This document shows, piece after piece, positions 1 through 64,000 of a stretch of DNA of 64,000 nt (its first letter is position 1; every line of letters begins with the position of its first letter). The translations under genes were made by a program, and so were the position numbers. Under the pieces are notes generated by a model that was not told where the DNA came from, made no database searches, and saw nothing but the letters and a program-made list of their open reading frames with translations. The stretch is from NCBI GenBank assembly GCA_963814875.1, contig CAWFFJ010000018.1, forward strand, positions 333,611 through 397,610, in the 5' to 3' direction. Source of the DNA: an uncultured Acidobacteriota bacterium (GTDB lineage Bacteria; Acidobacteriota; Thermoanaerobaculia; Thermoanaerobaculales; Sulfomarinibacteraceae).

Positions 1-174
1 TCTCTTTCAATGCTGCCCAGCTGCCAAAATCGTACCACACGGGCTGAGCACCGGTCTGCCGTCAGCGCGACGGAGTTGTCCGCGACGATGCCGCCCTGCG
101 GTACACTCCGGAAACGGGAGGATCTCGCGCTTGACGGCCGACGCATACAGCTCAGCCGCACGGTCAGGTCTGGC

Positions 175-1176
175 ATGATGCGCGCGATCGTGGTCGACCG
201 CACGGGCGAGGGCTCGTCGCTGCGCCTCACCGAGGTTCTCGAGCCGACGCTCGGACCCGGCGACCTGCGGATCGCCGTCGCTTCCGCCGGTGTCAACCGC
301 GCCGACCTCCTGCAGCGACGCGGTCTTTACCCGCCGCCTCCGGGTGCCTCCGACCTCCTCGGCCTGGAGTGCGCCGGCCGCGTGGTCGAGACCGGCCGCG
401 AGGTGACCGGGTGGAGCCTGGGCGACCGGACGATGGCGCTGCTGACCGGCGGCGGCTATGCGGAGTCGGTCGTGGTCCCGGCCGGCTGCGCGATGCCGGT
501 TCCGGATGCACTCGACGACGTCGCCGCCGGCGCCGTGCCCGAGGTCTTCTTGACCGCGTTCCTGAACCTCTTCCTGCTCGGCGGGATCGAGGCCGGACAG
601 ACGGTGCTGGTCCACGGCGGCTCGGGAGGCGTTGGCACCGCGGCGATCGCCCTGTGCCGCCACAGCGGCGTGCGAGTCCTGGTGACGGCAGGCTCGCCCG
701 AACGCTGCGAGAAGTGCCGTGAGCTTGGCGCCGACGCCGCTTTCGACCACACGCGGGAGGACTGGAAGGCTGGAGTACTGAGGGAGACCGGCGGGCGTGG
801 CGTCGAGGTCGTTCTCGACTGCATCGGCGCGCCCTACCTGGCGCCCAATCTCTCCGTGCTGCGCAGCGACGGCCGCCTGGTGCTGATCGGGTCGATGGGA
901 GGTACCGAGGCCACGATCTCGCTGCGCACGCTGCTCGCCCACCGGCTGACCGTCATCGGTTCGACCCTGCGAGCGCGTCCGGTGGATGCGAAGGCACGGA
1001 TCGTCGGCGCATTCCTCGACCGGTTCGGCGGGGCCCTCGCGCGCGGCGAGGTGGCGCCCGAGATCGCAGCAGTGTTCCCTCTCAGCGAAGCCGAGGCCGC
1101 CCACCGGCTCATGAGCGACCGCGGCCACTTCGGCAAGATCGTGCTCACGGTCGCTGGAATGGCGGTCGGGTCGTGA
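175..1176 (+). CDS. NAD(P)H:quinone oxidoreductase, MDR / zeta-crystallin (PIG3-like) family
   Basis: Lies in ORF 10..1176. GroES-like N-terminus MRAIVV..GPGDLRIAV.SAGVNRADLLQRRGLYPPPPG, Rossmann motif VLVHGGSGGVGTAAI, C-terminal GHFGKIVLTV. Start moved to ATG 175 (MMRAIVV) because the 55 upstream codons do not look like this family. Confidence 0.85.
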   Translation: MMRAIVVDRTGEGSSLRLTEVLEPTLGPGDLRIAVASAGVNRADLLQRRGLYPPPPGASDLLGLECAGRVVETGREVTGWSLGDRTMALLTGGGYAESVVVPAGCAMPVPDALDDVAAGAVPEVFLTAFLNLFLLGGIEAGQTVLVHGGSGGVGTAAIALCRHSGVRVLVTAGSPERCEKCRELGADAAFDHTREDWKAGVLRETGGRGVEVVLDCIGAPYLAPNLSVLRSDGRLVLIGSMGGTEATISLRTLLAHRLTVIGSTLRARPVDAKARIVGAFLDRFGGALARGEVAPEIAAVFPLSEAEAAHRLMSDRGHFGKIVLTVAGMAVGS

Positions 1177-1216
1177 TGCGGGTGTGGGCACGACACCGCC
1201 GGACGGGAGCAGCGCC

Positions 1217-2464
1217 ATGACGTTTCTGACCGTCGCTCTGCTCGCTGCCGCGCAGCTTGCGGCTCCAGTTCCCGAGTCCTCGAGGGCCTGCGTCGAGTGT
1301 CATTCACGCGAGCGGATCGCGGCCACCTCGATGGAAACCTGGAGGACTTCGCGCCACGCCAACGTCGGCGTCGGGTGTGCCGACTGCCATCTCGCGCCGG
1401 GAGGTGACGACCAGAAGTCGCTCTGTCCCGCACCGGGGGTCCACCGCGAGGTCGCAGCGCCGGCGTGTGGAAGCTGCCATCCGCAGCAGGCCGAGCAGTT
1501 TGCTCTCGGTCGACACGCACAGGCATGGACCGCGCTCGAGCGCGTCCGCCAGGAGCTGCCGGACCTCACCGCCTCGGCCACGAGAGGGTGCGAGCTGTGC
1601 CACCGGATCGGCGCGAGTGGCGGACGCTGCGACTACTGCCACACGCGTCATGCCTTCGATCCAGCCGAGGCCCGGAGACCGGAGTCCTGCCGAGCCTGCC
1701 ACCAAGGCGCCAATCACCCCGAGTGGGACATGTTCTCGCTTTCGCGCCACGGGTCGCTCTACACCATCGCGGGCGATCGCTGGGACTGGTCACATCGAAT
1801 CGACGTGCTCTACGGCGATCGCGAGCCGCAGGTCGAGCATCCCCCGAGGGTCCCGGTCTGTACGACCTGTCACATGGCTCGGGGCGATCACGAGGTGCCT
1901 TCGGTCGATGGTGCCGCCCTGCTCGGCTTCGCCTCGGACAACGCAGAGTGGCTTGCCGACGAAGCCGTCATCCGCCGGCACTTCGGTCTCCCAAACCGGC
2001 CTGTCACCGTCCGAACGTCTGCCGCGTCCTCGCCTGCCGTCGATTCTCCAGACCCGCTGACGGGTGCTTTTCCAGGCCTGCTGGCGGCGTGCGGAGGATG
2101 CCACACCCGATCGTTTGCGGTCGCCCAGATCACGGTATGGCAGCAGGACGTCCGCGAGGCCGATCGCCTGACCGCAGAGGCGGTTCGAGCGGTCGACAGG
2201 CTCCGAGCCGACGGTCTCGTGCCGTCGACTGCAGTCATGCCGCGCTCGATCGACGAGGTCGATCTGGTCGACCCGGCAGCTTCGGTCGAGGCACGCCTGT
2301 GGCGGATGGTCCTGACCGACCGCGTCAGACTCGTTCTCGGGATCTTCCACCAGGACCCGGACTATGGGCGCCAACAGGGCTGGAGCGATCTCCGCGCCGA
2401 TCTCAGAGCCATCACCGATCAGGCTTCCGCGCTGCGCGCGACCGCCGCCAAGGGCGCGAGCTGA
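1217..2464 (+). CDS. octaheme c-type cytochrome, hydroxylamine-oxidoreductase-like multiheme family, secreted
   Basis: Eight CXXCH motifs read directly: CVECH, CADCH, CGSCH, CELCH, CDYCH, CRACH, CTTCH, CGGCH. HAO-style context CDYCHTRHAF and CRACHQGANHPEWDMFSLSRHG. Signal-like N-terminus MTFLTVALLAAAQLAAP from ATG 1217; the ORF opens at 1184. Confidence 0.85.
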   Translation: MTFLTVALLAAAQLAAPVPESSRACVECHSRERIAATSMETWRTSRHANVGVGCADCHLAPGGDDQKSLCPAPGVHREVAAPACGSCHPQQAEQFALGRHAQAWTALERVRQELPDLTASATRGCELCHRIGASGGRCDYCHTRHAFDPAEARRPESCRACHQGANHPEWDMFSLSRHGSLYTIAGDRWDWSHRIDVLYGDREPQVEHPPRVPVCTTCHMARGDHEVPSVDGAALLGFASDNAEWLADEAVIRRHFGLPNRPVTVRTSAASSPAVDSPDPLTGAFPGLLAACGGCHTRSFAVAQITVWQQDVREADRLTAEAVRAVDRLRADGLVPSTAVMPRSIDEVDLVDPAASVEARLWRMVLTDRVRLVLGIFHQDPDYGRQQGWSDLRADLRAITDQASALRATAAKGAS

Positions 2465-2498
2465 GACGGATCCTCGCTCCCGACGGTCGACAATGATC

Positions 2499-4124
2499 TC
2501 AGGAGTCCGATGACGAATCGGCAGTCGGCGCCTGAGCGTCGAACGGCCCGGAGGCCGAAACCTCGGAGGGCACCGCGGTGACCGGCAACACGACGGTGAA
2601 GGTGGAGCCCTCCCCCACCTTACTTTCGACCCGGAGGAACCCGCCCAGCTTGCGCACGATGCCCTGAGAAACGGACAGGCCGAGACCGGTCCCTCTGCCC
2701 TTGGGCTTGGTGGTGAAGAACGGCTCGAAGACACGCGGCAAGACGTGCTCCGGGATGCCCGGCCCGTTGTCACGGACGTCGACTGAGAGGTAGCCCTCCT
2801 CGCGATCAGGATGGACCGAGATCGAGATTCTCCCGTGCTCGGGGACGACGTCGAGCGCGTTGATGATCAGGTTGACGAAGACTTGGGTGAGCATCTGACG
2901 ATCACCGTGGATCGGCGGCAGGGTTTCGGGCACCACGACCTCGAGGCGGGCGCGGGCCATCCGCACCTGGTTGGCGACCAGCTGGACGGCCTCATTGACG
3001 ATGCGGCCGACGTCGAGAGGTTCGATCCTGGTCTCGCTCTCGCGAGCGAAGTCGAGCAGGTTGCGCACGATCTTCCGGGAACGCTCGGTCTCGGACAGGA
3101 TGTCGCGGACCATCTCCAGCGTCTCGCCGGCCTCGAGGGTGGCAAAGTCCTCCTCGATCATCGCCGCGGTGAGCATGACGTTGTTGAGAGGGTTGTTGAG
3201 CTCGTGGGCAACGCCGGCGACCAGGGTTCCAATCGCCCGTAGCTTGTGCGACTCCACCAGGATCCGCTGGCGGTACTCGAGCTCGCGCACCATCCGGTTC
3301 AGGGCCAGCGCGAGCTCGGAGAACTCGTCGCGGTACCTGCGAGCCGGCATGATCGGCGTGAAGTCGCCGGCACCGATCCGGCGGGTGTAGTCGGTGAACC
3401 GCTGCAGCACCGTGATCAGCTGGTGTGCGAAGAACACGCCAATGACGACGCTGAGCACCAGCACCGCGGCGAGGAAGACGAAGGGCATCCGGCGTGCAAG
3501 CCTGAGCATCCGGTGGATGGCCTCCCGCTCCTTGGCGCGGAACTCCAGGGCCATCGACACCATCTGGGCGCCGCTGCGACGCAGCTCCGCCTCGACGCCC
3601 TTCTTGACCGCCTCGTCGCGGACCTCGCCAAGCTGCTCGAGCTCCGAGCGGTAGTCCTTCGCGTGGCGCCGCATGGTCGCGAGCCCGTTTTCACCGACGA
3701 CCTTGCGGACACGGTCTTCGCCCTCGTCGAGGAGAGTGACGGCGTTGTCGAGGTGCTGAATCGCGTCTTCGAGATTGGTCCCATAGAGCAAGAAGTTCTT
3801 CTCGTACCGACGCGCCTCCTGGACCTCACTGCCGTAGCTGTCCGCAACCTCGAGGAAGTGGATCCGGTCCTCGACATCGGAGAGTGCGTACATTGACCAC
3901 AGGGTGATGATCACGCACAGCGAGAAGATCAGTCCGAGCGCGACGGTCAGCCGGGCGCGGACGGTCACTGTGGGGCGTCGCAGCAGCGCGACGTCGAATG
4001 CGTCGGTTCGATCGTCGTCCCCCGCCGACCACCCCATCGCCTCCTCGGACGTTAGGACGCCGGCAAGCGTCGGCGGCGCCTTCTCCAGACTGTCGGCGCT
4101 CGTCCTCTGCGCCGAGTCGGTCAC
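2499..4124 (-). CDS. sensor histidine kinase (2 TM, helical sensor domain, HAMP, HisKA, HATPase_c)
   Basis: H-box [17 protein letters not shown]-like [31 protein letters not shown] boxes [25 protein letters not shown] start at 4124 lies one nt after the TGA of the upstream receiver gene. Confidence 0.9.
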
Positions 4125-4125
4125 C

Positions 4126-4533
4126 TCAGCCCCCGGATGGTCGCGGTTGGAGAGAGCTCGCAGCCTTCTCGATCACGGCCCTGAGGTCTTGCGGCTTGAA
4201 CGGTTTGGCGATGAAGTCGAAGGCGCCCTTGGCGAGCGCCTCATGAGCCAGCTCGACGGTGGCGTACCCGGTGATCAGGATGACTCTGGTCCGCTGGGAC
4301 ATCGTCTGCACCGCCTCGAGCACCTGGATGCCGTCGACGTCGTCCATCCTCACGTCGGTCACCACGATGTCGAACTCGTGTTCGCCGAGACGTGCCAGCG
4401 CAGCCCTGGCGTCCTCGAAGACCTCGATCCGATGCCCTTCTTTCTCCAGTGCGGGCTTCAACCGCTTGCCGACGATCGGCTCGTCATCGAGCACCAGGAT
4501 GTCGAGCTTGCTGCCCATGGCCTGCCTCCCCAC
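4126..4533 (-). CDS. response regulator, receiver domain only (no output domain)
   Basis: ILVLDDEP, phospho-acceptor context VVTDVRMDDVDG, ILITGYAT, KPFK. About 135 aa with no room for an effector domain. Confidence 0.9.
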   Translation of the reverse strand: MGRQAMGSKLDILVLDDEPIVGKRLKPALEKEGHRIEVFEDARAALARLGEHEFDIVVTDVRMDDVDGIQVLEAVQTMSQRTRVILITGYATVELAHEALAKGAFDFIAKPFKPQDLRAVIEKAASSLQPRPSGG

Positions 4534-4686
4534 AGTTCACCCCGACGCCGCGGAACGCTCGTCCCGCTGCGTCACCGTCCGCTGGTTCGCGCCGACCCGA
4601 CTCGAACGCGCCCCCAAACCGATGACCACACCGCCAGTCGCCTCGGAGAGCGTCCGCTGGAGCCCGCGGGTGCGGCGCGGAAGCCC

Positions 4687-5793
4687 TCACACAGGAGCCT
4701 GCTCGACTCGACCCACCGAGAGGCTCTCCCGAATCTTGCGCCTCTCGAAGAAGGCCCGGAACACGAAGTAGAGAATGATCGCCGTGCCGCCGATGCCGCT
4801 CACGTAGAGCAGCCCCTTGCTGACGGCCTGGAACAGCGTGTCATAACCGGGGTCGAAACGGATCAACCCCAACTTGCGCAGGTACACCGGGGTCGCGACC
4901 AGACGCGAGATCACGCAGAGCAGGATGATGACCGCCGTTGCGAGACGGATCACGACCTCCTTGACCACCTTCGTACCGTAGGCTCCGATGTGGATCCCGA
5001 TCAGAGAGCCGAGGAAGAGCAGCATGGTCAGGCGCAGGTCCACCATGCCCTCCAGGGCGTAGTTGAGCGCGCCGAACGCGCCCATGAACATCGCCAGGTA
5101 GAGCTCACTCCCGGCGGCGACCTGGGCCGACACGCCGAAGACATAGATCATCGCAGGCACTCCGATGAAGCCGCCGACGCCGATCGTCCCGGCGAGGTAC
5201 CCGGTGGCGAGCCCGCAGATCATGACCACCCACAGCGACACCCGGACGTCGGCGACCGGGAAGTAGATCATCGGGTGGAGTCGAAAACGGTTGAGGAAGT
5301 CGACGATCTTCCGCGACGGCCCAAACTCGCCTTCGGCACGGCGCGAGCTCACGATGTCGCGCAGCATCGAGACCGACACCACAGCCAGTATGACGACGAA
5401 CACGACGCTGATGTACAGGTCGGCCCCGGCGCCCCGCGCGGTGGAGTGACTGTCGCCCCCGTCCTGGAACATCAGCTTCATCACCCAGACGGCGAGCCGG
5501 ATCCCGATCGCCGCGGTGGCCAGCATGAAGACCGACAGCTTCTTGTCCACGTGGCCCATTTGGCCGTGCCGCCGTGACCCGACCAACGCTTTGCCGAACT
5601 TGTGGGTGATGTTGGAGCCGACCGCGATGGGTCCCAGCACACCCAGGTTCATCATCCCGGGCGTCATGAAGAAGGCGCCGCCGCTGCCGATGAACCCGCT
5701 CAGCACACCGCCGATGAAGCCAAGCATGACGACCTGAGCTGCAGTGGACCAACTCAGGTGAATGAAGAGTCCCAGGATCGCGTCCGGTTGCAT
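4687..5793 (-). CDS. TauE/SafE (DUF81) family anion permease, long form
   Basis: Polytopic membrane protein with duplicated TauE signature GFIGSGGAFFMTPGMM and GTIGVGGFIGVPAMIY. GAGGGAGGGG RBS precedes ATG 5793. Confidence 0.85.
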   Translation of the reverse strand: MQPDAILGLFIHLSWSTAAQVVMLGFIGGVLSGFIGSGGAFFMTPGMMNLGVLGPIAVGSNITHKFGKALVGSRRHGQMGHVDKKLSVFMLATAAIGIRLAVWVMKLMFQDGGDSHSTARGAGADLYISVVFVVILAVVSVSMLRDIVSSRRAEGEFGPSRKIVDFLNRFRLHPMIYFPVADVRVSLWVVMICGLATGYLAGTIGVGGFIGVPAMIYVFGVSAQVAAGSELYLAMFMGAFGALNYALEGMVDLRLTMLLFLGSLIGIHIGAYGTKVVKEVVIRLATAVIILLCVISRLVATPVYLRKLGLIRFDPGYDTLFQAVSKGLLYVSGIGGTAIILYFVFRAFFERRKIRESLSVGRVEQAPV

Positions 5794-5835
5794 GCCGTCC
5801 CCTCCCTCACCACCAGATCGTCGCCGCCGTGCAGA

Positions 5836-7341
5836 TCACTCGAATCGCGCCAGCCGCAGCAGGTTGTGCGCCGCGGTACCCCACAGATAGGCGATCAGCG
5901 GTGCGGTCAGGGTGACCACGGTCACCGCCAGCGCCCGCTCCGTCGTGCCCTCGCTGCGCAGGAAGGCGAGCAGCTCCTCCTGGTGGGTGAAGGTCACGAG
6001 GTAGAGGAGAGCCGTGAGACCGCCCGTCGCGAGCAGCTGGAGCCACTGCTTGGCGCCGAACAGGTAACGGGTCTTGAGCTCCTCCGCCCCGATCACTGGC
6101 ACACGGAGTCGCTCCCCGAGACGGCTGGCGAGGTCCCGGGTCAGGCGCTTGCGAATCGCCTCGCCCCGGCTCAGGAAGAGCTCGTCGACGACGACGAGGC
6201 TCACATTGGCGACATTGCACAGGCTGCCGATCAGGGACTGCTGACCGCCGCACACGCTGCATTGGGCGCCTGCCCTGCCGGCTTGGATCAGGCGGTGAAC
6301 GGTTTGCCGCACGCCACCGTCGTCGCTCTCCGAGGCCATCACCCCGGCATCGTCGAGGATCCCGCCGTCTCCCCCGGACAGGCTCGGTGCAGCCTCGGCC
6401 ACCACCGGGTCGACCGCTTCTGCTCCGTCCGCCTCGGGCAGCAGTCGCACCACGTCGATCGCTGCGTCCCAGCGTCCCGCCAGATCGAGCAGGCTGGCCA
6501 TGGTCGCCGACTCCGGATCGAAACGCTCCTGGACCCACAGAATGGTCGATGCGGCGACCGTGCACCGCAGCTGTCGGATCTCCGCGACCCCCGAGAGCAC
6601 CTCGCCGACCGCTTCGGCGATGGTGGACTGCCGTGGCGGGTAGGTGACCGACACGCTCCCGATCTCCGCGCGCACCTGAGCGTTGAGGTCCCGGGTCCGC
6701 GGGTCGTCGGCAAGAACCAGCCGGCACCTTGCGGCGAGCAGCAGGTTCTCGAGACGGCGCTCCCCGGCCGGCGTCGCAGTGAACTCCGGGAGCTGTGCCA
6801 TCGACACCAGTGCGGTCGCGATGTTGGCGACCGTCAGCTTCGAGCAGTTGACGGTGAGGTTGAACAGTGACGGGTCGTTGATGTCGAGGTCGTACATCGT
6901 CCGGATCCACCGCCGGATGTCATCATCGACCTGACTGACGTACTCCTTCGCCTTCTCGCGGCTGAGATGGAGGCGGTCCACCACCCCGTCGTAGCGGTCC
7001 TCAACATCGGTCAGCGCGCGGACGCGCAGGATGTGCTGGACCCCCGGCAGCACCAGGTGGCCGGCTCGCCCGTGGTACACGAGCGGGGCCTCCAGAACGC
7101 GCTCGCACAGCGTCATGGTCACGAACGCCTTGTAGCGTTCAGCCAGCAGTCCGAGCGCCTCGGTGAGGGGCCGCCGCTTGACCACCGCTTCCTCGAGCTT
7201 CCCGACCGGGATACCGTGCTGGGTTGCCGCCTCGATCACATCCTCGCGGCTGAGGCAACGGCACCCCAAGCAGTCGGCCAGGCGCTCGGCGAGCTCACGC
7301 CCCCGCCTGTAGCTCCCGCGTGACACGAAGATCGTCTGCAT
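5836..7341 (-). CDS. cytidylate-kinase-like family protein, degenerate P-loop, C-terminal membrane anchor
   Basis: N-terminus IFVSRGSYRRGRELAERLADCLG, plus HILRVRALTDVEDR and LSREKAKEYVSQVDDDIRRW, resembles the Cytidylate_kin2 family but lacks GxxGxGK[ST]. Two C-terminal hydrophobic helices (WLQLLATGGLTALLYLVTF, ALAVTVVTLTAPLIAYLWG). Start set to ATG 7341, which is preceded by GGGAGGGAGG; the ORF opens at 7377. Confidence 0.7.
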   Translation of the reverse strand: MQTIFVSRGSYRRGRELAERLADCLGCRCLSREDVIEAATQHGIPVGKLEEAVVKRRPLTEALGLLAERYKAFVTMTLCERVLEAPLVYHGRAGHLVLPGVQHILRVRALTDVEDRYDGVVDRLHLSREKAKEYVSQVDDDIRRWIRTMYDLDINDPSLFNLTVNCSKLTVANIATALVSMAQLPEFTATPAGERRLENLLLAARCRLVLADDPRTRDLNAQVRAEIGSVSVTYPPRQSTIAEAVGEVLSGVAEIRQLRCTVAASTILWVQERFDPESATMASLLDLAGRWDAAIDVVRLLPEADGAEAVDPVVAEAAPSLSGGDGGILDDAGVMASESDDGGVRQTVHRLIQAGRAGAQCSVCGGQQSLIGSLCNVANVSLVVVDELFLSRGEAIRKRLTRDLASRLGERLRVPVIGAEELKTRYLFGAKQWLQLLATGGLTALLYLVTFTHQEELLAFLRSEGTTERALAVTVVTLTAPLIAYLWGTAAHNLLRLARFE

Positions 7342-7679
7342 GCGCCTCCCTCCCAACCGTGACTGCGGGATCCGCACGCACTCCGACGGGAGTCCGCGTC
7401 AACTCCGATCCGAGCCGACGGCGCGATCCGCTCCTGTCACAGAGGCATGCGGCCATGTCAAACCCATCGTATGCAAGAAACCGATCACCGCAGGAACCGA
7501 GAAAACTGCTGTCCACGCACATCTGGAGAAGAGACCGCGAACGGTAGCGAGTGAAGCTCGTAACCTGTTGTGGCATGGTGTTACGTCTGTGTAACCCCGG
7601 AGTACCTGCCCGAAGTGACCGGGCTCGCCCGGCTCGGCGGTGGGCCTCGAGTCCTGACCCCAGGTGAGCCGCCATCGTC

Positions 7680-8054
7680 CTAGCCGTCGTCTCCTGCAAT
7701 CCTCAGCACGAGGTCGCGAAGCTGGCTGATCTTGAAGGGCTTGGGAAGAAAGTCGACCGCGCCTCCCTTCAGAGCCTCCCGAGCCGTCTCGACCGTGGCG
7801 AAGCCGGTAATGATGATCACCTTGGTGTCCATGGTCTGCTCGCGGACGAAGCGCAGCACGTCGAGACCATCCGGCTTCCGCATCTTCAGATCGGTGATGA
7901 AGATGTCGAAATGCTCGCGGGCGAAGCAGTCGATCGCTTCCTGGCTGTCGGTGAAGGTCTCGACGCTGAAGCCGACCTTCTCGAGAGCGGGTCGAAGCCG
8001 ATCGCAGACAATGGCCTCGTCGTCAAGGATGATGATTCGCTTTTTCGCCTTCAT
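7680..8054 (-). CDS. response regulator, receiver domain only
   Basis: IIILDDEA, FITDLKMRKPDG, IIITGFAT, PKPFK. CAGGAGGG RBS precedes ATG 8054. Confidence 0.9.
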   Translation of the reverse strand: MKAKKRIIILDDEAIVCDRLRPALEKVGFSVETFTDSQEAIDCFAREHFDIFITDLKMRKPDGLDVLRFVREQTMDTKVIIITGFATVETAREALKGGAVDFLPKPFKISQLRDLVLRIAGDDG

Positions 8055-8139
8055 CGCCGCCCTCCTGCCGCGCCGATCCGCTCGTCCCCGGACGGCCGGT
8101 CCGACTTCGGAAGCAAGACCACCTCACCCGAGTCCCCGG

Positions 8140-8538
8140 TTACGAGGATGCCCGCCGAGCCAGCCGCTCCGCCTTCTTGGCCGCTTTCTTCACCATCGAC
8201 CCGACCGCTTCGAGGCGGAAGGGCTTGGAGACGAAGCCGTAGACCCCACTGTACTCGGCCTCTCGCTCCGACTCGATGGTGGCATAACCGGTCACGATGA
8301 TCACCTGGGTTGCCGGGCTCGTCCTGCGGACGTGGTGCAGCACGTCGAGGCCGTCCGGGGCCTTCATCTTGAGATCGGTGACGACTACGTCGAACGACTT
8401 CTCGGTCAGCCGGGCGACCGCTTTTTCGCTCTCGGTGTACGTCTCGACATCCAGCCCCTGCTTCTTTAAGTGGTCGCGCAGTCGATTGCAGACAATCTCC
8501 TCGTCATCGATGACCATCACCTGACCGTTTCGGTCCAT
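8140..8538 (-). CDS. response regulator, receiver domain only
   Basis: VMVIDDEE, VVTDLKMKAPDG, IIVTGYAT, SKPFR. Start set to ATG 8538 (GGGGAGGG RBS); the ORF opens at 8616 but would then overlap the upstream gene. Confidence 0.85.
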   Translation of the reverse strand: MDRNGQVMVIDDEEIVCNRLRDHLKKQGLDVETYTESEKAVARLTEKSFDVVVTDLKMKAPDGLDVLHHVRRTSPATQVIIVTGYATIESEREAEYSGVYGFVSKPFRLEAVGSMVKKAAKKAERLARRASS

Positions 8539-8567
8539 GACACCCTCCCCGAGCCGCTGCTCACGGA

Positions 8568-11129
8568 TCAACATGAGAACAAGTCGTAGTGACCGGACAT
8601 GAAGTTGTCGAAGCACCTGTCGACGACCGCGTCGTCGTTGAGCATGATGTCCAGCTGGCGCGTGAAACCTATCAATCGCCCTACCATTTCCATCCGCTTG
8701 TGGATCGCCTCGGCAGAGATCTTCTTGATCCGACCGATCACGAGATCGCCGCTTCCCTCGACCACGAAGTCATTCGTCTCCAGGATGCGTTGCAGCAGGA
8801 CGGCTCGTCGCGACCGCCGCGTGAGCTCGGTGACGCCGCCGGTGAAACGGAAGTAGATGTAGTTGTCGTTGCGGTTGGTGCCCAGGTAGCAGTCAACGAT
8901 GTTGAAGTGGAAGCCGAGCCGCAGGCTGAGGTTGAGGTACTCGCGGGAAGCGATCGCCAGGTTGATCTGTGGACGGCTCGCGGCGGGCCCCAGCCACGGT
9001 GCAGAGCGGGTGGCGCTGGCCATGAACGCGTTGGCGTCCATCTGCGCCGGAGCGGTCACCCAGACTCCCTTCGCGGTCAGACCGTCGAGCAGCGACCGCA
9101 GGGGCGCGGACACGACGCTCTCCGGCTGGATCGTCTTGTGCTCGTCGCTCGAACTCACCGCTCCCCCGATGTCGATCAGCACCAGGTCGAGCGGAACCGT
9201 GAGGGCCAGCCGCCGCACGTAGCGGTTGCGCACCGAGGGATCGACCCAGGTTCCCTCGGACAGCTCTCGGACCGCCATCTCGTGAGCGAATCGGATGATG
9301 TCGTGGTACGTGGAGCAACTCGCGGCCGTGAAGTCGCGGGATTGCGGGTCCCGGAGGTTGAGAGGGGCGACCTTCTTGAACATCCTCCGCAGGAGCCTGA
9401 ACTCTTGCGACTCCTCGAAGGTCGAGCTGCGCAGGAGCTGGTGATCCAGCAGCGCCTTGACCTTTCCTCGGTAGACGACGTTGGCCTCGGCATCGACCGT
9501 GACCTCATCGCCGTCCTGCAGAACCTGGGTGGCGATGCCGGTGTCGACGATCGCCGGCACCCGGAACTCGCGAGCAATGGCGGCGAGGTGTCCGGTCGAG
9601 GTGCCGACGTCGGTCACCACGGCGGACGCATGGGCCAGAACCGCGGCCAACCTCGGCGACGAGGTCCTCGCGACGAGCACCGGATCCGCCGGAAGGTCCT
9701 TCATCGAGTCGTCGTCGATGACCACCCTGACCCGACCGTACCCGATGCCGTTGCACGCGACAGTGCCGCGACCGCTGAGCAGCACCGGAAAGCGGCCGAC
9801 GATCTCGGTGACGTCGCTGGCGCTGGGCACCGCGTGCCGCTCGATTCGCAGCGGCCTGGCCTGCAGGATGACCAGCTCCCCTCGCTCGTCGATGGCCCAC
9901 TCGACGTCCACCGCACACTTCATGCTCTTCTCGATCTGCAGCGACACGGCGGCCAGCGTGGCGAGCTGGGCATCCGAAACCGCGGGCTGCGACCTCGCCT
10001 GCTCGCCGATCTCGGCCAACTCGACACCGCGGCCGCTGCCCTGGACCAGCATCATCAACTTGGTCGCGACGTGGCGCGAAACCACCTCGTGGGGGGCCTG
10101 TCTCGCAATCTCGAACCGGTCCACCGGCTGGCTTCCCTCGACCACCGTCTTGCCCAGGCCGCGCGCGGCCGAGACTGTCATCAGGTTGGCCTCGGGACGC
10201 GTCGGGATCAGGCTGTGCAGCACACCGCCCGCCCGCGCCGGCACCATGCACAGGCAGCCCACCGCCATCAGGCCACGGGCCGGGTGGAGGTTGTGGCTCT
10301 GCCGGTACCTCATCACCCCGGTGGAGTAGAGGCTTGCGAGGACCTCCTTGTAGGCCTCCACCACGCCGTCTGCCGGCACCCCGAGCACGGTCGTGAACTG
10401 GCCCGCGAAGCTGAGCTCACTGTCCTCGCCGAGCGCGCTGCTGCGCACTGCGAAGCTGCTGCAGCCTGAGCGCTTTTCGAGGCGTGCCGCCTCCCGAGCG
10501 ATCGCGCGTTGCAGATCACGCGGCAGCTTGAGGCCCAGGACCCGAGTCCTGAGCTCCGCAGAGGCGGCCTCGAACATCGCCTCGTCGAACAGCTCCGGCT
10601 GGGCGAAGGTGCGCTCGACGTAGCGGTCGATGCGCGCCTCCATGAGCAGGTGCTGGCAGGCATAGGTCGTGATGACGAAGCCGGCGGGGACACGACACCC
10701 GAGCCGCTTCTCGATCGCAGCCAGCCGGGCCATCTTCGCTCCGGCGACGTCGGTGAGATCTTCGTCGATGTCGGCGAGCGGAATCACGTAATCCGTCGTG
10801 CCGACGATGACCTTGGACTCGTAGATGTTGTGGACGTCCTCAGCGATCCTGCGCAGGGTATCGACGAGCTCAGGGTAGCGGTTGCCGGTCACCCCGTTGA
10901 GGTCGTAGACCACGCCGCGGACAGCGTTCTCCAGATCGCGTGCGAGCGTCTTCAGGTACTGGCTGTCGAACACATACTCGCCACCCAGCATCTCACCGGC
11001 CCCAGCGATCAACTCCAGGACCTGGTTGTTCTTGTCGACCAAGTCGCGAAAGTGCTCCAGCCGTTCTCGAAGGACGGCGAACGCGTCCTTGCCTTCCCTG
11101 AGTCGCCGCAGCCACTTCCAGAAATTCAC
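8568..11129 (-). CDS. PEP/pyruvate-binding (PPDK_N-type ATP-grasp) plus swivel phospho-histidine domain protein with a non-canonical C-terminal domain
   Basis: The N-terminal region after about 110 aa looks like the PpsA/PPDK nucleotide-binding domain (VRSSALGEDSELSFAGQF). The mobile His domain reads VVTDVGTSTGHLAAIAREFRVPAIVDTG. The last ~290 aa (STFEESQEFRLLRRMFKK ... FMSGHYDLF) do not resemble the PEP-utilizers_C TIM barrel. GTG start. Confidence 0.85.
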   Translation of the reverse strand: MNFWKWLRRLREGKDAFAVLRERLEHFRDLVDKNNQVLELIAGAGEMLGGEYVFDSQYLKTLARDLENAVRGVVYDLNGVTGNRYPELVDTLRRIAEDVHNIYESKVIVGTTDYVIPLADIDEDLTDVAGAKMARLAAIEKRLGCRVPAGFVITTYACQHLLMEARIDRYVERTFAQPELFDEAMFEAASAELRTRVLGLKLPRDLQRAIAREAARLEKRSGCSSFAVRSSALGEDSELSFAGQFTTVLGVPADGVVEAYKEVLASLYSTGVMRYRQSHNLHPARGLMAVGCLCMVPARAGGVLHSLIPTRPEANLMTVSAARGLGKTVVEGSQPVDRFEIARQAPHEVVSRHVATKLMMLVQGSGRGVELAEIGEQARSQPAVSDAQLATLAAVSLQIEKSMKCAVDVEWAIDERGELVILQARPLRIERHAVPSASDVTEIVGRFPVLLSGRGTVACNGIGYGRVRVVIDDDSMKDLPADPVLVARTSSPRLAAVLAHASAVVTDVGTSTGHLAAIAREFRVPAIVDTGIATQVLQDGDEVTVDAEANVVYRGKVKALLDHQLLRSSTFEESQEFRLLRRMFKKVAPLNLRDPQSRDFTAASCSTYHDIIRFAHEMAVRELSEGTWVDPSVRNRYVRRLALTVPLDLVLIDIGGAVSSSDEHKTIQPESVVSAPLRSLLDGLTAKGVWVTAPAQMDANAFMASATRSAPWLGPAASRPQINLAIASREYLNLSLRLGFHFNIVDCYLGTNRNDNYIYFRFTGGVTELTRRSRRAVLLQRILETNDFVVEGSGDLVIGRIKKISAEAIHKRMEMVGRLIGFTRQLDIMLNDDAVVDRCFDNFMSGHYDLFSC

Positions 11130-11162
11130 ACTCGCCTCGGCTCATTCCTCCCCGGCATGGAG

Positions 11163-11768
11163 TCAGTGGGCCTTCTTCGATCCCAAACCGAAGACAACGC
11201 CGGTCAGGAGTCCGACCACGATCGCCACCATGACGGCCAGGATGCCGAACAACAGGCCGTGTTGCCGTGACAGGTCGGAGATGAAGGCGGCCAGGCCGAC
11301 CGTCCGGACCGTGAACGCTCCGGTCGCGAGTCGTGTTCCGCTGTCGCCGTCAAACCCCACCAGTGACACCTCGTAGGGGCCGAAGGGTGCCTTCGCCGGC
11401 AGCCAGAACTCGGTCGACACACGTTCAAGACCGCCATCGAGCGGCTCGACGTGGATGCCGGTCGCCGAAACTCCGAACAGACCCTCCCGCTGCTTGAGCT
11501 TGATGAGCTCACCCAGGAGCCTGCGAGTCGCCTCGTCCCCGGGATCCGGAGCCACCCTGGACTCGACCGCGCCAAAACCCACTCCCAGGTCCGCGAGCAC
11601 GGTCGGCGAGGCGAGGCTCTCGAGCGGACGGGTCGAGACGACGCAATAGAATCCCGGTACTTTCTCCAGACTTGCTTCACCGACGTTCATCCACAGGAAG
11701 CCCCAGACCCTGCCCTTCTGCTTCAGGTCGGACCCCACTCTCCCGACCCGCACAGACGACGACGACAT
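11163..11768 (-). CDS. Alph_Pro_TM / TIGR02186-like membrane protein, C-terminal two-thirds
   Basis: KQKGRVWGFLWMNVGEASLEKVPGFYCVVSTRPL and a C-terminal TM helix LLFGILAVMVAIVVGLLTGVVFGL match my recollection of that family. The ATG at 11768 lies inside a GTC-repeat shared with the upstream fragment. Confidence 0.7.
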   Translation of the reverse strand: MSSSSVRVGRVGSDLKQKGRVWGFLWMNVGEASLEKVPGFYCVVSTRPLESLASPTVLADLGVGFGAVESRVAPDPGDEATRRLLGELIKLKQREGLFGVSATGIHVEPLDGGLERVSTEFWLPAKAPFGPYEVSLVGFDGDSGTRLATGAFTVRTVGLAAFISDLSRQHGLLFGILAVMVAIVVGLLTGVVFGLGSKKAH

Positions 11769-11958
11769 CGCCCTGCGAAGGCACCGTCGCGTCCACCCGG
11801 ACCATCGTACCGTGGTAGAGCATCGTCACCGGGACCTCGACCGGATCGATGTGGAGCGAAACAGAGGCTGCGGGCTCGGACGGAGGCACGGCAAACGCCG
11901 CCGGTGCGGTCAGCACGCAGGACAGGACGACGATGGAAAGTCGAAGTGTGGGGGCCAT
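11677..11958 (-). pseudogene. N-terminal fragment (signal peptide plus first ~70 aa) of the same Alph_Pro_TM-like protein, separated from its C-terminal part by an apparent 1-nt frameshift
   Basis: Signal peptide MAPTLRLSIVVLSCVLTAPAAFA. The frame ends ..GDVVVV then CAGRES..stop. Shifting by one nt after GTCGTCGTCGTC (around nt 11754) continues as VRVGRVGSDLKQKGRVWG in the 11163..11768 frame. Confidence 0.5.
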
Positions 11959-11961
11959 GGC

Positions 11962-12888
11962 CTAGTGACCCCCCGCGTACGCTACCAGGATGTCCGGTGT
12001 GAGGACCAGGCCGAGGAGCATCTTGCCCATCACGACGAGCACGATGATCGCCATCATGATCTTGAGCTGATCGGCATTGAACCGCCGGCTCGCGCGAGCG
12101 CCGATCTGGGCGCCGATCACGGAGCCGATCAGGAGGATCAGGGCAAGAACGAAGTCCACCGTGTGGTTCACCGCGGCTTGAAGCACGGTCACGTTCATGC
12201 ACGTGAAGAGGATCTGGAAGAGGCTGGTACCGACGACCACATGCATCGGCATCCGCAGCAGATAGACCATGACCGGTACCATGATAAAGCCACCGCCGAC
12301 CCCCATGATCGCGGCCAACGTGCCGACCATCGTCCCCAGCGCGAGCGGCATCAGCACCGAGAGGTTCACGTTCGAGCGCGGAAAGCTCATCTTCCAGGGA
12401 AGGCTGCGCACCAGCCGCGCATAGAGCGAGGGGCCGGCACCGACGTCGTCCGTGTCGCGCCGGGTTCCCCTGAGCCCACCGAGGCTCTCGACGAACATGT
12501 AGCTCCCGATCCCGCCGAGCATCACCACGTAGGTCACACTGATCAGGAAGTCGGCCTGGCCGAGGGCGCGCAGCAGCTTGATCAGCCACACCCCGACCGA
12601 CCCGCCGAGGAGGCCTCCGAGCAGCAGCAGCACCCCCATCTTGAAGTCGACGGAACCGGCCTTGGCGTGGGCGTACGACCCGGAGGCCGAAGCGGCCACG
12701 ATCTGGTTCGAGTCGGAGGCCGCGGCCACGGTTGGTGGGATCCCGATCATCATCAGCAGCGGAGTCATCAGAAACCCGCCTCCGACCCCGAACAGACCCG
12801 AGAGGAAGCCGACCAGGCACCCCAACGAGAGCAGGAGGAAGATGTTGACCGAGTTGCCCGCCACCGGAAGGAAGATAGAAAACTCCAT
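11962..12888 (-). CDS. TauE/SafE (DUF81) family anion permease
   Basis: MEFSIFLPVAGNSVNIFLLL.., signatures GLFGVGGGFLMTPLLM and AIMGVGGGFIMVPVMVY. Start set to ATG 12888, 10 nt after the upstream kinase stop; the ORF opens at 13152 inside that kinase. Confidence 0.85.
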   Translation of the reverse strand: MEFSIFLPVAGNSVNIFLLLSLGCLVGFLSGLFGVGGGFLMTPLLMMIGIPPTVAAASDSNQIVAASASGSYAHAKAGSVDFKMGVLLLLGGLLGGSVGVWLIKLLRALGQADFLISVTYVVMLGGIGSYMFVESLGGLRGTRRDTDDVGAGPSLYARLVRSLPWKMSFPRSNVNLSVLMPLALGTMVGTLAAIMGVGGGFIMVPVMVYLLRMPMHVVVGTSLFQILFTCMNVTVLQAAVNHTVDFVLALILLIGSVIGAQIGARASRRFNADQLKIMMAIIVLVVMGKMLLGLVLTPDILVAYAGGH

Positions 12889-12898
12889 ACCGTCTCCT

Positions 12899-14437
12899 TC
12901 AGCCCGCGGTCCCATGTCGCTTGGCGCTGCCGGGTAGAAAGACCGAGAACGTGGTTCCCTCGCCGACCTCGCTCGCGACCGTGATCCGTCCGCCGTGCCG
13001 CTCGACGATCCCGAAACTGACCGCAAGGCCGAGGCCGGTGCCGTGGCCCGGTTCCTTGGTCGTAAAGAAGGGATCGAAGACCTTGTCGAGATCCTCCGGA
13101 GGGATGCCGATGCCGGTGTCGGCGACATCGACGCGCACGCCGCCCTCCTCATCCCGAACCGCCCGGACCGTGAGCGTCCCGCCCTCCGGCATTGCCTGGA
13201 CGGCGTTCAGCAGGAGGTTGAGGAACACCTGCTGGAGGTGCCTCGGGTTGGCCGGCACCGGCGGCAGATCGTCGTCGATCTCACGCTCGAGCTCGACCTG
13301 ACCGATCGCGAGCTCGTTGCCGAGCAGGTTGAGCGTGGTCTCCAGCACCTCTCCCACGGCGACCGACGTCATCACCGGATGGTCGTTGCGCGTGAAGTCG
13401 AGCAGGCTGCGAACGGTCGCGCTGGCGCGTTCCACCTGCGCGTAGATCTCGTTGAGCATCGTCAGCTTGGTCTCGTCGGAGTAGTCCTCGAAGCTCTCGA
13501 TCAACGACTCGGTGGTGAGCCCGATGTTGTTGAGCGGGTTGTTCAGCTCGTGGGCCACTCCCGACGTCAAGGTCCCGACCGCCGCCATCTTGCCGGCCTG
13601 CAGCAGCTGCTCCTGGCGGCTCTTCAGCTCCTGGAGCATCTGGTTGACCGCGACCGCCAGCTCCGAGAACTCGTCGCGGAACCTGCGCGCCGGCCGCACC
13701 GGCGAGTAATCGCCGGCACCGATTCTGGAGGCGTAGGCCACGAACCGACCCAGGGGCGCCACCACCGCGTGGGACATGAGTGCGGCCAGGAATCCCATCA
13801 CCACGACCATGATCAGAAGGAACGCAACCGCCACCACCATGGAGGTGCGCAACATCGCGTGCATCGAGAGGCGCTGGCGATCGACCATGTCCTCCGCCTC
13901 GGAGAGGATGCGTGAACCCGCCGTTCGCAACTGGGTCTCGATCGATCGGTACTCGGCGCTGTGCCGGTCGCCGTCCGGCCCCATCGAGGCGTCGAGCGTG
14001 TACAGCAGGTCCTGGTAGGCAGCCAGGTCCGCTTCGATGGCACTGAACCGTTCGTCACCCATCACCGACCTGAGCTCGTCGGCACTTTTCTCGAACTCGC
14101 TCTGCGCGGTGTGGATGTTGGCCAGGGCGTCCGTCAGGTTGGTCCCATAGAGGAAGAAGTTCTTCTCGAACCGGCGCGCCTGCTCGATCTCGAACAGGGA
14201 GTTCCCGGCTTTCTCGAGGAACTGCAGGTTCTTGGCGACGCCGGAGACGAAGACGACCGCCGCCACCGTAATCGCGGCCATGAACACGAACAGGAGGACG
14301 AAACCCGCCACAATCCGCGACCGAATGCTGATCCGAGGCCGCTCGAGGATCGCCCGCGTCGTCTCGACATCCTCATCCGAGAGGCGAAGCGCCTTCGCCT
14401 GGGCGACATCGTCGGACCGCATCCCGTTCTCGGTCAT
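12899..14437 (-). CDS. sensor histidine kinase (paralog of 2499..4124): 2 TM, helical sensor, HAMP, HisKA, HATPase_c
   Basis: [57 protein letters not shown]. Shares the sensor motif EQARRFEKNFFLYGTNLTDA with the other kinase ([19 protein letters not shown]). Start ATG 14437 chosen; the ORF opens at 14617. Confidence 0.85.
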   Translation of the reverse strand: MTENGMRSDDVAQAKALRLSDEDVETTRAILERPRISIRSRIVAGFVLLFVFMAAITVAAVVFVSGVAKNLQFLEKAGNSLFEIEQARRFEKNFFLYGTNLTDALANIHTAQSEFEKSADELRSVMGDERFSAIEADLAAYQDLLYTLDASMGPDGDRHSAEYRSIETQLRTAGSRILSEAEDMVDRQRLSMHAMLRTSMVVAVAFLLIMVVVMGFLAALMSHAVVAPLGRFVAYASRIGAGDYSPVRPARRFRDEFSELAVAVNQMLQELKSRQEQLLQAGKMAAVGTLTSGVAHELNNPLNNIGLTTESLIESFEDYSDETKLTMLNEIYAQVERASATVRSLLDFTRNDHPVMTSVAVGEVLETTLNLLGNELAIGQVELEREIDDDLPPVPANPRHLQQVFLNLLLNAVQAMPEGGTLTVRAVRDEEGGVRVDVADTGIGIPPEDLDKVFDPFFTTKEPGHGTGLGLAVSFGIVERHGGRITVASEVGEGTTFSVFLPGSAKRHGTAG

Positions 14438-14880
14438 CGCCGTCCGTCCCGTCGAAGCACTCCGTTCCGAGCCCGCATTCCCCAGCACATCACGTCGCGA
14501 GGGCGTTGAGATGGAAGTTCTGTGCCAGCGTGAGAATGCCGCCGCAAGTCCTTTCCGCCGTCGGACAGCCCCGTGGCAACGCAGTCGCAGTCCTCGTACG
14601 TAACGGTGCGGTAACACCCAGGGCTACACTGCAGTCCTCTTCGTGACGCACGCATCTCCGGCTCTCGTCCTGGTCCTGCTGCCGAGGCCCGCCCTCTGCG
14701 GCTGAGCAGCCGGCCGGACCTGGATCCAGGCCAACCGCGCGCAGCCCGACTTCGAGGCACGGGCGTCTCGAATCTGAGGCGGCGTCGGACCCACAGGGAT
14801 GAACCGATTCTCAGCCCACGCGCTGGCCATCGAATTGGGGACCTGCACAAGTGAACCGGGAGCAAACCCAGCTCACAAGC

Positions 14881-15273
14881 TCAGGTGGACGGCGCCTCCG
14901 CCGCCAGATCCTCTGCGGCCCGCGCAACGATCGCACGCAGGTCCTCGGGCCGGAAGGGCTTCGCAATGAAGTCGAAGGCACCCTTCAGCATCGCCTCCCG
15001 GGCGACCGACATCATGGCGTAGCCAGTGATCAGGATGACTCTGGTCCGCGGCGATCGCTCCCGGACCCGCTCGAGCACCTGAATGCCGGTCATTTCATCC
15101 ATCCGGATGTCAGTGACCACGACATCGAAATCAGTCTCGGCAAGCCGGTCGAGGGCGCGTCGCGGATCCTCGAAAATCTCGACCTCCCAGCCCATCTTGG
15201 CAAGCGCCGGCTTCAGTCGCTTGCCGACGATCGGCTCGTCATCGAGAACCAGAACCCGCAGAGCATCAGTCAT
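14881..15273 (-). CDS. response regulator, receiver domain only (close paralog of 4126..4533)
   Basis: VLVLDDEPIVGKRLKPAL, VVTDIRMDEMTG, ILITGYAM, AKPFR. GGGGAGG RBS precedes ATG 15273. Confidence 0.9.
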   Translation of the reverse strand: MTDALRVLVLDDEPIVGKRLKPALAKMGWEVEIFEDPRRALDRLAETDFDVVVTDIRMDEMTGIQVLERVRERSPRTRVILITGYAMMSVAREAMLKGAFDFIAKPFRPEDLRAIVARAAEDLAAEAPST

Positions 15274-15366
15274 CGCGACCTCCCCAGGTCGATGTCGGAG
15301 CCGTTCAGGACCGCCCCCCAGACCTCATGGCCAGCACTCCACTGCACCCCGCACCACGGCCGCCGC

Positions 15367-16191
15367 TCACCGGAAGCTGTCGATCGCTTCCCGAATGAAA
15401 TCATCGAGCACGTTGACCTCGACCCCATCAGCCCCCTCGACCGAGCTCAAGAGCTGCTCGATCGACGCCGCCACGGACTGCTGCTCTCGCCTCACCGAGG
15501 TGATCTCGACGGTGATCCTGCCATGCAAGGCCTGGACCCTCGCCTCCGGGTAGCGCTCGATGAGGGCGACCCGGGCCCGAGCCTCCAGCGCAACATCCTG
15601 GAGTCGGGCGCGTGAGTAGGTCATCGCCTGGAAGCTGCGCTCGCCGGCCGTGTCCGCAATCATGCCGACGGCCCGCTCGGGCTCGATCTGTTGGAGCCGG
15701 ATGACCAAGTCGTACAGCGACGGATCGGTTTCGTCCCTCCCGAATGCCGCCAGCGACCAGCGCCTGCGGCCCGCGATCTGTCGCAATCTCACCCGTTCAG
15801 CCTTCTCGACCGAAACCCCTCGCCGCTGGGCGAGCTGTCGAGCCATCGCCGCGCTGTCGGCAAGTACGCGCACTTTGAGCACGTGAGAGACCCCTGCAAC
15901 GTACAGGTGCGCCGCGAGACCGTGACAGACGACGTCATCCGCGAGCAGCTTGTCAACGACGACAGTTTGAATCGACGCCAGGCGCCGGGCTCTCGATCCG
16001 GCGGTCATCCCGAGCAGGGAAGGGTCATCGTCGAGCGACCGCAGCAGTCGAGCTCCGTCGATGCCGAAACGCTCCGCCACCGCGCCGAGGAGCTCCCGCC
16101 CGACGAGACGGAATCCAAGCCGACCGGCGACTCCCTCGGCGATCTCACGACCCGTGGTGAGGGAATCCGACGACAGGATCACGACGGGCAT
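15367..16191 (-). CDS. cytidylate-kinase-like family protein, degenerate P-loop, soluble short form
   Basis: VVILSSDSLTTGREIAEGVAGRLGF, HVLKVRVLADSAAMARQLAQRRGVSVEKAERVRLRQIAGRRRW, DPSLYDLVI. Parallels 5836..7341 but has no TM segment. Start ATG 16191; the upstream 133 codons of the ORF are low-complexity. Confidence 0.7.
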   Translation of the reverse strand: MPVVILSSDSLTTGREIAEGVAGRLGFRLVGRELLGAVAERFGIDGARLLRSLDDDPSLLGMTAGSRARRLASIQTVVVDKLLADDVVCHGLAAHLYVAGVSHVLKVRVLADSAAMARQLAQRRGVSVEKAERVRLRQIAGRRRWSLAAFGRDETDPSLYDLVIRLQQIEPERAVGMIADTAGERSFQAMTYSRARLQDVALEARARVALIERYPEARVQALHGRITVEITSVRREQQSVAASIEQLLSSVEGADGVEVNVLDDFIREAIDSFR

Positions 16192-16762
16192 CGGCGGGTC
16201 CTTTCTCCGCGCGGCCGCGCGCCCCCAAGGCCGAGCGGCCTCATGAAGCACGGTCTCAAGTGAGGCGGAATACTCTAGCCCAGAACCAGATTCTACTCCA
16301 GATTCTGAGATCGACGACCTCACCATAGCGACGTCGGCCGATTGCAGATTCGGCCCCGGATCGCCACCGAGCGCCATGCACGGGGTGAAGGCATCCCCCT
16401 TCGCGGAATGGAGATACGACCAGGCCGCGTTGACCCCGGCAGCGTCCGCCGCAGCGGCGCAGGGAGCACAAGGTGCCCGACGACGTCCGCACAAAAGCCC
16501 CAAAGGCATCCGACCACCGTCCCCGACGGGCATCGGCCGGCGGGAGTGTGGCATGCCGGTCGACCACGGCTCCGTCATGTACCATCCCAAGGCGGCGGTG
16601 TCATAATCTGACCGAGGGACCGGCCTCCGTCCGGAGAAGCTCGCTGAGCGCGTCGTTTCCGCCCCGACAGGCGGCGACGTTCAGGCAGCGGGCCGAGGCG
16701 GCTGTCGACCCGGCGTCCCCCGATTCGCGGGCGGCGCAATCAACCTGGAGGAGCGCGACGTC

Positions 16763-19513
16763 GTGGCGACCAATCCTCGGCAACCCAAGTCTGCGACTCT
16801 CGCCGTAGTCGGCAGCGCCGACTTCGTCGACGAGCTCTACGCCCGCTGGCGTGATGACCCGGAGTCAGTCTCCGAGGACTGGCGTCTGTTCTTCACCGGC
16901 TTCGACCTCGCGATCTGTCCCCGGGACTGCGTGGCCCCGGAGCGTGCGCGGTCCCAGTCACAGGTTGCAAGCCTGATATACGCCTACCGCGCCATTGGCC
17001 ACCTGATTGCGCAGGTCGATCCGCTCGGGAACAACCTCGACAGCCATCCCGAGCTCGAGCTCGAGGCCTTTGGCCTCACCGACCGTGAGCTCGACCAGGC
17101 CTTCGACACCGGGCACCTCGGCGGGCCGCCTCGGGCGACGCTGCGCGAGATCCTCGCCGTCCTCAAAGACACCTACTGCCGCTCGGTCGGCGTCGAGTAC
17201 ATCCACATCCAGGATCGCGAGGTCCGTCGGTGGCTCCAGAGCCAGATGGAGCCGGTGCGCAATCGACCGTCGCTCGACAAGGCCGCCAAGCTCGAAATTC
17301 TCACCCAGCTGACCGATGCCGAGATTTTCGAGACCTTCATCCAGAGCCGATACCCGGGGCAGAAGCGGTTCTCGCTCGAAGGAGCCGAAAGCCTGATTCC
17401 GGCGCTGCGGGCGTTCATCGAGGCGGCCGGCGAGTTCGGAGCGGATGAGATCGTGGTCGGCATGGCCCACCGCGGCCGTCTCAACGTCCTCGCCAACATC
17501 CTCCACAAGCCCTACCAGCTCATCTTCCACGAGTTCGAGGACAACCTGCAGCCCGACGCCGTCGGCGGCGACGGCGATGTCAAGTACCACCGCGGGTACG
17601 GCTCGCACCTCACGACCGCGACCGGCAAGGTCCTCAACGTCACCCTGACCGCAAACCCCAGCCATCTCGAGGCGGTCGACCCGGTGGTCGAAGGCCGTGC
17701 TCGAGCCAAGCAGCGGCGCCGCAACGACACCGAGGCGCGCGCCAAGGTCATCCCCCTGTTGATCCACGGCGACGCCGCCTTCGCTGGCCAGGGGCTCGTT
17801 GCCGAGACCCTCAACCTCTCGCAGCTCGCCGGTTACCGTACCGGAGGCACCGTCCACATCGTCGTCAACAACCAGATCGGCTTCACCACGATGCCGGGCG
17901 AGGCGCGCTCGTCGCGCTACCCGACGGACGTGGCGAAGCTGGTCGAGGCGCCCATCTTCCACGTCAACGGCGACGACCCGGAGGCCGTGGTCTACGTCGT
18001 CGGGCTCGCGCTGGCCTTTCGCCAAAAGTTCCACCGCGACGTCGTCATCGACATGTTGTGCTACCGGCGCCACGGCCACAACGAAGGCGACGAGCCGGCG
18101 TTCACCCAACCGGTGATGTATCAGAAGATCCGCAACCGCCCCTCGGTGCGCAAGCTGTATCAGCTCGATCTCGAAGGCTCCCGGACGATCACCCTCGGCG
18201 AGAGCAGCCGCATCGCGGACGAGTTCCAGAGCCGCCTCCTGGACGCCTTCAACGGCGCCAAGGGCAGCTGTCCCCTCGACCTGCTCCACGAGCACGCCTA
18301 CACCGGGCTGTGGAAGGGCCTCAACACCCCCTACTCCCACGATCCGGTCTCGACGGGCATGGCCAAGAAGGCACTGGTGGCCGTTTCGCGGGCTCTGACA
18401 ACGGTTCCCGCGGGCTTCCACCTCAACCCGAAGATCCAGCGCCGGCTCCCGGGGCAGCTCAAGGCGGCCGAAAAGGGCGGCGACATCGACTGGCCAAACG
18501 CCGAGCTGCTCGCGATCGGCTCGCTGCTCACGGAGGGGATCCCGGTGCGCCTCAGTGGCCAGGACAGCACCCGCGGCACCTTCTCGCAGCGTCACGCGGT
18601 CTGGTACGACACCAAGTCGCAGGAAGCCTATATCCCGTTGAACCACGTTGCCTCCGGTCAGGAACGGTTCTGCGTCTACAACAGCATGCTGTCCGAAGCC
18701 GCGGTGCTCGGTTTCGACTATGGCTACTCTCTGGTCGACCCGGACATCCTGGTTCTCTGGGAGGCCCAGTTCGGCGACTTCGCCAACGGCGCCCAGGTGA
18801 TCATCGATCAGTTCATCGCCGCGTCGTTGGACAAGTGGGAGCGGTCGAGCGGGCTGGTGATGCTGCTGCCCCACGGTTACGAGGGCCAGGGCCCCGATCA
18901 TTCCAGCGCCTACCTCGAACGCTACCTGACCTTGTGCGCCGAGGACAACATCCAGGTCTGCAACTTCACCACGCCGGCCCAGTACTTCCACGCCCTCCGG
19001 CGCCAGGTCAAACGCCCCTTCCGGCGACCGCTGGTGATCATGTCGCCGAAGAGCCTGCTCCGTCACAAACGCTGCGTGTCGCCGTTCGGCGACCTGGTGA
19101 AGGGCAGGTTTCACGAGGTCCTGGACGACCCCGCACGGCCGACGGCGAAGCCGAAACGACTCCTGATGTGCTCGGGCAAGATCTTCTACGACCTGCTCGA
19201 GCGGCGTGAGGCCGACGGGATCAACGACGCGGCCATCGTCAGGGTCGAGCAGCTCTACCCGTTCCACGAGGAGCTGCTCCGCCGCGTGACCGAGCCCTAC
19301 CGTGAGGCGGCCGAGGTCCTGTGGGTTCAGGAGGAGACCCGTAACCGGGGCGCCTGGAGCTACATCTCGCCGCGCTTAGCCGAGATCTTCCCGGACCGGC
19401 GGGTCCGCTACCTCGGCCGCGCGGAGAGCGCGAGCCCGGCGACGGGCTCGGCGCGGATCCACCGCGAGCAGCAGGCGGCGATCGTGGCCGAAGCGCTGGG
19501 CGTGTCGGACTGA
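16763..19513 (+). CDS. sucA: 2-oxoglutarate dehydrogenase E1 component
   Basis: 916 aa. Characteristic [76 protein letters not shown] start 10 nt after GGAGGA. Confidence 0.95.
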
Positions 19514-19538
19514 GCCCGAGCCACCAAAGGAGCGCACC

Positions 19539-20866
<1,328 letters not shown>

Positions 20867-20870
<4 letters not shown>

Positions 20871-22273
20871 GCGTGGCCCCGACCTACGACCTCGTGATCC
20901 TCGGCGCCGGTCCTGGAGGCTACGTGTGCGCCATCCGCGCCGCCCAGCTCGGCCTCAAGGTCGCGCTGGTCGAGAAGCGCCGCACCCTCGGCGGCACCTG
21001 CCTCAACATCGGCTGCATCCCGTCCAAGGCGCTGCTCGAGTCCAGCGAGGTCTACGCCCGCACTCTCACGGAGATCGCCGAGCACGGCGTGGTCGCAGCG
21101 GGCGTCACGCTTGACCTGGAGCGAATGCTGACCCGCAAGGCGCGCATCGTCCAGGAGCTGGTCGAGGGCGTCGCGATGCTGATGAAGAAGAACAAGGTCG
21201 ACGTCTTCACCGGTCACGGCATGGTCACTGCGAAGGACCGCGTGAGGGTCCACGGCGACGACTCCGACACCGAGCTCGAGACCCGCAACATCTGCCTCGC
21301 GATGGGCTCCGAACCGGTCGAGCTGCCGTTCATGAAGTTCGACGGCGAGCGAATCGTGTCCTCGACAGAGGCGCTTTCCTTCGCCAAGGTACCCAAGAAG
21401 ATGGTGGTCGTCGGCGCGGGCGCGGTCGGGCTCGAGATAGGTAGCGTGTGGCGGCGGCTCGGCGCCGAGGTCACGGTGGTCGAGCTGCTCCCGAGCATCA
21501 CGCCCTTCGCCGACAAGCAGATGGCCGGCACTCTCCAGCGAGCGCTGGCCGAGCAAGGGATCGAGTTCCTGCTCGAGGCCAAGGTCACCGGGGCGAAGGT
21601 ACTCAAGAAGAGCGTCAAGGTCTCGGTCGAGACCAAGGACGGGGAGACCCGTGAGCTGCCCTGCGACGTGGTGCTGGTGTCGGTGGGTCGAAGGTCGGTG
21701 ACCCGAGGCTGCGGCCTCGAGGACGTGGGCGTGGAGCTCGACGAGGCCGGACGGGTCAAGGTCGACGAGCACCTCCGGACGTCGGTCGACGGCATCTGGG
21801 CGATCGGCGACCTCGTGCGCGGGCCGATGCTCGCCCACAAGGCGGAGGACGAGGGCATCGCGCTGGCCGAGACCCTCGCAGGCCAACCAGGCCACGTCAA
21901 CTACGGCACGATTCCGAACGTGGTCTACACGGAGCCGGAGCTGGCCATGGTCGGCAAGACCGAGGCCGAGCTCAAGGAGGCGGGCATCCCGTACTCCACC
22001 GGCCGCTTCATGTTCCGACCCAACGGCCGCGCGAAGAGCCTCGGACAGCTCCACGGCATGGTCAAGATCCTCGCCGATGCCTCAACCGACCGCATCCTGG
22101 GTGTGCACATGGTCGGACCGCGAGTTTCGGAACTGATCGCGGAGGCTGTTGTGGCGATGGAGTTCGCGGCCTCGGCCGAGGACCTGGCGCGGACCTGCCA
22201 CGCCCACCCGACCCTGACCGAGGTCGTGCGCGAGGCGGCGATGGCGGTCGACAAGCGGGCGATTCACGCCTGA
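20867..22273 (+). CDS. lpdA: dihydrolipoyl dehydrogenase (E3)
   Basis: [13 protein letters not shown], redox-active [14 protein letters not shown]-terminal [11 protein letters not shown] start overlaps the sucB TGA. Confidence 0.95.
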
Positions 22274-22358
22274 CGGAGAGTGCAGGGCACGGCCTCGCAT
22301 CCGCGTGCCGCTCGGTGGCTCCGTTCCCCGTGAAGCTCGCTGTGGTACAAGTTTCGTC

Positions 22359-23279
22359 ATGACCACTCCTCGCCGCGCCACCGGCTTCGCCGCCCTTGCC
22401 CTCATGCTGCTCACAACCGCCTGCGCGAAGCCTGCGCCGCCCGCCGATCCCGCGTACGTCGCAGGGATCGAGTCCTGGCGGTCGGATCGCCTCGCCCGGC
22501 TGACCGCCGACGACGGCTGGCTGACCCTGGTCGGCCTCGAGTGGCTCGAGCCAGGCGCCAACCCGTTCGGCGGTGACGCGTCGCTGCCCGTGGTGCTGCC
22601 CGGCGACGCCGTCCCGGCGAAGGTCGGCGTGCTCGAGGTTGGCGACGACGGGACGGTCACGGTCACCGCCGAACCGGGCTCGGGGCTTGAGCTGGGCGGG
22701 CAGCCGATGACCACGGCAACCCTCGCGACCGACGCCGACGGCACGCCCGATGTGCTCCGGCTCGGCCGCCTCTCGATGTACGTCATCCGCCGCGGCGACC
22801 GCTTCGCCCTGCGCATCAAGGACCCCGAGGCCGCCACGCGGCGCGACTTCAAGGGCATCGACACTTACCCCGTCGATCCGACGTTCAAGGTCACGGCGCG
22901 TCTCGAACGCTACCCGGCGCCGCGGTCGGTCGCCGTTCCGACCATCGTCGGCATCGACGAGGAGATGCTCGCTCCCGGACGCCTGATGTTCACGCTCAGC
23001 GGGCGCGCGCTGTCGCTCGAGCCGCTCATCTCGGCACCGGACGACCGCGAGCTGTTCGTGATCTTCCGCGACGCGACCTCGGGCGACACCACCTACGGCG
23101 CCGGCCGCTTCCTGTCTGCCGATCTCGAGGCCGATGGCTCCGCCGTGCTCGACTTCAACCGCGCCTACAACCCGCCGTGCGCGTTCACGCCGTTCGCCAC
23201 CTGCCCGCTGCCGCCGGAGGGCAACGACCTCGACGTGGCCATCACCGTCGGCGAGAGGTACCACGGTCCGAAGCACTAG
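22359..23279 (+). CDS. DUF1684 domain-containing lipoprotein
   Basis: Lipobox LLTTAC after MTTPRRATGFAALALM. C-terminal half FRDATSGDTTYGAGRFL ... FNRAYNPPCAFTPFATCPLPP is typical of DUF1684. Confidence 0.85.
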   Translation: MTTPRRATGFAALALMLLTTACAKPAPPADPAYVAGIESWRSDRLARLTADDGWLTLVGLEWLEPGANPFGGDASLPVVLPGDAVPAKVGVLEVGDDGTVTVTAEPGSGLELGGQPMTTATLATDADGTPDVLRLGRLSMYVIRRGDRFALRIKDPEAATRRDFKGIDTYPVDPTFKVTARLERYPAPRSVAVPTIVGIDEEMLAPGRLMFTLSGRALSLEPLISAPDDRELFVIFRDATSGDTTYGAGRFLSADLEADGSAVLDFNRAYNPPCAFTPFATCPLPPEGNDLDVAITVGERYHGPKH

Positions 23280-23458
23280 GATTTCCACACACATCGACCC
23301 GGGACGAAGTTTGCAGGGTGCGCAACGTTCCCGGCGGGCCGATGGCGAACGAAATCCTATGACGCGCTGCGCGAATCAAGTGAAGAGCTGCGCATCGGAC
23401 TGATCTCAGGAGAGTTACAGCGTGAGGACCGGGGCCGCGAGCGGCCCTGGTTGGGCTG

Positions 23459-23782
23459 TCACCGGGGCCTGTTGTCGGACCCTCGGGCCTCCGAGCCCGC
23501 CTCTTCTCGCTCGATCACGAGGGCATTGTCGCCGTCGCCGGGGCACCCGGCGGCATGGGTCGCACGGACCTGCCGATAACCCTCGGGCACCGGCGAGACC
23601 GCGCACACCAGCTCCCGTTCGCCCGGTCGCTTGACCACCCACCCGTTCTGGTCTCCGCCTGAGCAGGCCGCCGAGTGGCACTCGGCGACGATCACCCAAC
23701 CCTCCGGCACCTTGGACGCCTTGCACACGACGCGGTGCTTGTGCGCCCGCCCGGTCACGCCACACCTCGCCGACGGCGCCAC
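23459..23782 (-). CDS. small Cys-rich hypothetical protein with an internal tandem ~40-aa repeat
   Basis: The two repeat units align: VVCKASKVPEGWVIVAECHSAACSGGDQNGWVVKR and LVCAVSPVPEGYRQVRATHAAGCPGDGDNALVIER. The start overlaps the upstream gene end by 28 nt. No family recognised. Confidence 0.45.
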   Translation of the reverse strand: MAPSARCGVTGRAHKHRVVCKASKVPEGWVIVAECHSAACSGGDQNGWVVKRPGERELVCAVSPVPEGYRQVRATHAAGCPGDGDNALVIEREEAGSEARGSDNRPR

Positions 23783-24729
23783 ATCCGCTCGAGCTCGTCG
23801 ACCATGTCGATGTCGGCGCGGATGCCGTTGACCTGGTTGATCTGGACGATCGTCGTCGGGCTGGTGACGTTGACCTCGGTCAAGTGCTCGCCAATAAAGT
23901 CGAGACCGATGAGGTAGATGCCGATCTGGTTGAGCTCGGCGGCGACGGTGCGGCAGGCGTCGAGCTGGCGTGGCGTGGGATCAAGCCTGGCCGCCGTCGC
24001 CCCCTGGTGCAGGTTGGCGAGGCGGGAGCCCGATCGCGGAACCCGCAGCACCGAGCCGAGAACGCGGTCGTTGAGGGTCAGGATGCGGAGGTCGCCGGTC
24101 GACTCGATCGCCTTCAGGTAGGGTTGGACGATGACCTCCGGGCCCCACTCGCGCCAGAAAACCTCGAGCTGCTCGCGCGGCGCATCGGGCGGGACGAAGG
24201 TGATGCCGATACCACAGTAGGTCCCTTTGGGCTTCAGCACCGCCTCGCCCGGCTGCTGCCGGACCGCGTTCTCGAGCTCTTCCGCCGACGCGCAGATCCA
24301 GGTCGGCGCGGCGTACTCCGGCCAGCGTAGGGCAAGGGTGTGCTCGGAGAGCTCGTAGGTGGCGGGCGGCCGGTTGACCTGAACGACATGCTCCGGAGCG
24401 TGCACGAAATGGCGGTGGTGGCGGACGTAGGTCGCGTCGACCGGAGGGTCCTTGCGCTGCAGGACGACGTGGTACTCGGCCACGTCCGCGGTACGCGCCG
24501 GTCCGAGCTCCCAGAACGGCATCGCGCTCGCGTCCGCGTGGACCACCTGCCGGACCGGTAGGGTGTCCAGGTAGCGATCGGTCGGCAGCTCCGCGTCGTG
24601 GGAGAGCAGGTCGAGGTAGTCGACGTGGAAGCCCCTGGCGAGCAGCTCACGGCTCACGCACACCGCGAGGTCGAACGTAGGGTTGAGGGTGTCCACGGGA
24701 TCGGCAACGAGGAGGTATCGGCTGCTCAT
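23755..24729 (-). CDS. gshB: glutathione synthetase-type ATP-grasp ligase (GshB-like)
   Basis: N-domain YLLVADPVDTLNPTFDLAVCVSRELLARG; ATP-grasp core LKPKGTYCGIGI, GDLRILTLN; end EVNVTSPTTIVQINQVNG. Start ATG 24729. Confidence 0.75.
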   Translation of the reverse strand: MSSRYLLVADPVDTLNPTFDLAVCVSRELLARGFHVDYLDLLSHDAELPTDRYLDTLPVRQVVHADASAMPFWELGPARTADVAEYHVVLQRKDPPVDATYVRHHRHFVHAPEHVVQVNRPPATYELSEHTLALRWPEYAAPTWICASAEELENAVRQQPGEAVLKPKGTYCGIGITFVPPDAPREQLEVFWREWGPEVIVQPYLKAIESTGDLRILTLNDRVLGSVLRVPRSGSRLANLHQGATAARLDPTPRQLDACRTVAAELNQIGIYLIGLDFIGEHLTEVNVTSPTTIVQINQVNGIRADIDMVDELERMWRRRRGVA

Positions 24730-24785
24730 CGCAGTCCCCAACATCGACCCTCGCCCACTGCTTCCCACCAGGAATCCGAGCAGGA

Positions 24786-24923
24786 TTCACCACAGAGGCA
24801 CAGAGGCACAGAGAGGAGCACGGAGCCCGCCTCCCGTCGCTTCTTCTCGCGGCATGTCCGGCGCGCGCTGCGCCGGCCATGCCGCGAGGGGAGGGCGGGT
24901 GGCCTCTGTGCCTCTGTGGTTCA
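24786..24923. repeat. palindromic intergenic element, CACAGAGG-type (about 138 bp)
   Basis: The left arm TTCACCACAGAGGCACAGAGGCACAGAGAGG pairs with the right arm CCTCTGTGCCTCTGTGGTTCA (18-nt perfect complement ACCACAGAGGCACAGAGG). Inner arms also pair: CTCGCGGCATG/CATGCCGCGAG and CCGGCGC/GCGCCGG. Confidence 0.85.
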
Positions 24924-25694
24924 CTCTGTCCGTCGGTGGACGTTGACCGCGGAGGCCTGCGCGCTCGGCAGCAGCACCATCTCGCGCACGTTGACGTGAG
25001 CGGGCAGGCTCGCGCAGTACAGCACCGCCTCTGCGACGTCCTCTGCTCGAAGCGGCTCGATCCCGCGGTAGACGGTTGCCGCACGATCGTCGTCGCCATG
25101 GAAGCGGACGACCGAGAACTCGGTCTCGACCAGGCCGGGATCGATCGAGCTGACCCGGACGCCGGTGCCGAGCGTGTCGATTGCAATTGAGCGGGTCAGG
25201 GCCGTGACTGCGTGCTTGGTGGCGCAGTAGACGTTGCCGCCCGGGTAGACCTCGTGGCCCGCGATCGAGCCGATCATGATCAGGTGTCCCCGTCCACGCG
25301 CCACCATCCCGGGAAGCAGCGCACGGGTGACGTAGAGCAACCCTTTGACGTTGGTGTCGACCATCTCGTCCCAGTCGTTGGGATCGCCGTCTTGGAGCGG
25401 CGACAGGCCGCGCGCGAGGCCCGCGTTGTTGACCAGCACCTCGACTTCGCCCCATGGCCCTTCAAGGCTCGCCGCCCACTCGGCGACGGCAGCCTGGTCA
25501 CGCACATCGAGAGCGCTCGCGAGAACCTCGGTTCCGTGGCGCTCGGCCAGAGTTCGAGCGAGAGTCTCGACCCGATCGAGTCTGCGCGCGGCAAGCACCA
25601 GACGCGCTCCGCGACCGGCGAAAGCAGCCGCGCAGGCCGCGCCGATTCCGGCGGAGGCTCCGGTGACGACAACTGTCCGACCGGTGAAGTCCAT
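24921..25694 (-). CDS. SDR family NAD(P)-dependent oxidoreductase (YdfG-like)
   Basis: TVVVTGASAGIG, NNAG, active site YCATKHAV. The stop codon lies inside the right arm of a palindromic repeat. Confidence 0.9.
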   Translation of the reverse strand: MDFTGRTVVVTGASAGIGAACAAAFAGRGARLVLAARRLDRVETLARTLAERHGTEVLASALDVRDQAAVAEWAASLEGPWGEVEVLVNNAGLARGLSPLQDGDPNDWDEMVDTNVKGLLYVTRALLPGMVARGRGHLIMIGSIAGHEVYPGGNVYCATKHAVTALTRSIAIDTLGTGVRVSSIDPGLVETEFSVVRFHGDDDRAATVYRGIEPLRAEDVAEAVLYCASLPAHVNVREMVLLPSAQASAVNVHRRTE

Positions 25695-25771
25695 GGCGTG
25701 CTCCTCCCAGAGCCTGAACCCGTCAGGCGGCTCGGAACGATAGCACGCCAGCGAGCCTCGTGAAGAACGTC

Positions 25772-27169
25772 CTAGGCGCCCTCGACAACAAACTCCTCGT
25801 CGCGCTCAGCGGCCTGTCGCTGCCATTCGGGCAGCCAGACGCCGTGTGCCATCGCCCTCAGCTGAGGCTCAAAGAAGAACTCGCGCTCGCCGAAGGCAGG
25901 CTCGAGATCGGTCAACCACCGTGCCTGGGCGTCGAAACGGGCGAAGAAGAGCCGGTTGACCCAGGACTGGTCCCGCCCCTGGATCATCTTCAGCGCGAAG
26001 ACCTTCTCGCCACCCACCTCGGCGATGCCTTCGATCAGCACCTTGCCTGGAGTCGCCGACATCGACGGTCCGCGCACCGTCCTACCCAGGCCGGAGACGC
26101 TGCCCACGGCTTCCGAGAAGATCCGGTAGGCGCGAGCGAGGGGGACCTCGAAGTAGTGCTTCGGTCCGGTGTCCCGCTCGACGAACATGTAGTACGGGAC
26201 CATCCCGAGGCGGACCTCGCTCCGCCACAGGTCGGCCCAGACATCGGCGGCGTCGTTCACGTGCCGGATCAAAGGCGCCTGGCAGCGAATCACAGCGCCT
26301 GTCGCCGTGATCCGCCGGATCGCCTCCTGCACCGCTGCGGTCTCGAGCTCACGCGGATGACTGAAGTGCGCCATGAGAGCAAGCTGGCGGCCGCTCGCGA
26401 CGACCCTCTCGAACAGGCGCAGCAGGTCGTCCGAGTCGGCATCGCTTGTGAAGCGGTACGGCCAGTAGGCCAGAGCCTTCGACCCAAGACGGATCGAAAC
26501 CAGGCGGTCTAGGCGTGGGTCGAGCAGGGCCTCGAAATACCGCTCCAGCACGCTGGTCTTCATGATCAGGGGGTCACCCCCCGTGAACAGCACGTCGCTC
26601 ACCTCGGAATGGCGCTGCAGGTATGCGATGAGCGTGTCCACCTCGCTGTTCGCGAAGCGAAGCTCATCGACCCCGACGAACTGCGCCCAGCGGAAGCAGT
26701 AGGTACAGAAGGCGTGGCAGGTCTGCCCCTGCGATGGAAAGAAGAGCACTGTTTCGCGGTACTTGTGCTGGCAGCCCGGCACCGGTTCTCCGTCGAGAGA
26801 GGGTACGTTGAGCTGCATCTGGCCTGCCGGATGGGGGTTCATCCGCGCCTGGACCCGACGCGCAGCGAAGTGAATCTCCTCCTTGGTGGCACCGGAGGCC
26901 ACCAGATCCTGCATGTGCCGTAGCTCCAGCGGCTCGAGCATTCCCGGCTGCGGGAAGGTGAGCTGGAAGATCGGGTCGCTCGGAATATCGTCCCAGTCGA
27001 TCAGCTCGCTCACGACGTAATCGTTGACGCGAAACGGGAGCACTGCCGAGACCGCCTCGAGGGCGACCCGCTGATCTCCGTTCAACCGCTCGAGCTGCGG
27101 AATACGATCCAGCTGTGCGCGCCCGACGGCGCGATACCGACGCGGGGCAGAAGCGAGAGCTCCGTCCAT
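25772..27169 (-). CDS. KamA-family radical SAM aminomutase (lysine 2,3-aminomutase-like)
   Basis: Cluster motif CHAFCTYCFR (CX3CX2C), DVLFTGGDPL, MAHFSHPRE, VPYYMFVERDTGPKHYF, SATPGKV. AAAGGAGGG RBS precedes ATG 27169. Confidence 0.85.
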   Translation of the reverse strand: MDGALASAPRRYRAVGRAQLDRIPQLERLNGDQRVALEAVSAVLPFRVNDYVVSELIDWDDIPSDPIFQLTFPQPGMLEPLELRHMQDLVASGATKEEIHFAARRVQARMNPHPAGQMQLNVPSLDGEPVPGCQHKYRETVLFFPSQGQTCHAFCTYCFRWAQFVGVDELRFANSEVDTLIAYLQRHSEVSDVLFTGGDPLIMKTSVLERYFEALLDPRLDRLVSIRLGSKALAYWPYRFTSDADSDDLLRLFERVVASGRQLALMAHFSHPRELETAAVQEAIRRITATGAVIRCQAPLIRHVNDAADVWADLWRSEVRLGMVPYYMFVERDTGPKHYFEVPLARAYRIFSEAVGSVSGLGRTVRGPSMSATPGKVLIEGIAEVGGEKVFALKMIQGRDQSWVNRLFFARFDAQARWLTDLEPAFGEREFFFEPQLRAMAHGVWLPEWQRQAAERDEEFVVEGA

Positions 27170-27293
27170 CCCACCCTCCTTTCTCTCGTTCCATCCGGTT
27201 TATCTGAGATGCTTCGTGTACGAAGCTTCTGCACAGCGCCCGGCGTTCTGAGGAAGGCAAGAATCGCGCGCTTCTCCGGGCGGCTTCATGTTA

Positions 27294-27322
27294 AATATAG
27301 CTGACAGAGAGCCCGGCGACAA
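27294..27322 (-). promoter_or_regulatory. candidate sigma-70-type promoter for the KamA-family gene
   Basis: The minus strand reads TTGTCG-17 nt-TATATT inside a locally AT-rich island, about 125 nt upstream of ATG 27169 and just downstream of the preceding terminator hairpin. Confidence 0.4.
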
Positions 27323-27387
27323 CCCCTCGAGGCACCACGAGACTGAGTAACGACGGCCATAGCACCTCGTGGACAGAGGCCGACGAA

Positions 27388-27413
27388 AATGCCGCCGACT
27401 CGGCGGCGGCATT
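27388..27413 (-). terminator. intrinsic-terminator-like hairpin after the sigma-54-controlled gene
   Basis: 10-bp GC-rich stem AATGCCGCCG / CGGCGGCATT with a 6-nt loop, followed on the minus strand by TTCG (a run of four T when the stem end is counted). About 60 nt after the stop at 27475. Confidence 0.55.
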
Positions 27414-27474
27414 CTCGTCCGGTCCATTGAACGGTCATGGCCTGCGGCACAGAGTTCGCCGCAGCCTGGGGAAA

Positions 27475-28245
27475 CTACTCGCGCGGAGCGGGCGGAGCAG
27501 GAGGTGCCGATGGGGCCGGCGGCAAGGGCGCGGCCGGCGGTGCGGCGATGCGCAGCACCTTCACGTGCGGCACGGCGGTCCGCTCCATCACCCGGCCGCA
27601 CACCGGACATAGGTAGCTCTCCTGGGTCGCCTTGTCACGGTCCATCCGGAGCACGGTGCCGTCGGCCGGACAACGGTAGGTCACACTGTCGGAGAGAATG
27701 AAATCGGCCTCGGGCGCGATCATGGCCGCATCTGAGGAATTGCCATTCCCGACGAACACCATCACGGTGTCCTCTCCGGCCTCATCGGGCATGGCGCTCT
27801 CGATCCGGATCTCGACCGGCTCGCCGTCCGCCTCACCGTCGCCTGCCATGACCCATTTCATGGCGACCTGGTGCTGGTGGGCGCCCTCAACCGAGCGCTC
27901 GCTCTCCTGCCGACTCTCGATCCACACCCGCTTCCCGCCCCCCGAGGCCGACTCGAAACGGAGTGCCTTTGCCGCGACCCTTTCACCGTCGAGGGTCACG
28001 TCGAGGCTGTCGCCGTGGCGCGTGATCACGACTTCGTGCGGGCCAACGGCGATCGTCCTCGCCTCGCCCTCGCCGAGGTCGGAGAGCCTCACGGTTTGAC
28101 TGTCGCCGCCGACGATCACCGTGACCCTGCCGTGCGACGAACTGCTGGGATCCGGCCCGGCGGGCTCCGCCAGAGCCACCGCCAGACCGCTCAACGCCAC
28201 CAGCACGGCCGCCAGCACCCAGTGCAACCAGGATCTCTCTTTCAT
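27475..28245 (-). CDS. secreted or membrane-anchored hypothetical protein with a C-terminal zinc-ribbon and Pro-rich tail
   Basis: Signal/anchor MKERSWLHWVLAAVLVALSGLAVALA. Acidic and His-containing middle (EGAHQHQVAMKW). YRCPADGTVL..SYLCPVCGRVMER, then the tail PPAAPLPPAPSAPPAPPAP. AAGGAGG RBS 6 nt before ATG 28245. Sigma-54 promoter upstream. Confidence 0.7.
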   Translation of the reverse strand: MKERSWLHWVLAAVLVALSGLAVALAEPAGPDPSSSSHGRVTVIVGGDSQTVRLSDLGEGEARTIAVGPHEVVITRHGDSLDVTLDGERVAAKALRFESASGGGKRVWIESRQESERSVEGAHQHQVAMKWVMAGDGEADGEPVEIRIESAMPDEAGEDTVMVFVGNGNSSDAAMIAPEADFILSDSVTYRCPADGTVLRMDRDKATQESYLCPVCGRVMERTAVPHVKVLRIAAPPAAPLPPAPSAPPAPPAPRE

Positions 28246-28306
28246 CGCATCCTCCTTGTTGAGCGCCGCAGATCGGAAACGTCGTGCGGCCTCGACAGGG
28301 TCAATG

Positions 28307-28321
28307 GCAAAGGCCGTGCCA
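28307..28321 (-). promoter_or_regulatory. sigma-54 (RpoN) -24/-12 promoter
   Basis: The minus strand reads CTGGCACGGCCTTTGCCAT. This is an exact match to TGGCACG-N4-TTGC with correct GG/GC spacing. It lies 62 nt upstream of ATG 28245 and directly downstream of the sigma-54-dependent activator gene. Confidence 0.8.
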
Positions 28322-28492
28322 GCCGATCGATGGAGATCGGCCATCCCTCGAAACATTGTGTGTTCAGTCTGATCTGCCTTTGAACCGATACGACGCCCGC
28401 GCCGAGCCTCGCCGGCCGAATCTGTTGCCTCCCCACATGGGGACACCATCTCCCCAAAGGAGGAGGTGAATGCACCGCGCCGGAAGGATCCC

Positions 28493-29872
28493 CTACCGGG
28501 TGTATTGCTCGTCAAGCCCAAACTTGGCCAGCCGATACAAGAATGTCTTGTAGCTCAGGCCGAGCAGGCGGGCCGCGCTGGCACGGTTGCCGTCGGCGAG
28601 CTCCAGAGCCTGCCGCAGCAGGTCCTCCTCCATCTCGTCCCAAGCAACCCCCGATGGCGGCAGATGGAATGTTCCCCTTCCGGACGAGGTGGCCGCCCCG
28701 ATCTCGGGTGGCAGGTCGTCGGCGCTCACTCGGCCGTCCTCGGCGAGCAGCACCAGCCGTTCGAGGGCATTGGCGAGCTCCCGCACGTTGCCCGGCCAGG
28801 TGTGCTCCATCAGCCGACGCAGCACCGCCTGCGGCAGTTGCTGGGCGACGGTGGCATGGCGCTCGGCGGCCCGACGGACGAGCACATTGGCCAGAGCAGG
28901 AATGTCCTCCCGGCGCTCACGTAGAGGTGGGAGCCGAACCGGGAACACGTTGAGTCGATAGTAGAGATCCTCGCGGAAGCTACCCTCCGCCACCATGTCC
29001 GCAAGGTCCCGGTTGGTCGCGGCCACAACCCGCGCGTCACAGGCGACCTCGCCGGTACCACCGAGACGGGTCACCCGTCGCTCCTGGAGGGCGCGCAGGA
29101 CCTTCGCCTGGAGGGCAAGCGGCATCGATGCCACCTCGTCGAGGAAGAGGGTCCCTCCCGACGCCTCCTCGAACTTGCCCTCACGGCGTCGGTGGGCCCC
29201 GGTGAACGCGCCGCGCTCGTGGCCGAACAGCTCGCTCTCCATCAGCGACTCGGGAATCGCGGCGCAGTTCACGGCGACGAAGGGACCGCCGCTGCGCCGG
29301 CTGCGGCGGTGGAGCATTCTCGCGACCAGCTCCTTGCCGGTCCCGGACTCACCCGTCACCAGCACCGTCGCCTCGGTGTCGGCGACCTTTTCGAGCGTCC
29401 GATAGAGCTGCTGCATGGCCGGAGTGCGACCAATGATCTCGCCGTAGCCGTCCCTGACCTCGGCCTCCGCGCGCAGACGCAGGTTTTCCCGCTCGAGCTC
29501 CCGGGTCCGCAACACCCTCTGCACGGCGAGCAGGAGCGCCTCGCGTTCGAACGGCTTCGCCAGGTAGTCGGCAGCTCCACGCCGCACCGCCTCGACTGCG
29601 TGCGCGATCGAGCCATAAGCGGTCATCACGATCACCGCGGATGGAATACCTCGCCCTCGCAGCTCGTCGAGCAGGTCGCCGCCCGTGCGGCCCGGTAGTC
29701 TCCAGTCGCTCAGCACCACGTCAGGAAAATCATCCTCGATCGCAGTCAGGGCAGCGTCGACATCCGGCGCGCTGCGCACGTCGTAGCCACTGCGGGTGAG
29801 GATCCCGGCAATCAGCTCGCGCTGTGCTGCCTCGTCCTCCACGACCAGCACCGTGGCGGGAGGGGTGCTCAT
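28493..29872 (-). CDS. sigma-54-dependent response regulator (NtrC/ZraR/AtoC class: REC, AAA+, Fis-type HTH)
   Basis: VLVVEDEA, LSDWRLPG, Walker A GESGTGKE, sigma-54 contact loop ERGAFTGA, C-terminal NRASAARLLGLSYKTFLYRL. Confidence 0.95.
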   Translation of the reverse strand: MSTPPATVLVVEDEAAQRELIAGILTRSGYDVRSAPDVDAALTAIEDDFPDVVLSDWRLPGRTGGDLLDELRGRGIPSAVIVMTAYGSIAHAVEAVRRGAADYLAKPFEREALLLAVQRVLRTRELERENLRLRAEAEVRDGYGEIIGRTPAMQQLYRTLEKVADTEATVLVTGESGTGKELVARMLHRRSRRSGGPFVAVNCAAIPESLMESELFGHERGAFTGAHRRREGKFEEASGGTLFLDEVASMPLALQAKVLRALQERRVTRLGGTGEVACDARVVAATNRDLADMVAEGSFREDLYYRLNVFPVRLPPLRERREDIPALANVLVRRAAERHATVAQQLPQAVLRRLMEHTWPGNVRELANALERLVLLAEDGRVSADDLPPEIGAATSSGRGTFHLPPSGVAWDEMEEDLLRQALELADGNRASAARLLGLSYKTFLYRLAKFGLDEQYTR

Positions 29873-31374
29873 GACGGGGAGTCCTTGCCGGGGGGCACCA
29901 ACGGCAGCCGGAGCAGCGCCCGCGTGCCTCCGCCTTCGACATCGTCGATCTCGAGCTCGCCACCATGCATTCCGACCACCAGGGCCCTGGCAAGGTACAG
30001 GCCCATCCCCGACCCCTCCGGGCGAGTGCTGACGTGCGGCGAATAGAGGCGCTCTCGGATCTCGGCGGGCAGACCGCGCCCCCAGTCGCGGACCTCGATC
30101 TCCGCCCTCGAGCGGACCCGTCGAACAGCGATCGTGACCGGTTTGCCCGAGGGCGAGGCCTGGACCGCGTTTTCCACCAGGTTGGCGAGCGCGGCACGGA
30201 CCGCAGCGGGAACCACGTCTGCGACGACTGGTTCAGCGACCAGCTCGACCTCCGCACCGCCCTGGACAGCCTCCAGGACCACCGAGTGGGCCAGCTCGGC
30301 GAGATCGACAGCCTCGACGTCACCGGCCTCGCCCGCGCCGACGGCCAGGAACGAACGCAGCCACCTGTCGATGCGGCGGATCTGGGTCCGAGCCATCGCC
30401 ACCAGCTGCCCGTCGCCCGGGTTCCATCCGGCGAGCTCCTCGACCGCAAGTCCGAGTGTGTTCAGTGGGTTGCGGACGGTATGAGCAAGACCGCGCGCGA
30501 GGTCCCCGAGCTGCGCCAGGTGCTCCCGATCACGCCATGCCGCGCGCTCCTGCTCGAGCTGGGCGAGACGCAGCGACATCCTGTTGAAGGCACGCTGCAG
30601 CTCCCCTACCTCGCCACCCGCATCCTCCGGGACCTGGACGCCGAGTGCGCCCTGGCCGAGCAACTCTGCCTCCGCCGCCAGACGTCCCAGCGGAGCGGCG
30701 ACCCGTCGGGCCATGACCCCGGAGGCGACCAGGCCGACCGCAAGCACTCCGAGGCTGAACAACATGCCCTCGCGCAGGTTGGCCTGGGCGAGGCGCACGG
30801 TAGGCGCGAGCGGGATCGGAACCCTACGAACGAAGCCCGGGTCTGCGGTCACCACGAGCACCCCTTGCGATCCGCCCTGGTCCTCGGCGACGTGGAAGCT
30901 GAACTGCTGGACGACCCGCGTTCGGGTGTGGGCGTCCGGTGCCGCGGGGGCAACCGGGTGCTCGGCGCCCGTGTCATCGCTCTCCGCCAGGACCCACGCG
31001 AAGGCCGGCTGCGCCGGGGGTGCCAGCTCGGCCGGCGGTTGCGCCGGTGCCGGTCGGCTCGGCTCCCCGGGCCCCGCGGGCGGCTCCCGCTCGACTGTCT
31101 TCAGGAGGTGCTCGGCCCTCGTGATGACCACGGAGTGGTTCACGTCGGTCCGGATGCCGTCCTGCATGACCTCGCTGCGCACATTAACCTCGCCCGGAGG
31201 CAGCATGATGACGCGCGGTTCCGGACCGAGCAGGTCGCGGCCGACGCTGGTCGCGACCGCGCCGACCGCGGCCGGCAGGGCGACGAGCTGACGCATGTGG
31301 AGCCACCACTGCGCCGCCATCACGGCGAGCACGAGCGCCGATGTGCCGAGGAAGAAGCGAGTCTGCAGACGCAT
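29869..31374 (-). CDS. sensor histidine kinase with a large periplasmic domain, HAMP, HisKA and HATPase_c
   Basis: H-box LARGLAHTVRNPLN, N box NLVENAVQA, DWGRGL, GSGMGLYLA. 4-nt overlap with the downstream regulator. Start ATG 31374 after GGAGG; the ORF opens at 31410. Confidence 0.9.
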   Translation of the reverse strand: MRLQTRFFLGTSALVLAVMAAQWWLHMRQLVALPAAVGAVATSVGRDLLGPEPRVIMLPPGEVNVRSEVMQDGIRTDVNHSVVITRAEHLLKTVEREPPAGPGEPSRPAPAQPPAELAPPAQPAFAWVLAESDDTGAEHPVAPAAPDAHTRTRVVQQFSFHVAEDQGGSQGVLVVTADPGFVRRVPIPLAPTVRLAQANLREGMLFSLGVLAVGLVASGVMARRVAAPLGRLAAEAELLGQGALGVQVPEDAGGEVGELQRAFNRMSLRLAQLEQERAAWRDREHLAQLGDLARGLAHTVRNPLNTLGLAVEELAGWNPGDGQLVAMARTQIRRIDRWLRSFLAVGAGEAGDVEAVDLAELAHSVVLEAVQGGAEVELVAEPVVADVVPAAVRAALANLVENAVQASPSGKPVTIAVRRVRSRAEIEVRDWGRGLPAEIRERLYSPHVSTRPEGSGMGLYLARALVVGMHGGELEIDDVEGGGTRALLRLPLVPPGKDSPS

Positions 31375-31496
31375 CAGGACCTCCGGAGCCGCCGGCGTGG
31401 AGGGCGCCACGCCGGCCGGCTCGTGTCTACAGTAGCAACCGCCATGCCACCTGGTGCGATGCTATTCTTCTCGTCCCGAATGCTGCGGGAGGCGAC

Positions 31497-33446
31497 GTGT
31501 CCGAGACCTACTACATCACGACCCCGATCTACTACGTCAACGACCTGCCCCACATCGGGCACATCTACACCACCGTCATGGCCGACGTCCTGGCTCGGTA
31601 CCAGCGGATGAACGGTCGGCGGGTACACTTCCTGACCGGGACCGACGAGCACGGACAGAAGATCGAGAAGGCCGCGCGGGCTCAGGGAGTCCAACCGATC
31701 GAGCTCGCCGATCGGGTCGTCGCGAGATATCACGAGCTGTGGAAGGTGCTCGACATCTCGCACGACGACTTCATCCGCACCACCGAGCCGCGCCACCAGA
31801 AGGCGGTGGCAGCGATGATCCGCCGCTTCGCCGCCGCTGGCGACCTCTACAAGGGTGCGTACGAGGGCTGGTACTGCGCCGGCGCGGAGGCGTTCGTGCC
31901 CGACTCACAGGTCAAGGACGGCCGCGACCTGGAGTCCGGGTACCCGGTCGAGCGCTTGGCCGAGTCGAGCTGGTTCTTCCGGCTGTCGGCCTATCAGGAG
32001 CGACTGCTCGAGTGGTATCGCAACAACCCCGAGTGCATCCGGCCTGCGAGCCGGTACAACGAGGTGGTCAGCTTCGTCGAAGGCGGTCTCAAGGACCTCT
32101 CGATCTCACGCACCTCGATCCGCTGGGGGGTGCCCTGGCCGGGCGACCCCGAACATGTCGTCTACGTGTGGCTCGACGCCTTGACCAACTACGTCTCCGC
32201 CCTCGGGTTCGGCGGCGAAGACGACGAGCTCTACCAGACCCACTGGCCCGCCTCCCTCCACCTCGTCGGCAAGGACATCCTCCGCTTCCACTGCGTGTAC
32301 TGGCCGGCCTTCCTGATGTCCGCAGGAATGCCTCTGCCCCGCCAGGTCTTCGGCCACGGGTGGTGGACCAAGGACGACGCCAAGATGTCCAAGTCGCTGG
32401 GCAACGTCGTCCGGCCCGACTACCTGGTCGACCGTTTCGGTGCCGACGTCGTGCGTTACTTTCTTGTCCGGGACATGACCTTCGGCCAGGACAGCTCGTT
32501 CTCCGACGCGGCCTTCCTCGAGCGCTTCAACGCCGACCTCGCGAACGCCCTCGGCAACGCGGCGTCGCGAACGCTCGCGCTGGTCCGCCGCAATCTCGAC
32601 GGCCGCGTCCCCGAGCCGATCGGCGACGGCCCGCTCCCGGCCGCGGCGGACGATGCGGTGCGCCAGTATCGTCGACACATGGATGCCCTCGAGCCCCAGC
32701 GCGCCCTGGAGGCTGCGTGGCGGCTGCTCGCCACTCTCGACGGCTTCATCCAGGAACGTCAACCGTGGGCTCTTGCACGCCAGGGTGACGCTGGCCGGGC
32801 ACGCCTCGAGGCCACACTCGCAGACTCCCTCGAGGCGCTCCGCATCACCTCGGTGCTGCTCGAACCCATCATGCCCCGCACCTGTGCAGAGCTGCGGCGA
32901 CAGCTCGGGGCCGAGGGGCTCCCTGTCAATCTTCGGACCGGCGCCGAGTGGGGTCTGCTCGGGCACGGCGCCACCGTCGGCGAAGGCGGTCCATTGTTCC
33001 CGAGGGTCGACATCGCCATAACCCTGAAGGAGCTGGCCATGCGTGACGAGACGACCTCCCCACCAACTTCCACCGCGGCCACCGACGCACCTGCGGCGTC
33101 GCCCACCGCCCCCACCGGGGAGCTCTTGTCCATCGATCGTTTCGCCGAGGTCCAGTTGGTCATCGGCGTCGTCCGCGAGGCCGAGCGCGTGCCCAAGTCG
33201 AAGAAGCTCGTCCGGCTGATGGTCGATCTGGGCGAGCCGGAGCTGCGTCAGATCGTCGCCGGCATCGCCGAGCGCTACGAGCCCGACAGCCTCGTCGGCC
33301 GTCGGATCGTGGTGGTGGCGAACCTGCAGCCCGCGAAACTCATGGGGGTGGAGTCGCGCGGCATGCTGCTGGCCGCCTCGGTGAACGGCGATCCCTACCT
33401 GCTGTCGCCGGACGGAGAGGTTGCGCCGGGGACCCGCGTCAAGTAG
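31497..33446 (+). CDS. metG: methionine--tRNA ligase with a C-terminal tRNA-binding (Trbp111/EMAP-like) domain
   Basis: YYITTPIYYVNDLPHIGH (HIGH), KMSKS present, C-terminal VGVVREAERVPKSKKLVRLMVDLG. GTG 31497 follows GGGAGG; the upstream ORF extension from 31341 was rejected. Confidence 0.95.
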   Translation: MSETYYITTPIYYVNDLPHIGHIYTTVMADVLARYQRMNGRRVHFLTGTDEHGQKIEKAARAQGVQPIELADRVVARYHELWKVLDISHDDFIRTTEPRHQKAVAAMIRRFAAAGDLYKGAYEGWYCAGAEAFVPDSQVKDGRDLESGYPVERLAESSWFFRLSAYQERLLEWYRNNPECIRPASRYNEVVSFVEGGLKDLSISRTSIRWGVPWPGDPEHVVYVWLDALTNYVSALGFGGEDDELYQTHWPASLHLVGKDILRFHCVYWPAFLMSAGMPLPRQVFGHGWWTKDDAKMSKSLGNVVRPDYLVDRFGADVVRYFLVRDMTFGQDSSFSDAAFLERFNADLANALGNAASRTLALVRRNLDGRVPEPIGDGPLPAAADDAVRQYRRHMDALEPQRALEAAWRLLATLDGFIQERQPWALARQGDAGRARLEATLADSLEALRITSVLLEPIMPRTCAELRRQLGAEGLPVNLRTGAEWGLLGHGATVGEGGPLFPRVDIAITLKELAMRDETTSPPTSTAATDAPAASPTAPTGELLSIDRFAEVQLVIGVVREAERVPKSKKLVRLMVDLGEPELRQIVAGIAERYEPDSLVGRRIVVVANLQPAKLMGVESRGMLLAASVNGDPYLLSPDGEVAPGTRVK

Positions 33447-33648
33447 CAGCGCGCACGCCACAGCCCCGGGGAGCGTCTTCAGTCACTCCAGCTGAGGGCG
33501 GCGGGCTGTGCCGTGCGCGCTGCTTCGGATCGGCTGCGCCGATCCCGGAGGGGAACACCTGAAGGACATCGAACCCCTGCCAACTCGTGGGACCTGTCGT
33601 GTCCTGTCGAGAGCGCCGAGCGGCTGGCGGTCGACCTCTACGGGGCTG

Positions 33649-34167
33649 TCAAGGGGCGACGCCCTTCGGGCGCCCGCTGGACCTTCGCCGCTCCCAGACC
33701 TCGAAGGTCGACGGGAGGTCGTTGCGCTCGTCGGCCGGCTGGTCGTTCGCACCGACCCTGCGCCACGCCGGCCAGGGGACGTCGGGGAAGTGGGTGTCGC
33801 CGTCGACCGCGGCGTGCACCCTGGTGAGGTACATCCGGTCGGCAAACGGCAGCGCGAGCCGATAGATCTCCGCACCGCCGGCGACGAAGACCTCGACGTC
33901 GTCCCGTGCCGCGTCGAGGGCATCCGGCAGTGAGCCGACCACCAGTACGTCGCCGGCAAGCGGGCCGAGGGTCTTCGAGACCACCACCACAGTCCGCCCG
34001 GGAAGCGGTCGGGCGAAGGACTCCCAGGTTCTTCGACCCACCACCACGTGATGGCCCATGGTCAGAGCCTTGAAGCGCTTGAGGTCGGCCGAGAGCCGCC
34101 ACGGCAGACCTCCATCGCGCCCGATGACGCTGTTGGAGGCCACGGCGGCGATGATCGAGACCGTCAC
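33649..34167 (-). CDS. folA: dihydrofolate reductase
   Basis: IIAAVASNSVIGRDGGLPWRLSADLKRFKALTMGHHVVVGRRTWESF. GTG start 10 nt after the thyA stop. Confidence 0.9.
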   Translation of the reverse strand: MTVSIIAAVASNSVIGRDGGLPWRLSADLKRFKALTMGHHVVVGRRTWESFARPLPGRTVVVVSKTLGPLAGDVLVVGSLPDALDAARDDVEVFVAGGAEIYRLALPFADRMYLTRVHAAVDGDTHFPDVPWPAWRRVGANDQPADERNDLPSTFEVWERRRSSGRPKGVAP

Positions 34168-34177
34168 GGCGCGCTTC

Positions 34178-34972
34178 TCAGACCGCCACCGGGGCTTTGA
34201 TGTGAGGGTGCGGGTCGTAGCCCTCGAGTGAGAAGTCCTCCCAGGCGAAACCGTCGATCGTGCGTACCTCCGGGTTGAGGCGGAGCCGCGGGAGCGCCCG
34301 CGCCTCGCGCCCGAGCTGGAGACGCGCCTGATCGACGTGATTGAGGTAGAGGTGGACGTCGCCGAAGGTGTGGATGAACTCGTGCGGCTCGAGCTCGGTG
34401 ACCTGGGCGATCATCATCGTCAGCGCCGCATACGAGGCGATGTTGAAGGGAACTCCGAGAAAGACGTCCGCCGAACGCTGGTAGAGCTGGCAGGACAGGC
34501 GCCCGTCCGCGACGTAGAGCTGGAACAGGACGTGGCACGGCGGCAGGGCCATCCGCGGCAGCTCCGCCACGTTCCAGGCGCTGACGAGATGGCGGCGCGA
34601 TTCCGGTTTGCGCCGGATTCCCTCCACGAGTGCCGCGATCTGGTCCACCCGGCTACCGTCCACGGACTGCCACCGCCGCCACTGTGCGCCGTAGATCGGG
34701 CCCAGGTCTCCGTCCGGTCCAGCCCACTCGTCCCAGATGGTCACGCCGTGCTCGTGCAGCCACGCGACGTTTGTGTCGCCGCGCAGAAACCACAGCAACT
34801 CGTGCACGATCGAACGCAGGTGCAGCTTCTTGGTGGTGAGCAGGGGGAAGCCGTCCCCGAGGTCGATGCGCATCTGGTGACCGAAAACGCTGAGAGTACC
34901 GGTACCGGTGCGGTCGCTCTTGCGGGTTCCCTGATTGAGAATGCGCTCGAGCAGGTCGAGGTACTGGCGCAT
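34178..34972 (-). CDS. thyA: thymidylate synthase (ThyA)
   Basis: [22 protein letters not shown], active site LPPCH, 264 aa, canonical end. Confidence 0.95.
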
Positions 34973-35535
34973 CAGGTGTGCTCCTCTGATGCCGTCAGCC
35001 AGCGCCCGACCCCGTCCTGCCAGCGCCCTTGTGCTTTGAGAACAAGCTCGGCAATCTCACGGACCGCTCCGTGGCCCCCCGGGCTCCTGCACACCAGGTG
35101 GCAGGTCGCCGCGACCTCTGGTACGGCATCGGACGGGCAGGCAGAGAACCCAACCCGCTGCAGGACCGGAACATCAGGGAGATCGTCGCCCATGGCTGCG
35201 ACCTGGCGATCCTCGAGCGCGAGCTGCTGCTCGAGCGCCTCGAGGTCGGCGCTCTTGTCGCCGCTTCCGAGCACCACCAGCTCGCGCGAAATCCCCAGCT
35301 CCCGGCACCGGACCGCCACTGCTTCGCTGCGTCGCCCGGACAGGATGGCGATCTCGATCCCCGCGTCAAGCAGGAGCCGGATGCCGAGTCCATCGCGAAC
35401 CGAGAACTGCTTGCTCTCCTCGCCTCGTGACGTGTAAACGAGTGTGCCATCGGTGAGCACGCCGTCGACGTCGAGCACGAGCAAACGGATCGGCTCGAGG
35501 CGCGCACGCAGCTCCGCTGGAAGGTGGCTGGGCAT
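34972..35535 (-). CDS. kdsC: 3-deoxy-D-manno-octulosonate-8-phosphate phosphatase, HAD family
   Basis: [31 protein letters not shown]. Its TGA shares one nt with the thyA ATG (TGATG). Start ATG 35535. Confidence 0.85.
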
Positions 35536-35570
35536 GCCCGGGATACTACCAGAGGCAGAAACGCACGTGA

Positions 35571-35981
35571 GTGAACCACAGAAGACAGGACCACCAAGAC
35601 ACGAAGACACCAAGCGATCGCAGGGACGTGGCAGCGGTCACGAGGGCCCCGGCGGCTGCCTCAAGCAGCCGCCCCTGGCGGGAGGAGCGGAGGGACGAGA
35701 GAGGGGCTCTTTCATCCGCCCGCTCCTCCCGTCAGGGCCGCGCGCCGTGCGCGCGGCGGGCCTCCGGGTTCGGCTTGAGTTCTCCCCCATCGCGTGCCCC
35801 CCTGATGGAGCCCCCCTCGAGCCGCAATTGGGAACGCGCTCCAGCCCTTGAACGTCCTCTTGGTGTCTTGGTGCCTTGGTGGTGAGAATCCGCATCGACC
35901 GAAAACCACCCACCCGGGGCCACCACATCACCACCCTTGGCTTGCGGCCAAAGCCTGCGATGGGTCTCTGTGCCTCTGTGG
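35571..35981. repeat. composite or nested palindromic elements filling the lptE-kdsC spacer
   Basis: Outer pair: GTGAACCACAGAAGACAGG (35571) and CTCTGTGCCTCTGTGG (35966). Inner pair: GACCACCAAGACACGAAGACACCAAGC (35589-35615) and TCTTGGTGTCTTGGTGCCTTGGTGGTG (35858-35884), about 24/26 complementary. Internal GC hairpins CGGGAGGAGCGG/CCGCTCCTCCCG. Confidence 0.8.
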
Positions 35982-35986
35982 TCTTC

Positions 35987-36511
35987 CTAGAACCCTTCGA
36001 GCACGGCGCTGACCAGGGCGCGGGCGAACTCGACCGAGACATCGTCCATGGCCGCGACCTGTCGGTCGAAGTAATCGACCGCCGACACGTCGACCTGGTA
36101 CGAGGTCCGGCGGGAGAAGGCCTTGTCCTCCCACAGGACCTTCGGCTCCTCTCCTCGGATGTCGACCAGTGAGACGCTGGCGGTGAGGGTCATCTGATAC
36201 TCGGTCGCCCGGCCCTGTTCGTCGAGGGTGACTGGGGACACCGAGAGGCTTTTGATCGTCCCCCGGAGCGAAAGGTCGGCACCCTTCTCGTCGTCCACGA
36301 TCGAGAACCGCCGACGGCGAACCCACTCCTGGACAACTGCTTCCGTCAGCCGCTGGTCCATGTCGGCCCAGTCGGTGGTGTTCTCGAACGGCCTCACATG
36401 CAGGGTCTTGAGATCCGGCGGGAGGAAGCTCGAGGTCCCCACCAGGTGATACCCGCATCCCGCCGACATCAGGGCGAGGAAGACCAGCACCGCGCCACGC
36501 CACATCGTCAT
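35987..36511 (-). CDS. lptE: LPS-assembly lipoprotein LptE
   Basis: Lipobox LMSAGCGYHL. GRATEYQMTLTASVSL parallels E. coli LptE GQTAEYQMIMTVNATVL. 174 aa. Confidence 0.8.
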   Translation of the reverse strand: MTMWRGAVLVFLALMSAGCGYHLVGTSSFLPPDLKTLHVRPFENTTDWADMDQRLTEAVVQEWVRRRRFSIVDDEKGADLSLRGTIKSLSVSPVTLDEQGRATEYQMTLTASVSLVDIRGEEPKVLWEDKAFSRRTSYQVDVSAVDYFDRQVAAMDDVSVEFARALVSAVLEGF

Positions 36512-36540
36512 GGCGGCGACGGTAGCACAGGCTGAGGGGC

Positions 36541-36648
36541 TGAACCACAGAAGCTCTCGCGTGCGGTGCCCGCACGCGTGGCGTGAGACGCGAGACGTGA
36601 AAGGCAAGACGTGAGGAGGCTTGTCGCTCGCCTCTTGCGTCTCGCGAC
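36541..36648. repeat. palindromic intergenic element with the GAACCACAGAAG head and GAGACG-type arms
   Basis: TGAACCACAGAAG at 36541. Perfect 9-bp hairpin CGCGTGCGG-TGC-CCGCACGCG (36558-36578). Second imperfect hairpin CGCGAGACG...CGTCTCGCG (36589-36646) with tandem 7-8-mers. Confidence 0.65.
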
Positions 36649-36660
36649 CTGACTGTTGTT

Positions 36661-37971
36661 TCAGTCCCGCTTCCCGTGCCGGAGGCGCTCGAGCTCGGCT
36701 ATGCGCTCGCGAATCCGGACCTCCCAGCCGCGGTCCGTCGGGTGGTAGAAGCGAACCCCTACCAGCTCGGCGGGCAGGCACGGCATCGCCGCCACGCCCG
36801 CTTGCTCGTCGTGAGCGTACCGATAGCCGGCACCGTACCCGATGTCGCGCATGAGGCTGGTCGGGGCGTTGCGCAGGTGGAGCGGAACCGGAAGTCCCGG
36901 ACGGGAGGCGACCTCTCTCTTCGCCTCGCCATAACCGAGGTAGAGCGCGTTCGACTTCGGCGCCAACGCCAGGTACACGGCCGCCTGGGCGAGCGCGAGC
37001 GCACACTCCGGCATCCCCACGTGCTCGACCGCTGCCGACGCGGCCGCGACCTGTTCGAGTGCCCGAGGCTCGGCCATGCCGATGTCCTCGGACGCCATCC
37101 GCAGCATTCGTCGGACGACGTAGCGCGGGTCGGCCCCGCCCTCGAGCATCCTCGCCAGCCAGTACAAGGCGGCGTCCGCATCGGAGTTGCGCACCGACTT
37201 CTGGAGCGCAGAGATGAGGTTGAAGTGCTCCTCCCCCTCCTTGTCGAAGACCGCCGTCGCACGCTGCGCGGCGCGCCGGACGGACGCCTCGTCCAGCCGA
37301 CCATTCCCGAGGGCCACGGCCAGCTCGAGCAGACTGAGTGCCTGGCGTGCATCTCCCGCCGACAACTGGGCGACCGCCGTCAGTGCCTCCCGCTCGACAT
37401 TCACCGCGAGCGACCCCAATCCGTGGTCGCTATCGCTCAGTGCCCTTTCGAGCAGCTCGACCAGCTCGGGCTCACCGAGAGGTGCGAGCACGTACACCTT
37501 CAGGCGGGAGAGCAGCGCGCGGTTGAGCTCGAACGAAGGGTTCTCGGTCGTCGCCCCCAGCAGGACGATGTCACCCACCTCGACGTACGGAAGGAAAGCA
37601 TCCTGCTGGCCCCGGTTGAAGCGGTGGATCTCATCGACGAAGAGGACGGTCCTGCGTCCGGTCGCATGGCGCAGGCTGCGCGCAGCCGCCATCACCTCGC
37701 GCGCCTCCTTGACCCCGGCGAGCACGGCGGAGAACGATACCAACTCGGCGTCGGCGGCAGCGGCCAGAAGTCGGGCCAGGGTCGTCTTGCCGCACCCCGG
37801 CGGACCCCAGAAGACCATCGAGGGCAGCTCACCGCGGGCGAGCAGGGTGCGCAGCACTCCCTCACGACCGACGAGGGCCTCCTGGCCGACTACCTCGTCG
37901 AGGTTCCGTGGCCGCATCCGGTCGGCGAGCGGGGTGTCCGCGGGGGACGCGAACAGGCCGTCGGTGGTCAC
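36661..37971 (-). CDS. rarA: replication-associated recombination protein A (MgsA/RarA AAA+ ATPase)
   Basis: LADRMRP..LDEVVGQE, Walker A GPPGCGKTT, FVDEIHRFN, GATTENPSF, C-terminal MgsA domain YLARML.GG.DP.Y..RR. Confidence 0.95.
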   Translation of the reverse strand: MTTDGLFASPADTPLADRMRPRNLDEVVGQEALVGREGVLRTLLARGELPSMVFWGPPGCGKTTLARLLAAAADAELVSFSAVLAGVKEAREVMAAARSLRHATGRRTVLFVDEIHRFNRGQQDAFLPYVEVGDIVLLGATTENPSFELNRALLSRLKVYVLAPLGEPELVELLERALSDSDHGLGSLAVNVEREALTAVAQLSAGDARQALSLLELAVALGNGRLDEASVRRAAQRATAVFDKEGEEHFNLISALQKSVRNSDADAALYWLARMLEGGADPRYVVRRMLRMASEDIGMAEPRALEQVAAASAAVEHVGMPECALALAQAAVYLALAPKSNALYLGYGEAKREVASRPGLPVPLHLRNAPTSLMRDIGYGAGYRYAHDEQAGVAAMPCLPAELVGVRFYHPTDRGWEVRIRERIAELERLRHGKRD

Positions 37972-38534
37972 TGGCGGTGAGCTGCTGTGAGAGCGGCGAG
38001 GCGCTCGAGCAGCATCATCAGCAGGAGTGCTTCGTCGATGGTCGCCGCCGCCGTAACGGCGCCGTGTCGATCCAGCACACAGGCACGCGCCTGGCGGAGT
38101 GCTTCGGCCACGGCATCCGCAAGAGCCCGCGAGCCTGGCTCGAGGAAACCGACCCAGGCCACCCGCCCGAGCAGCTGTGCCCCTTCCGCGAGCAGCTGCC
38201 AGTCGGGCAGTCGGTTGACCGTTGACAGGGCCTGAACGTGGTGAGGGTGGGCGTGGACGACCGCAGCCACCGCGGGACAGCGGAGGTAGATCTCGCGGTG
38301 CATCAGCGCTTCAGACGAGGCCGCCGCAGGTGCCGCGCCTTCGAGACCGACCTCTACCACGTCGACCGCATCGAGGCGACCCTTGTCGAGGCCGCGGGGG
38401 GACACCACGAATCGGCCCTTGCCGATGCGAACAGACACGTTGCCCTCGGCCGCGAGATTGAGCCCGGCATCGTCCAGGCGGGCCGCCGCGGAGACCACCG
38501 CAAGCCGCGCGGCGCGGGCCCTGTCAGTCGACAC
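37968..38534 (-). CDS. class II aldolase/adducin-family protein
   Basis: AAEGNVSVRIG, SSEALMHREIY, VVHAHPHHV. No in-frame ATG is available. GTG 38534 lies one nt after the TGA of the upstream small gene. 4-nt overlap with rarA. Confidence 0.7.
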   Translation of the reverse strand: MSTDRARAARLAVVSAAARLDDAGLNLAAEGNVSVRIGKGRFVVSPRGLDKGRLDAVDVVEVGLEGAAPAAASSEALMHREIYLRCPAVAAVVHAHPHHVQALSTVNRLPDWQLLAEGAQLLGRVAWVGFLEPGSRALADAVAEALRQARACVLDRHGAVTAAATIDEALLLMMLLERLAALTAAHRQ

Positions 38535-38535
38535 C

Positions 38536-38829
38536 TCAAACCGCCCCGGCCGCCCTGCGGCAGTCCTCGCTACACACCTGATGGCCGTCCTCGGCCGGCC
38601 GGGAGTGACTGGCCGGGACCATCGTTCCGCAGACTGCGCACTCGACCAGCTCCTCTCGAGTTCCCTGCTCGCCTTCGTCCGTCTGTGCCCAGCGGTCGCG
38701 CCCGTGGCGCGAAAACCGACTGAACCGGTCGGCACCGTCGGTGGTCCGGCCCAGCCTTCGCCCGAACGCGCTGAGGATCCTCCATACCACGTAAAGGACC
38801 GCGACAACGAGTGCGATCCGCTGCAACAT
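38536..38829 (-). CDS. small membrane protein with a C-terminal CxxC...CxxxC zinc-ribbon-like motif
   Basis: TM helix MLQRIALVVAVLYVVWRIL, then ECAVCGTMVPASHS...HQVCSEDC. Tightly coupled to the downstream aldolase-family gene. Confidence 0.55.
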   Translation of the reverse strand: MLQRIALVVAVLYVVWRILSAFGRRLGRTTDGADRFSRFSRHGRDRWAQTDEGEQGTREELVECAVCGTMVPASHSRPAEDGHQVCSEDCRRAAGAV

Positions 38830-38911
38830 TCGCGGCGCTCCTCCCTCCCAACGCTCCCGCGACCCGACCATGACACCCCACTGCCCTGCCCAATCGGCCG
38901 CGGACCTCGGA

Positions 38912-39523
38912 TCAGCCCGCCGAAAGCTCCTTCTCCAGCGACGACAGATCCGGAACCTCCGGGTTGGTCGCCTTGATCTGTTGGAGCTTCTTCATCGCCG
39001 CCGTAGCCTCTTCGTGGCGGTGGAGGTCGAAGTGCAGAACGACGACCTTGTTGTACCAGGCCTGCCAGTGATCCGGCTCGAGGGCGATGGCCTTGTCGAG
39101 GAGCTCGAGGGAGCGGTCGAACTGGCCGAGGTTGCGATAAACCACCGCGAGGTCTGTGAGCACGTTGGCATCGCCGGCTGACTTCTCGAGCGAGCGCTCA
39201 TACCAGTTCCTGGCGTCTCCCCAGCGAGCGGCGTCAAAGTACAGATTCCCGAGCGCGATCATGAGCCGGGCGTCGTCGGGGCTCTGCGCGAGCAGTTGTT
39301 CGAGCTCGGCCGCCTGGCGCGCAAGCGCCCGGTTGGCGTCGGACGCTCCCGCAGCCTGGGCGCCCTGCTCGACCGGCGGATGGCCCGGCGGCAAGCCCTC
39401 CATACCGGTGGCTGCCATCGGCGCCTTCACCGGCGGCACCGTCTGCTGCTCGGCGAGCACGTAGCCGAGAACGACCCCGACGATCAATCCGATCACCAAG
39501 AGGAACCACCCTCGTTTCAGCAT
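38912..39523 (-). CDS. membrane-anchored tetratricopeptide-repeat protein
   Basis: TM WFLLVIGLIVGVVLGYVL; TPR units (LGNLYFDAARWGDARNWYERSLE, LAVVYRNLGQFDRSLELLDKAIALEP). GGAGG sits 9 nt before ATG 39523. Confidence 0.75.
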   Translation of the reverse strand: MLKRGWFLLVIGLIVGVVLGYVLAEQQTVPPVKAPMAATGMEGLPPGHPPVEQGAQAAGASDANRALARQAAELEQLLAQSPDDARLMIALGNLYFDAARWGDARNWYERSLEKSAGDANVLTDLAVVYRNLGQFDRSLELLDKAIALEPDHWQAWYNKVVVLHFDLHRHEEATAAMKKLQQIKATNPEVPDLSSLEKELSAG

Positions 39524-39589
39524 GCTGATCAACCTCCAGCCCGCCGGGCCTCCTGGCGCGGCTTTGGCGCCGTACCGCGACTGCACTTT

Positions 39590-40318
39590 CTACTCGGATG
39601 CGGTCTCCTCGAGCCGCTCCGCGACCCAGGTTCCCGACGCCGGCAGACCGGTGGCGAGCTGTGTCGCCTCCCAGGTCCCCTCGAGCCGCGAGGAGCCGCC
39701 GGCTGTGACCAGTCTGCCATAGAAGATGGCCGCAAAACCGATCTGGGAGTCGATACGCTCGAGGCGGACTTTCCCAGCAACCAGCGTTCCCCGGAAAGAT
39801 CCGTTCCAACCGCCTGCTAGAGAGTAGGTTCCGGTGACCAGCGTGCCATCGAGCGAGAGTGCGAGCGTACCGTCCTGGCCACCGGGCTCGACCACGATTC
39901 GCCAGGTCCCACTGAGGGCGTCCCTCTCCTGCCGTTCGCCGGTCCCAATCTTGTCCAGCTCCTGCTTGGCCTGGTCGATCTCCGTCCGAGTGGAGACCAT
40001 CGCGGCCCGCAGCCGCTGGGACTGGAGCAGCACCGTGATCAGCTCGCCCTCGGCGGTTTGGAGGTCCTCGTCCCGGAGGCGCAGATTGTCGAGGTCCTCC
40101 CCTTGCGTCTCTGCGCGCACGAGGTCGGCGCCGAGACGCTCCACCCGGGCCCATGCCTGTGCGATCCGCCCCTGTTGGCGTTCGAGGTCGTGCATCTGCG
40201 TCGCCAGCACGGCCTGTTGGAGCTTGATCGTCTCGAGCAGCACCTGCGCGGTGGGTACGGCAGCCGCGACGGCGACCACACAGCCCACGAGGATCCCAAT
40301 GGGGAGCGCGCGTCTCAT
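39590..40318 (-). CDS. secreted hypothetical protein with a coiled-coil N-half and beta-rich C-half
   Basis: Signal MRRALPIGILVGCVVAVAAAVPTA, heptad-like Q/E/R/L-rich stretch, then GTWRIVVEPGG...GTWEATQ. ATGA overlap with the upstream symporter stop. Only the last 242 codons of ORF 39590..41539 are used. Confidence 0.6.
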   Translation of the reverse strand: MRRALPIGILVGCVVAVAAAVPTAQVLLETIKLQQAVLATQMHDLERQQGRIAQAWARVERLGADLVRAETQGEDLDNLRLRDEDLQTAEGELITVLLQSQRLRAAMVSTRTEIDQAKQELDKIGTGERQERDALSGTWRIVVEPGGQDGTLALSLDGTLVTGTYSLAGGWNGSFRGTLVAGKVRLERIDSQIGFAAIFYGRLVTAGGSSRLEGTWEATQLATGLPASGTWVAERLEETASE

Positions 40319-41529
40319 GCGGTTCTCCCTTCGAAGCGGCTGATCACCGCTGTTCCGACCAGGTCGCTCCAGACGTTGGTCGTGGTTCGCAGCATGTCGA
40401 GCACGCTGTCCACGGCAATGATGACCCCGATTCCCTCGAGCGGGAGCCCGACAGCATCGAGCACGATGACCAGCATCACGAGACCTGCCATGGGAATGCC
40501 GGCTGCCCCAACCGAGGCGAGCAACGCAGTGAACAAGACCATGACCTGCTGGTGCAGGTCCAGGCTGATCCCGTACATCTGGGCAATGGTGAGCGCCGCA
40601 ACGGCCTCGTAAAGCGCCGTACCGTCCATGTTCACGGTGGCGCCGAGCGGGAGCACGAAGCTGACCACGCCCTTGGGTAGCCCCGCCTGGTGCTCCGCAC
40701 ACTCCATCGAGAGCGGCAGCGTCGCCGATGACGAAGCGGTCGAGAACGCCGTTACGAGCGCCGGAAGCACGTTGCGAGCGAACGCGATCGGCGACCGGCG
40801 TCCGAAGACCGCGAGCAGGAGCGCAAGCGTCACCGTGGCATGGATGAACAGGCTCAGGACCACCGTCATGAAGTAGGGCCACAGCCCGAGGATGAGGTCG
40901 ACCCCGCTGCGGCCCACGGCCCGGGCGATGAGCCCGAAGATGCCGATTGGCGCGAGCCTGATGATGCCCATCGTCAACCGCTGAATGACTGCGAGAACCC
41001 CGCTCACCACCCGTGTTACGGGCCGCGCGACGCTTTCGTCCAGCCCGGTCAGGACGAGCCCGAACAGGATGGCGAAGGTAATCACCGGCAGCACGTCCCC
41101 GCGCGCCATCGCGCCGATCACGTTGTCCGGCACCAGGCGGAGGACGAAGTCGGCAAGGCCCCCTTGCGCAGCGTCCAGGCCCTCCGGGGCTTCGCCATGT
41201 ACACCCAGCGTCAACCCGACGCCGGGTTGGAACAGGTTGACCAGGGTGAGGCCGACGACGATCGCCAGGGTCGTCGTCACGGCGTAGTAGAGCAGCGTAC
41301 GAACACCCACTCGACCCACGGTCCGCACGTCGCCGAGGCTCGCCATCCCGTCGACCAGCGAAAGGAAGATCAGCGGGATGATGATCATCTTCAGCAGCCG
41401 GAGGAAGAGATCGCCGATGAAACCGGCTTCGCGGCCCGCCTCCGGCGCTACGGAGCCGAGCGCCGCCCCGGCCACCAAGGCCATCAGCACCTGCCAATGG
41501 AGCTTCTGGTACCAAGGACCCGTCTGCAT
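40315..41529 (-). CDS. dicarboxylate/amino acid:cation symporter (DAACS / GltP family)
   Basis: LKMIIIPLIFLSLV, SSSATLP, GATVNMDGTALYE, VDSVLDMLRTTTNV. Confidence 0.9.
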   Translation of the reverse strand: MQTGPWYQKLHWQVLMALVAGAALGSVAPEAGREAGFIGDLFLRLLKMIIIPLIFLSLVDGMASLGDVRTVGRVGVRTLLYYAVTTTLAIVVGLTLVNLFQPGVGLTLGVHGEAPEGLDAAQGGLADFVLRLVPDNVIGAMARGDVLPVITFAILFGLVLTGLDESVARPVTRVVSGVLAVIQRLTMGIIRLAPIGIFGLIARAVGRSGVDLILGLWPYFMTVVLSLFIHATVTLALLLAVFGRRSPIAFARNVLPALVTAFSTASSSATLPLSMECAEHQAGLPKGVVSFVLPLGATVNMDGTALYEAVAALTIAQMYGISLDLHQQVMVLFTALLASVGAAGIPMAGLVMLVIVLDAVGLPLEGIGVIIAVDSVLDMLRTTTNVWSDLVGTAVISRFEGRTA

Positions 41530-41789
41530 GCCTCTCCACGTTCCGCCGGCAGCCTCTCGACCGCCGCTCGTCGCGGGTGCTGAGCTCAGCCGGCTACCGG
41601 GGCAACCCTGCGCCCCTGCTTCCTCCCGACCCCCACCCGATGGACAAGTCTCCGCTGCTCAGCGCCTCCCACGCAACCCGAGATGCGTCTTGGCGCTTCG
41701 TTTCGTAATCGATCCGGACCGACACAGAGCTCGGTATTCTCGCGGCGCACCGTAGCGGGACGATCAGACCTGAGTGCGGACGATGCGGA

Positions 41790-42302
41790 TCAGGCGTCCC
41801 CGCCCGCCTCCATGTGCCGCTTGAGCACGCTCTCGACCTCGCTGTCGACGTCGTCTGCGGCGCGCCCTTCGACCTCGGCGACCTCGTAGACCAGGAGCTG
41901 ACGGGCGTGGTCGAACATCTTGCGCTCGCGAAACGACAGCGGCTTGCGCGACGCGACGTCGGCGAGGCACAGGAGTACATCGACGATCTCCTCGAGTTCG
42001 CCGGTCTTGATCCGGTCGAGGTTCGCGCGGTAGCGGTCCTTCCAGTCCTCGGCCTCGTCCGTATCGTTTGCGCGGAGTCGCTTCATGATCCGCGTGACGT
42101 CGGGCCGGGCGGCAAGGTGGCGCAGGCCCACCCGCTCCGAGTTTCCGACCGGGACCACGACCTTGGACTCGGTGTTCAGCAGACGGAGGTGGTAACACTC
42201 CATCTCGGTGCCGGCGAGCTCCTCGGTTTCGATGCTCTCGACAACCGACACACCCTGGGACGGGTAGACGACCTTGTCACCGACCTCGAAGCGCACGGGC
42301 AA
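41790..42302 (-). CDS. carD: CarD/CdnL-family RNA-polymerase-binding transcription factor
   Basis: FEVGDKVVYPSQGVSVVESI, VPVGNSERVGLR, SFRERKMFDHARQLLVYE. Confidence 0.9.
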   Translation of the reverse strand: MPVRFEVGDKVVYPSQGVSVVESIETEELAGTEMECYHLRLLNTESKVVVPVGNSERVGLRHLAARPDVTRIMKRLRANDTDEAEDWKDRYRANLDRIKTGELEEIVDVLLCLADVASRKPLSFRERKMFDHARQLLVYEVAEVEGRAADDVDSEVESVLKRHMEAGGDA

Positions 42303-42372
42303 CCCCTTCCGGAACCTATCGATGGTAGCACGGACACGCTACCCCGCGGAGGTCATCGAGAGGGTTCGACCC

Positions 42373-42487
42373 TTTGAACCTCAAAGAAGCACAGAGCCAA
42401 CCCAACCCCCCGAAGGCCCGGTGCGCCCGCTCGCGGGCGCAGGCCCTCTGGGCGGGCGGAAACTCTGTGCTTCTCTGAGGTGAAAAC
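42373..42487. repeat. palindromic intergenic element (115 bp), GAAGCACAGAG-type
   Basis: Arms TTTGAACCTCAAAGAAGCACAGAG and CTCTGTGCTTCTCTGAGGTGAAAA are 21/24 complementary. Central GCGCCCGC/GCGGGCGC palindrome. Confidence 0.8.
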
Positions 42488-42493
42488 TGCAGC

Positions 42494-43630
42494 CTATGCG
42501 AGCTCCCGGTAGGCCTGCACGATGAGCTCGCTCGCCCGGTCGACCTCGCTCTCGGTCGTCCAGCGACCAAGCGTGAGTCGGATCGTCGATACCGCACGCT
42601 CGACCGGTACTCCCATCGCCGCCAGAACGTGAGAAACCTTCACCTCTTGGGCGTGGCAGGCCGCTCCTGCGGACGCGGCGACCTCCTCGCCGAGCCGATC
42701 CAACAGCGCATCCGCCGCGATGCCGGGCAGCACAGCCGAGAGCGTGTTCGGCAGCCGGTGCTCAGGGTGGCCGTGCTCGACGAGCTCGGGAATCGCAGCC
42801 TGAAGCCCGTCTCGCAGCCGGTCGCGCAGCGCGCGCAAGCGCCGACCCTCCTCGGTGACTCGGAGGGCTGCCAGCTCGGCCGCGAGACCGAGCCCGACGA
42901 TCCCAGGCACGTTTTCGGTCCCGGCGCGCAGGCCTCGCTCGTGGGCCGCGCCCCGGATCAGCGGCTCGAGAGGCGTGCCCCGGCGCACGTAGAGAGCCCC
43001 AATACCTTTTGGCGCATAGAGCTTGTGCCCGGCGATCGTGAGCAGATCGACGCCGAGGGCGCCGACGTCGACCGCGACCTTCCCGACCGCCTGCGCCGCG
43101 TCAGTGTGGACCAGGACGCCGCGGGACCGGCACCGCTCGGCGATCTCGGCCACCGGCTGGAGCGTCCCCACCTCGTTGTTGGCCAGCATGATCGACACCA
43201 GCACGCTGTCCGATCGGAGAGCGCGCTCAACCTCGAGCGGGTCAATGCGGCCGAGACCGTCCACGCCGACGATCGTCAGCCCGGCGAGCCCCTCGATCTC
43301 GAGCGCGATCGCGGGCTGGAGCACGGCTGGGTGCTCGACGGCCGAGGTCACGAGATGGCCGCCGCCGCGCGCCGACAGGACCCCGCGGAGGGCATGGTTG
43401 TCCGACTCGGACCCACCCGACGTGAAGACGATCTCGTCGGCCGCGCAGCCGATGGCGGCCGCCACCTGGGAACGGGCCCGATCCACCGCCTCACGTGCCC
43501 GCCGACCCGTACGGTGCGGCGACGATGGGTTCCCGAACAGCTCGAGGGTCGCCTCTGCCACCGCTCCGGCAACCCTCGGGTCGACCGGAGTGGTGGCGTT
43601 GTAGTCGAGGTAGATCGGCGGTGCCGTCAT
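42494..43630 (-). CDS. cysteine desulfurase, class I (NifS/IscS-like)
   Basis: IYLDYNATTPVDPRV, SGGSESDN, PLP lysine context AGHKLYAPKGIGALYVR, RAGTENVPGIVG, active Cys SAGAAC. Start ATG 43630. Confidence 0.9.
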   Translation of the reverse strand: MTAPPIYLDYNATTPVDPRVAGAVAEATLELFGNPSSPHRTGRRAREAVDRARSQVAAAIGCAADEIVFTSGGSESDNHALRGVLSARGGGHLVTSAVEHPAVLQPAIALEIEGLAGLTIVGVDGLGRIDPLEVERALRSDSVLVSIMLANNEVGTLQPVAEIAERCRSRGVLVHTDAAQAVGKVAVDVGALGVDLLTIAGHKLYAPKGIGALYVRRGTPLEPLIRGAAHERGLRAGTENVPGIVGLGLAAELAALRVTEEGRRLRALRDRLRDGLQAAIPELVEHGHPEHRLPNTLSAVLPGIAADALLDRLGEEVAASAGAACHAQEVKVSHVLAAMGVPVERAVSTIRLTLGRWTTESEVDRASELIVQAYRELA

Positions 43631-43731
43631 CCGACGCCATCCTCTCGTCTCCACGTCGTCGTGCTCAGCAGCAAGCGACCCAACGCTGCATCCCTCCGGC
43701 CCCGAATCGAGCTGTCTTTGCAGGTCGGCTC

Positions 43732-45300
43732 CTACTCGGAGACCGACGGCGAGCCCGCCTCGCCCTTCCACCGCACCTCGTAGAGATCGTGTCGCCGGTC
43801 CTTCCAGTTCTGCACAGTGCCCGCGCGGCGGCAGTGGTCGAGCTTCTCGAGGTCGACATCGTGGATGACCACCATCTCCACGTTCGGCGTGCCCTCGGCC
43901 GCGATCGCGTCGCGCGAGAACGGGAAGTCCGACGGCGTGAAGATCGCCGACTGCGCGTACTGGATGTCCATGTTCTCGACTTCGGGCAGGTTGCCGACCG
44001 TGCCGGCGATGGCGACGTACACCTGATTCTCGATGCAGCGCGCCTGGGCGCAGTAACGGACCCTGAGGTAGCCCTGGCGCTCGTCGGTGCAGAACGGGAC
44101 AAACAGGATCCGGGCGCCGCGATCGACGGCGATCCGAGCGAGCTCCGGGAACTCGACGTCGTAGCAGATGAGGATTGCAACCTTACCCTTGTCGGTGTCG
44201 AAGACCTCGAGGCGATCGCCCGGCTGGACACCCCACCAACGGCGCTCGTTGGGCGTGATGTGGAGCTTGCGCTGCTTGCCGATCTGGCCGTCGCGGCGGA
44301 ACAGGTAGGCGGTGTTGGTGAGCCGCTCGTCCTCGAAGGTGAAGTGAGAACCGCCAATGATGTTGATGTTGTACTTTACCGCCAGGTCCGAGAACAGGTC
44401 GAGGAACTGAGGCGTGAGATCGGCCAGCTTGCGCACCGCTTCTGCGGGGCTGCCTGCCGGTAGGAAGGAGAGCATCTGGGTGGTGAAGATCTCCGGGAAG
44501 ACCACGAAGTCGGCCTTGTAGCCGGATCCGACATCGACGAAGTACTCGCACTGCTCGGCGAAGTCCTCGAACCCTGAGAGGTGGCGCATCCCGTACTGCA
44601 CGACACAGATCCGCGCGGGCCGCGAGGTCAGCATGCGCCGATGGGGGTCGGGCTCGTAGTCGAGGTTGACCCACTCGAGCAGGGTTGCGAAACCGTCCGA
44701 CTCGAGATCGCTCGCCAGGTAGGACCGAATCACCCGCTTGAGCGTGAACCCGTTGGCGAGCTGGGTGGTGAGCACCGGGTCGTAGATGTCCTTTGACTGG
44801 ACTCCCTCGACGTACTCGCGGACCGTCATATTCTGCTTCAGCTTGCCGAAACCGGGGATCCGCCCGCCGACCATGATCCGCCGGAGGTTCAGCTCCCGGC
44901 ACAGCTGCTTGCGCGCCTCGTAGAGCCGACGGGCGAGCTTCATGCCCCTCCACTCGGGGTGGACCATGACCTCGATGCCGTAGAGTGTGTCGCCCTCGGG
45001 GTCGTGATTGCTGATCGTCCCCTCCCCCGAGATCTCCATCCAGGTGTGGCCTTCCTCGTACTCGTCGAAGTCGATGACCAGGCTTGACGACGACGCCACC
45101 ACCTCACCGTCGACCTCGACCACCAGCTGGCCCGCGGGGAACGTCTCGAGGTGGGCCTCGATGTGCTCATGGCGCCACGGCTTCATCTCCGGAAAGCAAA
45201 GTCCCTGCAGCTCGACGATCCGGTCGTAGTCCTCAAGGCGCATCGGCCGGACCGCGACCTTCCACTCGAACTCGCGATGGTCAACAGTGTCTCTGGACAT
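43732..45300 (-). CDS. bifunctional GNAT N-acetyltransferase / carbon-nitrogen hydrolase (nitrilase superfamily) protein
   Basis: N-terminal GNAT fold (VHPEWRGMKLARRLY). C-terminal CN-hydrolase with FPE, KQRKLHITPNE and the nucleophile context ILICYDVEFPE. GAGGAGG RBS 6 nt before ATG 45300. Confidence 0.85.
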   Translation of the reverse strand: MSRDTVDHREFEWKVAVRPMRLEDYDRIVELQGLCFPEMKPWRHEHIEAHLETFPAGQLVVEVDGEVVASSSSLVIDFDEYEEGHTWMEISGEGTISNHDPEGDTLYGIEVMVHPEWRGMKLARRLYEARKQLCRELNLRRIMVGGRIPGFGKLKQNMTVREYVEGVQSKDIYDPVLTTQLANGFTLKRVIRSYLASDLESDGFATLLEWVNLDYEPDPHRRMLTSRPARICVVQYGMRHLSGFEDFAEQCEYFVDVGSGYKADFVVFPEIFTTQMLSFLPAGSPAEAVRKLADLTPQFLDLFSDLAVKYNINIIGGSHFTFEDERLTNTAYLFRRDGQIGKQRKLHITPNERRWWGVQPGDRLEVFDTDKGKVAILICYDVEFPELARIAVDRGARILFVPFCTDERQGYLRVRYCAQARCIENQVYVAIAGTVGNLPEVENMDIQYAQSAIFTPSDFPFSRDAIAAEGTPNVEMVVIHDVDLEKLDHCRRAGTVQNWKDRRHDLYEVRWKGEAGSPSVSE

Positions 45301-45538
45301 GAACAACCTCCTCACGCACCAACATCGACCGCTGCAAACATACTCCGACGGGGCACCGCGGACCGAGCGGTCGGAGCTCTGGTCTCGGTGCTCTTCGGAG
45401 CCTGCACCATGCCCCTCTCCGCGTCGGTCTCGGTCGTCCGCAGCCTTTTGCAGCCAGCCTTGCGCCGTCTTTCACGTACCGGTACCATGCCCGCGCGGCC
45501 GCGGGCCGACCCCTCACCCGGCCGACAGGAGGTCCCCC

Positions 45539-47170
45539 ATGGCAAACGGAATCGTCCCGATCCCGAAGCCGGTCAACGAACCGGTCCGCGCCTACGGCCC
45601 GGGTTCGCCCGAGAAGGTCTCGCTCAAGAAGAAGCTCGCCGCAATGCTTGCCGAGGAAATCGAAATTCCCCTGATCATCGGCGGCAAGGAGGTCCGCACC
45701 GGAAAGACCGCAAAGGCGGTCTGCCCGCACGACCACGGCCACGTGCTCGCGACGTACCACAAGGCCGGCGATGCCGAGGTGAAGATGGCGGTCGAGGCCT
45801 CCCAGGCGGCATGGCGCGAGTGGTCGGAGATGGCGTGGGAGGACCGCGCCACCTGCATGCTCAAGGCCGCGGAGCTGCTCGCCGGTCCGTGGCGCGATAC
45901 CCTCAACGCCGCGACCATGCTCAACCAGTCGAAGACCGTGTTCCAGGCCGAGATCGACTCCGCTTGCGAGCTGATCGACTTTTACCGCTTCAACCCCTCC
46001 TACATGAAGTTCATCTATGAGCAGCAGCCGGAGTCGATGCTGGGCCATTGGGACTACGTCGAGTACCGCGCGCTCGAGGGTTTTGTGTTCGCGGTCACGC
46101 CGTTCAACTTCACCTCAATCGCCGGCAACCTGCCGACGGCGCCGGCCCTGATGGGCAACGTGGTGCTGTGGAAGCCCGCCTCGTCCGCGGTCTTCACCGC
46201 ATACCACCTGATGAAGCTCTTCGAGGCCGCCGGCTTCCCGCCCGGCGTGATCAACTTCATCCCCGGATCAGGGGGCGAGGTCGGCAGCCCGGTGATGGCG
46301 TCTCCGCACCTGACAGGCATCCACTTCACCGGCTCGACTCCGGTCTTCCAGGACATGTGGCGGACCATCGGCAGCAACATCGCCGGCTACCGCACCTACC
46401 CCCGCATCGTCGGCGAGACCGGCGGCAAGAACTTCATCTTCGCCCATGCCTCTGCCGACATCGACGCGCTCGCGACCGCGCTGCTGCGTGGCGCCTTCGA
46501 GTACCAGGGCCAGAAGTGCTCCGCCGCGTCGCGGGCGTACATCCCGGCGTCGCTGTGGCCGCGGTTGAAGGACGTCCTCCTCGGTCAGATGGCGGAGATC
46601 AAGGTCGGCCCGCCGACCGACTTCCGGAACTTCTTCAACGCGGTCATCGACAAGGGAGCCTACCGCGACCACGCCGGCTACATCGACCACGCCAAGGCCT
46701 CGTCCGACTGTGAGATCCTCGCCGGCGGGACGTACGACGACTCGGTCGGCTACTTCATCCAGCCGACTGTCGTGCTGACCACCAACCCGCGCCAGAAACT
46801 GATGGAAGAGGAGATCTTCGGCCCCGTCCTCACTCTCCACGTCTACGACGACGCGAAGCTCGACGAGGCTCTCGAACTGTGCGACACCACGAGCCCCTAT
46901 GCCCTCACCGGCGCGATCTTCGCCGAGGACCGCCAGGCCGCCGTGAAGATGGCCGCCCGCCTGCGCCACGCGGCCGGCAACTTCTACCTCAACGACAAGC
47001 CCACCGGCGCGGTCGTCGGCCAGCAGCCGTTCGGCGGCTCGCGGGCCTCGGGCACCAACGACAAGGCCGGCTCGTACCTCAATCTGATCCGCTGGACCTC
47101 GCAGCGCACCGTCAAGGAGAGCTTCGTCCCGCCCAAGCACTTCGCCTACCCGTTCATGGGCGAGGAGTAG
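45539..47170 (+). CDS. pruA: L-glutamate gamma-semialdehyde (1-pyrroline-5-carboxylate) dehydrogenase
   Basis: ALDH fold with VGETGGKNF and catalytic YQGQKCSAASR; N-terminus typical of long P5CDH. CAGGAGG RBS precedes ATG 45539. Confidence 0.9.
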   Translation: MANGIVPIPKPVNEPVRAYGPGSPEKVSLKKKLAAMLAEEIEIPLIIGGKEVRTGKTAKAVCPHDHGHVLATYHKAGDAEVKMAVEASQAAWREWSEMAWEDRATCMLKAAELLAGPWRDTLNAATMLNQSKTVFQAEIDSACELIDFYRFNPSYMKFIYEQQPESMLGHWDYVEYRALEGFVFAVTPFNFTSIAGNLPTAPALMGNVVLWKPASSAVFTAYHLMKLFEAAGFPPGVINFIPGSGGEVGSPVMASPHLTGIHFTGSTPVFQDMWRTIGSNIAGYRTYPRIVGETGGKNFIFAHASADIDALATALLRGAFEYQGQKCSAASRAYIPASLWPRLKDVLLGQMAEIKVGPPTDFRNFFNAVIDKGAYRDHAGYIDHAKASSDCEILAGGTYDDSVGYFIQPTVVLTTNPRQKLMEEEIFGPVLTLHVYDDAKLDEALELCDTTSPYALTGAIFAEDRQAAVKMAARLRHAAGNFYLNDKPTGAVVGQQPFGGSRASGTNDKAGSYLNLIRWTSQRTVKESFVPPKHFAYPFMGEE

Positions 47171-47195
47171 CAGTCGGCTCGATTTTCCGAAACAC

Positions 47196-47224
47196 AACGG
47201 CCGGGGCGTCACGTCCCGGCCGTT
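47196..47224. terminator. hairpin between convergent pruA and the Sel1-repeat gene
   Basis: Perfect 10-bp stem AACGGCCGGG / CCCGGCCGTT with a 9-nt loop, 26 nt after the pruA stop. A weak T-tract (GTGTTTCGG) is present only on the minus strand. Confidence 0.5.
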
Positions 47225-47285
47225 CTCATATGCCTTCCCCGCCCGTTGGCGGACGCGACGCGCCCGACCCCACGACCACGAGGCC

Positions 47286-48689
47286 TCAGGGCTCGGGCAC
47301 CGGGCTCTGGGTCGCCGTCGGCGCCGGCGGGCGTTCCTGCATTCCGATGCCCGCAACCAAGTCGGGGTTCGGCTCCGGTTTCGCGAAGCCACAGGTGGTT
47401 TCGAAGTCGCGCCCCTCCAGCATCGAAAGGGCCATCGGGTGCCCGAGCTTGGCCGCCTTGCAGTACCACTCTTCGGCCTCGGAGAGGTCTTTCGCGACAC
47501 CGAAGCCGTTTGCGAACAGGTTGCCGATCGCATACATCGCGTTGGCGTTGCCGCCGGTCGCCGCGGAGCGATACCACTGCAGGGCGGCCTTCTCGTCCTT
47601 GGCGGTCCCCTGCCCCTCGGAGAGCATGACACCGACGCCGTACTGAGCCTCCGGCAGGCCCTGCTGCGCAGCTTCGAGCATCCAACGGTAGGCGCCCTCG
47701 CGGTCGCGCTCGACGCCGCGCCCGGCTGCCATCATCAGGCCGAGGGCATAGCGGGCTCGCGCGAAACCGGACTCGGCAGCGCTCTGGTACCAGTGCACCG
47801 CGGATGAGGTGTCCTGGTCGATGCCCATCCCGTGCTCGTACAGGTATCCCAAGTCGTACTGAGCCCTCGGGAAGCCCTGCCGCGCGGCCTTGCCGAACCA
47901 GATCGCAGCCACCGCCGGGTCCTTGGTCACCCCCTGACCGGTCGCGTAGGCGGCACCGAGGTCGTACTGCGCCTGGGGGTAGCCCACGTCGGCGGCACGC
48001 CGCACGCGGGCGAGGACGTCCGGGTCTGAGAGCTTTGCTTCGCCGTCGGGACCCATGACGCCGACCCGGTAGATGGCCTCGAGGTTGCCCTGCGCGGCGG
48101 CCTTTGTCAGCCAACCGCGCGCCGTCTCGACGTCGCGCTCGACGCCTCTACCCTCGAGGTAGAGGGTTCCCACCAGCAACTGAGCATCCGGATGACCTGC
48201 CTCCGCGGCCTTGATCAGCCAACCTGCCGCGGCGGTCGGATTGGGATCCACGCCGAGCCCGTCCAGAAGCACGAGACCGTAGGCGAACTCGGCGGGGACG
48301 TGACCCTGGGCGGCCGACTTACCGAACCACTTGGCCGCCTCGGTCGGGTCCCTCTCGACCCCGTTACCGCTCCGCAGAGCGATCCCGAGGTTGTACTGGG
48401 CCTTCGCATGGCCCAGGGAGGCGGCCTTGCGATACCAGTTGACCGCGATCTCGGGGTCGCGAACCACTCCCTGCCCGTTGGCGTACATGTAGCCCACCGC
48501 GAACTGCGACTCGGTATGGCCCTGCTCCGCGAGCGGCCGGAAGGCCGCCATCGCGGTCGCGAAGTCATTGGCCTCGTAAGCAGCGACAGCGCGCTGATAC
48601 TCAGCGTCCCAGCCCTGTGCCGAGGCCAGCCCAGCACCTGCGAGCACCACCACCACGAGTACGACGAGTCGATTGCGACGGACCTTCAT
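47286..48689 (-). CDS. secreted Sel1-like repeat (SLR/TPR-family) protein
   Basis: Signal MKVRRNRLVVLVVVVLAGAGLASA, followed by more than 10 consecutive ~36-aa units of the form A..WY.KAA.QG...AQY.LG.MY..G.GV..D. Confidence 0.85.
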   Translation of the reverse strand: MKVRRNRLVVLVVVVLAGAGLASAQGWDAEYQRAVAAYEANDFATAMAAFRPLAEQGHTESQFAVGYMYANGQGVVRDPEIAVNWYRKAASLGHAKAQYNLGIALRSGNGVERDPTEAAKWFGKSAAQGHVPAEFAYGLVLLDGLGVDPNPTAAAGWLIKAAEAGHPDAQLLVGTLYLEGRGVERDVETARGWLTKAAAQGNLEAIYRVGVMGPDGEAKLSDPDVLARVRRAADVGYPQAQYDLGAAYATGQGVTKDPAVAAIWFGKAARQGFPRAQYDLGYLYEHGMGIDQDTSSAVHWYQSAAESGFARARYALGLMMAAGRGVERDREGAYRWMLEAAQQGLPEAQYGVGVMLSEGQGTAKDEKAALQWYRSAATGGNANAMYAIGNLFANGFGVAKDLSEAEEWYCKAAKLGHPMALSMLEGRDFETTCGFAKPEPNPDLVAGIGMQERPPAPTATQSPVPEP

Positions 48690-48872
48690 GCCACCTCCCG
48701 GCCGTGCGACATTCGGAGCCATTTTACGCCGTCTGCCGGACAGCGAAGCAGGAATCGACCACGGAGCGCGGCGCACCAACGCATCGCAGGCTGGTGCCTT
48801 CCGCCGCATGTTCCGGCACGAACCAGAGAGCGCTGCCATCGAGCGAAGGGGGAATTCTGTGCCCTCGTGGAG

Positions 48873-49433
48873 CTACCCGCCAGAACTCAAGGGGGAACCT
48901 GACCGTCTCCCTTTCCCCGGGATCGAGTCCGGCGCCCTGACCGCACCCGCCGATCCAACCCGGCGCTGGCGCACGTCCGCGATCGCCGAGGTCAGCTCGT
49001 CCGGTTCGAGTGATGCCAGCGCCACCTCCCGCGCACCGGAGCCGAGACGCAGGACAACCTCAGTCGGGCCGTACAGTCGCCGCCACCCCCGAGCCGAACG
49101 GACCTTGACCGCATCGACGAACTCGAGCGGGACGCGGTGCCGGACCGGTCCCGTCCTCCCCTCGATCCACCGCACACCGACGGTCGTCTCGAACGCGCGG
49201 CAGCGCACCAGCCCCAGCAGCACCACCGCAGCGACGCTCGCGAGGACCGCACCCACGATCTCCAGCGCCGACCCGCCGCGGGTCACCATGCACCACACGC
49301 CGACCGCGGCACCGCCCACCGAGCTCGGCCATGCAACCAGTCGTACACCTCCCCGCAGCGGTACACGCTCGAAGTGGTGTGGCAGGTCGACGAGCTCCTG
49401 CTCTCGCCGGCGCGGAATGGCGACAGGTCCCAT
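48873..49433 (-). CDS. hypothetical membrane protein
   Basis: Two hydrophobic segments (AAVGVWCMV, ALEIVGAVLASVAAVVLLGLV). Starts 4 nt after the glgA stop. No family recognised. Confidence 0.45.
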   Translation of the reverse strand: MGPVAIPRRREQELVDLPHHFERVPLRGGVRLVAWPSSVGGAAVGVWCMVTRGGSALEIVGAVLASVAAVVLLGLVRCRAFETTVGVRWIEGRTGPVRHRVPLEFVDAVKVRSARGWRRLYGPTEVVLRLGSGAREVALASLEPDELTSAIADVRQRRVGSAGAVRAPDSIPGKGRRSGSPLSSGG

Positions 49434-49437
49434 CGAG

Positions 49438-50925
49438 TCACCAGGTGTGAGGCGATCGACCCAACCGACGGTCGATAGCCCACTGGTAGAAATCACTGTA
49501 GCGCCGTGCCGACCCCTCCCACGAGAACCGCCGCTGCATCGCCCGCCGCCGCATCGCCTTGAGGTGCTCGCGGCGGTTGAACCAGGTCCACACCGCCCAA
49601 CCGACGGTGTCGTAGATCGCCCGCGGGCTGAGCTGATCGAACAGGAAACCCGTGCCCGCGCCCGTGGCCTCGACGTACTGCTCGACGGTGTCGGCGAGGC
49701 CGCCGGTGCGGCGGACGATCGGAAGCGTGCCGTAGCGCAGCGAGTACATCTGGTTGAGACCGCACGGCTCGTAGGCGCTCGGCATCAGGAAGAAGTCGGA
49801 CCCGGCCTCGATGAGGTGGGCCAGAGCGTCGTCATACCCGATCCGCACCGCCAGGTTCGGGAGCCGGCCCGCAAGCGACGTGAGCTCTGCCTCGCACCAA
49901 GTGTCGCCGCTGCCCAGGATCGCGAACTGCACGGCGAAGTCGGAACACATGCCGTAGAGGCTGCCGTGGCTCGGACCGGCGAGCGCCCCCAATCCCTTCT
50001 GGTCGACCAGTCGCGTCACCATACCGACGAGCGGCACTTTGGGGTCCACCGTCAGGCCGAGCCGACGCTGCACCTCCGCCTTGTTGAGGGTCTTGCCCGA
50101 GAGCTTCCGGTGGTCGAATCGATGCGGGATCTTGGTGTCGCTCTCCGGGTTCCACACCGCGTAGTCGATCCCGTTGAGCACACCGAAGAGGTCGGCGCCG
50201 CGCCGGCGCAGGAGCCCGTCGAGCCCGAAGCCGAAGCTCGGCGTCTGGATCTCGGCGGCGTAGGTCGGGGACACCGTGGTCAGCAGGTCGGCCTTCGACA
50301 GCCCGGCCTTGAGCAGGTTGAGCGTGTCGTGCCACTCGAATCCCGAGGCGTGAAACTGGTCCCAGCCGAGCTGGGTGAACACGATCGTGTCCTTCGGGTA
50401 GATCCCCTGGTAGCCCAGGTTGTGAATGGTCAGCACGCTCGCGGTCGATGCGAACAGGCCTAACCTCTCCCAGGTCTGGAGAAAGACCGGCACCAGGGCC
50501 GTCGGCCAGTCGTGGGCGTGCATGATGTCGGGAATCCACTCCAGCCGCTTCGCGAGCTGGAAGGCGCCCCGAGACAACAGGGTGAACCGCTCAGGGTTGT
50601 CGGGAAAGTCCGGTACCGCCTTGGAACCGTAGATCCCGTCACGTCCGAACAGGCGCTCGTGATCGAGAAAGTAGACCGGCACATCGGAACCCGGCAGGGT
50701 AGAGCGGAAGACACCGCACCACTGCGTCCCGAAGCCGACCGGGACGCCAAGCGGCCCGGGCTCGAGCTCCAGTGCCCCTTTGTCGATGCCGTAGTAGCGC
50801 GGCAGGACGACTCGCACGTCGTGACCGTGTCGCGCGAGCTCGACCGACAGGGCGGAGACCATGTCGCCGAGACCGCCGGCCTTGGCAAACGGCACGGCCT
50901 CACTGCTCACCATCATGACCTTCAC
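49438..50925 (-). CDS. glgA: glycogen synthase (ADP-glucose type, GT5)
   Basis: MKVMMVSSEAVPFAKAGGLGDMV, HAHDWPTAL, PSAYEPCGLNQMY.LRYGT.PIVR.TGGLADTV. Confidence 0.95.
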   Translation of the reverse strand: MKVMMVSSEAVPFAKAGGLGDMVSALSVELARHGHDVRVVLPRYYGIDKGALELEPGPLGVPVGFGTQWCGVFRSTLPGSDVPVYFLDHERLFGRDGIYGSKAVPDFPDNPERFTLLSRGAFQLAKRLEWIPDIMHAHDWPTALVPVFLQTWERLGLFASTASVLTIHNLGYQGIYPKDTIVFTQLGWDQFHASGFEWHDTLNLLKAGLSKADLLTTVSPTYAAEIQTPSFGFGLDGLLRRRGADLFGVLNGIDYAVWNPESDTKIPHRFDHRKLSGKTLNKAEVQRRLGLTVDPKVPLVGMVTRLVDQKGLGALAGPSHGSLYGMCSDFAVQFAILGSGDTWCEAELTSLAGRLPNLAVRIGYDDALAHLIEAGSDFFLMPSAYEPCGLNQMYSLRYGTLPIVRRTGGLADTVEQYVEATGAGTGFLFDQLSPRAIYDTVGWAVWTWFNRREHLKAMRRRAMQRRFSWEGSARRYSDFYQWAIDRRLGRSPHTW

Positions 50926-51111
50926 CAGAACCTCCGTCAGTCATTACAACACGGCGGTGACGGCCCGCTTTCCAAGGCGCTGGAGATCGGCCGTGGAAAC
51001 TGACCGCGGGCATCGCCACCCATCATCCGGCGCCGCTCCGCCTCAACGCCCGGGGGCCCGCGGCCGTACAATTGAGTAGAGCCGCTTCGGGCGGTCCGAT
51101 GGAGGTATTTC

Positions 51112-51978
51112 ATGCGCTCATACATGGCCGTTGCTGCCGCGCTCCTGCTCGCGAGCACAGCCCTCGCTCAGCCCACACCCACCCCGGCCGCTGTCCGCGG
51201 CGCCGCCGGCCGTGTCGGGCCGGCTCCTTCGCCCGGATCCGCCGAGCAGCCCAAGACGGACCAGCCGCCCGCAGCTGGCCAGCCAGCGCCCGAGAAGTGC
51301 GAGAGCGCTGCGCAGAAGGCGATCCGCTTCGCCGTCGGGTGGGACGCAGAAAAGGCGAAGGCAACCCTCGAGTCCGTCCCCGCAGACACCAGGTCCGGCG
51401 CCGACTTCAGAGTCGCGAGCGCGCTCGAGCCGATGGCTGAGGGCAAGCTCGACACGGCCCTTGCCGCTGTGGGCAAGGCCGCCACGGACTTCCCGACAGA
51501 ACCGGCGCCGGAGTACTACCGCGGCGAGATGCTGTACTGGAAGGGCAACCTCCAGGGCGCCGAGGCGGCGTGGAAGACCGCCGTTTCCAGGGCCCAGGCC
51601 GAGCTGGCCAAGAACCCGAAGAACGGCTGGGCGTCCTACTACCTCGGCACGGCGAAGCTGCAGCTGCGCCAGTTCGGCCCCGCGAAGGAAGCGCTCAACG
51701 CTGCGCTCGCCAACGGCGCCTCCCAACCGCTGGTCAGGTACCAGCTCGGCCTGCTCGCGGCCGGGGAGCAGCGGTGGCAGGATTCGGTCGACGAGTTCAC
51801 CGCCGCGCTGACCGAGGACTCGGGTCTGGCCTATGCCTACTATTACCGGGGACTCGCATGGTCGAAGCTGAAGCGGACCGATCTGTTGCTGCTCGACATG
51901 GACCGCTTCCTGACGCTGGCGCCGGAATCGCCGGACGCCGTCAAGGCGCGCTCCGTGCTCCAGTCCTCGAAGCGGTAG
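51112..51978 (+). CDS. secreted tetratricopeptide-repeat protein
   Basis: Signal MRSYMAVAAALLLASTALA, Pro/Ala-rich linker, TPR units (YYRGEMLYWKGNLQGAEAAWKTAV, YYLGTAKLQLRQFGPAKEALNAAL, YYYRGLAWSKLKR). Confidence 0.75.
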   Translation: MRSYMAVAAALLLASTALAQPTPTPAAVRGAAGRVGPAPSPGSAEQPKTDQPPAAGQPAPEKCESAAQKAIRFAVGWDAEKAKATLESVPADTRSGADFRVASALEPMAEGKLDTALAAVGKAATDFPTEPAPEYYRGEMLYWKGNLQGAEAAWKTAVSRAQAELAKNPKNGWASYYLGTAKLQLRQFGPAKEALNAALANGASQPLVRYQLGLLAAGEQRWQDSVDEFTAALTEDSGLAYAYYYRGLAWSKLKRTDLLLLDMDRFLTLAPESPDAVKARSVLQSSKR

Positions 51979-51983
51979 CCCAA

Positions 51984-52012
51984 ACAAATCCCTCGCAAAG
52001 CGAGGGATTTGT
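51984..52012. terminator. perfect 13-bp hairpin between convergent genes (bidirectional terminator candidate)
   Basis: ACAAATCCCTCGC-AAA-GCGAGGGATTTGT. It lies 6 nt after the TPR gene stop and abuts the stop codon (52013-52015) of the giant minus-strand gene. Confidence 0.6.
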
Positions 52013-55000
52013 CTAAAAGGGCCTGCCAAAGCCGATATAGAACTTCGGCCCGGAGTTAAGGCCGGGGTTGGCAACCGGCCACGCAATATCTCCCCAGATC
52101 GGCCCGATCGGCGTCGCCCAGCGGAAGCCGAACCCGGCGCCGACCGCCAGGGGCTCCTCCCGTCGGTTCCAGCTCTCCCACGCCTGGCCGGCATCGACGA
52201 AGACCGCAAGCCGCAACCCGCCCCACACCCGAACCCGCAGCTCCTCGTTGAGAATCAGGAGCGCGCCCCCGCCAACCACGTCCGGTATTCCAACGTAGTC
52301 GACGGTGTGTCCGACCGACTCGAACTCGAAGCCCCGGATCGTGCCCTGGCCCCCGGTCTTGAACTTGAGCACCGGATCCAGCTCTCCCGTGAGGGCCACC
52401 GCCACGCCGAGCCGCAGCGACTGGTAGAGGGTGATGTCCCGCCCCGGCGACCATGCCAGGGTGCCGGTGAGGAACGAGCGGGCGGTGTCGAGGTCCGAGC
52501 CCAGCGCCTGCGGGCTCCAGCCGAGGTCGGCAGAGACGTAGTTGCCCCTGCTCGGCAGGAACGGGTTGTCGAGCCGGTCACGATAGAACTGCACTCCGAC
52601 GGTCCCGATATCGGTCGTCGTGTCGTAGGGGAAGATATCCGTTGAGTCGACGTCGTAGTTGTGCACGCGGCTGAAGGTGTAGTACACCCGCTCGACGGCC
52701 CCGACGTTGATCTGCCGGTTCATCTCGAGGGTCGCTTCCCGGGTTTCTCTCCGGTTGACCCAGATCGGGCCCGGCGTGTCGAGCGTGTTGAAATGGACCG
52801 AGCCGGAGACGGTGATGGTGTTGCCCGGCAGCGGAGGCAGGGACAGCAGCACCAGCCCGTCCTGCTCGTCCGAGGCTTTGCGGCCGCGCAGGTTGAGGCT
52901 GAACCCCCTGCCCAACAGGTTGTCGTCACGCAGGTCGAGCACCGCCTCGGTGCCGCGGTCGGAGGTCCACCTCGCGCCGCCGCCGGCGGTCCAGCGGTCC
53001 TTCTCGAAGACTTCGACCTCCACATTCGCGGCATCCGGTCCGGTCGGAATGGAACGAACCTCTACCCGCTGGATCGGCCGGAAGCCTGCGAGGTTCTCAA
53101 TCGTCTGGTCGACCCCGGACGGCGACAGCGGCTGTCCGGGTCGGATCTCGACCCCGTGGCGTACCACGCTTTCCTTGAGGTGCCTGAGGCCACTGATGTC
53201 GACCGACTCGACCATGCGCAGCGGGCCGGGCTCCAGCCGGACCACGACGGTCGGCGCCCTCGACTGATCCGCCCGCTCCACGTCGACCCGAACCGTCGCC
53301 TCGACGTACCCGGCCTCGCGATAGGTCCGACGCATCCGCCGGGCGACGTCATCGAGGCGACGTCGGGAAACCGGGGAACCCGGCGCCAGGTTCTCGCCCT
53401 CCCTCGGAAGGGCACCGAGCGGATCTGTGCCATCCAGCCTCACCGACGCCACCTCGAGGCGAGTGCCGGGATCGACCTCGACAACCACCTCGGCGATGCC
53501 CTTCTCGATCGGCTCCCGCCGGATCGAGACGACCTTCGCGTCGGGATATCCTTCGCGGTCGAGCAGCCTCTCGACGCGGGCCTTCATCGCCGGGACGGCA
53601 TCCTCGAGTGAGGCAAGCTCGGCGGGACTGCCGAGGATCGACGACACGAAGTCCGCCGCTCCGGGAGGCAGCCCGACCACCCGCGGACCGGTCAGCTTCA
53701 GCTTCGGGCCCTCGTCGACCTGCACGACGACCAGATCGCCATCCCGAAGGATATCGATCCGCGCATCGGGATGCTCCGTCGCCGCCAGCCTCCGCTCCAG
53801 GTCACCCTTCATGGTCTGAAGAGCGGTCTTCTCAAGGGGCGGTGGGAGGTAGAGGGCTTCGACCTCGCGGCGCCACGCCGTCTTGACCTTGTCACCCCGG
53901 AACTCGAAGGCCTGGCGCGGGCCTGGCTCCGCGCGGAAGGTCAGCGTACGACGGCGCTCGTCCGTCGATGCCTCACCCTCGACGACCGCCTCGTAGTAGC
54001 CCTCCTCGGCCAGCGCCCGCTCGAGCCTCAACTCACCGACGAAGACCAGGAACGGGTCGAACGGCTGTCCCGGGGTGACTCCGACGGCACGGCGCAGCCG
54101 CCGCTTCGACAGCGGCCACGGGCCCTCGAGATTGACCTTGCGGACGATCGGACCCTCGCCCGCCTCGGGCGACCCGCCCCACGACGCGCGCTCGATCGCC
54201 GCCCAGCCCCACTGCTCGTTGGTCGAGGAGAACCCCTGCAGGGCGAGCCCGGGCAGCTGACGCAGATTCCACAGCTGAAGCAGCGTGGTGGTGTCCTGCG
54301 GCTGGCGCAGGTCGGTGGTGAAGAACAGGGCCAGGTGCCGACCGATGCTCTGGCCGATCGAGAACCGTGTGGCCGGCGGCTTCTCGGTCTCGACCGCGAT
54401 ATCTGCCGGCTCCAGCGCCTCGTTGTTCAGTCCCAGCACCGAGGTCACCCCTTGGGCAAGACCGACCCGCGCAAGATCATCCCAGGTCGCGCCGCCGCCA
54501 CCCGCACCGAACGTCGTCCCCGTTTCGGCCACCAGGTCCACCTGCGGTTCCGCCCCGGGTTCGCCGGTGAGCTCGATCGTCCCCCGCTGCAGCTTCACCG
54601 CCTGGCCGCCGACGGTCAGCACGCCGCCGGGCGCGATGTTGACCTCGCCCACCACCCGGGGCTCGGCCGCGTTCCCCGTGATCGACAGCACCGACCAACC
54701 GAGGTCGAACTTGCCGAGGTTGTTATTGACCTGGATGCCTCCCCGGCCGCGCACGTCAATGTCGAGCAGGATCCCGAACAGTGGGTCGTCCGCAGCCAGC
54801 GGCGCCGTGCCCTCGCCCGCGATCAGGTCCGCGAGGCTGACCGGGGCGTCCCACATACCGCCGTCGAGGACCAGCTCGCCCTCGACCAACGCGAGACCCC
54901 TGCTTGTCGGACCGACCGAAAGGTCGCCGCTCCACCGCGAGATGATCTGCCCGGGCAGGAGAAAGACCACGTCCTTGAGCTCGAAGACGATGCCCTGACC

Positions 55001-57889
55001 GCTTGCGGGGTCCCAACCCCCGCCGAAGGTGACCGTCCCGCGATTGACGCCGGCCGAGCCTTCCCGAATGGTGACCGCGCCGCCGCGAAGATCCGCGATC
55101 AGGCTCAGGTCGCGGATCTCCACGGGCGGATCGCGCAAGACGATGGTGCCGTCGGGGTGCTTCACATGCACGCTTCCGATCGGCGCGTCCCAAGGCCCCG
55201 CGAGCTCCACCGCGAGATGGAGCGGCTTGGTCCCGTGCAACGGTACCGGCAACAACGACAGCAGCTCCGGCGCCAGCTCGGCCTCGAGCGAGGCCCGGAG
55301 GTCCTTGGCCGCGAGGTCCAACCGACCGGCGGCCTCGACTCGGCTCCGCGGTCCGACGAGCTCGACCGGCTCGAGGTCGACCACGGACCCGTCAAGGGTC
55401 ATCACCACCGTCTGCTGGGCCTTGAGATCGATGTTGGCGCCGGTGATCTCGAGCGCTTCGAGGCGGACCTCGAGCGCGCGGTCGGCGGGGTCGGCAGGCG
55501 ACCAGCGCCCGTCCGCGGCAAGGTCGAAGGTCGCTCGGGCGGGCATTTCAGGCTGTCCCAGTGCCGCGAGCAGCTGCGAGGTGTCCATTCCCTGGCCTCG
55601 GATGCGGGCCTGGACCGCTCCGCCCGGTGCGTCAGGCCACAGCCACGACGGCCGCGGAAAGTCGCCAAGCGGCGCCACCACGCGCAGATCGAGCGGGCCC
55701 GGCGCCGCTTCGACCTGGGTAGTCGCCAGCACAATCACCCCACCCGCCATGCCGCCGGTCAGCGCGACATGCTCCACCGCCGGGCTCGCGGCACTGCTGT
55801 GCCACTCGGCGCTGAGCTCGGCCTCCGGGCGTGCGGTCGAGCCCGTCACCCGCAAGCTGCCGTCGAGCCGGCCCGTCAGGGCCTCCGGAAGCTCGGCGAT
55901 CAGCTCGGCCAGCTCGATCCCGTTCCAGTCGAGGGTGAGCTCGAGCGGGCCGTCGAGATCCTGCACCGAGGCGGAGCCGGCGGCGTGCACCTCTCCCCCG
56001 GCAAGCCGAACCGCAGCGGAAGTGACCGTGACACGCTGTGGGGTCGCGGTCGCTTCGAGCTCGGCCTCGTCGACCACCCACCGGTCGATCGCCAACTGTT
56101 TCCCCGACGCTGAAACCTCGGCCTGCCAGCCGTCCGCCGTGAGGTTGAACGTCCCTCGTGCCGTCACGGCCCCTGCGAGAGCCGGCAGGTCCGAACCCGG
56201 TACCCGCGCGGCAATAACGGACAGGTCGGCGGCCCCGGCCTCGAACCGCCCAGCCGCGATTCGCTCGCGCAGAGCCGCCGTACCTTCCGCGGAGGCGGTG
56301 AGCCCGTCGCCGGTGTCGACCGCGGCCTGCCACTCGATCTCGTTCAGGTCACCGCGCGCCGACGCTGCAACGCGCGAGAACTGCTGGCCGGCGAGCACGG
56401 GCGTCTGCCATGCGAGCTCGGTCGCAACCGTCGGAGCCTCGACCGTGCCGCCGAGGCGGAGGTCCATCGTCAGCGGACCGCCTCCGACCTCAGGGAGCGT
56501 CGGCAGGTTCTCGGCCCATCGCCTTGCCTCGGCCTCGAAAGCGGCCGAATCGATCACCTCGAGGTGGAGATCAGCCTCGAGCGCGCCCCCGAGCGCCACC
56601 GTTCCGGCGCCCGTGAGCGTTGCGCCGGGAGCCTCGAGCCGCAGCTCGGAGACGCTCGCCCGACCGTCGGCGAAGCGTGCCGAAGCGGACGCCCGGCCGT
56701 CGTCCCAGACTGCGATCAGGTCCGCCTGTCCCAGGAGGGACGCGGGTTCGACCGGAGAAGGCGGCACGGTCAGGTCAACCGGTCCCGAGAGCCGCAACGA
56801 GGGGGGCAGCCGTACCGGAAGCTCGGACCCGGCCAGCTCGGCAAGCCGAGCCGCCGCGAGGCCGTCGAGCTCCGCGTGGACTGTCGCACTCCCATCGGGC
56901 CGAAGGGTGAACTCCGCGCGTCCCCACCCCGGCCCCGCTGCACTCAGCTTCGGTGCACCATCGGCGGTTTCGATCGCGAGTCGGTCGACAACAATCCCGG
57001 CGACCTCGATCGGCTGGCCGACGTGCCGAAGGTCAAGGCGGAGGCCAACGTCGGCCGACCACCCCACGTCACCGCTGAGGTCGAGACGTCCGACCAGGGC
57101 GGCCCGCGCAGCCAGCTCCGGGTCCCACCACGCCACCACCACGCCCGGCGCCACTTCGAGCTCGACGTGGCCGACTGCTGAGCGGACCCCGCCGTCGCCG
57201 ATCTCGGCGCTGCCGGTCGCATGGAGCTCGACCGCCCCGCCGACCACGAGCCGTGTCACCGAAACGCCGGTGGAGCTCGCGGAGGCCTCGGCCACGGTCG
57301 ACGTCAGGGCGAGGGTGCGTCCTTCCCGGGTCAGCTCGATCGTACCCACGTCGATGCGTGCGCGCGCCGCCGCTCCGCGCAGCTCGCCTGAGAGCTGCAC
57401 GCCCCGTGCGTCGACCGCGACATCCTGAAAGGCCGCCAGCAGGTCCCCCCCGCGCAACGCGAGGTGGTCGATCTCGATCACCCGGAAGGGATCCACTGCA
57501 GCTCCGGTCGAGGGCTCCCTGGAGGTCAGCTCGGGCAGGTCGCCCCTCAGGTCAGCGTGGAGCCCCTCGACGGTGACCTGGCGCAGCCGCGGCACATCGC
57601 GGAAGAGGTCTCGCCACCGCCACCGGACCACGATCTGCTCGACCGTCACCACCGTCCGGCCCTCGGCGCCCACGGCGACGTCGCCGAGCTCGAGCCGCCC
57701 CGGCCACGGGCGGAAGGCGACCGACCCGGCATCGACCCGCCAGCCGGTCGAGTCCGTGATCGTCTTCGTGACTCGGTCCCACCCAGCTCGCTGCACGCCG
57801 GGCAGCGAGACGATCAGCGCGAGACCCAGAACCAGGATCAGAACGCCTGCGAGGCTGATGAGAAGCAGACGGCGGCGCCGTGTCACCAC
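52013..57889 (-). CDS. TamB-like (AsmA-like/DUF490) translocation-and-assembly protein fused to a C-terminal five-POTRA plus Omp85 beta-barrel (TamA/BamA-like) module
   Basis: One uninterrupted 1958-codon ORF. N-terminal signal-anchor RRRRLLLISLAGVLILVLGLALIV. Long beta-rich repeats. The TamB C-terminal signature ends RFSIGQSIGRHLALFFTTDL...LLQLWNLRQLPGLALQGFSS (about aa 1230). The linker SWGGSPEAGEG is followed by five POTRA-like units and a barrel ending GFGFRWATPIGPIWGDIAWP...KFYIGFGRPF. Confidence 0.85.
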   Translation of the reverse strand: MVTRRRRLLLISLAGVLILVLGLALIVSLPGVQRAGWDRVTKTITDSTGWRVDAGSVAFRPWPGRLELGDVAVGAEGRTVVTVEQIVVRWRWRDLFRDVPRLRQVTVEGLHADLRGDLPELTSREPSTGAAVDPFRVIEIDHLALRGGDLLAAFQDVAVDARGVQLSGELRGAAARARIDVGTIELTREGRTLALTSTVAEASASSTGVSVTRLVVGGAVELHATGSAEIGDGGVRSAVGHVELEVAPGVVVAWWDPELAARAALVGRLDLSGDVGWSADVGLRLDLRHVGQPIEVAGIVVDRLAIETADGAPKLSAAGPGWGRAEFTLRPDGSATVHAELDGLAAARLAELAGSELPVRLPPSLRLSGPVDLTVPPSPVEPASLLGQADLIAVWDDGRASASARFADGRASVSELRLEAPGATLTGAGTVALGGALEADLHLEVIDSAAFEAEARRWAENLPTLPEVGGGPLTMDLRLGGTVEAPTVATELAWQTPVLAGQQFSRVAASARGDLNEIEWQAAVDTGDGLTASAEGTAALRERIAAGRFEAGAADLSVIAARVPGSDLPALAGAVTARGTFNLTADGWQAEVSASGKQLAIDRWVVDEAELEATATPQRVTVTSAAVRLAGGEVHAAGSASVQDLDGPLELTLDWNGIELAELIAELPEALTGRLDGSLRVTGSTARPEAELSAEWHSSAASPAVEHVALTGGMAGGVIVLATTQVEAAPGPLDLRVVAPLGDFPRPSWLWPDAPGGAVQARIRGQGMDTSQLLAALGQPEMPARATFDLAADGRWSPADPADRALEVRLEALEITGANIDLKAQQTVVMTLDGSVVDLEPVELVGPRSRVEAAGRLDLAAKDLRASLEAELAPELLSLLPVPLHGTKPLHLAVELAGPWDAPIGSVHVKHPDGTIVLRDPPVEIRDLSLIADLRGGAVTIREGSAGVNRGTVTFGGGWDPASGQGIVFELKDVVFLLPGQIISRWSGDLSVGPTSRGLALVEGELVLDGGMWDAPVSLADLIAGEGTAPLAADDPLFGILLDIDVRGRGGIQVNNNLGKFDLGWSVLSITGNAAEPRVVGEVNIAPGGVLTVGGQAVKLQRGTIELTGEPGAEPQVDLVAETGTTFGAGGGGATWDDLARVGLAQGVTSVLGLNNEALEPADIAVETEKPPATRFSIGQSIGRHLALFFTTDLRQPQDTTTLLQLWNLRQLPGLALQGFSSTNEQWGWAAIERASWGGSPEAGEGPIVRKVNLEGPWPLSKRRLRRAVGVTPGQPFDPFLVFVGELRLERALAEEGYYEAVVEGEASTDERRRTLTFRAEPGPRQAFEFRGDKVKTAWRREVEALYLPPPLEKTALQTMKGDLERRLAATEHPDARIDILRDGDLVVVQVDEGPKLKLTGPRVVGLPPGAADFVSSILGSPAELASLEDAVPAMKARVERLLDREGYPDAKVVSIRREPIEKGIAEVVVEVDPGTRLEVASVRLDGTDPLGALPREGENLAPGSPVSRRRLDDVARRMRRTYREAGYVEATVRVDVERADQSRAPTVVVRLEPGPLRMVESVDISGLRHLKESVVRHGVEIRPGQPLSPSGVDQTIENLAGFRPIQRVEVRSIPTGPDAANVEVEVFEKDRWTAGGGARWTSDRGTEAVLDLRDDNLLGRGFSLNLRGRKASDEQDGLVLLSLPPLPGNTITVSGSVHFNTLDTPGPIWVNRRETREATLEMNRQINVGAVERVYYTFSRVHNYDVDSTDIFPYDTTTDIGTVGVQFYRDRLDNPFLPSRGNYVSADLGWSPQALGSDLDTARSFLTGTLAWSPGRDITLYQSLRLGVAVALTGELDPVLKFKTGGQGTIRGFEFESVGHTVDYVGIPDVVGGGALLILNEELRVRVWGGLRLAVFVDAGQAWESWNRREEPLAVGAGFGFRWATPIGPIWGDIAWPVANPGLNSGPKFYIGFGRPF

Positions 57890-58107
57890 ACGAGTCTACC
57901 CGAGGCCGGTGGGAGCCGGGGCTTGTCCCGGCGCACCGGTGAGCGGAACCCGAATGCGCGCAGCGCGTCACTGGAGGCGGGATCCGCGCAGCGAATCCAA
58001 GGCAGCGCGTACCCTAGTGCCCCTGCCCCCGCTCCCCCGACGGATCCGCCTCTCAAGGGGCACTGCGGCATGCGCTGCTAAGGTATCCTTCGCAGGGGAG
58101 ACCAGCC

Positions 58108-59166
58108 ATGAAAGCCGTGATTCTCGGGACCGGGATGCACGTTCCGCAACTGGTGATTCGCAACGACGACCTGGCGCGGATCATGGAGACCACGGACGAG
58201 TGGATCCGGGTGCGGACCGGAATCGAGGAGCGGCACTACGCCGAGCCGGGCGTGGCGTCCTCCGACCTTGGGGTGGAGGCCGCGCGGGCCGCGCTCGCCG
58301 ACGCGGGCATCGCCCTCGAGGAGATCGACTACGTCGTCTTCGCCACCATGACGCCGGACTACTACTTCCCGGGCTCCGGACCGATCCTCCAGCACAAGCT
58401 CGGCCTTCCCATGGTCCCGTGCCTCGACATCCGCCAGCAGTGCGCCGGCTTCATCTATGCGCTCCAGGTCGCGGACGCGATCATCCGTTCCGGCCAGTAC
58501 AAGAAGCTGCTGTTGGTGGGATCCGAGGTTCACACCTCCTTGCAACCGTGGTCCGACTCCACCTGGCGTGTGCTGCTGGGCGAAACGCCCGGCCCCGTCA
58601 CGCCGGACGAGTGGCAGCGCAACAACGCGACCCGCGACCGCACCGTCCTCTTCGGAGACGGCTCGGGCGCCGTCGTGATCGGCGCCGCCGACGGCGAACG
58701 GGGCATCCTCGACGTCCTGCTCCATTCCGACGGCGCCAACGTCGAGCGTTTGTGGACCAAGGCCGGAGGCAGTGCCTTCCGGCCCTACTTTGACGCCACC
58801 ATGGTGGAGACCGGGGACATCACTCCGGTGGTCGAAGGCCGCGAGGTGTATCGCCTGGCGGTGCGGTTCATGCCCGAGGTGACCCTGGCGATCCTCGAGC
58901 GCAACGGGTTGACCGTGGACGACCTCGACCTCGTGATCATGCACCAGGCCAACCTGCGCATCAACGAGGGCGTCCAGAAGCGGCTCGGGCTGCCGAACGA
59001 GAAGGTCTTCAATAACATCCAGAAGTACGGCAACACCACCGCGGCCACGATCCCGATCGCGTTCCACGAGGCGCGCAAGGCGGGTCGCGTGAAACCGGGC
59101 GACCTGGTGTGCTTCGTCGGTCTCGGCAGCGGCCTCAACTGGGGCGCGGTCCTCTACCGGGCGTGA
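58108..59166 (+). CDS. fabH: beta-ketoacyl-ACP synthase III (KAS III)
   Basis: Active Cys context DIRQQCAGFIYAL, HQANLRI, GNTTAATIP, 352 aa with an internal insertion. Confidence 0.9.
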   Translation: MKAVILGTGMHVPQLVIRNDDLARIMETTDEWIRVRTGIEERHYAEPGVASSDLGVEAARAALADAGIALEEIDYVVFATMTPDYYFPGSGPILQHKLGLPMVPCLDIRQQCAGFIYALQVADAIIRSGQYKKLLLVGSEVHTSLQPWSDSTWRVLLGETPGPVTPDEWQRNNATRDRTVLFGDGSGAVVIGAADGERGILDVLLHSDGANVERLWTKAGGSAFRPYFDATMVETGDITPVVEGREVYRLAVRFMPEVTLAILERNGLTVDDLDLVIMHQANLRINEGVQKRLGLPNEKVFNNIQKYGNTTAATIPIAFHEARKAGRVKPGDLVCFVGLGSGLNWGAVLYRA

Positions 59167-59176
59167 GCCGAAGGGG

Positions 59177-59360
59177 ACAAACCACCAAGACACCAAGAAG
59201 ACATCAGGTAGCCCAGGCAGCAAGACCCGGGGGGAAAGGGCGGTCGAACACGGCATCGGAGGGCGACCACAGGCCTGAAGCGAAGAGGCTCTCTCTCACC
59301 GAGCCGGGGTCCGAACTCTTCTCTCTGTGATGGCTTCGTGTCTTGGTGGTGGTTCTTCAG
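59177..59360. repeat. palindromic intergenic element, CACCAAGA-type (about 184 bp), between convergent fabH and the ACT gene
   Basis: The left arm AAACCACCAAGACACCAAGAAGACATCAG pairs with the right arm CTGTGATGGCTTCGTGTCTTGGTGGTGGTTC (complementary apart from a 3-nt indel and a few mismatches). The right end overlaps the stop codon at 59357-59359. Confidence 0.8.
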
Positions 59361-59884
59361 CCGCTGACTGGCTCGACGGTGACTTCGACGTTCATCTCGT
59401 CACCGACAGCTCCGAGCGCTGCAGCGAGCTCGTCGCACGAGATGCCCGGCGGAATCGAAACCGTCGCCCGCATCTGGAACAGCGGCTGACCGCTCATCGG
59501 TGCGGCCTCGACCTCGGTGTCGAGCGACTCCACGTTGACTGCACGCCGTGCGAGATCACGCGCCACCGCATGGATGATGCCCATGTGATCGGCGCCGGAG
59601 ACGCGAATCGTCGCCCGGCCGGCTTCGGCCACTGGCGGGCCCATGCTGGTCAGGCGCGTGTGTACCACGTACGACTCTTCAGCCAGCCGTTCCACCGCGC
59701 TCCGAAGGTCGTCGATCCGCTGTACCGGCGCCGCCACCAGAACCAGCATCGCGAACTCGCCCCCGAGCCGCGCCATCCGGCTCGACTCGACGTTGCCGCC
59801 GTGCTCGACGATCAGGCGGGTGACCCTCTCCACGAGCCCCGGTCGGTCGTTTCCGGTCGCGGTCAGGACGAGGTGCTGGCGCAT
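59357..59884 (-). CDS. tandem ACT-domain protein (GcvR-like)
   Basis: LVLTATGNDRPGLVERVTRLIVEHGGNVESSRMARLGGEFAMLVLV and a second ACT unit IRVSGADHMGIIHAVARDLARRAVNVESL. The stop codon lies inside a repeat arm. Confidence 0.7.
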   Translation of the reverse strand: MRQHLVLTATGNDRPGLVERVTRLIVEHGGNVESSRMARLGGEFAMLVLVAAPVQRIDDLRSAVERLAEESYVVHTRLTSMGPPVAEAGRATIRVSGADHMGIIHAVARDLARRAVNVESLDTEVEAAPMSGQPLFQMRATVSIPPGISCDELAAALGAVGDEMNVEVTVEPVSG

Positions 59885-60096
59885 GCTCTGGCTCCCATGG
59901 CAACGGACGGCTCGGAGCCGATCCCAACCTGCAACAGGGTTTCAACCGGACCGCTTCCCTTTCCCACGTGTTCTTCCCTCGAAACCACGGGTCGAGGTGC
60001 CGCTCCTCGAAGCCGCCCGGTACGGCCCTCTCCCGGACCTTCGAAGCGGTTCCGGCCGGAGCGCCCTACTCCGGCTGTGCCTGCTCTGAAACCCCA

Positions 60097-60113
60097 GTCG
60101 AGCGCAGCTCGAC
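60097..60113 (-). terminator. short hairpin downstream of the sigma/anti-sigma operon
   Basis: GTCGAGC-GCA-GCTCGAC, 36 nt after the anti-sigma stop, followed on the minus strand by TGGGGTTTC. Short stem and weak T-tract. Confidence 0.3.
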
Positions 60114-60148
60114 ACCAGCATCTGTCACCGGTCCTCCGGTGAGAGATG

Positions 60149-60799
60149 CTAGGACTGCGCCGGGAGCTGCGAAGCGCGCCACAGCAGGTCGACCTCGTCA
60201 CGCCGGGTCTCGAAGAGCAGACGACGGAGGTCCGCGTTGTCGGGCTCGTGAACCAGGGCACGCTCGATCGACGCGATGGCTTGGTCGATGACCTTGAGGT
60301 TCTCGTCGATGACGGCTCGGGTGCGCGGAGTGAGCGACTCACGGCGCTGGTCGAAGACCCGCTCGAGCTGCCCGCTGAGGCGGATCAGCTCGGCGTCGGT
60401 GCCACGCCAGCTCGCCTCCATCAACCCGGCCGGCGCGCTCGCGCTCTCCCGCGACGCCCCCCCGGACACCGACTGTCCGTGCCCCGCGACCAGCGCACCG
60501 AGCGCCGCCGCGACGACCAGCGCGGCAGCCATCGCAAGCGCGCGCAGCACCGGTCGACGAACGTGAACGGAAGCGCCCGCGCCCAGCCGGGCCGCGATCC
60601 GCGGCCACAGGTCGCGCTCCGGCGTCACCGTCCGCGGCAGCGACCGAGCGGCCGCGACCAGCGAGTGGAGGTCGACCAGCTCGGCGCGGCATGCGGCACA
60701 CGACTCGAGGTGCGTGAGCACAGCGGGCTTGCGAGCAGCATCGAGCTCGCCGTCTACCAGATCGTCGAGAAGTGGTCGAATCTCACTACAGCCGTTCAT
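60149..60799 (-). CDS. anti-sigma factor (zf-HC2 type, single TM)
   Basis: N-terminal HLESCAACRAEL (HxxxCxxC), TM ALAMAAALVVAAALGALVAG. ATGA overlap with the upstream sigma-factor stop. Confidence 0.8.
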   Translation of the reverse strand: MNGCSEIRPLLDDLVDGELDAARKPAVLTHLESCAACRAELVDLHSLVAAARSLPRTVTPERDLWPRIAARLGAGASVHVRRPVLRALAMAAALVVAAALGALVAGHGQSVSGGASRESASAPAGLMEASWRGTDAELIRLSGQLERVFDQRRESLTPRTRAVIDENLKVIDQAIASIERALVHEPDNADLRRLLFETRRDEVDLLWRASQLPAQS

Positions 60800-61365
60800 G
60801 ACAGAGCCTCCCGCAGCAGTCGCCGCGCCCGGTGCAGCTGCGCCTTCGAAGTCCCGACCGCGACCCCGAGCAGGCGTCCGATCTCCTCGTGGCGGTAGCC
60901 CTCGACGTCGTACAGGACGAACACAGTCCGCGCCCCGTCCGGCAGGCCGGCAATGGCCCGCTCGAGGTCGACCGCAACCCCCGGCTCGCTCGCGGGCGCC
61001 GCCTCGGCGGCCGCCTCGATCACATCGCTCGGGCTTTCTCTCAGCTCCCGCCGAATCCGGCTGCGGTGGTGTCCGAGCACCACGTTCACCGTCAGCCGGT
61101 GAAGCCAGGTCGAAAACGCGCTGTCTCCCCGGAACGACCCGAGGTTGCGCCATGCCCTCACGAATGCCTCCTGAGCGAGCTCTTCGGCGACGTCGCGCCG
61201 GCCGGACATCCGCAGGCACAGCGCAAAGACCCGTCCCGCGTTGGCCCGGTAGAGCGCCTCAAAGGCGCCCGCCGCGCCCTGCCGCGCTCGCCGGACGAGG
61301 ATGCTCTCGTCGACGACGGCCACACCATCGGCCGCGTCACCCGGGTCGTCGATCACCTCGGCCAT
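60796..61365 (-). CDS. ECF-type RNA polymerase sigma-70 family factor
   Basis: Region 2 AEELAQEAFVRAWRNLGSFRGDSAFSTWLHRLTVN; region 4 RTVFVLYDVEGYRHEEIGRLLGVAVGTSKAQLHRARRLL. Start ATG 61365; the ORF opens at 61584. Confidence 0.9.
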   Translation of the reverse strand: MAEVIDDPGDAADGVAVVDESILVRRARQGAAGAFEALYRANAGRVFALCLRMSGRRDVAEELAQEAFVRAWRNLGSFRGDSAFSTWLHRLTVNVVLGHHRSRIRRELRESPSDVIEAAAEAAPASEPGVAVDLERAIAGLPDGARTVFVLYDVEGYRHEEIGRLLGVAVGTSKAQLHRARRLLREALS

Positions 61366-61554
61366 CGCCGCGAGCGCTTCCACACCCTCTGAGATGCCAC
61401 AGACATGCACAAAGTTTACGCCGGCTCGGATCCGATCCCCTGCCGGAGAGTCTGCGACCTCCGGGCGGACTCGAAGCGAGGTGCGCGAGACGGCACGTCG
61501 TGTGGTGATGACGACGCCCCGAGGACCGGAGGCGTAGCCCTCCTCCTGCCAGGA

Positions 61555-61738
61555 GAGTCTGCGGTCCGCAAGGAACCTCGTCACGAGGGGCGCACAACGC
61601 CGCGAGCCGGCCCGATTCTCCGTGTGTCGGCCGACGAAGGCGTAGCCCAGCTACGTTGAGGAGGACGACGCGCGGAAAGCGCGTCGGATCGCCGTGGTGG
61701 GCGGTCCGCAGTAGAGGTTCCTTGCGGACCGCAGACTC
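61555..61738. repeat. 184-bp element bounded by perfect 25-bp inverted repeats
   Basis: GAGTCTGCGGTCCGCAAGGAACCTC (61555-61579) has its exact reverse complement GAGGTTCCTTGCGGACCGCAGACTC at 61714-61738. An extra direct copy of GCGGTCCGCA lies at 61701-61710, and an internal hairpin GACGCGC-GGAAA-GCGCGTC is present. Confidence 0.85.
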
Positions 61739-62927
61739 AGAAGTCTATGTACCCCTCGCCCACCCTCACATCCGCCCCGCCCCGGTCGACCTTGACGTCG
61801 ACCTTGTGCCACGCGCCGTCATTGCGCCGACTCGACGGGTAGTAGCCGAGCACGTACTGCTCGCGCAGCTCTTGAAGGATGCCGAGAAACACGGGCTGGA
61901 TCTGGTCGATGGACTGGATCGAGGAAATGCTGCCGCCGGACTGGAGGACCGTCTGCTTGAGGAGCTCGAACTGCTGCTTGTACTCGCTCGGATCACGCCA
62001 CGCCGACGACAGCCGTACACCTTCGTCGTCGGCCTCTGCCGAGCCCGCGCGGCGCAGTCGAATCCAGTAGATCAGCGCCTGGCTCCTGCGGGCACGCTCG
62101 GCGACGTCCTGCATGCTGAGCACGCTGTGCGAGTCGACGCCATCCGAGAGCAGGATCACTACCCGGCGGCCCTGGCGCTGCTCGAGCAGCTTCAACGCAA
62201 CGTAGAGGTAGTCGTGCAGGGCGGTCCCGCCCGCGGCACGGGCGGTGGCGAGGCTGGCGGTGATGACCTCCTGCACGTTGGAGAACGGCGTCGTGTTGAG
62301 CAGGCGGTCGGAGAAGACCATGACCTTGGCCTGGTCGAGCTCCTGCATGCCGCCCACGAAGGCGGTGGCACCGGCCATTGCGGACTGGAGCTTGTCGCCG
62401 GCCATTGACGCGCTCGCGTCGATCATCAGCACCGCGGTGAAGGGGATGTCACCGAGGGCGAAGGTCACAAGATTCTGCTCCGCTCCGTCGTCACGAATCG
62501 TGAAATCCTCGGGTCGCAGGTCGAGAACTCGCTGCTCGTTCTTGCTGACGGTGACGTAGAGCTGCTGCAGCTCGACCTCGATCTCGCGTGCAATCGGGAC
62601 CGCCTGGGACTCCACCCGGTCGGTCGCCTCGCCGCCGGCCTCGGCGCGGGCAATGACCTCGAAGACGTGCGGCGTGTTGTCGGCGCCCAGGTCGACTCGA
62701 AGCCGGTAGGGCTCCACGGACAGTGTCCCGACCGTCCGTCCGTCGACCCGGAACTCGACGCTGGCAACCGGCTCGGCCGCCACGACCTCGGCAACGAAGT
62801 CGACCTCGCCGATCGCAAAGTCGCCGTTCTTCGGCTCCACGATGCGGACCCAAACGTCTGCGGCGTTCGCGGCCGAGGCAGCCGCGACCATGAACGCCAT
62901 CACGACCGTTCGTGCGAGGCTCCCCAT
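61737..62927 (-). CDS. secreted VWA-domain protein (resembles the VWFA-related acidobacterial family)
   Basis: Signal MGSLARTVVMAFMVAAASAANA, Ig-like N-domain, MIDAS DASASM, GGTALHD, ILLSDGVDSHS, end YPSSRRNDGAWHKVDVKV. The stop lies in a 25-bp inverted repeat. Confidence 0.85.
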   Translation of the reverse strand: MGSLARTVVMAFMVAAASAANAADVWVRIVEPKNGDFAIGEVDFVAEVVAAEPVASVEFRVDGRTVGTLSVEPYRLRVDLGADNTPHVFEVIARAEAGGEATDRVESQAVPIAREIEVELQQLYVTVSKNEQRVLDLRPEDFTIRDDGAEQNLVTFALGDIPFTAVLMIDASASMAGDKLQSAMAGATAFVGGMQELDQAKVMVFSDRLLNTTPFSNVQEVITASLATARAAGGTALHDYLYVALKLLEQRQGRRVVILLSDGVDSHSVLSMQDVAERARRSQALIYWIRLRRAGSAEADDEGVRLSSAWRDPSEYKQQFELLKQTVLQSGGSISSIQSIDQIQPVFLGILQELREQYVLGYYPSSRRNDGAWHKVDVKVDRGGADVRVGEGYIDF

Positions 62928-64000
62928 CACTCCCCCACCCCGAGTGCCTCGCGGAGGTCGCGGTGGCGCTCGTCCGCCACCTTCTCGAGCTGGGCTCGGA
63001 TCTCGTACAGCCCGAGATCGGGCCACTGGCTGTAGCGCATCCGCGGACTGTCGAACCTCCGGCCGGCGTTCTCCTCGACCCGTGCTATCGACCCAGCGGC
63101 ATCCGCCGAACGGCCCTGCAGATCTTCGACGAAGGCGAGCATGATCTTGAGCCGCTGGTTCTCCGGCTGACGCGCGATGCCGACGGTCACGGTCTCGTGC
63201 GCACGATCGAGCTGGCCCTCGACGATCTGCACCCGAGCCAGTTCCTGGGTCGCGACCGCGAGCACCCAGTCAGGGGGCGAGCCCTTCACGAGCGCGCCGA
63301 GCACCTTCGTCGCAGCATTCCGCCGCCCGAGCTGCGCGAGGTCGACGCCGAGTCGCAGCCTTCCCTCGGCGTGACCAGGCTCAACATCGACCAGCCTGCG
63401 CAGCGTGGTCTCCGCATCGCCCCGATGACCGGTGCGTTCCTGAAGGGCCGCGAGGCCGAGGAGCGCCGGCACGTAGCGCGAGTCGAAATCCAGAGCCCGC
63501 TCGAGCAGCGAACCTGCGGCAGCCGTTGCCGCGCCGTCGGTGAGATCGGAGGCGAGGCTCACGAGCACGCCGGGGGCGAAACCCTCGGGAACGACCTCGC
63601 GAGGTCCCTTGGCGACCGACTCGGCGAGCTCGGCCGCCAGTTGCCAGGAATGGGTCGCGAGCGCACTCTCCCGGTAGGCCGTGTAGGTCCGGTACAGGTC
63701 CCGATGGAGCAGCACCACCGGCGGAAGACTCCTCGGGACCTTCCGGAAGAGTCGGGATGCGGCCTTTGCTTCCTCCTTGCGAAGCTCGAACAGGCCCTTG
63801 GCAGGGTCGGCCGCGAACGCTGCGCGCTCGAGCTCGGCCACGGCTCGTCTCGCCCCGGCATCGTCTCCCGTGGCGAGCAGCTCGAGTGCCGCGAGGTAGG
63901 ACGCACGCATCTCGCGAGAGCCCGCCGGCTCTGCGGGCGCCTCGACCGCAGCCGGCGTTTCCGGCTCCTCAGCAAGCTCGGCGATGCCGGCCCACGGCAC
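62927..64000 (-). CDS. tetratricopeptide-repeat protein, N-terminus beyond the window edge
   Basis: The ORF runs to nt 64000 with no start seen. TPR-like helical repeats (ALLGLAALQERTGHRGDAETTLRRLV, LRLGVDLAQLGRRNAATKVL). Its TGA shares one nt with the ATG of the VWA gene. Confidence 0.7.
   Translation of the reverse strand: MPWAGIAELAEEPETPAAVEAPAEPAGSREMRASYLAALELLATGDDAGARRAVAELERAAFAADPAKGLFELRKEEAKAASRLFRKVPRSLPPVVLLHRDLYRTYTAYRESALATHSWQLAAELAESVAKGPREVVPEGFAPGVLVSLASDLTDGAATAAAGSLLERALDFDSRYVPALLGLAALQERTGHRGDAETTLRRLVDVEPGHAEGRLRLGVDLAQLGRRNAATKVLGALVKGSPPDWVLAVATQELARVQIVEGQLDRAHETVTVGIARQPENQRLKIMLAFVEDLQGRSADAAGSIARVEENAGRRFDSPRMRYSQWPDLGLYEIRAQLEKVADERHRDLREALGVGE

Follow-up and report, generated by a model that had tools for sequence, protein, structure and literature searches.

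A conserved signaling and transport locus made of two related TSUP permease units in an uncultured Acidobacteriota bacterium

Introduction

The Desulfovibrio "nitrate cluster" (DVU0251-DVU0245 / Dde_0597-Dde_0605) governs nitrate sensitivity (Korte et al. 2014, PMC4001038). Knock-outs of its TauE permease, its receiver-only (REC-only) protein and its PPDK_N/mobile-domain protein have the same nitrate-resistance phenotype, and mutants of the cluster are mildly impaired on thiosulfate (PMC4001038). The kinase gene in the D. vulgaris cluster is a pseudogene that can be disrupted with little effect, although the receiver is needed (PMC4001038). In the thiosulfate-disproportionating Dissulfuribacter, TauE, a "TM protein co-occurring with TauE" and an adjacent "PEP synthase" go up together, and the "PEP synthase" shows the strongest induction of the three, with a log2 fold change of 3.4 (PMC13490349).

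We analyzed a stretch of 64,000 nucleotides (the window) from an uncultured Acidobacteriota bacterium. It carries a locus for which the nitrate cluster is the closest described case, by a loose likeness in composition, as described. A sequence-only reading of the window had stated that no system of such composition was described. This has to be qualified, since the nitrate cluster is a published compositional relative that has a phenotype without a mechanism. The locus is a conserved signaling and transport system of two related units and not a chance grouping.

Results

The 12 minus-strand genes that the sequence-only reading had placed at 2499-16191 were borne out in content, order and Pfam identity by profile search, with curated cut-offs exceeded. 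In transcription order they are:

15367..16191, minus strand: CK-like, soluble cytidylate-kinase-like protein, 274 aa (PF13189, 79.7 bits, cut-off 28)
14881..15273, minus strand: REC4, receiver-only protein, 130 aa (PF00072, 101 bits)
12899..14437, minus strand: HK2, membrane HAMP histidine kinase (HAMP, HisKA, HATPase_c)
11962..12888, minus strand: TauE2, TSUP/TauE permease, 308 aa (PF01925, 169 bits)
11163..11958, minus strand: Alph_Pro_TM gene, PF09608/TIGR02186-like (PF09608, 128.6 bits on the 3' part)
8568..11129, minus strand: dikinase-like enzyme, 853 aa (PPDK_N and PEP-utilizers, Pfam)
8140..8541, minus strand: REC3, receiver-only protein directly after the enzyme (PF00072)
7680..8054, minus strand: REC2, second receiver-only protein (PF00072)
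5836..7341, minus strand: CK-like(TM), membrane-anchored CK-like protein, 501 aa (PF13189, 82.9 bits)
4687..5793, minus strand: TauE1, TSUP/TauE permease, 368 aa (PF01925, 120.8 bits)
4126..4533 (or start 4518), minus strand: REC1, receiver-only protein, 130-135 aa (PF00072, 103 bits)
2499..4124, minus strand: HK1, membrane HAMP histidine kinase (HAMP, HisKA, HATPase_c)

The same 12 genes, including the soluble CK-like gene, are present in L081, a strain 98% identical, where 2-oxoglutarate dehydrogenase and cytochrome/ADH genes in the opposite orientation border the cluster. REC1-4 are each 124-135 aa with PF00072 alone and lack an output domain, and no DNA-binding gene lies within the cluster, both as first read.

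The spacers are 93, 443, 10, 3, 33, 26, 85, 338, 42, ~153-168 and 1 nt in transcription order. The quoted junctions are correct: TGA-G-GTG at 4128-4122, with 1 nt between the REC1 stop and the HK1 start, and the 3-nt and 10-nt spacers flanking TauE2. That spacers are "mostly" 1-45 nt holds for 6 of 11; the remaining 5 are longer. Three spacers have room for promoters, and the locus probably forms three or more transcription units. The single supercluster first proposed stands as a 12-gene block on one strand, but two related units make up the block. In unit A are HK2, TauE2, Alph_Pro_TM, the dikinase-like enzyme, REC3 and REC2; in unit B are CK-like(TM), TauE1, REC1 and HK1, to which CK-like and REC4 also belong.

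Candidate regulatory elements were found in the spacers:

14512..14527, minus strand: sigma-54-like promoter candidate TGGCACAGAACTTCCA (pattern match, 1 mismatch)
14600..14615, minus strand: two GTAAC pentamers, 11 nt apart, candidate regulator site upstream of the promoter candidate
7560..7595, no strand assigned: spacer motifs upstream of CK-like(TM), GTTAC-N6-GTAAC at 7580-7595 and GTAAC at 7560

The promoter candidate lies ~75 nt upstream of HK2. Its -24 element is perfect and its -12 element is TTCC versus TTGC. This block is kept in L081 and L001, whereas the remaining spacer has diverged. The GTTAC-N6-GTAAC palindrome occurs once in the window versus 0.02 expected, and the spacer motifs at 7560-7595 are kept in L001. 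Of all GTTAC/GTAAC pentamers in the 64-kb window, 5 of 19 sit in the cluster's two long spacers.

The neighborhood survey used the 853-aa enzyme as its anchor and covered 80 species-level genomes. The order TauE, Alph_Pro_TM, enzyme, REC was near-invariant among them. By automatic count the first three genes were in order at 63 of 71 loci, or 69 of 71 with split hits allowed. A REC gene directly followed the enzyme at 72 of 77 loci (automatic count), and three of the five misses were split PEP hits with REC next. A second REC followed the enzyme at 38 of 75 loci, typically those also having CK-like genes. The loci span Acidobacteriota, Gemmatimonadota, Thermodesulfobacteriota, Myxococcota, Armatimonadota, Elusimicrobiota, Fibrobacterota and Gammaproteobacteria. 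The co-occurrence that the sequence-only reading had proposed to check is thus beyond chance, with the same components and order in at least eight phyla. The linkage is also kept in cultured Solidesulfovibrio and Oceanidesulfovibrio, and in L086, where rearrangement has made the order convergent and Alph_Pro_TM is fused to Usp.

In 17 of the best 120 homologues, a REC domain is fused to the enzyme C-terminus at about aa 870-980; REC3 is the orthologue of this fused receiver. Unit B occurs without unit A in Latescibacteria and Myxococcota, where CK-like(TM) is followed by TauE-REC-HK. The fixed order, the enzyme-REC fusions and this independent recurrence of the CK-like/TauE/REC/HK unit support the earlier view of the genes as a functional unit.

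HK1 and HK2 are paralogues with 39% identity over the full length. HK2 has two hydrophobic segments and an all-helical periplasmic sensor with the motif RRFEKNFFL; the HK1 sensor motif is RRYEKNFLL. Full-length HK2 orthologues adjoin the system in most related loci, and the system kinases form a single orthologous family, sensor motif included. At some related loci, such as L055, L056, L058 and L059, the kinase is absent within 10 kb. REC4 is 66% identical to REC1 and has an intact DD/D/T/K pocket. The pocket is kept in essentially all receivers downstream of the enzyme, the one gap being an alignment column. All system receivers have the alpha-1 signature DDExxV(C/G)xRL in common with the sigma-54 activators of related loci, which pair with the same kinase family; the signature is missing from the unrelated receivers in the flanks. 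A common signature and a dedicated kinase family fit ordinary kinase-to-receiver transfer. Shared ancestry, and not a common kinase specificity, could also account for the alpha-1 similarity.

The enzyme has an N-terminal helical domain (aa 1-110), an ATP-grasp PPDK_N domain (128-432), a swivel phospho-His domain (481-548) with the motif T512-G-H514 and a C-terminal domain (~560-853). Folds and motifs of the ATP-grasp and swivel domains are intact by sequence, AF2 models and Foldseek. The N-terminal two thirds matched PEP synthase, RPH and Enzyme I in Foldseek, and PDB sequence matches end at about aa 563. The C-terminal domain had no Foldseek match with E<0.07, no Pfam match even at E<=10 and no PDB match. 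It is present in 1393 50%-identity clusters; each of the best 150 listed has it C-terminally, and the majority of these are ~850 aa. It has at least 70 invariant positions, including FRFxGGxTE-xx-RRxRR. The domain is specific to this family. The strand-GGxT-helix motif and RRxRR may resemble an anion or phosphate site. Related loci hold three paralogues of the enzyme, one without a recognizable ATP-grasp domain.

Assignment of the enzyme as PEP synthase was rejected, because the C-terminal PEP-binding domain is missing. This reading, in which the gene serves gluconeogenesis as pyruvate, water dikinase and the signaling and transport genes are unrelated neighbors, is very improbable. Homologues are labeled "pyruvate, water dikinase" by JGI and NCBI sources, and the N-terminal two thirds match PEP synthase in sequence and fold. 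However, the PEP/pyruvate-binding TIM barrel PF02896 is absent even at E<=10. The NCBIfam PEP_synth equivalog score of 277.8, over profile positions 2-466 of 784, is far under the cut-off of 739.75. That the gene keeps its place among TauE, Alph_Pro_TM and REC across phyla, with fusions, also argues against it.

TauE1 is the longer permease type and is paired with the CK-like(TM) gene; 364-aa orthologues follow CK-like(TM) in L082 and L083. In related loci a TauE2-type gene lies immediately upstream of Alph_Pro_TM. The Alph_Pro_TM protein has a signal peptide, a periplasmic domain and a C-terminal TM helix. Its gene is frameshifted near 11740-11760 in the window (tblastn with the L001 orthologue gave two reading frames) and unbroken in L081 (264 aa) and L001.

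The soluble CK-like protein is 29% identical to its membrane-anchored paralogue, and the canonical Walker A motif is absent from the CK-like proteins. CK-like(TM) has a CK-like domain at aa 1-170 and a hydrophobic anchor at ~aa 440-490 (hydrophobic segment aa 470-489); aa 180-501 have no Pfam match. It belongs to a full-length 500-aa family with 43-50% identity across phyla.

Discussion

Our tentative explanation, held at slightly less than even confidence, is that dedicated kinases, receiver-only proteins and the enzyme and CK-like effectors jointly control the TSUP permeases. With their helical sensor domains, the two HAMP kinases would detect a signal in the periplasm, and their phosphorylation targets would be the four receiver-only proteins, which are of NtrC type. 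Because these have no output domain, they would act through protein contact on cytoplasmic proteins encoded alongside, REC3 on the ATP-grasp/swivel-His enzyme and the other receivers on the CK-like proteins. The enzyme would be autophosphorylated on His514 from ATP, like PEP synthase; the arginine-rich C-terminal domain unique to it would then be where an acceptor other than pyruvate takes over the phosphoryl group. The effectors would switch or energize anion flow via the two TSUP permeases and their membrane partners, Alph_Pro_TM and the CK-like anchor. Counting against this explanation are the related loci without a kinase within 10 kb, the pseudogene kinase of the D. vulgaris cluster, in which the receiver is still needed (PMC4001038), and the missing canonical Walker A motif of the CK-like proteins.

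Our best guess for the transported species is a sulfur oxyanion, for example thiosulfate or sulfite. The possible sulfur link comes from the two studies in other organisms and a minority of neighborhoods: dsr genes adjoin unit B in L082, and DsrK/HdrD-like genes adjoin unit A in 12 loci, mostly of Gemmatimonadota. The cluster flanks in the window hold no sulfur-related genes.

It is unlikely, in our view, that the enzyme itself is the receiver phosphodonor, as the sequence-only reading had suggested, with transfer from ATP to His514 and on to the Asp of REC3 or the fused receiver. The receiver-only proteins would therefore be the point where the two membrane kinases meet a cytoplasmic "kinase" of ATP-grasp type. 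Receivers self-catalyze their phosphorylation from phospho-imidazole donors, which counts for such a route; we know of no case in which the swivel His of a PEP-utilizer passes its phosphoryl group to the Asp of a receiver, which counts against it. The adjacency at 72 of 77 loci, the C-terminal position of the fused receiver, as in hybrid histidine kinases, and the acceptor pocket retained in enzyme-linked receivers favor the enzyme as donor. So do the several loci where the enzyme and receiver lack a kinase within 10 kb, and D. vulgaris, where the kinase is a pseudogene and yet the receiver and PPDK_N protein are needed for the phenotype (PMC4001038). Nevertheless, the system comes with a dedicated canonical kinase family, whose sigma-54 activator partners have the same alpha-1 signature as the receivers. 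A large, highly conserved C-terminal domain would also be left without an obvious role.

The enzyme might instead be an "X, water dikinase" that binds, in its C-terminal domain, the small anion or metabolite carried by the TauE/Alph_Pro_TM permease and traps or activates it as a phospho-compound, the receivers merely tuning expression or activity. PEP synthase, PPDK and rifampin phosphotransferase pass His~P to a small acceptor on a dedicated domain, as does phenylphosphate synthase, and by fold match the ATP-grasp domain has another structural relative in HpeI. The GGxT and RRxRR motif, which may be anion- or phosphate-site-like, the position of the gene directly after the permease pair and the induction in Dissulfuribacter, where the enzyme is the most induced of three proteins (PMC13490349), point the same way. 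Against this, no acceptor suggests itself, searches with the C-terminal domain gave no relative of known function and there are no conserved downstream metabolic genes. Three paralogues, one without a recognizable ATP-grasp, are odd for a simple metabolic step. We regard such a dikinase as improbable. It overlaps with our explanation of joint permease control, with metabolism and not gating as the system's purpose.

Compared with known systems, the locus resembles the nitrate cluster in its TauE permease, adjoining small hypothetical protein, HAMP kinase, REC-only protein and PPDK_N plus mobile-domain protein (PMC4001038). The nitrate cluster also encodes two proteins absent here, a periplasmic binding protein that is PtxB-like and a phosphatase of the tyrosine/dual-specificity type. 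There, the kinase contains PAS domains, the dikinase-like protein is shorter at 744 aa and CK-like genes are missing (PMC4001038). No D. vulgaris or D. alaskensis protein was among the best 120 Alph_Pro_TM matches to a Desulfovibrionaceae query.

The enzyme shares with PpsA/PPDK the domain order of ATP-grasp then swivelling phospho-His domain and the T-x-H motif; over ~460 residues there is 28% identity and a confident fold match. Unlike PpsA/PPDK, it has an unrelated ~290-aa C-terminal domain in place of the PEP/pyruvate TIM barrel, an additional 110-aa N-terminal helical domain and a gene tied to those of a permease pair and of a receiver. As in RPH, PigC/RedH and phenylphosphate synthase, an ATP-grasp and swivel-His engine is re-used with another acceptor module, and the RPH ATP-grasp superposes on that of the enzyme at ~3 A over 326 columns. 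However, the acceptor domain of RPH/PigC lies between ATP-grasp and swivel, whereas that of the enzyme is C-terminal and shows no similarity, and the antibiotic or pigment context is absent at the locus.

Like hybrid histidine kinases, the fused homologues combine an ATP-binding domain, a phospho-His domain and a C-terminal receiver, and the several single-domain receivers recall branched or phosphate-sink relays. In contrast to hybrid kinases, the ATP-binding and phospho-His domains are of PEP-utilizer type, not HATPase_c/HisKA, and there is no Hpt protein. Kinase genes lie among transporter genes as in PhoR-PstSCAB-PhoU, BceRS-BceAB and DcuS-DctA, and coupling of signaling and transport at the membrane is likely. 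Those systems use a transcription factor as response regulator and the transporter as co-sensor, whereas here the receivers are output-less and the permeases are of the TSUP family, with Alph_Pro_TM and CK-like proteins as unusual partners.

Gene content and layout of the cluster

The cluster fills window positions 2499-16191 with 12 consecutive genes on the minus strand, as determined by six-frame ORF listing, translation and Pfam scans. All cluster genes gave Pfam matches above the curated cut-offs.

Genes of the cluster in order of transcription (Pfam scans; the membrane anchor from hydrophobicity)
15367-16191, minus strand, CK-like (cytidylate-kinase-like) protein, PF13189, transcribed first
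14881-15273, minus strand, REC4, receiver-only response regulator
12899-14437, minus strand, HK2, histidine kinase with HAMP, HisKA and HATPase_c domains
11962-12888, minus strand, TauE2, TSUP permease
11163-11958, minus strand, Alph_Pro_TM protein, frameshifted in the window
8568-11129, minus strand, the enzyme, 853 aa, PPDK_N and PEP-utilizers domains
8140-8541, minus strand, REC3, receiver-only response regulator
7680-8054, minus strand, REC2, receiver-only response regulator
5836-7341, minus strand, CK-like(TM), 501 aa, with a C-terminal hydrophobic anchor
4687-5793, minus strand, TauE1, TSUP permease
4126-4533, minus strand, REC1, receiver-only response regulator
2499-4124, minus strand, HK1, histidine kinase with HAMP, HisKA and HATPase_c domains, transcribed last

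These 12 single-strand genes had been proposed in this order by the sequence-only reading, and the scans confirmed them. The junctions it quoted are correct, including TGA-G-GTG, and every family it named was matched above the curated cut-off. As it had stated, the receivers lack an output domain: all four are 124-135 aa and match PF00072 only. The spacers measure 93, 443, 10, 3, 33, 26, 85, 338, 42, about 160 and 1 nt in transcription order, and 3 of the 11 are promoter-sized. The description of the genes as mostly 1-45 nt apart applies to the 6 short spacers; the remaining 5 are longer.

A near-identical strain (L081), whose enzyme is 98% identical to that of the window, has the same 12 genes. 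Oppositely oriented 2-oxoglutarate dehydrogenase genes flank its cluster at one end, cytochrome/ADH genes at the other.

Pairwise comparison gave paralogous sets, with 66% identity between REC1 and REC4, 32% between TauE1 and TauE2, and 29% between the two CK-like proteins. HK1 and HK2 are 39% identical over their full length, sensor included. From this comparison we read the window locus as a composite of three blocks: CK-like and REC4; HK2, TauE2, Alph_Pro_TM, enzyme, REC3 and REC2; and CK-like(TM), TauE1, REC1 and HK1.

Conservation of the gene order

About 185,000 species representatives, one genome per species, were scanned, and relatives were found in 282. The loci of the best 80 of these 282 species were fetched with 10-kb flanks, and the window proteins were mapped onto their six-frame ORFs. 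The best 80 loci belong to Acidobacteriota, Gemmatimonadota, Thermodesulfobacteriota, Myxococcota, Armatimonadota, Elusimicrobiota, Fibrobacterota and Gammaproteobacteria. The nearest relatives of the window among the scanned loci are Acidobacteriota, at 89% and 73% identity.

TauE, Alph_Pro_TM and the enzyme follow one another in 63 of the 71 loci with enough upstream sequence by automatic scoring, and in 69 of the 71 when split hits count as well. The enzyme is immediately followed by a receiver in 72 of 77 loci, and 3 of the 5 misses are split PEP hits followed by a receiver. The next gene is a second receiver in about half of the loci (38/75), and in 32 of 66 a CK-like gene is found a short way downstream. 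The enzyme has hundreds of full-length homologues; in 17 of the 120 best, a receiver is fused C-terminally, at aa ~870-980. The neighbourhood search thus gave a fixed gene order across phyla, together with fusions, and the components co-occur beyond chance, as the view of them as one system had supposed.

The linkage also survives rearrangement. In a Desulfobaccales contig (L086), the genes for the permease and for a fusion of Alph_Pro_TM with Usp run convergently to those for a PPDK_N protein and a receiver. When we anchored on the 501-aa CK-like protein, we recovered CK-like(TM)-TauE-REC-HK with either REC or CK-like-REC behind it; in Latescibacteria and Myxococcota this unit stands alone. 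Anchoring on Alph_Pro_TM located the cluster in the cultured species Solidesulfovibrio carbinoliphilus and Oceanidesulfovibrio marinus, which makes the question experimentally approachable.

The related loci fall into two types. Type I loci are window-like, with the kinase within the operon. In type II loci, found in Syntrophobacteraceae, Desulfovibrionaceae and Desulfobulbaceae, the system-family kinase is divergent, together with a sigma-54 activator. The type II operon consists of a Usp-like gene, TauE-Alph_Pro_TM-enzyme-REC, and then two more full-length enzyme paralogues (13092-18276 in L080, 13798-18719 in L084 and 13775-18690 in L085), one of which is without a recognisable ATP-grasp. 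The lack of this domain in one paralogue suggests a hetero-oligomeric enzyme in these loci.

A universal-stress-protein (Usp) domain was seen as part of the extended system (L086, 13667-14950; L080, 7569-8090; L084, 8636-9064). It is fused to Alph_Pro_TM in the Desulfobaccales contig and is a separate gene before TauE in Desulfovibrionaceae.

The dikinase-like enzyme

Residues 128-548 of the enzyme form a PEP-synthase-type module with an ATP-grasp domain (PF01326, 226 bits, aa 128-432) and a swivel phospho-His domain (PF00391, 60.8 bits, aa 481-548). RSSAxxED and T512-G-H514 are invariant in it; the T-x-H motif, T512 and H514, is kept in all 21 homologues compared. Fold matches were PEP synthase (2ols), the ATP-grasp of the rifampin phosphotransferase RPH, PPDK and the swivel domain of Enzyme I.

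All PDB and NCBIfam matches to the enzyme stop at aa ~563. The PEP synthase equivalog TIGR01418 scored 277.8 against a cut-off of 739.75 and covered only the first 466 of 784 profile positions, and NF005057 scored 290.2 against 598. The C-terminal domain (aa 560-853) had no Pfam match even at E<=10, and the PF02896 TIM barrel was not found. Because the C-terminal PEP-binding domain is missing, and with equivalog scores below cut-off, we rejected PEP synthase as the identity of the enzyme; the annotated function is effectively excluded. The homologous family is routinely mis-annotated as gluconeogenic "PEP synthase".

More than 70 positions of the C-terminal domain are invariant, among them those of C-x-T-Y-H-D-x5-H-E and FRFxGGxTE-xx-RRxRR. 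By exhaustive profile search the domain was detected in 1393 clusters at 50% identity; each of the best 150 listed has it at the C-terminal end, mostly in proteins of ~850 aa. No homologue of the domain was found in a plasmid collection. Its AF2 model, of moderate confidence (pLDDT 71.6), is an antiparallel sheet packed by helices, and a Foldseek search of this model against the PDB gave nothing better than E=0.07. The 110-aa helical N-terminal domain of the enzyme is also conserved and had no Pfam match at E<=10.

Permeases, Alph_Pro_TM and CK-like proteins

TauE1 and TauE2 scored 120.8 and 169 bits against the PF01925 cut-off of 32.6, and both have multiple hydrophobic segments. To our knowledge, the substrates of TSUP/TauE permeases are mostly guessed.

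Alph_Pro_TM matched PF09608 with 128.6 bits (cut-off 24.5). Its frame changes near 11740-11760, so that the signal-peptide part lies in ORF 11677-11958 and the remainder in 11163-11768. TIGR02186 gave 78.9 against 255.25 bits when scored on the 201 aa of the 3' part only. L081 has an intact gene of 264 aa, and the gene is also whole in a related locus (L001); the frameshift could be an indel of the assembly or mark the gene as a recent pseudogene.

The CK-like proteins scored 82.9 and 79.7 bits with PF13189 (cut-off 28). Their N-termini read SRGSYRRGRE and SSDSLTTGRE, where the family consensus is SRGSFxxGKE, and the canonical Walker A motif GxxxxGK[ST] is absent from both N-terminal sequences. 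The CMP kinase equivalog TIGR02173 scored 19.9 against 102.1. Their C-terminal regions had no Pfam match at E<=10, and a PDB sequence search with CK-like(TM) returned only 3hdt, at E=0.04. A literature search found no publications on Alph_Pro_TM, TIGR02186 or PF09608 and none relevant on PF13189.

Proposed source and targets of receiver phosphorylation

All four window receivers keep the DD/D/T/K pocket. Across the 80 loci, virtually every receiver encoded downstream of the enzyme keeps it too; the receivers are therefore probably meant to be phosphorylated. They also share an alpha-1 signature, DDExxV(C/G)xRL, which is common to all receivers of the system, including the receiver domains of the type II sigma-54 activators. 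It is absent from unrelated flanking regulators and from an enhancer-binding protein of the window (28493-29872). Alpha-1 is the main kinase-recognition surface of receivers, and the shared signature favours ordinary transfer from a dedicated kinase family to all of them. HK1 and HK2 have HAMP, HisKA and HATPase_c domains above the cut-offs; the kinase sensor domain had no Pfam match at E<=10. The kinases of the system can be aligned with HK2 along almost their entire length. Of the 92 kinase hits across the loci, 50 carry the sensor motif RR[FY]EKN[FYW][FL]L, and these are mostly full-length kinases beside the system.

The reading we prefer, tentatively, is that the HAMP kinases would phosphorylate the receiver-only proteins, that each receiver would act on a neighbouring cytoplasmic effector, and that these effectors would control or energise the TSUP permeases, which possibly carry a sulfur oxyanion. 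In related loci the number of receivers roughly tracks that of CK-like proteins plus the primary enzyme. We know of few receiver-only response regulators whose targets have been established.

The sequence-only reading had suggested that the swivel histidine of the enzyme, beside the two membrane kinases, feeds the receivers. Such a transfer would suit a fused receiver that sits C-terminally, as would the existence of kinase-less loci and the kinase pseudogene of a Desulfovibrio cluster; but a dedicated kinase family is present and the C-terminal domain is left unexplained, and we consider the model unlikely. We are similarly doubtful that the ~850-aa family is a non-canonical sensor-kinase analogue, in which phosphate would pass from ATP to the swivel His and on to the Asp of the adjacent or fused receiver, with the C-terminal domain as a docking or regulatory platform. 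If this were true, the enzyme would be a second, cytoplasmic entry into a receiver-only network gating TSUP permeases, and this would be the first phosphorelay begun by a PEP-utilizer-type histidine. It is also improbable, in our estimate, that the enzyme phosphorylates the transported small molecule.

Spacers and candidate regulatory sites

The 443-nt spacer before HK2 holds TGGCACAGAACTTCCA (14512-14527). This TGGCAC-N5-TTCCA sequence is sigma-54-like, with TTCC rather than TTGC at -12; L001 and L081 keep it amid otherwise diverged DNA. In about a dozen type II loci a near-consensus TGGCAC-N5-TTGC (10-11 of 11 specified positions) precedes the Usp-like gene, upstream of TauE. A conserved block upstream of CK-like(TM) was rejected as a sigma-54 promoter, since by eye it has GA, not GG, at -24.

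The two long spacers of the cluster hold, at 14600-14615 and 7560-7595, 5 of the window's 19 GTTAC/GTAAC pentamers, where about 0.2 would be expected, and these are conserved in L001. The window's only GTTAC-N6-GTAAC palindrome is at 7580-7595. These sites are candidates for a common operator or upstream activating site. Together with the promoter-like motif, the pentamers point to transcription from two or more co-regulated promoters instead of a single 13.7-kb transcript. The proposed single supercluster thus stands in its genes and linkage, but probably not as one transcription unit. The spacers matched no RNA family in Rfam; no sigma-70 consensus promoter was found in the region, and terminator-like sites were not above expectation.

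No cognate enhancer-binding protein is encoded within the cluster. The only one of the window (28493-29872) was rejected as its activator, as its kinase partner is unrelated and it is without the system alpha-1 signature. This response regulator carries GAFTGA and, with its adjacent kinase of a different family, occupies 28493-31410 on the minus strand.

In L081 the REC4-HK2 spacer (~6150-6385, equivalent to window 14438-14880) contains an insert of 232 nt that ends in inverted repeats, GTGTCCTGTTTGG...CCAAACAGGACAC. The insert is absent from the window, where its repeat has no other copy. It looks like a miniature transposable element.

Possible sulfur context and comparison with known systems

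Genes that hint at sulfur metabolism lie beside several related loci. In a Latescibacteria locus (L082, 106-7639), dsrAB-like and dsrMKJOP-like genes are next to the CK-like(TM)-TauE-REC-HK unit. A large Fe-S protein with Fer4_8 and CCG domains (DsrK/HdrD-like) is directly upstream of the system kinase in L009 (3938-6673). The same placement, directly before the kinase, is seen in several Gemmatimonadota (counterparts in L027, L029, L034 and L045); the protein is encoded nearby in L013, L017, L019, L022, L023 and L025, and in L020, of the Acidobacteriota. The flanks of the window cluster contain no dsr or DsrK/HdrD-like genes. The context of those related loci hints in the same direction as the sulfur link of the literature.

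The closest published likeness is a Desulfovibrio nitrate cluster (Korte et al. 2014, PMC4001038). Besides a TauE permease and a protein with PPDK_N and mobile domains, this cluster encodes a REC-only regulator, a HAMP/PAS kinase (pseudogenised in D. vulgaris), a PtxB-like binding protein, a phosphatase and one small hypothetical protein. An insertion in any one of the permease, hypothetical protein, receiver and dikinase-like genes gave resistance to 100-150 mM nitrate. On thiosulfate, D. alaskensis G20 mutants were mildly impaired, and the authors proposed a leaky thiosulfate transporter (PMC4001038). In Dissulfuribacter thermophilus, a 2026 proteomics study (PMC13490349) found three proteins whose locus tags are consecutive to be more abundant in thiosulfate disproportionation. 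They are named TauE, "transmembrane protein co-occurring with TauE" and "PEP synthase". The last, A0A1B9F8F1, is DITHS69_1988 in Table 2 of that paper and DITHS69_1161 in its text; it is the Table 2 tag that places it beside the TauE pair. For the permeases of the window, transport of sulfite, sulfoacetate or another sulfur-containing anion is hinted at by these studies of other organisms. We infer orthology of the window system to the nitrate-cluster and Dissulfuribacter proteins from gene order only. DVU0246 and DVU0250 did not appear in the hit lists that were inspected, and neither Alph_Pro_TM homologues nor cluster look-ups led to a D. vulgaris or D. alaskensis protein.

The locus is a real, widespread system, centred on an enzyme family that is mis-annotated. 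It joins three poorly understood things: TSUP/TauE permeases, receiver-only regulators and "PEP synthase" look-alikes. Solving it could explain both the nitrate-resistance locus of sulfate reducers and the induction in thiosulfate disproportionation. It would also correct a widespread annotation error and test a swivel-histidine enzyme as feeder of a two-component receiver.

In kind, this is probably a two-component-controlled permease locus, akin in composition to one genetically studied cluster. The sequence-only reading knew of no described system of such composition; the nitrate cluster comes close to it. Like that cluster (Table 3, PMC4001038), the window has a TauE permease, a REC-only regulator, a HAMP kinase and a PPDK_N/mobile-domain protein, whereas a PtxB-like binding protein and a protein phosphatase are absent from its 12 genes. 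The enzyme resembles PEP synthase in its ATP-grasp PPDK_N and its swivel-His domain with T-x-H, but differs in having no C-terminal PEP/pyruvate-binding TIM barrel (PF02896). HisKA/HATPase_c kinases and receivers with a complete acceptor pocket are those of two-component systems. Unlike the standard systems, the cluster receivers carry no output domain, while the type II loci do have a sigma-54 activator.

Follow-up and report, generated by a model that had tools for sequence, protein, structure and literature searches.

We describe here a dikinase-like protein of 853 residues whose role is probably regulatory, as a kinase not yet characterised, rather than metabolic, because the catalytic barrel of its relatives is replaced and because its gene lies in a signalling and anion-transporter operon that recurs in hundreds of genomes. 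The protein is encoded within a 64,000-nucleotide stretch of DNA from an uncultured Acidobacteriota bacterium (the window), and consists, from N- to C-terminus, of a helical module, an ATP-grasp domain, a swivel domain carrying the phosphorylatable histidine, and a new C-terminal domain (Table 1). At least 591 family loci are present in species-representative genomes, and the family occurs in hundreds of genomes of the Thermodesulfobacteriota, Myxococcota, Acidobacteriota, Gemmatimonadota, Planctomycetota, and Nitrospirota. Full-length homologues have E values down to 0 and form more than 150 full-length clusters at 50% identity, each scoring below 1e-113, so the family match is far beyond chance. 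If the regulatory interpretation is correct, then a module of central metabolism and antibiotic inactivation would have been reused as a regulatory kinase wired to two-component systems.

Table 1. Features of the dikinase-like gene and its operon, in window coordinates.
Feature	Residues	Coordinates	Strand	Remarks
Sensor histidine kinase (HAMP-HisKA-HATPase_c)		12899..14617	(-)	operon head
TauE/SafE (TSUP) family anion permease		11962..12888	(-)	
Alph_Pro_TM / TIGR02186-family protein		11163..11768	(-)	C-terminal transmembrane helix
Dikinase-like protein, whole gene		8568..11129	(-)	853 aa; stop codon within span
N-terminal module	1-111	10797..11129	(-)	three long helices (AlphaFold2)
ATP-grasp nucleotide-binding domain	112-440	9810..10796	(-)	PF01326
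Phosphohistidine swivel domain	471-556	9462..9719	(-)	PF00391; His514
New C-terminal domain	565-853	8571..9437	(-)	~290 aa; alpha+beta (AlphaFold2)
Single-domain receiver REC1		8140..8538	(-)	
Single-domain receiver REC2		7680..8054	(-)	
Cytidylate_kin2-like membrane-anchored protein		5836..7377	(-)	513 aa; downstream of REC2

Modules shared with known dikinases

The gene is read from the minus strand, starts with GTG, and has a GC3 of 0.87. A full-length AlphaFold2 model (pLDDT 89.2, pTM 0.81) places three long helices at residues 2-48, 56-81, and 87-103, in agreement with the helical N-terminal segment that the original prediction had read from the sequence. This is the least conserved of the modules, with three of 111 columns at >=90%; residues 1-112 have no Pfam matches even at E<=1, and a search of the module for a conserved histidine found none.

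The next two modules are as first described, namely a PpsA/PPDK-type nucleotide-binding domain and a swivel domain with its histidine intact. PPDK_N (PF01326) matches residues 128-432 (E 7.8e-67), and the ATP-grasp domain keeps the PpsA-type motifs GAK, VRSSALGED..SFAGQ, DVEWA, and LQARP; across 88 homologues these motifs (GGK-type, VRSSA..ED..SFAGQ, DIEWA, and LQxRP) are near-invariant and align to PpsA (9dae). The PEP-utilizers swivel domain (PF00391) matches residues 481-548 (E 9.5e-17), and the peptide quoted for it, GTSTGHLAAIAREFRVPAIV, is present in the ORF and contains His514. The codon for this residue is at 9588-9590, inside TDVGTSTGHLAAIAREFRVPAIV, and the histidine is invariant across 88 full-length homologues and aligns with the TSH motif of PpsA.

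PEP synthase (PpsA, EC 2.7.9.2; 9dae, 8a8e, and 2ols) shares with the window protein the order in which an ATP-grasp domain precedes a central swivel domain with a T-x-H motif, is recovered by Foldseek with an E of 5e-23, and is the best match both in NCBIfam and among PDB sequences. Together with the public annotation of family members as 'pyruvate, water dikinase' or 'PEP-utilizing enzyme', labels that distort metabolic reconstructions, this would favor a PEP synthase or pyruvate phosphate dikinase (PPDK) of the ordinary kind, with a PEP/pyruvate domain that has diverged. The likeness stops, however, at about residue 564: the PpsA structures align to residues 114-562 only (~450 residues, E 1e-44 to 1e-47), the NCBIfam match covers only model positions 4-472, and the scores lie far from the equivalog cut-offs (290 bits versus 598 for NF005057, and 278 versus 740 for TIGR01418). 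Where PpsA has its PEP/pyruvate TIM barrel the window protein has an unrelated alpha+beta domain, the three-helix N-terminal module is an addition relative to PpsA, and the gene is part of a two-component and permease operon, whereas the context of PpsA is gluconeogenic. With its TIM barrel replaced by a domain that is unrecognised in any library, the protein falls outside PpsA and PPDK proper, and as no barrel is found by Pfam, by hhalign, or in the predicted fold (below), we regard an ordinary enzyme with a divergent domain as effectively refuted, with a negligible probability.

Rifampin phosphotransferase (RPH; 5hv1 and 5fbs) is likewise a dikinase-superfamily enzyme in which the pyruvate domain has been swapped for another acceptor module, and it had been offered as a precedent for the order ATP-grasp, swivel histidine, substrate module. 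That comparison was mistaken, as RPH has an ATP-grasp domain, then the RIF-binding domain, and then a C-terminal swivel domain (767-865) with His825 (PMC4844700), whereas the swivel domain of the window protein is central, as in PpsA. The window swivel domain aligns to RPH residues 784-860 of 867, and the two ATP-grasp domains have an rmsd of 2.5 Å over 321 columns. Neither Foldseek nor a profile comparison with the PDB matched the C-terminal domain to the RIF-binding domain, and the RPH model NF041857 gives the window protein 184 bits versus a cut-off of 999.

Phenylphosphate synthase and HpeHI (9goj) also combine a PpsA-like ATP-grasp domain and swivel histidine with a hydroxyl acceptor other than pyruvate, and the fold search places HpeI with the best matches of the window protein. 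They differ in that their modules are split over subunits, that their genes lie in aromatic-catabolic clusters, and that they have no such C-terminal domain. To our knowledge, every dikinase characterised so far in which the acceptor module has been replaced, namely RPH, phenylphosphate synthase, or HpeHI, has small-molecule substrates. PTS Enzyme I has a homologous swivel histidine domain (E ~1e-7). It is a protein, HPr, that the Enzyme I swivel histidine phosphorylates, and therefore a swivel module can serve protein phosphotransfer, although in Enzyme I the charging is by PEP on a TIM barrel, an ATP-grasp domain is absent, and HPr docks on a helical subdomain with no counterpart in the window protein.

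By analogy, a precedent for a regulatory kinase is offered by VadK (Rv1127c) of Mycobacterium tuberculosis, a PPDK-derived protein that likewise has no PEP/pyruvate barrel and that autophosphorylates its swivel histidine with ATP and Mg2+, its function being that of a regulator rather than of a metabolic enzyme (PMC13400623). VadK is, however, a ~50-kDa truncation (~490 aa) that ends with the swivel domain, where the window protein continues with a conserved domain of 290 residues, and it has neither the N-terminal helical module nor the two-component or permease context seen here. The score of the window protein with NF004531 (PRK05878, 'pyruvate, phosphate dikinase', 534 positions), which we take to be the model for short PPDKs of the Rv1127c type, is 68 bits versus a cut-off of 456.

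The C-terminal domain

Residues 565-853 have no match in Pfam (even at E<=1), NCBIfam, or the PDB, and a profile of the domain compared with PDB sequences matched only at swivel columns. The statement that this region has none of the features of PEP-utilizers_C is well supported: a search for PF02896 at E<=1 found it neither in the window protein nor in any of the 54 homologues covered, hhalign against the TIM barrel of a genuine PPDK (locus L015) gives a probability of 0.3%, and AlphaFold2 predicts about ten strands, mostly antiparallel, and no (beta/alpha)8 barrel. The C-terminal peptides quoted in that context (STFEESQEFRLL, GFHFNIVDCYLGTNRNDNYIYFRFTGG, and FMSGHYDLF) are all present in the ORF, and the suggested examination of the region by AlphaFold and Foldseek yields an alpha+beta structure with no recognised fold. 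Comparison with the unexplained C-terminal half of the Cytidylate_kin2-like neighbour was also negative (hhalign probability 0.2%). A 318-aa protein (P0087) was considered as a stand-alone form of the domain and rejected, as it has no upstream dikinase gene and its N-terminus still corresponds to the final swivel-domain strand; it is probably a gene remnant rather than an independent domain.

The C-terminal domain is conserved to the same degree as the ATP-grasp domain, with 26 of 245 columns at >=90% compared with 34 of 329. Residues H609, D610, H616, H741, G765, R775, and D827 are invariant, and C605, R613, E617, D653, Y731, N733, N756, R772, R774, D795, and Q825 are near-invariant. A conserved polar set of this composition (three His, four Asp, three Arg, a Cys, and two Asn) appears typical of a catalytic site, and we suggest that a separate family be defined for this domain.

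This conservation bears on two alternatives to the regulatory-kinase model. The protein could be an autophosphorylating switch or scaffold, in which only His514 is charged and the C-terminal domain serves protein interaction or regulation and does not itself contain a site of phosphotransfer, much as VadK would suggest (PMC13400623). The beta-rich half of the domain does give weak Foldseek hints to T3SS-chaperone/YbjN-like protein-binding folds (2plg, 4h5b, and 3kxy; E 0.03-0.5), but these are insignificant (TM score <=0.34 under either normalisation), and an invariant His/Asp/Arg cluster with a near-invariant Cys is unexpected in a pure docking domain, so that we consider a switch or scaffold quite improbable. 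The second alternative is a small-molecule dikinase, in which the C-terminal domain binds a low-molecular-weight acceptor with conversion of ATP to AMP and Pi, and the two-component system controls only expression or activity; the acceptor might be a solute of the TauE/YeeE/ChrA-type permeases or another hydroxyl or oxyanion compound. Characterised family relatives with a non-TIM acceptor module (e.g. RPH, PMC4844700; HpeI, 9goj) act on small molecules, and the strict conservation of the polar pocket over distant phyla would fit a small universal ligand too, which counts against our model as a whole. Against a small-molecule acceptor, the family includes tandem paralogues in which the ATP-grasp domain is degenerate but the swivel histidine and C-terminal domain are intact, and these resemble signalling partners rather than metabolic enzymes. 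We view a small-molecule dikinase as unlikely, and further observations on both sides come from the neighbouring genes.

Gene neighbourhood and the phosphoryl acceptor

The operon has a conserved order of histidine kinase, TauE permease, Alph_Pro_TM, dikinase, and one or two receivers. In the window the likely start of the TauE permease is the ATG at 12888, directly past the kinase stop, the Alph_Pro_TM gene is 33 bp upstream of the dikinase start, and the likely ATG of REC1 is at 8538, 29 bp past the dikinase stop. Among the 80 closest related loci, on which all context counts rest and for which the denominators vary by feature, a same-strand receiver follows the dikinase within 450 bp in 71 of 78, both TauE and Alph_Pro_TM precede it in 61 of 69, 53 of 66 have a histidine kinase no more than 7 kb away, and members of the Cytidylate_kin2-like family occur with the module in 37 to 39 of 80. 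The adjacent receiver proteins to which the original prediction referred are indeed genuine and canonical, and are encoded by two genes, REC1 and REC2; the acceptor pocket of REC1 is complete (DD, D55, T83, and K105), and the full phospho-acceptor pocket is kept in 103 of 103 downstream receivers. No catabolic or biosynthetic genes co-occur with the dikinase, whose neighbours are signalling proteins and permeases, which argues against a metabolite as acceptor, although the constant presence of anion permeases, from three families, is what a small-molecule dikinase might be expected to show. PADLOC returned no defence-system models for the gene and its neighbours.

Relatives with fused or variant arrangements are also informative. 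A dikinase::receiver fusion in the same operon context has the receiver on the C-terminal end of the new domain. In sister subfamilies the enzyme is paired with phosphatases: a dikinase::DSP phosphatase fusion is downstream of Phosphonate-bd, HK, and REC genes and adjoins YeeE/TusA, an LMW-PTP::dikinase fusion adjoins MFS and chromate transporters, one variant locus has a separate LMW-PTP gene directly upstream of the dikinase, and another has a PP2C phosphatase two genes downstream, past a CBS-domain gene. A kinase and a phosphatase on one polypeptide would constitute a futile cycle if the substrate were a metabolite, and PP2C is a protein phosphatase, although the DSP and LMW-PTP superfamilies do include non-protein phosphatases and arsenate reductases.

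The receivers raise the further possibility that the protein is a non-canonical phosphodonor, an ATP-grasp-based 'histidine kinase' in which the phosphoryl group would pass from His514, perhaps by way of a histidine of the C-terminal domain such as H616 (which is in a conserved 'FxHE' helix), to Asp55 of the adjacent single-domain receivers, docked on the C-terminal domain. The position of the receiver directly downstream, the universal retention of its acceptor Asp pocket, the placement of the fused receiver at the C-terminal end in the fashion of a hybrid kinase, the presence of two receivers and one kinase in the window module, and the Enzyme I example of a swivel histidine that phosphorylates a protein are all consistent with this, as are the four of 46 fully flanked loci in which no histidine kinase is detectable. 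However, a canonical histidine kinase is detectable in the other 42 of the 46 and is the obvious donor, and transfer from His to Asp does not energetically need the conversion of ATP to AMP and Pi. The dikinase-like protein has no Pfam matches to HisKA or HATPase_c, its C-terminal domain, compared by hhalign with the HisKA-HATPase core from 67 neighbouring kinases, has a probability of 0.1%, and CheA P2 and Hpt folds are absent among the Foldseek matches listed. The pairing with phosphatases in sister subfamilies is also at odds with an aspartyl phosphate, as DSP, LMW-PTP, and PP2C phosphatases act on phosphomonoesters and not on acyl-phosphates. We consider direct phosphorylation of the receivers improbable.

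The first proposal, in which the acceptor, perhaps a receiver protein, is held by the C-terminal domain, is plausible and agrees with both the conserved polar cluster and the receiver fusions. We think the receiver more likely to be an input than the acceptor, because of the kinase in 42 of 46 loci and the pairing with Cys-type or PP2C phosphatases; this kinase/phosphatase argument is borrowed from sister subfamilies, since there are no phosphatase genes in the window and nearly none across the 80 closest loci.

The model that we favor, to which we give somewhat less than an even chance taken as a whole, is that the protein is a dikinase that phosphorylates a non-pyruvate acceptor, acts as the effector kinase of the signalling operon and not as a gluconeogenic enzyme, and switches an oxyanion permease. 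The ATP-grasp domain would move a phosphoryl group from ATP to His514, releasing AMP and Pi as PEP synthase does, a stoichiometry that we infer from the conservation of both catalytic modules, and the swivel domain would then shuttle the group from His514 to the C-terminal domain, where the His/Asp/Arg cluster and near-invariant Cys would form a putative second active site and hand it to the acceptor. Phosphorylated single-domain receivers would link the membrane sensor kinase to the dikinase. Any identification of the acceptor is speculative, but the product would most probably be a regulatory phospho-group on a protein, one that in the sister subfamilies could be erased by the DSP, LMW-PTP, or PP2C phosphatases, and that would switch the permease encoded alongside. 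A related proposal, that the family is a new class of signalling kinase passing phosphate via the C-terminal domain onto receivers or onto a protein that gates TauE-type permeases, with phosphatases as erasers, seems to us rather doubtful; its direct route would run from ATP to His514, possibly to His616, and on to receiver Asp55. If the favored model is correct, it would bear on the regulation of TauE/TSUP permeases, the substrates of which are largely unknown.

Relation to the Desulfovibrio nitrate cluster

The only directly relevant literature that we found on this family concerns the Desulfovibrio 'nitrate cluster' DVU0245-0249, in which the dikinase-like gene is DVU0246 / Dde_0604 (Korte et al. 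2014, PMC4001038); mention of a 'nitrate cluster' in PMC4092371 proved to be a false match. In this cluster nitrate resistance results from transposon insertion in the gene for TauE, the receiver, the dikinase-like protein, or the small membrane protein, the D. vulgaris phosphatase mutant shows greater sensitivity while the G20 phosphatase mutant has the opposite fitness sign, and the authors tie the cluster to thiosulfate uptake (PMC4001038). We count these phenotypes in favor of our model, except for the sign seen in G20, which counts against it. The Desulfovibrio dikinase-like gene is known from its genetic phenotype, and our model, if true, would provide a biochemical handle on an unexplained cluster. 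Nitrate resistance of sulfate reducers upon loss of the dikinase-like, receiver, or TauE genes also bears on the control of oil-field souring.

As in the window protein, the annotation of DVU0246/Dde_0604 is limited to PPDK_N, the PEP-utilizing mobile domain, and ATP-grasp, and the genes around DVU0246 encode a histidine kinase and a single-domain receiver, together with a TauE permease and a small hypothetical membrane protein (PMC4001038). This annotation and synteny make DVU0246 a candidate member of the family. The window locus differs from the Desulfovibrio cluster in that it has no PtxB-like or phosphatase gene, and in that it has two receivers and Cytidylate_kin2-like genes. A relative from the Syntrophobacteraceae (P0230/NSW87159.1) matches over residues 19-846 with an E of 2.7e-120, and the order of its locus, Phosphonate-bd (PtxB-like), HK, REC, and dikinase::DSP, is that of the Desulfovibrio cluster.

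Domain architecture of the dikinase-like protein

In the 853-residue dikinase-like protein the two catalytic modules of a dikinase are intact, and a third domain is strongly conserved and carries a cluster of polar residues that looks catalytic. The original prediction located a real gene, which lies on the minus strand, and all of the peptides that it quoted are found in the translation. Pfam recognizes the nucleotide-binding and swivel modules (see table), and finds no match in residues 1-112 and 565-853 even at E<=1; AlphaFold2 predicts three long helices (2-48, 56-81 and 87-103) at the N-terminus. The top NCBIfam models are those of PEP synthase (PpsA), although the scores of 290 and 278 bits are far under the equivalog cut-offs of 598 and 740, and the alignment is confined to the first ~470 model positions. 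Alignment with PpsA sequences in the PDB (9dae, 8a8e and 2ols) is limited to residues 114-562, and over this stretch the protein keeps the nucleotide-binding motifs together with TDxG..T-x-H-AAI-xRE..xP of the swivel domain. No histidine-kinase core was found in the protein, whose first two catalytic modules make it a member of the dikinase superfamily.

Residues 565-853 had been reported to have no features of the PEP-utilizers_C domain (PF02896), and Pfam, hhalign and AlphaFold2 all agree. A confident alignment to PEP-utilizers_C, the outcome that the original prediction had set against its own reading, is absent both here and in 54 homologues (0/54 match PF02896). Comparison with the genuine pyruvate phosphate dikinase (PPDK) barrel encoded at locus L015 gives an hhalign probability of 0.3%, and a profile of the domain matches swivel columns only among all PDB sequences. 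AlphaFold2 models of the domain (54-sequence alignment, pLDDT 78) and of the full-length protein (88 sequences, pLDDT 89.2, pTM 0.81) agree with each other, and predict a helical part including helix 608-625, then a beta-rich part arranged beta4-alpha-beta2-alpha, and a last helix, a fold other than a (beta/alpha)8 barrel. Foldseek comparison of the domain with the PDB gave nothing under E 0.03, TM scores of at most 0.34, and no match to the RIF-binding domain of rifampin phosphotransferase (RPH), T3SS-chaperone/YbjN-like folds being the only weak hints. The full-length model matches PpsA, RPH, PPDK and HpeI (a subunit of the small-molecule dikinase HpeHI), in each case through its ATP-grasp and swivel portions alone. 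No entry in Pfam, NCBIfam or the PDB corresponds to the C-terminal domain. The protein lacks the third defining feature of PpsA and PPDK, and that it is an ordinary member of either group is effectively refuted. It also departs from the architecture of RPH, for which an order of ATP-grasp, swivel His and substrate module had been described as established; that order is wrong, because the catalytic His825 of RPH is C-terminal, after the RIF-binding domain (PMC4844700).

The protein belongs to a large family that is mis-annotated throughout. A search of 1.84 billion cluster representatives recovered over 150 clusters that share the ~850-870-residue architecture over their full length (E<1e-113), and a scan of species-representative genomes gave at least 591 loci, spanning Thermodesulfobacteriota, Myxococcota, Gemmatimonadota, Acidobacteriota, Planctomycetota, Nitrospirota and others. 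His514 is invariant among 88 full-length members, as are H609, D610, H616, H741, G765, R775 and D827 of the new domain, in which C605, R613, E617, D653, Y731, N733, N756, R772, R774, D795 and Q825 are near-invariant. Columns conserved at 90% or more are equally dense in the new domain (26/245) and the ATP-grasp domain (34/329), as would be expected for a second site of catalysis or ligand binding but not for a linker or decayed remnant. In 93% of the family a Tyr in a 'GYHF' motif stands beside H741, but residue 740 is Phe in this protein, and the Tyr is therefore not an essential phospho-acceptor across the family.

Genetic organization

The gene is one of eleven consecutive minus-strand genes, and the gaps flanking it are about 30 bp.

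Positions of the dikinase-like gene, its modules, neighbors and tandem paralogues
Feature	Position	Strand	Remarks
Further Cytidylate_kin2-like gene	15367-16590	-	Eleventh gene, upstream of first kinase; 407-aa ORF, PF13189 at residues 140-298
Histidine kinase	12899-14617	-	Gene 1
TauE permease	11962-12888	-	Gene 2
Alph_Pro_TM	11163-11768	-	Gene 3
Dikinase-like gene	8568-11129	-	Gene 4; GTG start, 853 codons, third-position GC 0.87
PPDK_N	residues 128-432		Pfam, E 7.8e-67
PEP-utilizers mobile domain	residues 481-548		Pfam, E 9.5e-17
His514 codon	9588-9590	-
Phe740 codon	8910-8912
REC1 (single-domain receiver)	8140-8538	-	Gene 5
REC2 (single-domain receiver)	7680-8054	-	Gene 6
Cytidylate_kin2-like membrane protein	5836-7377	-	Gene 7; 513 aa
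Second TauE	4687-5793	-	Gene 8
REC3 (single-domain receiver)	4126-4533	-	Gene 9
Second histidine kinase (HAMP)	2499-4124	-	Gene 10
Multi-haem c-type cytochrome	1184-2464	+	Flank; NapC/NirT-like
2-oxoglutarate dehydrogenase E1	16763-19513	+	Flank
Tandem paralogues, Desulfobacterota	L080 11307-13871 and 13874-16723		Also L028, L046, L048, L055, L059, L061, L063, L065, L066, L077

The arrangement recurs in the 80 best related loci, which are the closest relatives and in which the TauE-type context may be over-represented: a receiver lies no more than 450 bp downstream, in the same orientation, in 71/78, TauE and Alph_Pro_TM lie upstream in 61/69, and a histidine kinase is present within 7 kb upstream in 53/66, with some kinase detectable in 42 of the 46 loci that are fully flanked. 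The acceptor pocket (DD, Asp55, Thr/Ser83, Lys105) is complete in every one of the 103 downstream receivers. The closest loci are from Myxococcota, Gemmatimonadota and Thermodesulfobacteriota MAGs, with just 63-64% identity.

The Cytidylate_kin2-like, TauE, receiver and HAMP kinase genes directly downstream (2499-7377, minus strand) form a second, parallel module that co-travels at five other loci (L013, L034, L047, L053 and L033), which suggests a general design of two-component system, TauE and kinase-like protein. The 513-residue Cytidylate_kin2-like protein has a P-loop that looks degenerate ('SRGSYRRGRE'), C-terminal TM helices and about 330 residues lacking an assignment. The dikinase module is flanked by short Cytidylate_kin2 (+BON) genes in the window and in 39/87 comparison loci; in many cases they come after the receivers and are encoded on the other strand (e.g. 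L081 6607-7419). The Alph_Pro_TM ORF is 201 residues long and its Pfam match begins only at model position 52, homologues are about 265 residues (L081), and ~190 bp separate it from TauE; the true start and signal/TM segment may lie upstream, via an unusual start codon or a frameshift. The flanking genes, of which the cytochrome matches several CxxCH families, fit a high-GC (about 67%) organism respiring metals or anaerobically.

Fusions, paralogues and proposed roles

Through operons and fusions, the dikinase-like gene is tightly linked to receivers and anion permeases. P0124 (987 aa) is the whole protein with a C-terminal receiver, encoded in the order TauE, Alph_Pro_TM, fusion, REC, Cytidylate_kin2+BON, and the same fusion occurs in two metagenomic fragments. 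P0230 (NSW87159.1, 1252 aa, Syntrophobacteraceae) ends in a dual-specificity phosphatase and follows Phosphonate-bd, PAS-HK and REC genes, with YeeE-type Sulf_transp, TusA and a Se/S carrier upstream; P0269 has an N-terminal LMW-PTP and is encoded beside MFS and chromate transporters. Other members have a separate LMW-PTP gene directly upstream, a PP2C phosphatase and CBS protein downstream, or REC, DVU0150 and TauE upstream. Oxyanion permeases, two-component signalling and phosphoprotein-type phosphatases recur across these neighborhoods. The phosphatases are those of sister subfamilies; the window has none, and nearly all of its 80 closest loci lack them too.

In 21/80 loci the receiver is followed by one or two paralogues, and the taxon-identifiable loci are all Desulfobacterota. 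A paralogue encoded in a Desulfovibrio MAG has a degenerate ATP-grasp domain, with the swivel His and all C-domain motifs kept. One of those at L080 (p2) has lost recognizable ATP-grasp motifs and has no PPDK_N match, but its swivel His and C-domain motifs are all retained, and it may be either a pseudo-enzyme or a partner phosphorylated in trans.

The gene order around P0230 is that of the Desulfovibrio 'nitrate cluster' (DVU0249-DVU0245: PtxB-like, HK, REC, dikinase, DSP), whose companions are TauE (DVU0251) and a small protein (DVU0250) (PMC4001038). D. vulgaris becomes resistant to 100 mM nitrate when a transposon has inserted in the dikinase-like DVU0246, the receiver, DVU0250 or TauE, and a phosphatase mutant is more sensitive in that species, yet has positive fitness in G20; leaky anion (thiosulfate) transport was suggested by the authors (PMC4001038). 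A literature search for biochemical follow-up found none. DVU0246 is a probable family member by annotation, length and synteny, and a genetic phenotype is known for at best one probable member.

We infer a mechanism in which ATP would charge His514 with release of AMP + Pi, and the swivel domain would carry the phosphoryl group to the C-terminal domain, where an acceptor other than pyruvate would be phosphorylated. We tentatively favor a regulatory role, at somewhat less than even probability, in which the sensor kinase would phosphorylate the single-domain receivers and these would in turn modulate the dikinase; the co-encoded permease would then be controlled by what the dikinase makes, most probably a phospho-group on a protein. 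We prefer this because the neighbors are signalling proteins and not metabolic enzymes, because the kinase-phosphatase fusions of the sister subfamilies suit switches and not metabolites, because the D. vulgaris kinase and phosphatase mutants are opposite in phenotype, and because pseudo-enzyme paralogues exist. The receivers could themselves be the acceptors, as the placement of the fused receiver, like that in a hybrid kinase, would suggest, but the near-universal canonical kinase of these loci and the type of the phosphatases found count against it, and we think this unlikely. We give about the same low weight to a dikinase for small molecules, whose substrate would be the transported solute or some other ligand, to which every biochemical precedent and the invariant pocket-like residues point, against the signalling context that leads us to favor regulation. 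In M. tuberculosis the truncated PPDK VadK phosphorylates its own His422 and serves as a regulator (PMC13400623); the present protein is not a truncation of this type, and an autophosphorylating scaffold seems improbable. The family may be a new class of signalling kinase, a reading that we hold possible but less likely than not, and it would be considerably more important if so.

Two variant forms of the protein are also seen. Six members of about 1035-1078 residues (P0202, P0219, P0224, P0243, P0257 and P0262) have an extra ~200-residue C-terminal extension with no clear family match, that of P0202 giving a sub-threshold match only, to the lectin-like Glyco_hydro_59_C domain; an LMW-PTP gene precedes the extended member at L085. 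P0087 (L088 8001-8957, a 318-aa ORF) is the C-terminal domain alone with just the last swivel strand before it. Its neighbors are an ABC transporter and a DUF202 gene, and no dikinase gene is near; it is probably a remnant, although the domain might also exist here in a free-standing form.

Follow-up and report, generated by a model that had tools for sequence, protein, structure and literature searches.

Palindromic elements between housekeeping genes

The window, by which we mean the whole 64-kb stretch of DNA analysed here, carries five palindromic elements (E1 to E5), all of them flanked by housekeeping genes. The elements, their parts and their neighbours are as follows:

24786-24923, E1, a 138-bp near-perfect foldback in the gap between the SDR gene (24921-25694, minus strand) and gshB (23755-24729, minus strand)
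24786-24814, plus strand, left terminal repeat of E1: TTC-ACCAC, then three 8-mers (CACAGAGG CACAGAGG CACAGAGA)
24901-24923, minus strand, right terminal repeat of E1: TGA-ACCAC, then two 8-mers (CACAGAGG CACAGAGG)
24846-24888, inner GC-rich hairpin of E1, with 19-nt arms (24846-24864 and 24870-24888) and a 5-nt loop
35572-35982, E2, a compound element approximately 410 bp long in the gap between the LptE gene (35987-36511, minus strand) and a KdsC-like phosphatase gene (34972-35535, minus strand), with outer arms ACCACAGAAGACAGG and ACCACAGAGGCACAGAG
35590-35883, inner element of E2, with arms ACCACCAAGACACGAAGACACCAAG and CTTGGTGTCTTGGTGCCTTGGTGGT and a core hairpin at 35670-35740
36541-36663, E3, a decayed element in the gap between the RarA gene (36661-37971, minus strand) and the LptE gene, with ends TGAACCACAGAAG and, on the other strand, TGAAACAACAGTCAG
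42375-42484, E4, a 110-bp foldback in the gap between a class-V aminotransferase (Aminotran_5) gene (stop at 42494) and the CarD gene (41790-42302, minus strand), with arms TGA-ACCTCAAAGAAGCACAGAG and TTC-ACCTCAGAGAAGCACAGAG
59181-59350, E5, an element approximately 170 bp long, situated between the convergent FabH gene (58108-59166, plus strand) and ACT-domain gene (59357-59884, minus strand), with arms ACCACCAAGACACCAAG and ACCACCAAGACACGAAG

The ends of the elements share a common head, ACC(A/T)C preceded by TTC or TGA, which is followed by tandem 8-nt units. The left end of E1 is an exact match to the cross-phylum consensus TTCACCACAGAGGCACAGAG, and the two ends of this element contain the perfect 19-nt inverted repeat ACCACAGAGGCACAGAGGC (24789-24807 and 24902-24920). 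A strict regular expression for the family was matched by E1, the inner element of E2 and E5, while the outer element of E2, and likewise E3 and E4, matched the head plus one unit. All five elements start 0-15 nt after a stop codon, and the stop codon of RarA (TCA at 36661-36663) lies at the very edge of E3. The genes downstream appear to have promoter-like boxes of their own.

The five loci had been described from the sequence alone as a family of intergenic palindromes, and all five proved to be real, with spans of 110 to approximately 410 bp and with both motifs and folding beyond those of shuffled controls. With up to three mismatches allowed, ACCACCAAGACACCAAG was matched six times in the window compared to 0.05 times expected from dinucleotide shuffling, TGAACCAC six times compared to 1.1, and the regular expression for head plus unit seven times compared to 0.7. 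The folding energies, for which a comparison with shuffled sequence had been suggested, gave z-scores of -8.9 for E1 (minimum free energy -101.7 kcal/mol), -7.6 for E2, -4.0 for E3, -6.8 for E4 and -2.7 for E5. The intergenic placement of all copies was likewise upheld, both by the flanking genes, which were confirmed with Pfam, and by the gene calls in four syntenic relatives, none of which placed a gene in the gaps holding elements. No sixth or later copy was detected within the 64 kb, and the window holds no rRNA or tRNA. Rfam, searched at the gathering threshold for the window and by E-value for E1, E2/E3 and eight foreign loci, returned nothing at the gathering threshold in the window and only sub-threshold matches to miRNA-precursor hairpins.

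An ancestral stop codon next to E1

The TGA of the SDR gene (24921-24923, minus strand) overlaps the outermost triplet (TCA) of the E1 inverted repeat, and the element had been thought to supply this stop codon as well as the last codons of the gene. The orthologous genes speak against both ideas. In relatives, the SDR genes have an identical TGA and encode a matching C-terminus (HRRTE, HRRTD or HRESD), including one locus (L126) in which the gene has the same terminus and is followed by a 96-nt spacer only, without an element. The terminus in the window lies at most one codon from the family-wide end, the wider SDR family stopping 1-3 residues past a conserved HR, and the supposedly repeat-derived ACA GAG differs from the ACC GAG of the orthologs by a synonymous change. 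Donation of the stop codon by E1 was rejected because relatives, one of them element-free, share both the TGA and the C-terminus; E1 instead adjoins an evidently ancestral stop codon.

Turnover of the elements at orthologous sites

Judging by its RarA homologues, the window belongs to the class Thermoanaerobaculia of the Acidobacteriota. It was compared with four relatives that are syntenic around RarA (L120 to L123, with RarA proteins 98, 91, 86 and 78% identical to that of the window, respectively) and with four loci around the SDR gene (L124 to L127). At the site between RarA and LptE, which is occupied by E3, an element was present in all five genomes. Its ends were conserved (the stop codon plus [G/A/T]ACCACAGAG ... 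CTCTGTGGTT[C/G]A) and the interiors were unrelated, the interior of E3 being unrelated even to that of the relative with 98% RarA identity; between E3 and L122, 86% identity was found over 79 nt. At the site between LptE and KdsC, L120 carried an ortholog of E2 (94% identity), whereas L121 carried a 140-bp element with an interior 83% identical to E1, which in the window resides at another locus. The relative with 86% RarA identity retained a decayed remnant at this site, and in L123 the site was empty, with a spacer of 46 nt.

A further E2-type copy (83% identity over 400 nt) was located in L120 between the aminotransferase and CarD genes, the site held by E4 in the window, and units corresponding to the inner element of E2 also occurred separately in L120 and L124. 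The site between the SDR gene and gshB, where E1 lies, was in the relatives occupied by a copy of the E2-inner type, by a different CACAGAG-type copy, by no element (the 96-nt spacer) and by yet another element. The recurrence of E1-type and E2-type units at non-orthologous sites shows that units move or are copied between sites. Units nest beside one another, and they turn over rapidly while the ends persist.

The presence/absence comparison that had been suggested for related genomes thus revealed replaced, decayed or absent elements at four orthologous sites. Together with the homologous units at different loci, this bears out the proposal of a dispersed and mobile REP/MITE-like family.

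Distribution of the arms across phyla

In GTDB representative genomes, the exact 17-mer arm ACCACAGAGGCACAGAG turned up in at least 119 stretches from at least 12 phyla, a count which in itself is no evidence, as approximately 70 matches to a 17-mer are expected by chance in 596 Gb (own calculation). It is the sequence context, and not the number of matches, that makes this distribution informative. Nearly every match listed was followed by further (A/G)CAC(A/G)GAG units, with T-T-[C/A] upstream, and the partner CTCTGTGGT was found downstream in 95 of the 135 matches listed. The matches came from Acidobacteriota, Planctomycetota, Verrucomicrobiota, Cyanobacteria, Myxococcota and Alpha-, Beta- and Gammaproteobacteria, as well as from Bacteroidota, Spirochaetes, Chloroflexota, Gemmatimonadota, Nitrospira, Chlamydiales and one archaeal MAG, and the isolates Sorangium cellulosum So0157-2 and Nostoc sp. 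NIES-4103 were among the carriers. Another 104 stretches with the 17-mer were found in IMG/VR contigs, which are viral by database label. Identical 17-mers from Bacteroidota to Cyanobacteria to Acidobacteriota are the mark of very broad transfer.

The family can be defined by a TTC/TGA-ACC(A/G)C head followed by two to four C(A/G)C-N-(A/G)AG-N 8-mers, present as terminal inverted repeats. The combination of constant architecture and variable arm sequence, pointed out for the window copies in the sequence-only reading, is real and generalises across phyla. The inverted repeat reaches exactly 3 nt beyond ACCAC (TTC...GAA). No target-site duplication was seen at E1 to E5, and among 145 paired elements a 3-nt direct repeat was present in one and a 2-nt repeat in 17, which is near chance. 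Short elements were palindromic over their entire length, with a median interior z-score of -2.3; full-length palindromy is not required by a model with terminal repeats only.

Of the gene pairs flanking the elements, 23 were convergent, 26 co-directional and only two divergent (chi-square approximately 17, own calculation), which places the elements at the 3' ends of genes. This bias is ambiguous, as it fits a function at the 3' end as well as mere tolerance of insertions there.

Association of the arms with GxxExxY genes

Full-length members of the family contain one gene between the arms, which encodes a GxxExxY protein of approximately 125 aa (TIGR04256, E-value 2e-44; Pfam PF13366, PDDEXK_3). 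The ORFs enclosed by longer arm pairs at three of the loci selected by pattern (L064, L110 and L119) all belonged to TIGR04256/PF13366, with a partial match inside the element at a fourth (L089), and across 2.2 Mb of fetched loci GxxExxY was the sole gene family recurrent between arms.

The association was also found in the reverse direction. A sample of 80 metagenomic GxxExxY loci was taken, consisting of the closest relatives of two proteins found inside arms, and a bracketing inverted repeat was present at 58 of the 74 loci with adequate flanks. Nearly all of these repeats were of the family architecture, for example TTCACCACAGAGGCACAGAGACACAGAG, ACCGCAGAGACGCAGAGGACGCAGAG and TTCACCACGGAGACACGGAG. 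The strict regular expression matched both arms in the correct orientation at 45 of 65 GxxExxY loci, compared to only 25 arms elsewhere in the 158 kb. Since the sampled loci are the nearest relatives of arm-enclosed proteins, this bracketing rate of 70-78% may not hold for the family as a whole. The span between paired arms was bimodal, with gene-less elements at 60-300 nt and elements with a GxxExxY gene at 400-650 nt. Extra arms in a contig were of the same CAC/CGC subtype as the resident cassette in all but one of 21 cases (nine contigs; p 0.015 by permutation).

The arrangement can be seen on plasmids of two isolates. In Bacteroides finegoldii, a plasmid has an annotated GxxExxY gene (protein WP_032839887.1) between radA and the gene that follows, flanked by TTCACCACAGAGGACGCAGAGGACACGGAGG and CTCTGTGACCTCTGTGTCCTCTGTGGTGAA. 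On plasmid 1 of Gemmatirosa kalamazoonensis, an apparently frameshifted GxxExxY gene is situated between two complete short hairpins, the ends of which (TGAACCGC...GCGGTTCA) have the TGA head that is also seen in the window.

Gene-less hairpins vastly outnumber the cassettes, with 140 short elements and zero GxxExxY genes in 924 kb of IMG/VR loci. Similarly, neither a GxxExxY gene nor a remnant was detected by tblastn or by hmmsearch (--max, E-value up to 10) in the window or in the syntenic DNA of the four relatives (approximately 60 kb each). Coding remnants of GxxExxY inside the window elements were considered as a candidate and discarded, as hmmsearch gave no match.

The GxxExxY protein as a predicted nuclease

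The GxxExxY family is large, comprising 8,530 clusters at 50% identity with an E-value cutoff of 1e-10 and 23,920 with a cutoff of 1e-3. Its function is listed as unknown for PF13366 in a survey which also reported multiple transfers between divisions (PMC3424549). The PD-(D/E)XK catalytic set (E28, D68 and E78-x-K80) was invariant or nearly so. The structure was predicted with a pLDDT of 96 from a diverse alignment, compared to 50 from a shallow one, and Foldseek searches of the PDB with the model returned weak matches only, the best being Cas4 (SSO0001) and nucleases of the lambda-exonuclease type, with tRNA-splicing nucleases also among them. A sequence search of the PDB gave no solved relative, and the family was absent from the INPHARED phage collection. 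GxxExxY is a minimal predicted PD-(D/E)XK nuclease with conserved catalytic residues.

Among the possible roles named in the sequence-only reading was that of a target for some unspecified transposase. A candidate enzyme can now be put forward, as the same terminal repeats bracket GxxExxY genes, and from this linkage we infer that GxxExxY would be the enzyme moving the elements.

Arms acting as DNA or as RNA

In 52 gene-oriented cassettes, arm mismatches comprised 60 sense-strand G.U and 56 A.C pairs (p 0.78), and transversions were also common. Between E1 and the copy in L121, two pair changes, in the inner hairpin, were compensatory and three pairs were broken, and between E2 and its paralog three changes were compensatory, nine gave G.U pairs and 25 pairs were broken. 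Selection for RNA pairing was rejected on these grounds, with no wobble bias, little covariation and inter-copy substitutions that mostly break pairs. A terminator scan of positions 24000-43000 gave no terminator-like site at E1 to E4, and the tails of these elements (GAATCCTGC, TCACTCACG, TCAGCCCC and TCAAAGGG) contain no T-tract, on which grounds canonical Rho-independent terminators were rejected at these four sites.

The suggestion that the elements act as terminators or mRNA stabilisers therefore found no backing in the sequence, which has neither a U-tract nor a strand-specific wobble bias and shows little covariation. A selected RNA helix is disfavoured because there is no G.U excess, most changed pairs are broken and no terminator signal is present. 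These observations fit arms that serve on DNA, as protein-recognition or homology blocks.

Interpretation of the window elements

E1 and the four other elements are gene-less foldback members of a very widespread bacterial family, the ends of which are those of GxxExxY cassettes. We consider it probable, with considerable room for doubt, that the full explanation includes a GxxExxY nuclease that acts on these arms in trans. The window copies are read as gene-less, REPIN/MITE-like derivatives of such cassettes. The arms would constitute protein-recognition sites and blocks of homology, and not selected RNA helices, and the nuclease would be encoded elsewhere in the genome. Two routes of spread can be envisaged. 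The nuclease may excise and insert the units, or it may introduce breaks, for the repair of which another element with the same arms is copied. The latter route would account for the swapping of interiors at constant sites. The 3' ends of genes would in either case be places that tolerate hairpins, and any terminating or mRNA-stabilising effect would be a by-product.

A more far-reaching idea, which we put forward tentatively and hold to be more doubtful than not, is that GxxExxY proteins are the nucleases of a bacteria-wide 'hairpin-homing' element. Recognition and cutting by the nuclease would take place at the 8-mer arms or at the hairpin or cruciform that they form. Repair from any copy with shared arms could then allow both the nuclease gene and gene-less interiors to hop without target duplication, and short hairpins such as E1 would represent empty or solo sites. 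If correct, this would provide a family of over 8,000 clusters with a function and explain both the near-identical arms across phyla and the swapped interiors at fixed sites.

The arm sequences (TTCACCACAGAGG...) define direct substrates for biochemistry. For annotation, recognition of the elements avoids spurious ORF calls inside them and accounts for the variable intergenic lengths among syntenic genomes. Neither Rfam nor the literature searchable without subscription gave an earlier description of the elements.

Alternative explanations

The elements may be REPIN/MITE-like units moved by a different enzyme, such as a RAYT (IS200-type Y1) or a DDE transposase, with GxxExxY as a passenger or as a gene that inserts into hairpins. 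We regard this as rather unlikely, even if the REPIN-like architecture (inverted ends, a variable spacer, extragenic hairpins and nesting; PMC3116915) is what such units would display, the majority of copies are gene-less, no GxxExxY gene lies near the window copies and the physical linkage is compatible with a passenger that lands in hairpins. Only GxxExxY recurs between arms in the 2.2 Mb, in which no IS200/IS605 TnpA-like ORF was found either (a weak test, with an IS608 TnpA query). The target-site duplication that a DDE-type MITE leaves is missing, and the near-identity of the arms across phyla contrasts with REPs, which are usually lineage-specific. Selection by the host for RNA structure, with the elements as non-canonical terminators or mRNA-protecting 3' stem-loops and their spread as a secondary matter, is unlikely in our view. 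It draws on the strong hairpins, the start of the elements 0-15 nt past stop codons in this lineage, the gene-3' placement across phyla and the promoter-like boxes apparent before downstream genes; against these stand the lack of a T-tract or terminator-like call at E1 to E4, the balanced mismatches of the arms and the mostly pair-breaking substitutions between copies. Such selection would also have to accommodate empty sites and the wholesale replacement of interiors between genomes with 98% RarA identity, and neither arm identity across phyla nor linkage to a nuclease gene would be expected of a terminator.

An element acting at the RNA level, similar to the intervening sequences of rRNA, is very unlikely. 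In such a scheme, RNase III would cut the stem formed by the arms and thereby release or silence the GxxExxY mRNA, with only the stem left in the short forms. Intervening sequences do occur as short stem-loops or as ORF-bearing forms with inverted repeats cut by RNase III, and they are sporadic and horizontally transferred (PMC4990558); here, too, the arms tightly enclose the ORF, with GGAG/GAGG units of the 5' arm just before the start codon. The elements nevertheless lie outside rRNA, the ORF encodes a PD-(D/E)XK nuclease and not a four-helix-bundle S23p protein, the strand-specific wobble signal was not found, and the scheme would account for control of expression but not for spread on the DNA level. 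That the elements are assembly artefacts or chance low-complexity sequence can practically be dismissed, the repetitive nature of the arms being the one point in its favour. Orthologous and paralogous copies were present in four independent assemblies of relatives. The complete genomes of isolates such as Sorangium cellulosum So0157-2, Nostoc sp. NIES-4103, Bacteroides finegoldii and Gemmatirosa likewise contain copies, and the shuffle controls were exceeded.

Comparison with known systems

The reading of the elements as gene-less GxxExxY cassettes can be set against several known systems. Integron attC sites are similar in that they, too, are imperfect palindromes with a constant architecture but variable sequences, lie directly 3' of ORFs and are recognised as structures. 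In the present elements, however, there are no cassette arrays, the neighbours are housekeeping genes and an integrase is absent; attC sites were rejected as an identity, as the ends (TTCACCAC...GTGGTGAA/TCA) lack the RYYYAAC ... GTTRRRY core. Intervening sequences of rRNA share the stem-loops with and without an ORF, the bracketing by inverted repeats, the sporadic occurrence and the horizontal transfer (PMC4990558), and are a second analogue. As an identity they were likewise rejected, since the elements lie between protein-coding genes in a window without rRNA; they occupy 3' spacers of protein genes and not rRNA helices, and the ORF belongs to a family other than S23p.

MITEs such as Correia, Nezha, RUP and ERIC (PMC10969869) resemble the elements in being short, non-coding, intergenic and multi-copy, with terminal inverted repeats and stable hairpins in transcripts. 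Longer relatives with a gene between the same ends are a further likeness, the gene here encoding GxxExxY. Differences are the absence of a target-site duplication, a candidate enzyme outside the known transposase families, and copies in one genome that have their ends in common but often differ in the interior. PD-(D/E)XK homing endonuclease genes, for example that of I-Ssp6803I, exist in free-standing or intron-borne form. Homing of the I-Ssp6803I type has in common with the proposed mechanism a small PD-(D/E)XK nuclease as the sole cargo of a selfish element, as well as a spread by breaking and copying which would require no more than homology in the flanks and does not duplicate the target. 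The flanking homology would here be a dispersed repeat (the arms) and not a unique host gene.

The closest known system is that of REPINs and RAYTs. REPINs are non-autonomous extragenic hairpins with two conserved inverted ends and a less conserved spacer, and the RAYT gene is flanked by the repeats (Bertels & Rainey 2011, PMC3116915). The elements described here are similarly extragenic inverted doublets that form hairpins, are sometimes inserted into or beside one another, are present in many copies per genome and have repeats that flank a single small gene of nuclease type. In contrast to REPINs, their ends consist of tandem 8-mers behind ACC(A/G)C and not of a short REP palindrome, and the sequence of these ends hardly varies from one phylum to the next, REPs being specific to lineages. 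The linked gene encodes a PD-(D/E)XK protein, GxxExxY, and not a Y1 (HUH) transposase, and it belongs to a very large and apparently multi-copy family, while RAYTs have been described as single-copy (PMC3116915). The conserved terminal repeats around GxxExxY genes thus lead to a concrete hypothesis, that of a nuclease-driven mobile element which would resemble the REPIN/RAYT system but employ another class of enzyme.

The 8-mer family in predicted viral and archaeal contigs

Arms of the 8-mer family (a head, ACC(A/T)C, followed by tandem 8-mers) were also found in predicted viral contigs, where 140 short arm pairs were counted in 924 kb (IMG/VR loci L208-L311), with several short copies on a single contig, as in IMGVR_UViG_3300009548_000502. 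No gene for the GxxExxY nuclease, which is bracketed by such arms elsewhere, was present in these 924 kb of predicted viral sequence, nor was one found in isolated phage genomes. Among the GxxExxY-family proteins recovered in the protein-representative search, several of 260-295 aa (P0361-P0368 and others) contained two matched stretches each; they are two-domain proteins in which the nuclease is fused in tandem.

One GTDB-representative stretch (L014) carried a complete element:

L014 1282-1373: 91-nt element with bacterial arm sequence, in contig CAWJYS010000004.1 of a Methanotrichaceae archaeon MAG

The contig is 207 kb long and binned as archaeal; either the element crossed between domains, or the contig was binned wrongly.

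Palindromes outside the 8-mer family

Three further inverted repeats were seen, two in the window and one in a syntenic relative:

61555-61738: palindromic element with perfect 25-nt inverted repeats (GAGTCTGCGGTCCGCAAGGAACCTC / GAGGTTCCTTGCGGACCGCAGACTC) enclosing 134 nt
33445-33524: 22-nt inverted repeat between convergent genes, DHFR and MetRS by the relatives' annotation
L121 18984-19148 (= L125 7078-7242): foldback with perfect 21-nt arms (AGGAGGGTGTAGGGCATAGAT)

The first, whose right end adjoins the stop codon of a VWA-domain gene (61737-63026, minus strand), is distinct from the 8-mer family; it contains no 8-mer arms, and no further copies were found among all fetched loci. The second is 94% conserved at the orthologous position in L120 and L124, two loci from the relatives, and appears to be an ordinary hairpin that was inherited vertically and lies outside the family. 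The third, likewise unrelated to the family, lies directly 3' of the stop of a sigma-54 response-regulator gene.

Duplication in the window and sequence quality of the most distant relative

Several direct-repeat families (D1, 72% over 234 nt, and D3, D5, D7 and D8) link window positions 2500-4540 with 12900-15270, and their common spacing of ~10,350 nt indicates a duplicated gene pair that has since diverged. In the most distant relative, thyA was called as a 59-aa fragment (L123 13255-13434) and the 2-oxoglutarate dehydrogenase genes were called piecemeal (L127 15766-19928), which suggests frameshifts or assembly errors in this long-read MAG.

Conserved boxes upstream of genes

Genes downstream of 8-mer-family elements have a conserved box close 5' of their start codons, also at the orthologous positions in L120-L123, the relatives' loci around RarA, for example:

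~36512-36535, minus: box before LptE, GTGCTACCGTCGCCGCCATG
~35536-35560, minus: box before the KdsC-like gene, CTGGTAGTATCCCGGGCATG
~42303-42345, minus: box before CarD, GTGCTACCATCGATAGG

The LptE and CarD boxes follow the form GTGCTACC(G/A)TCG. The conserved box may be a -10-like box, in which case the leaders of LptE and KdsC may be very short or absent.
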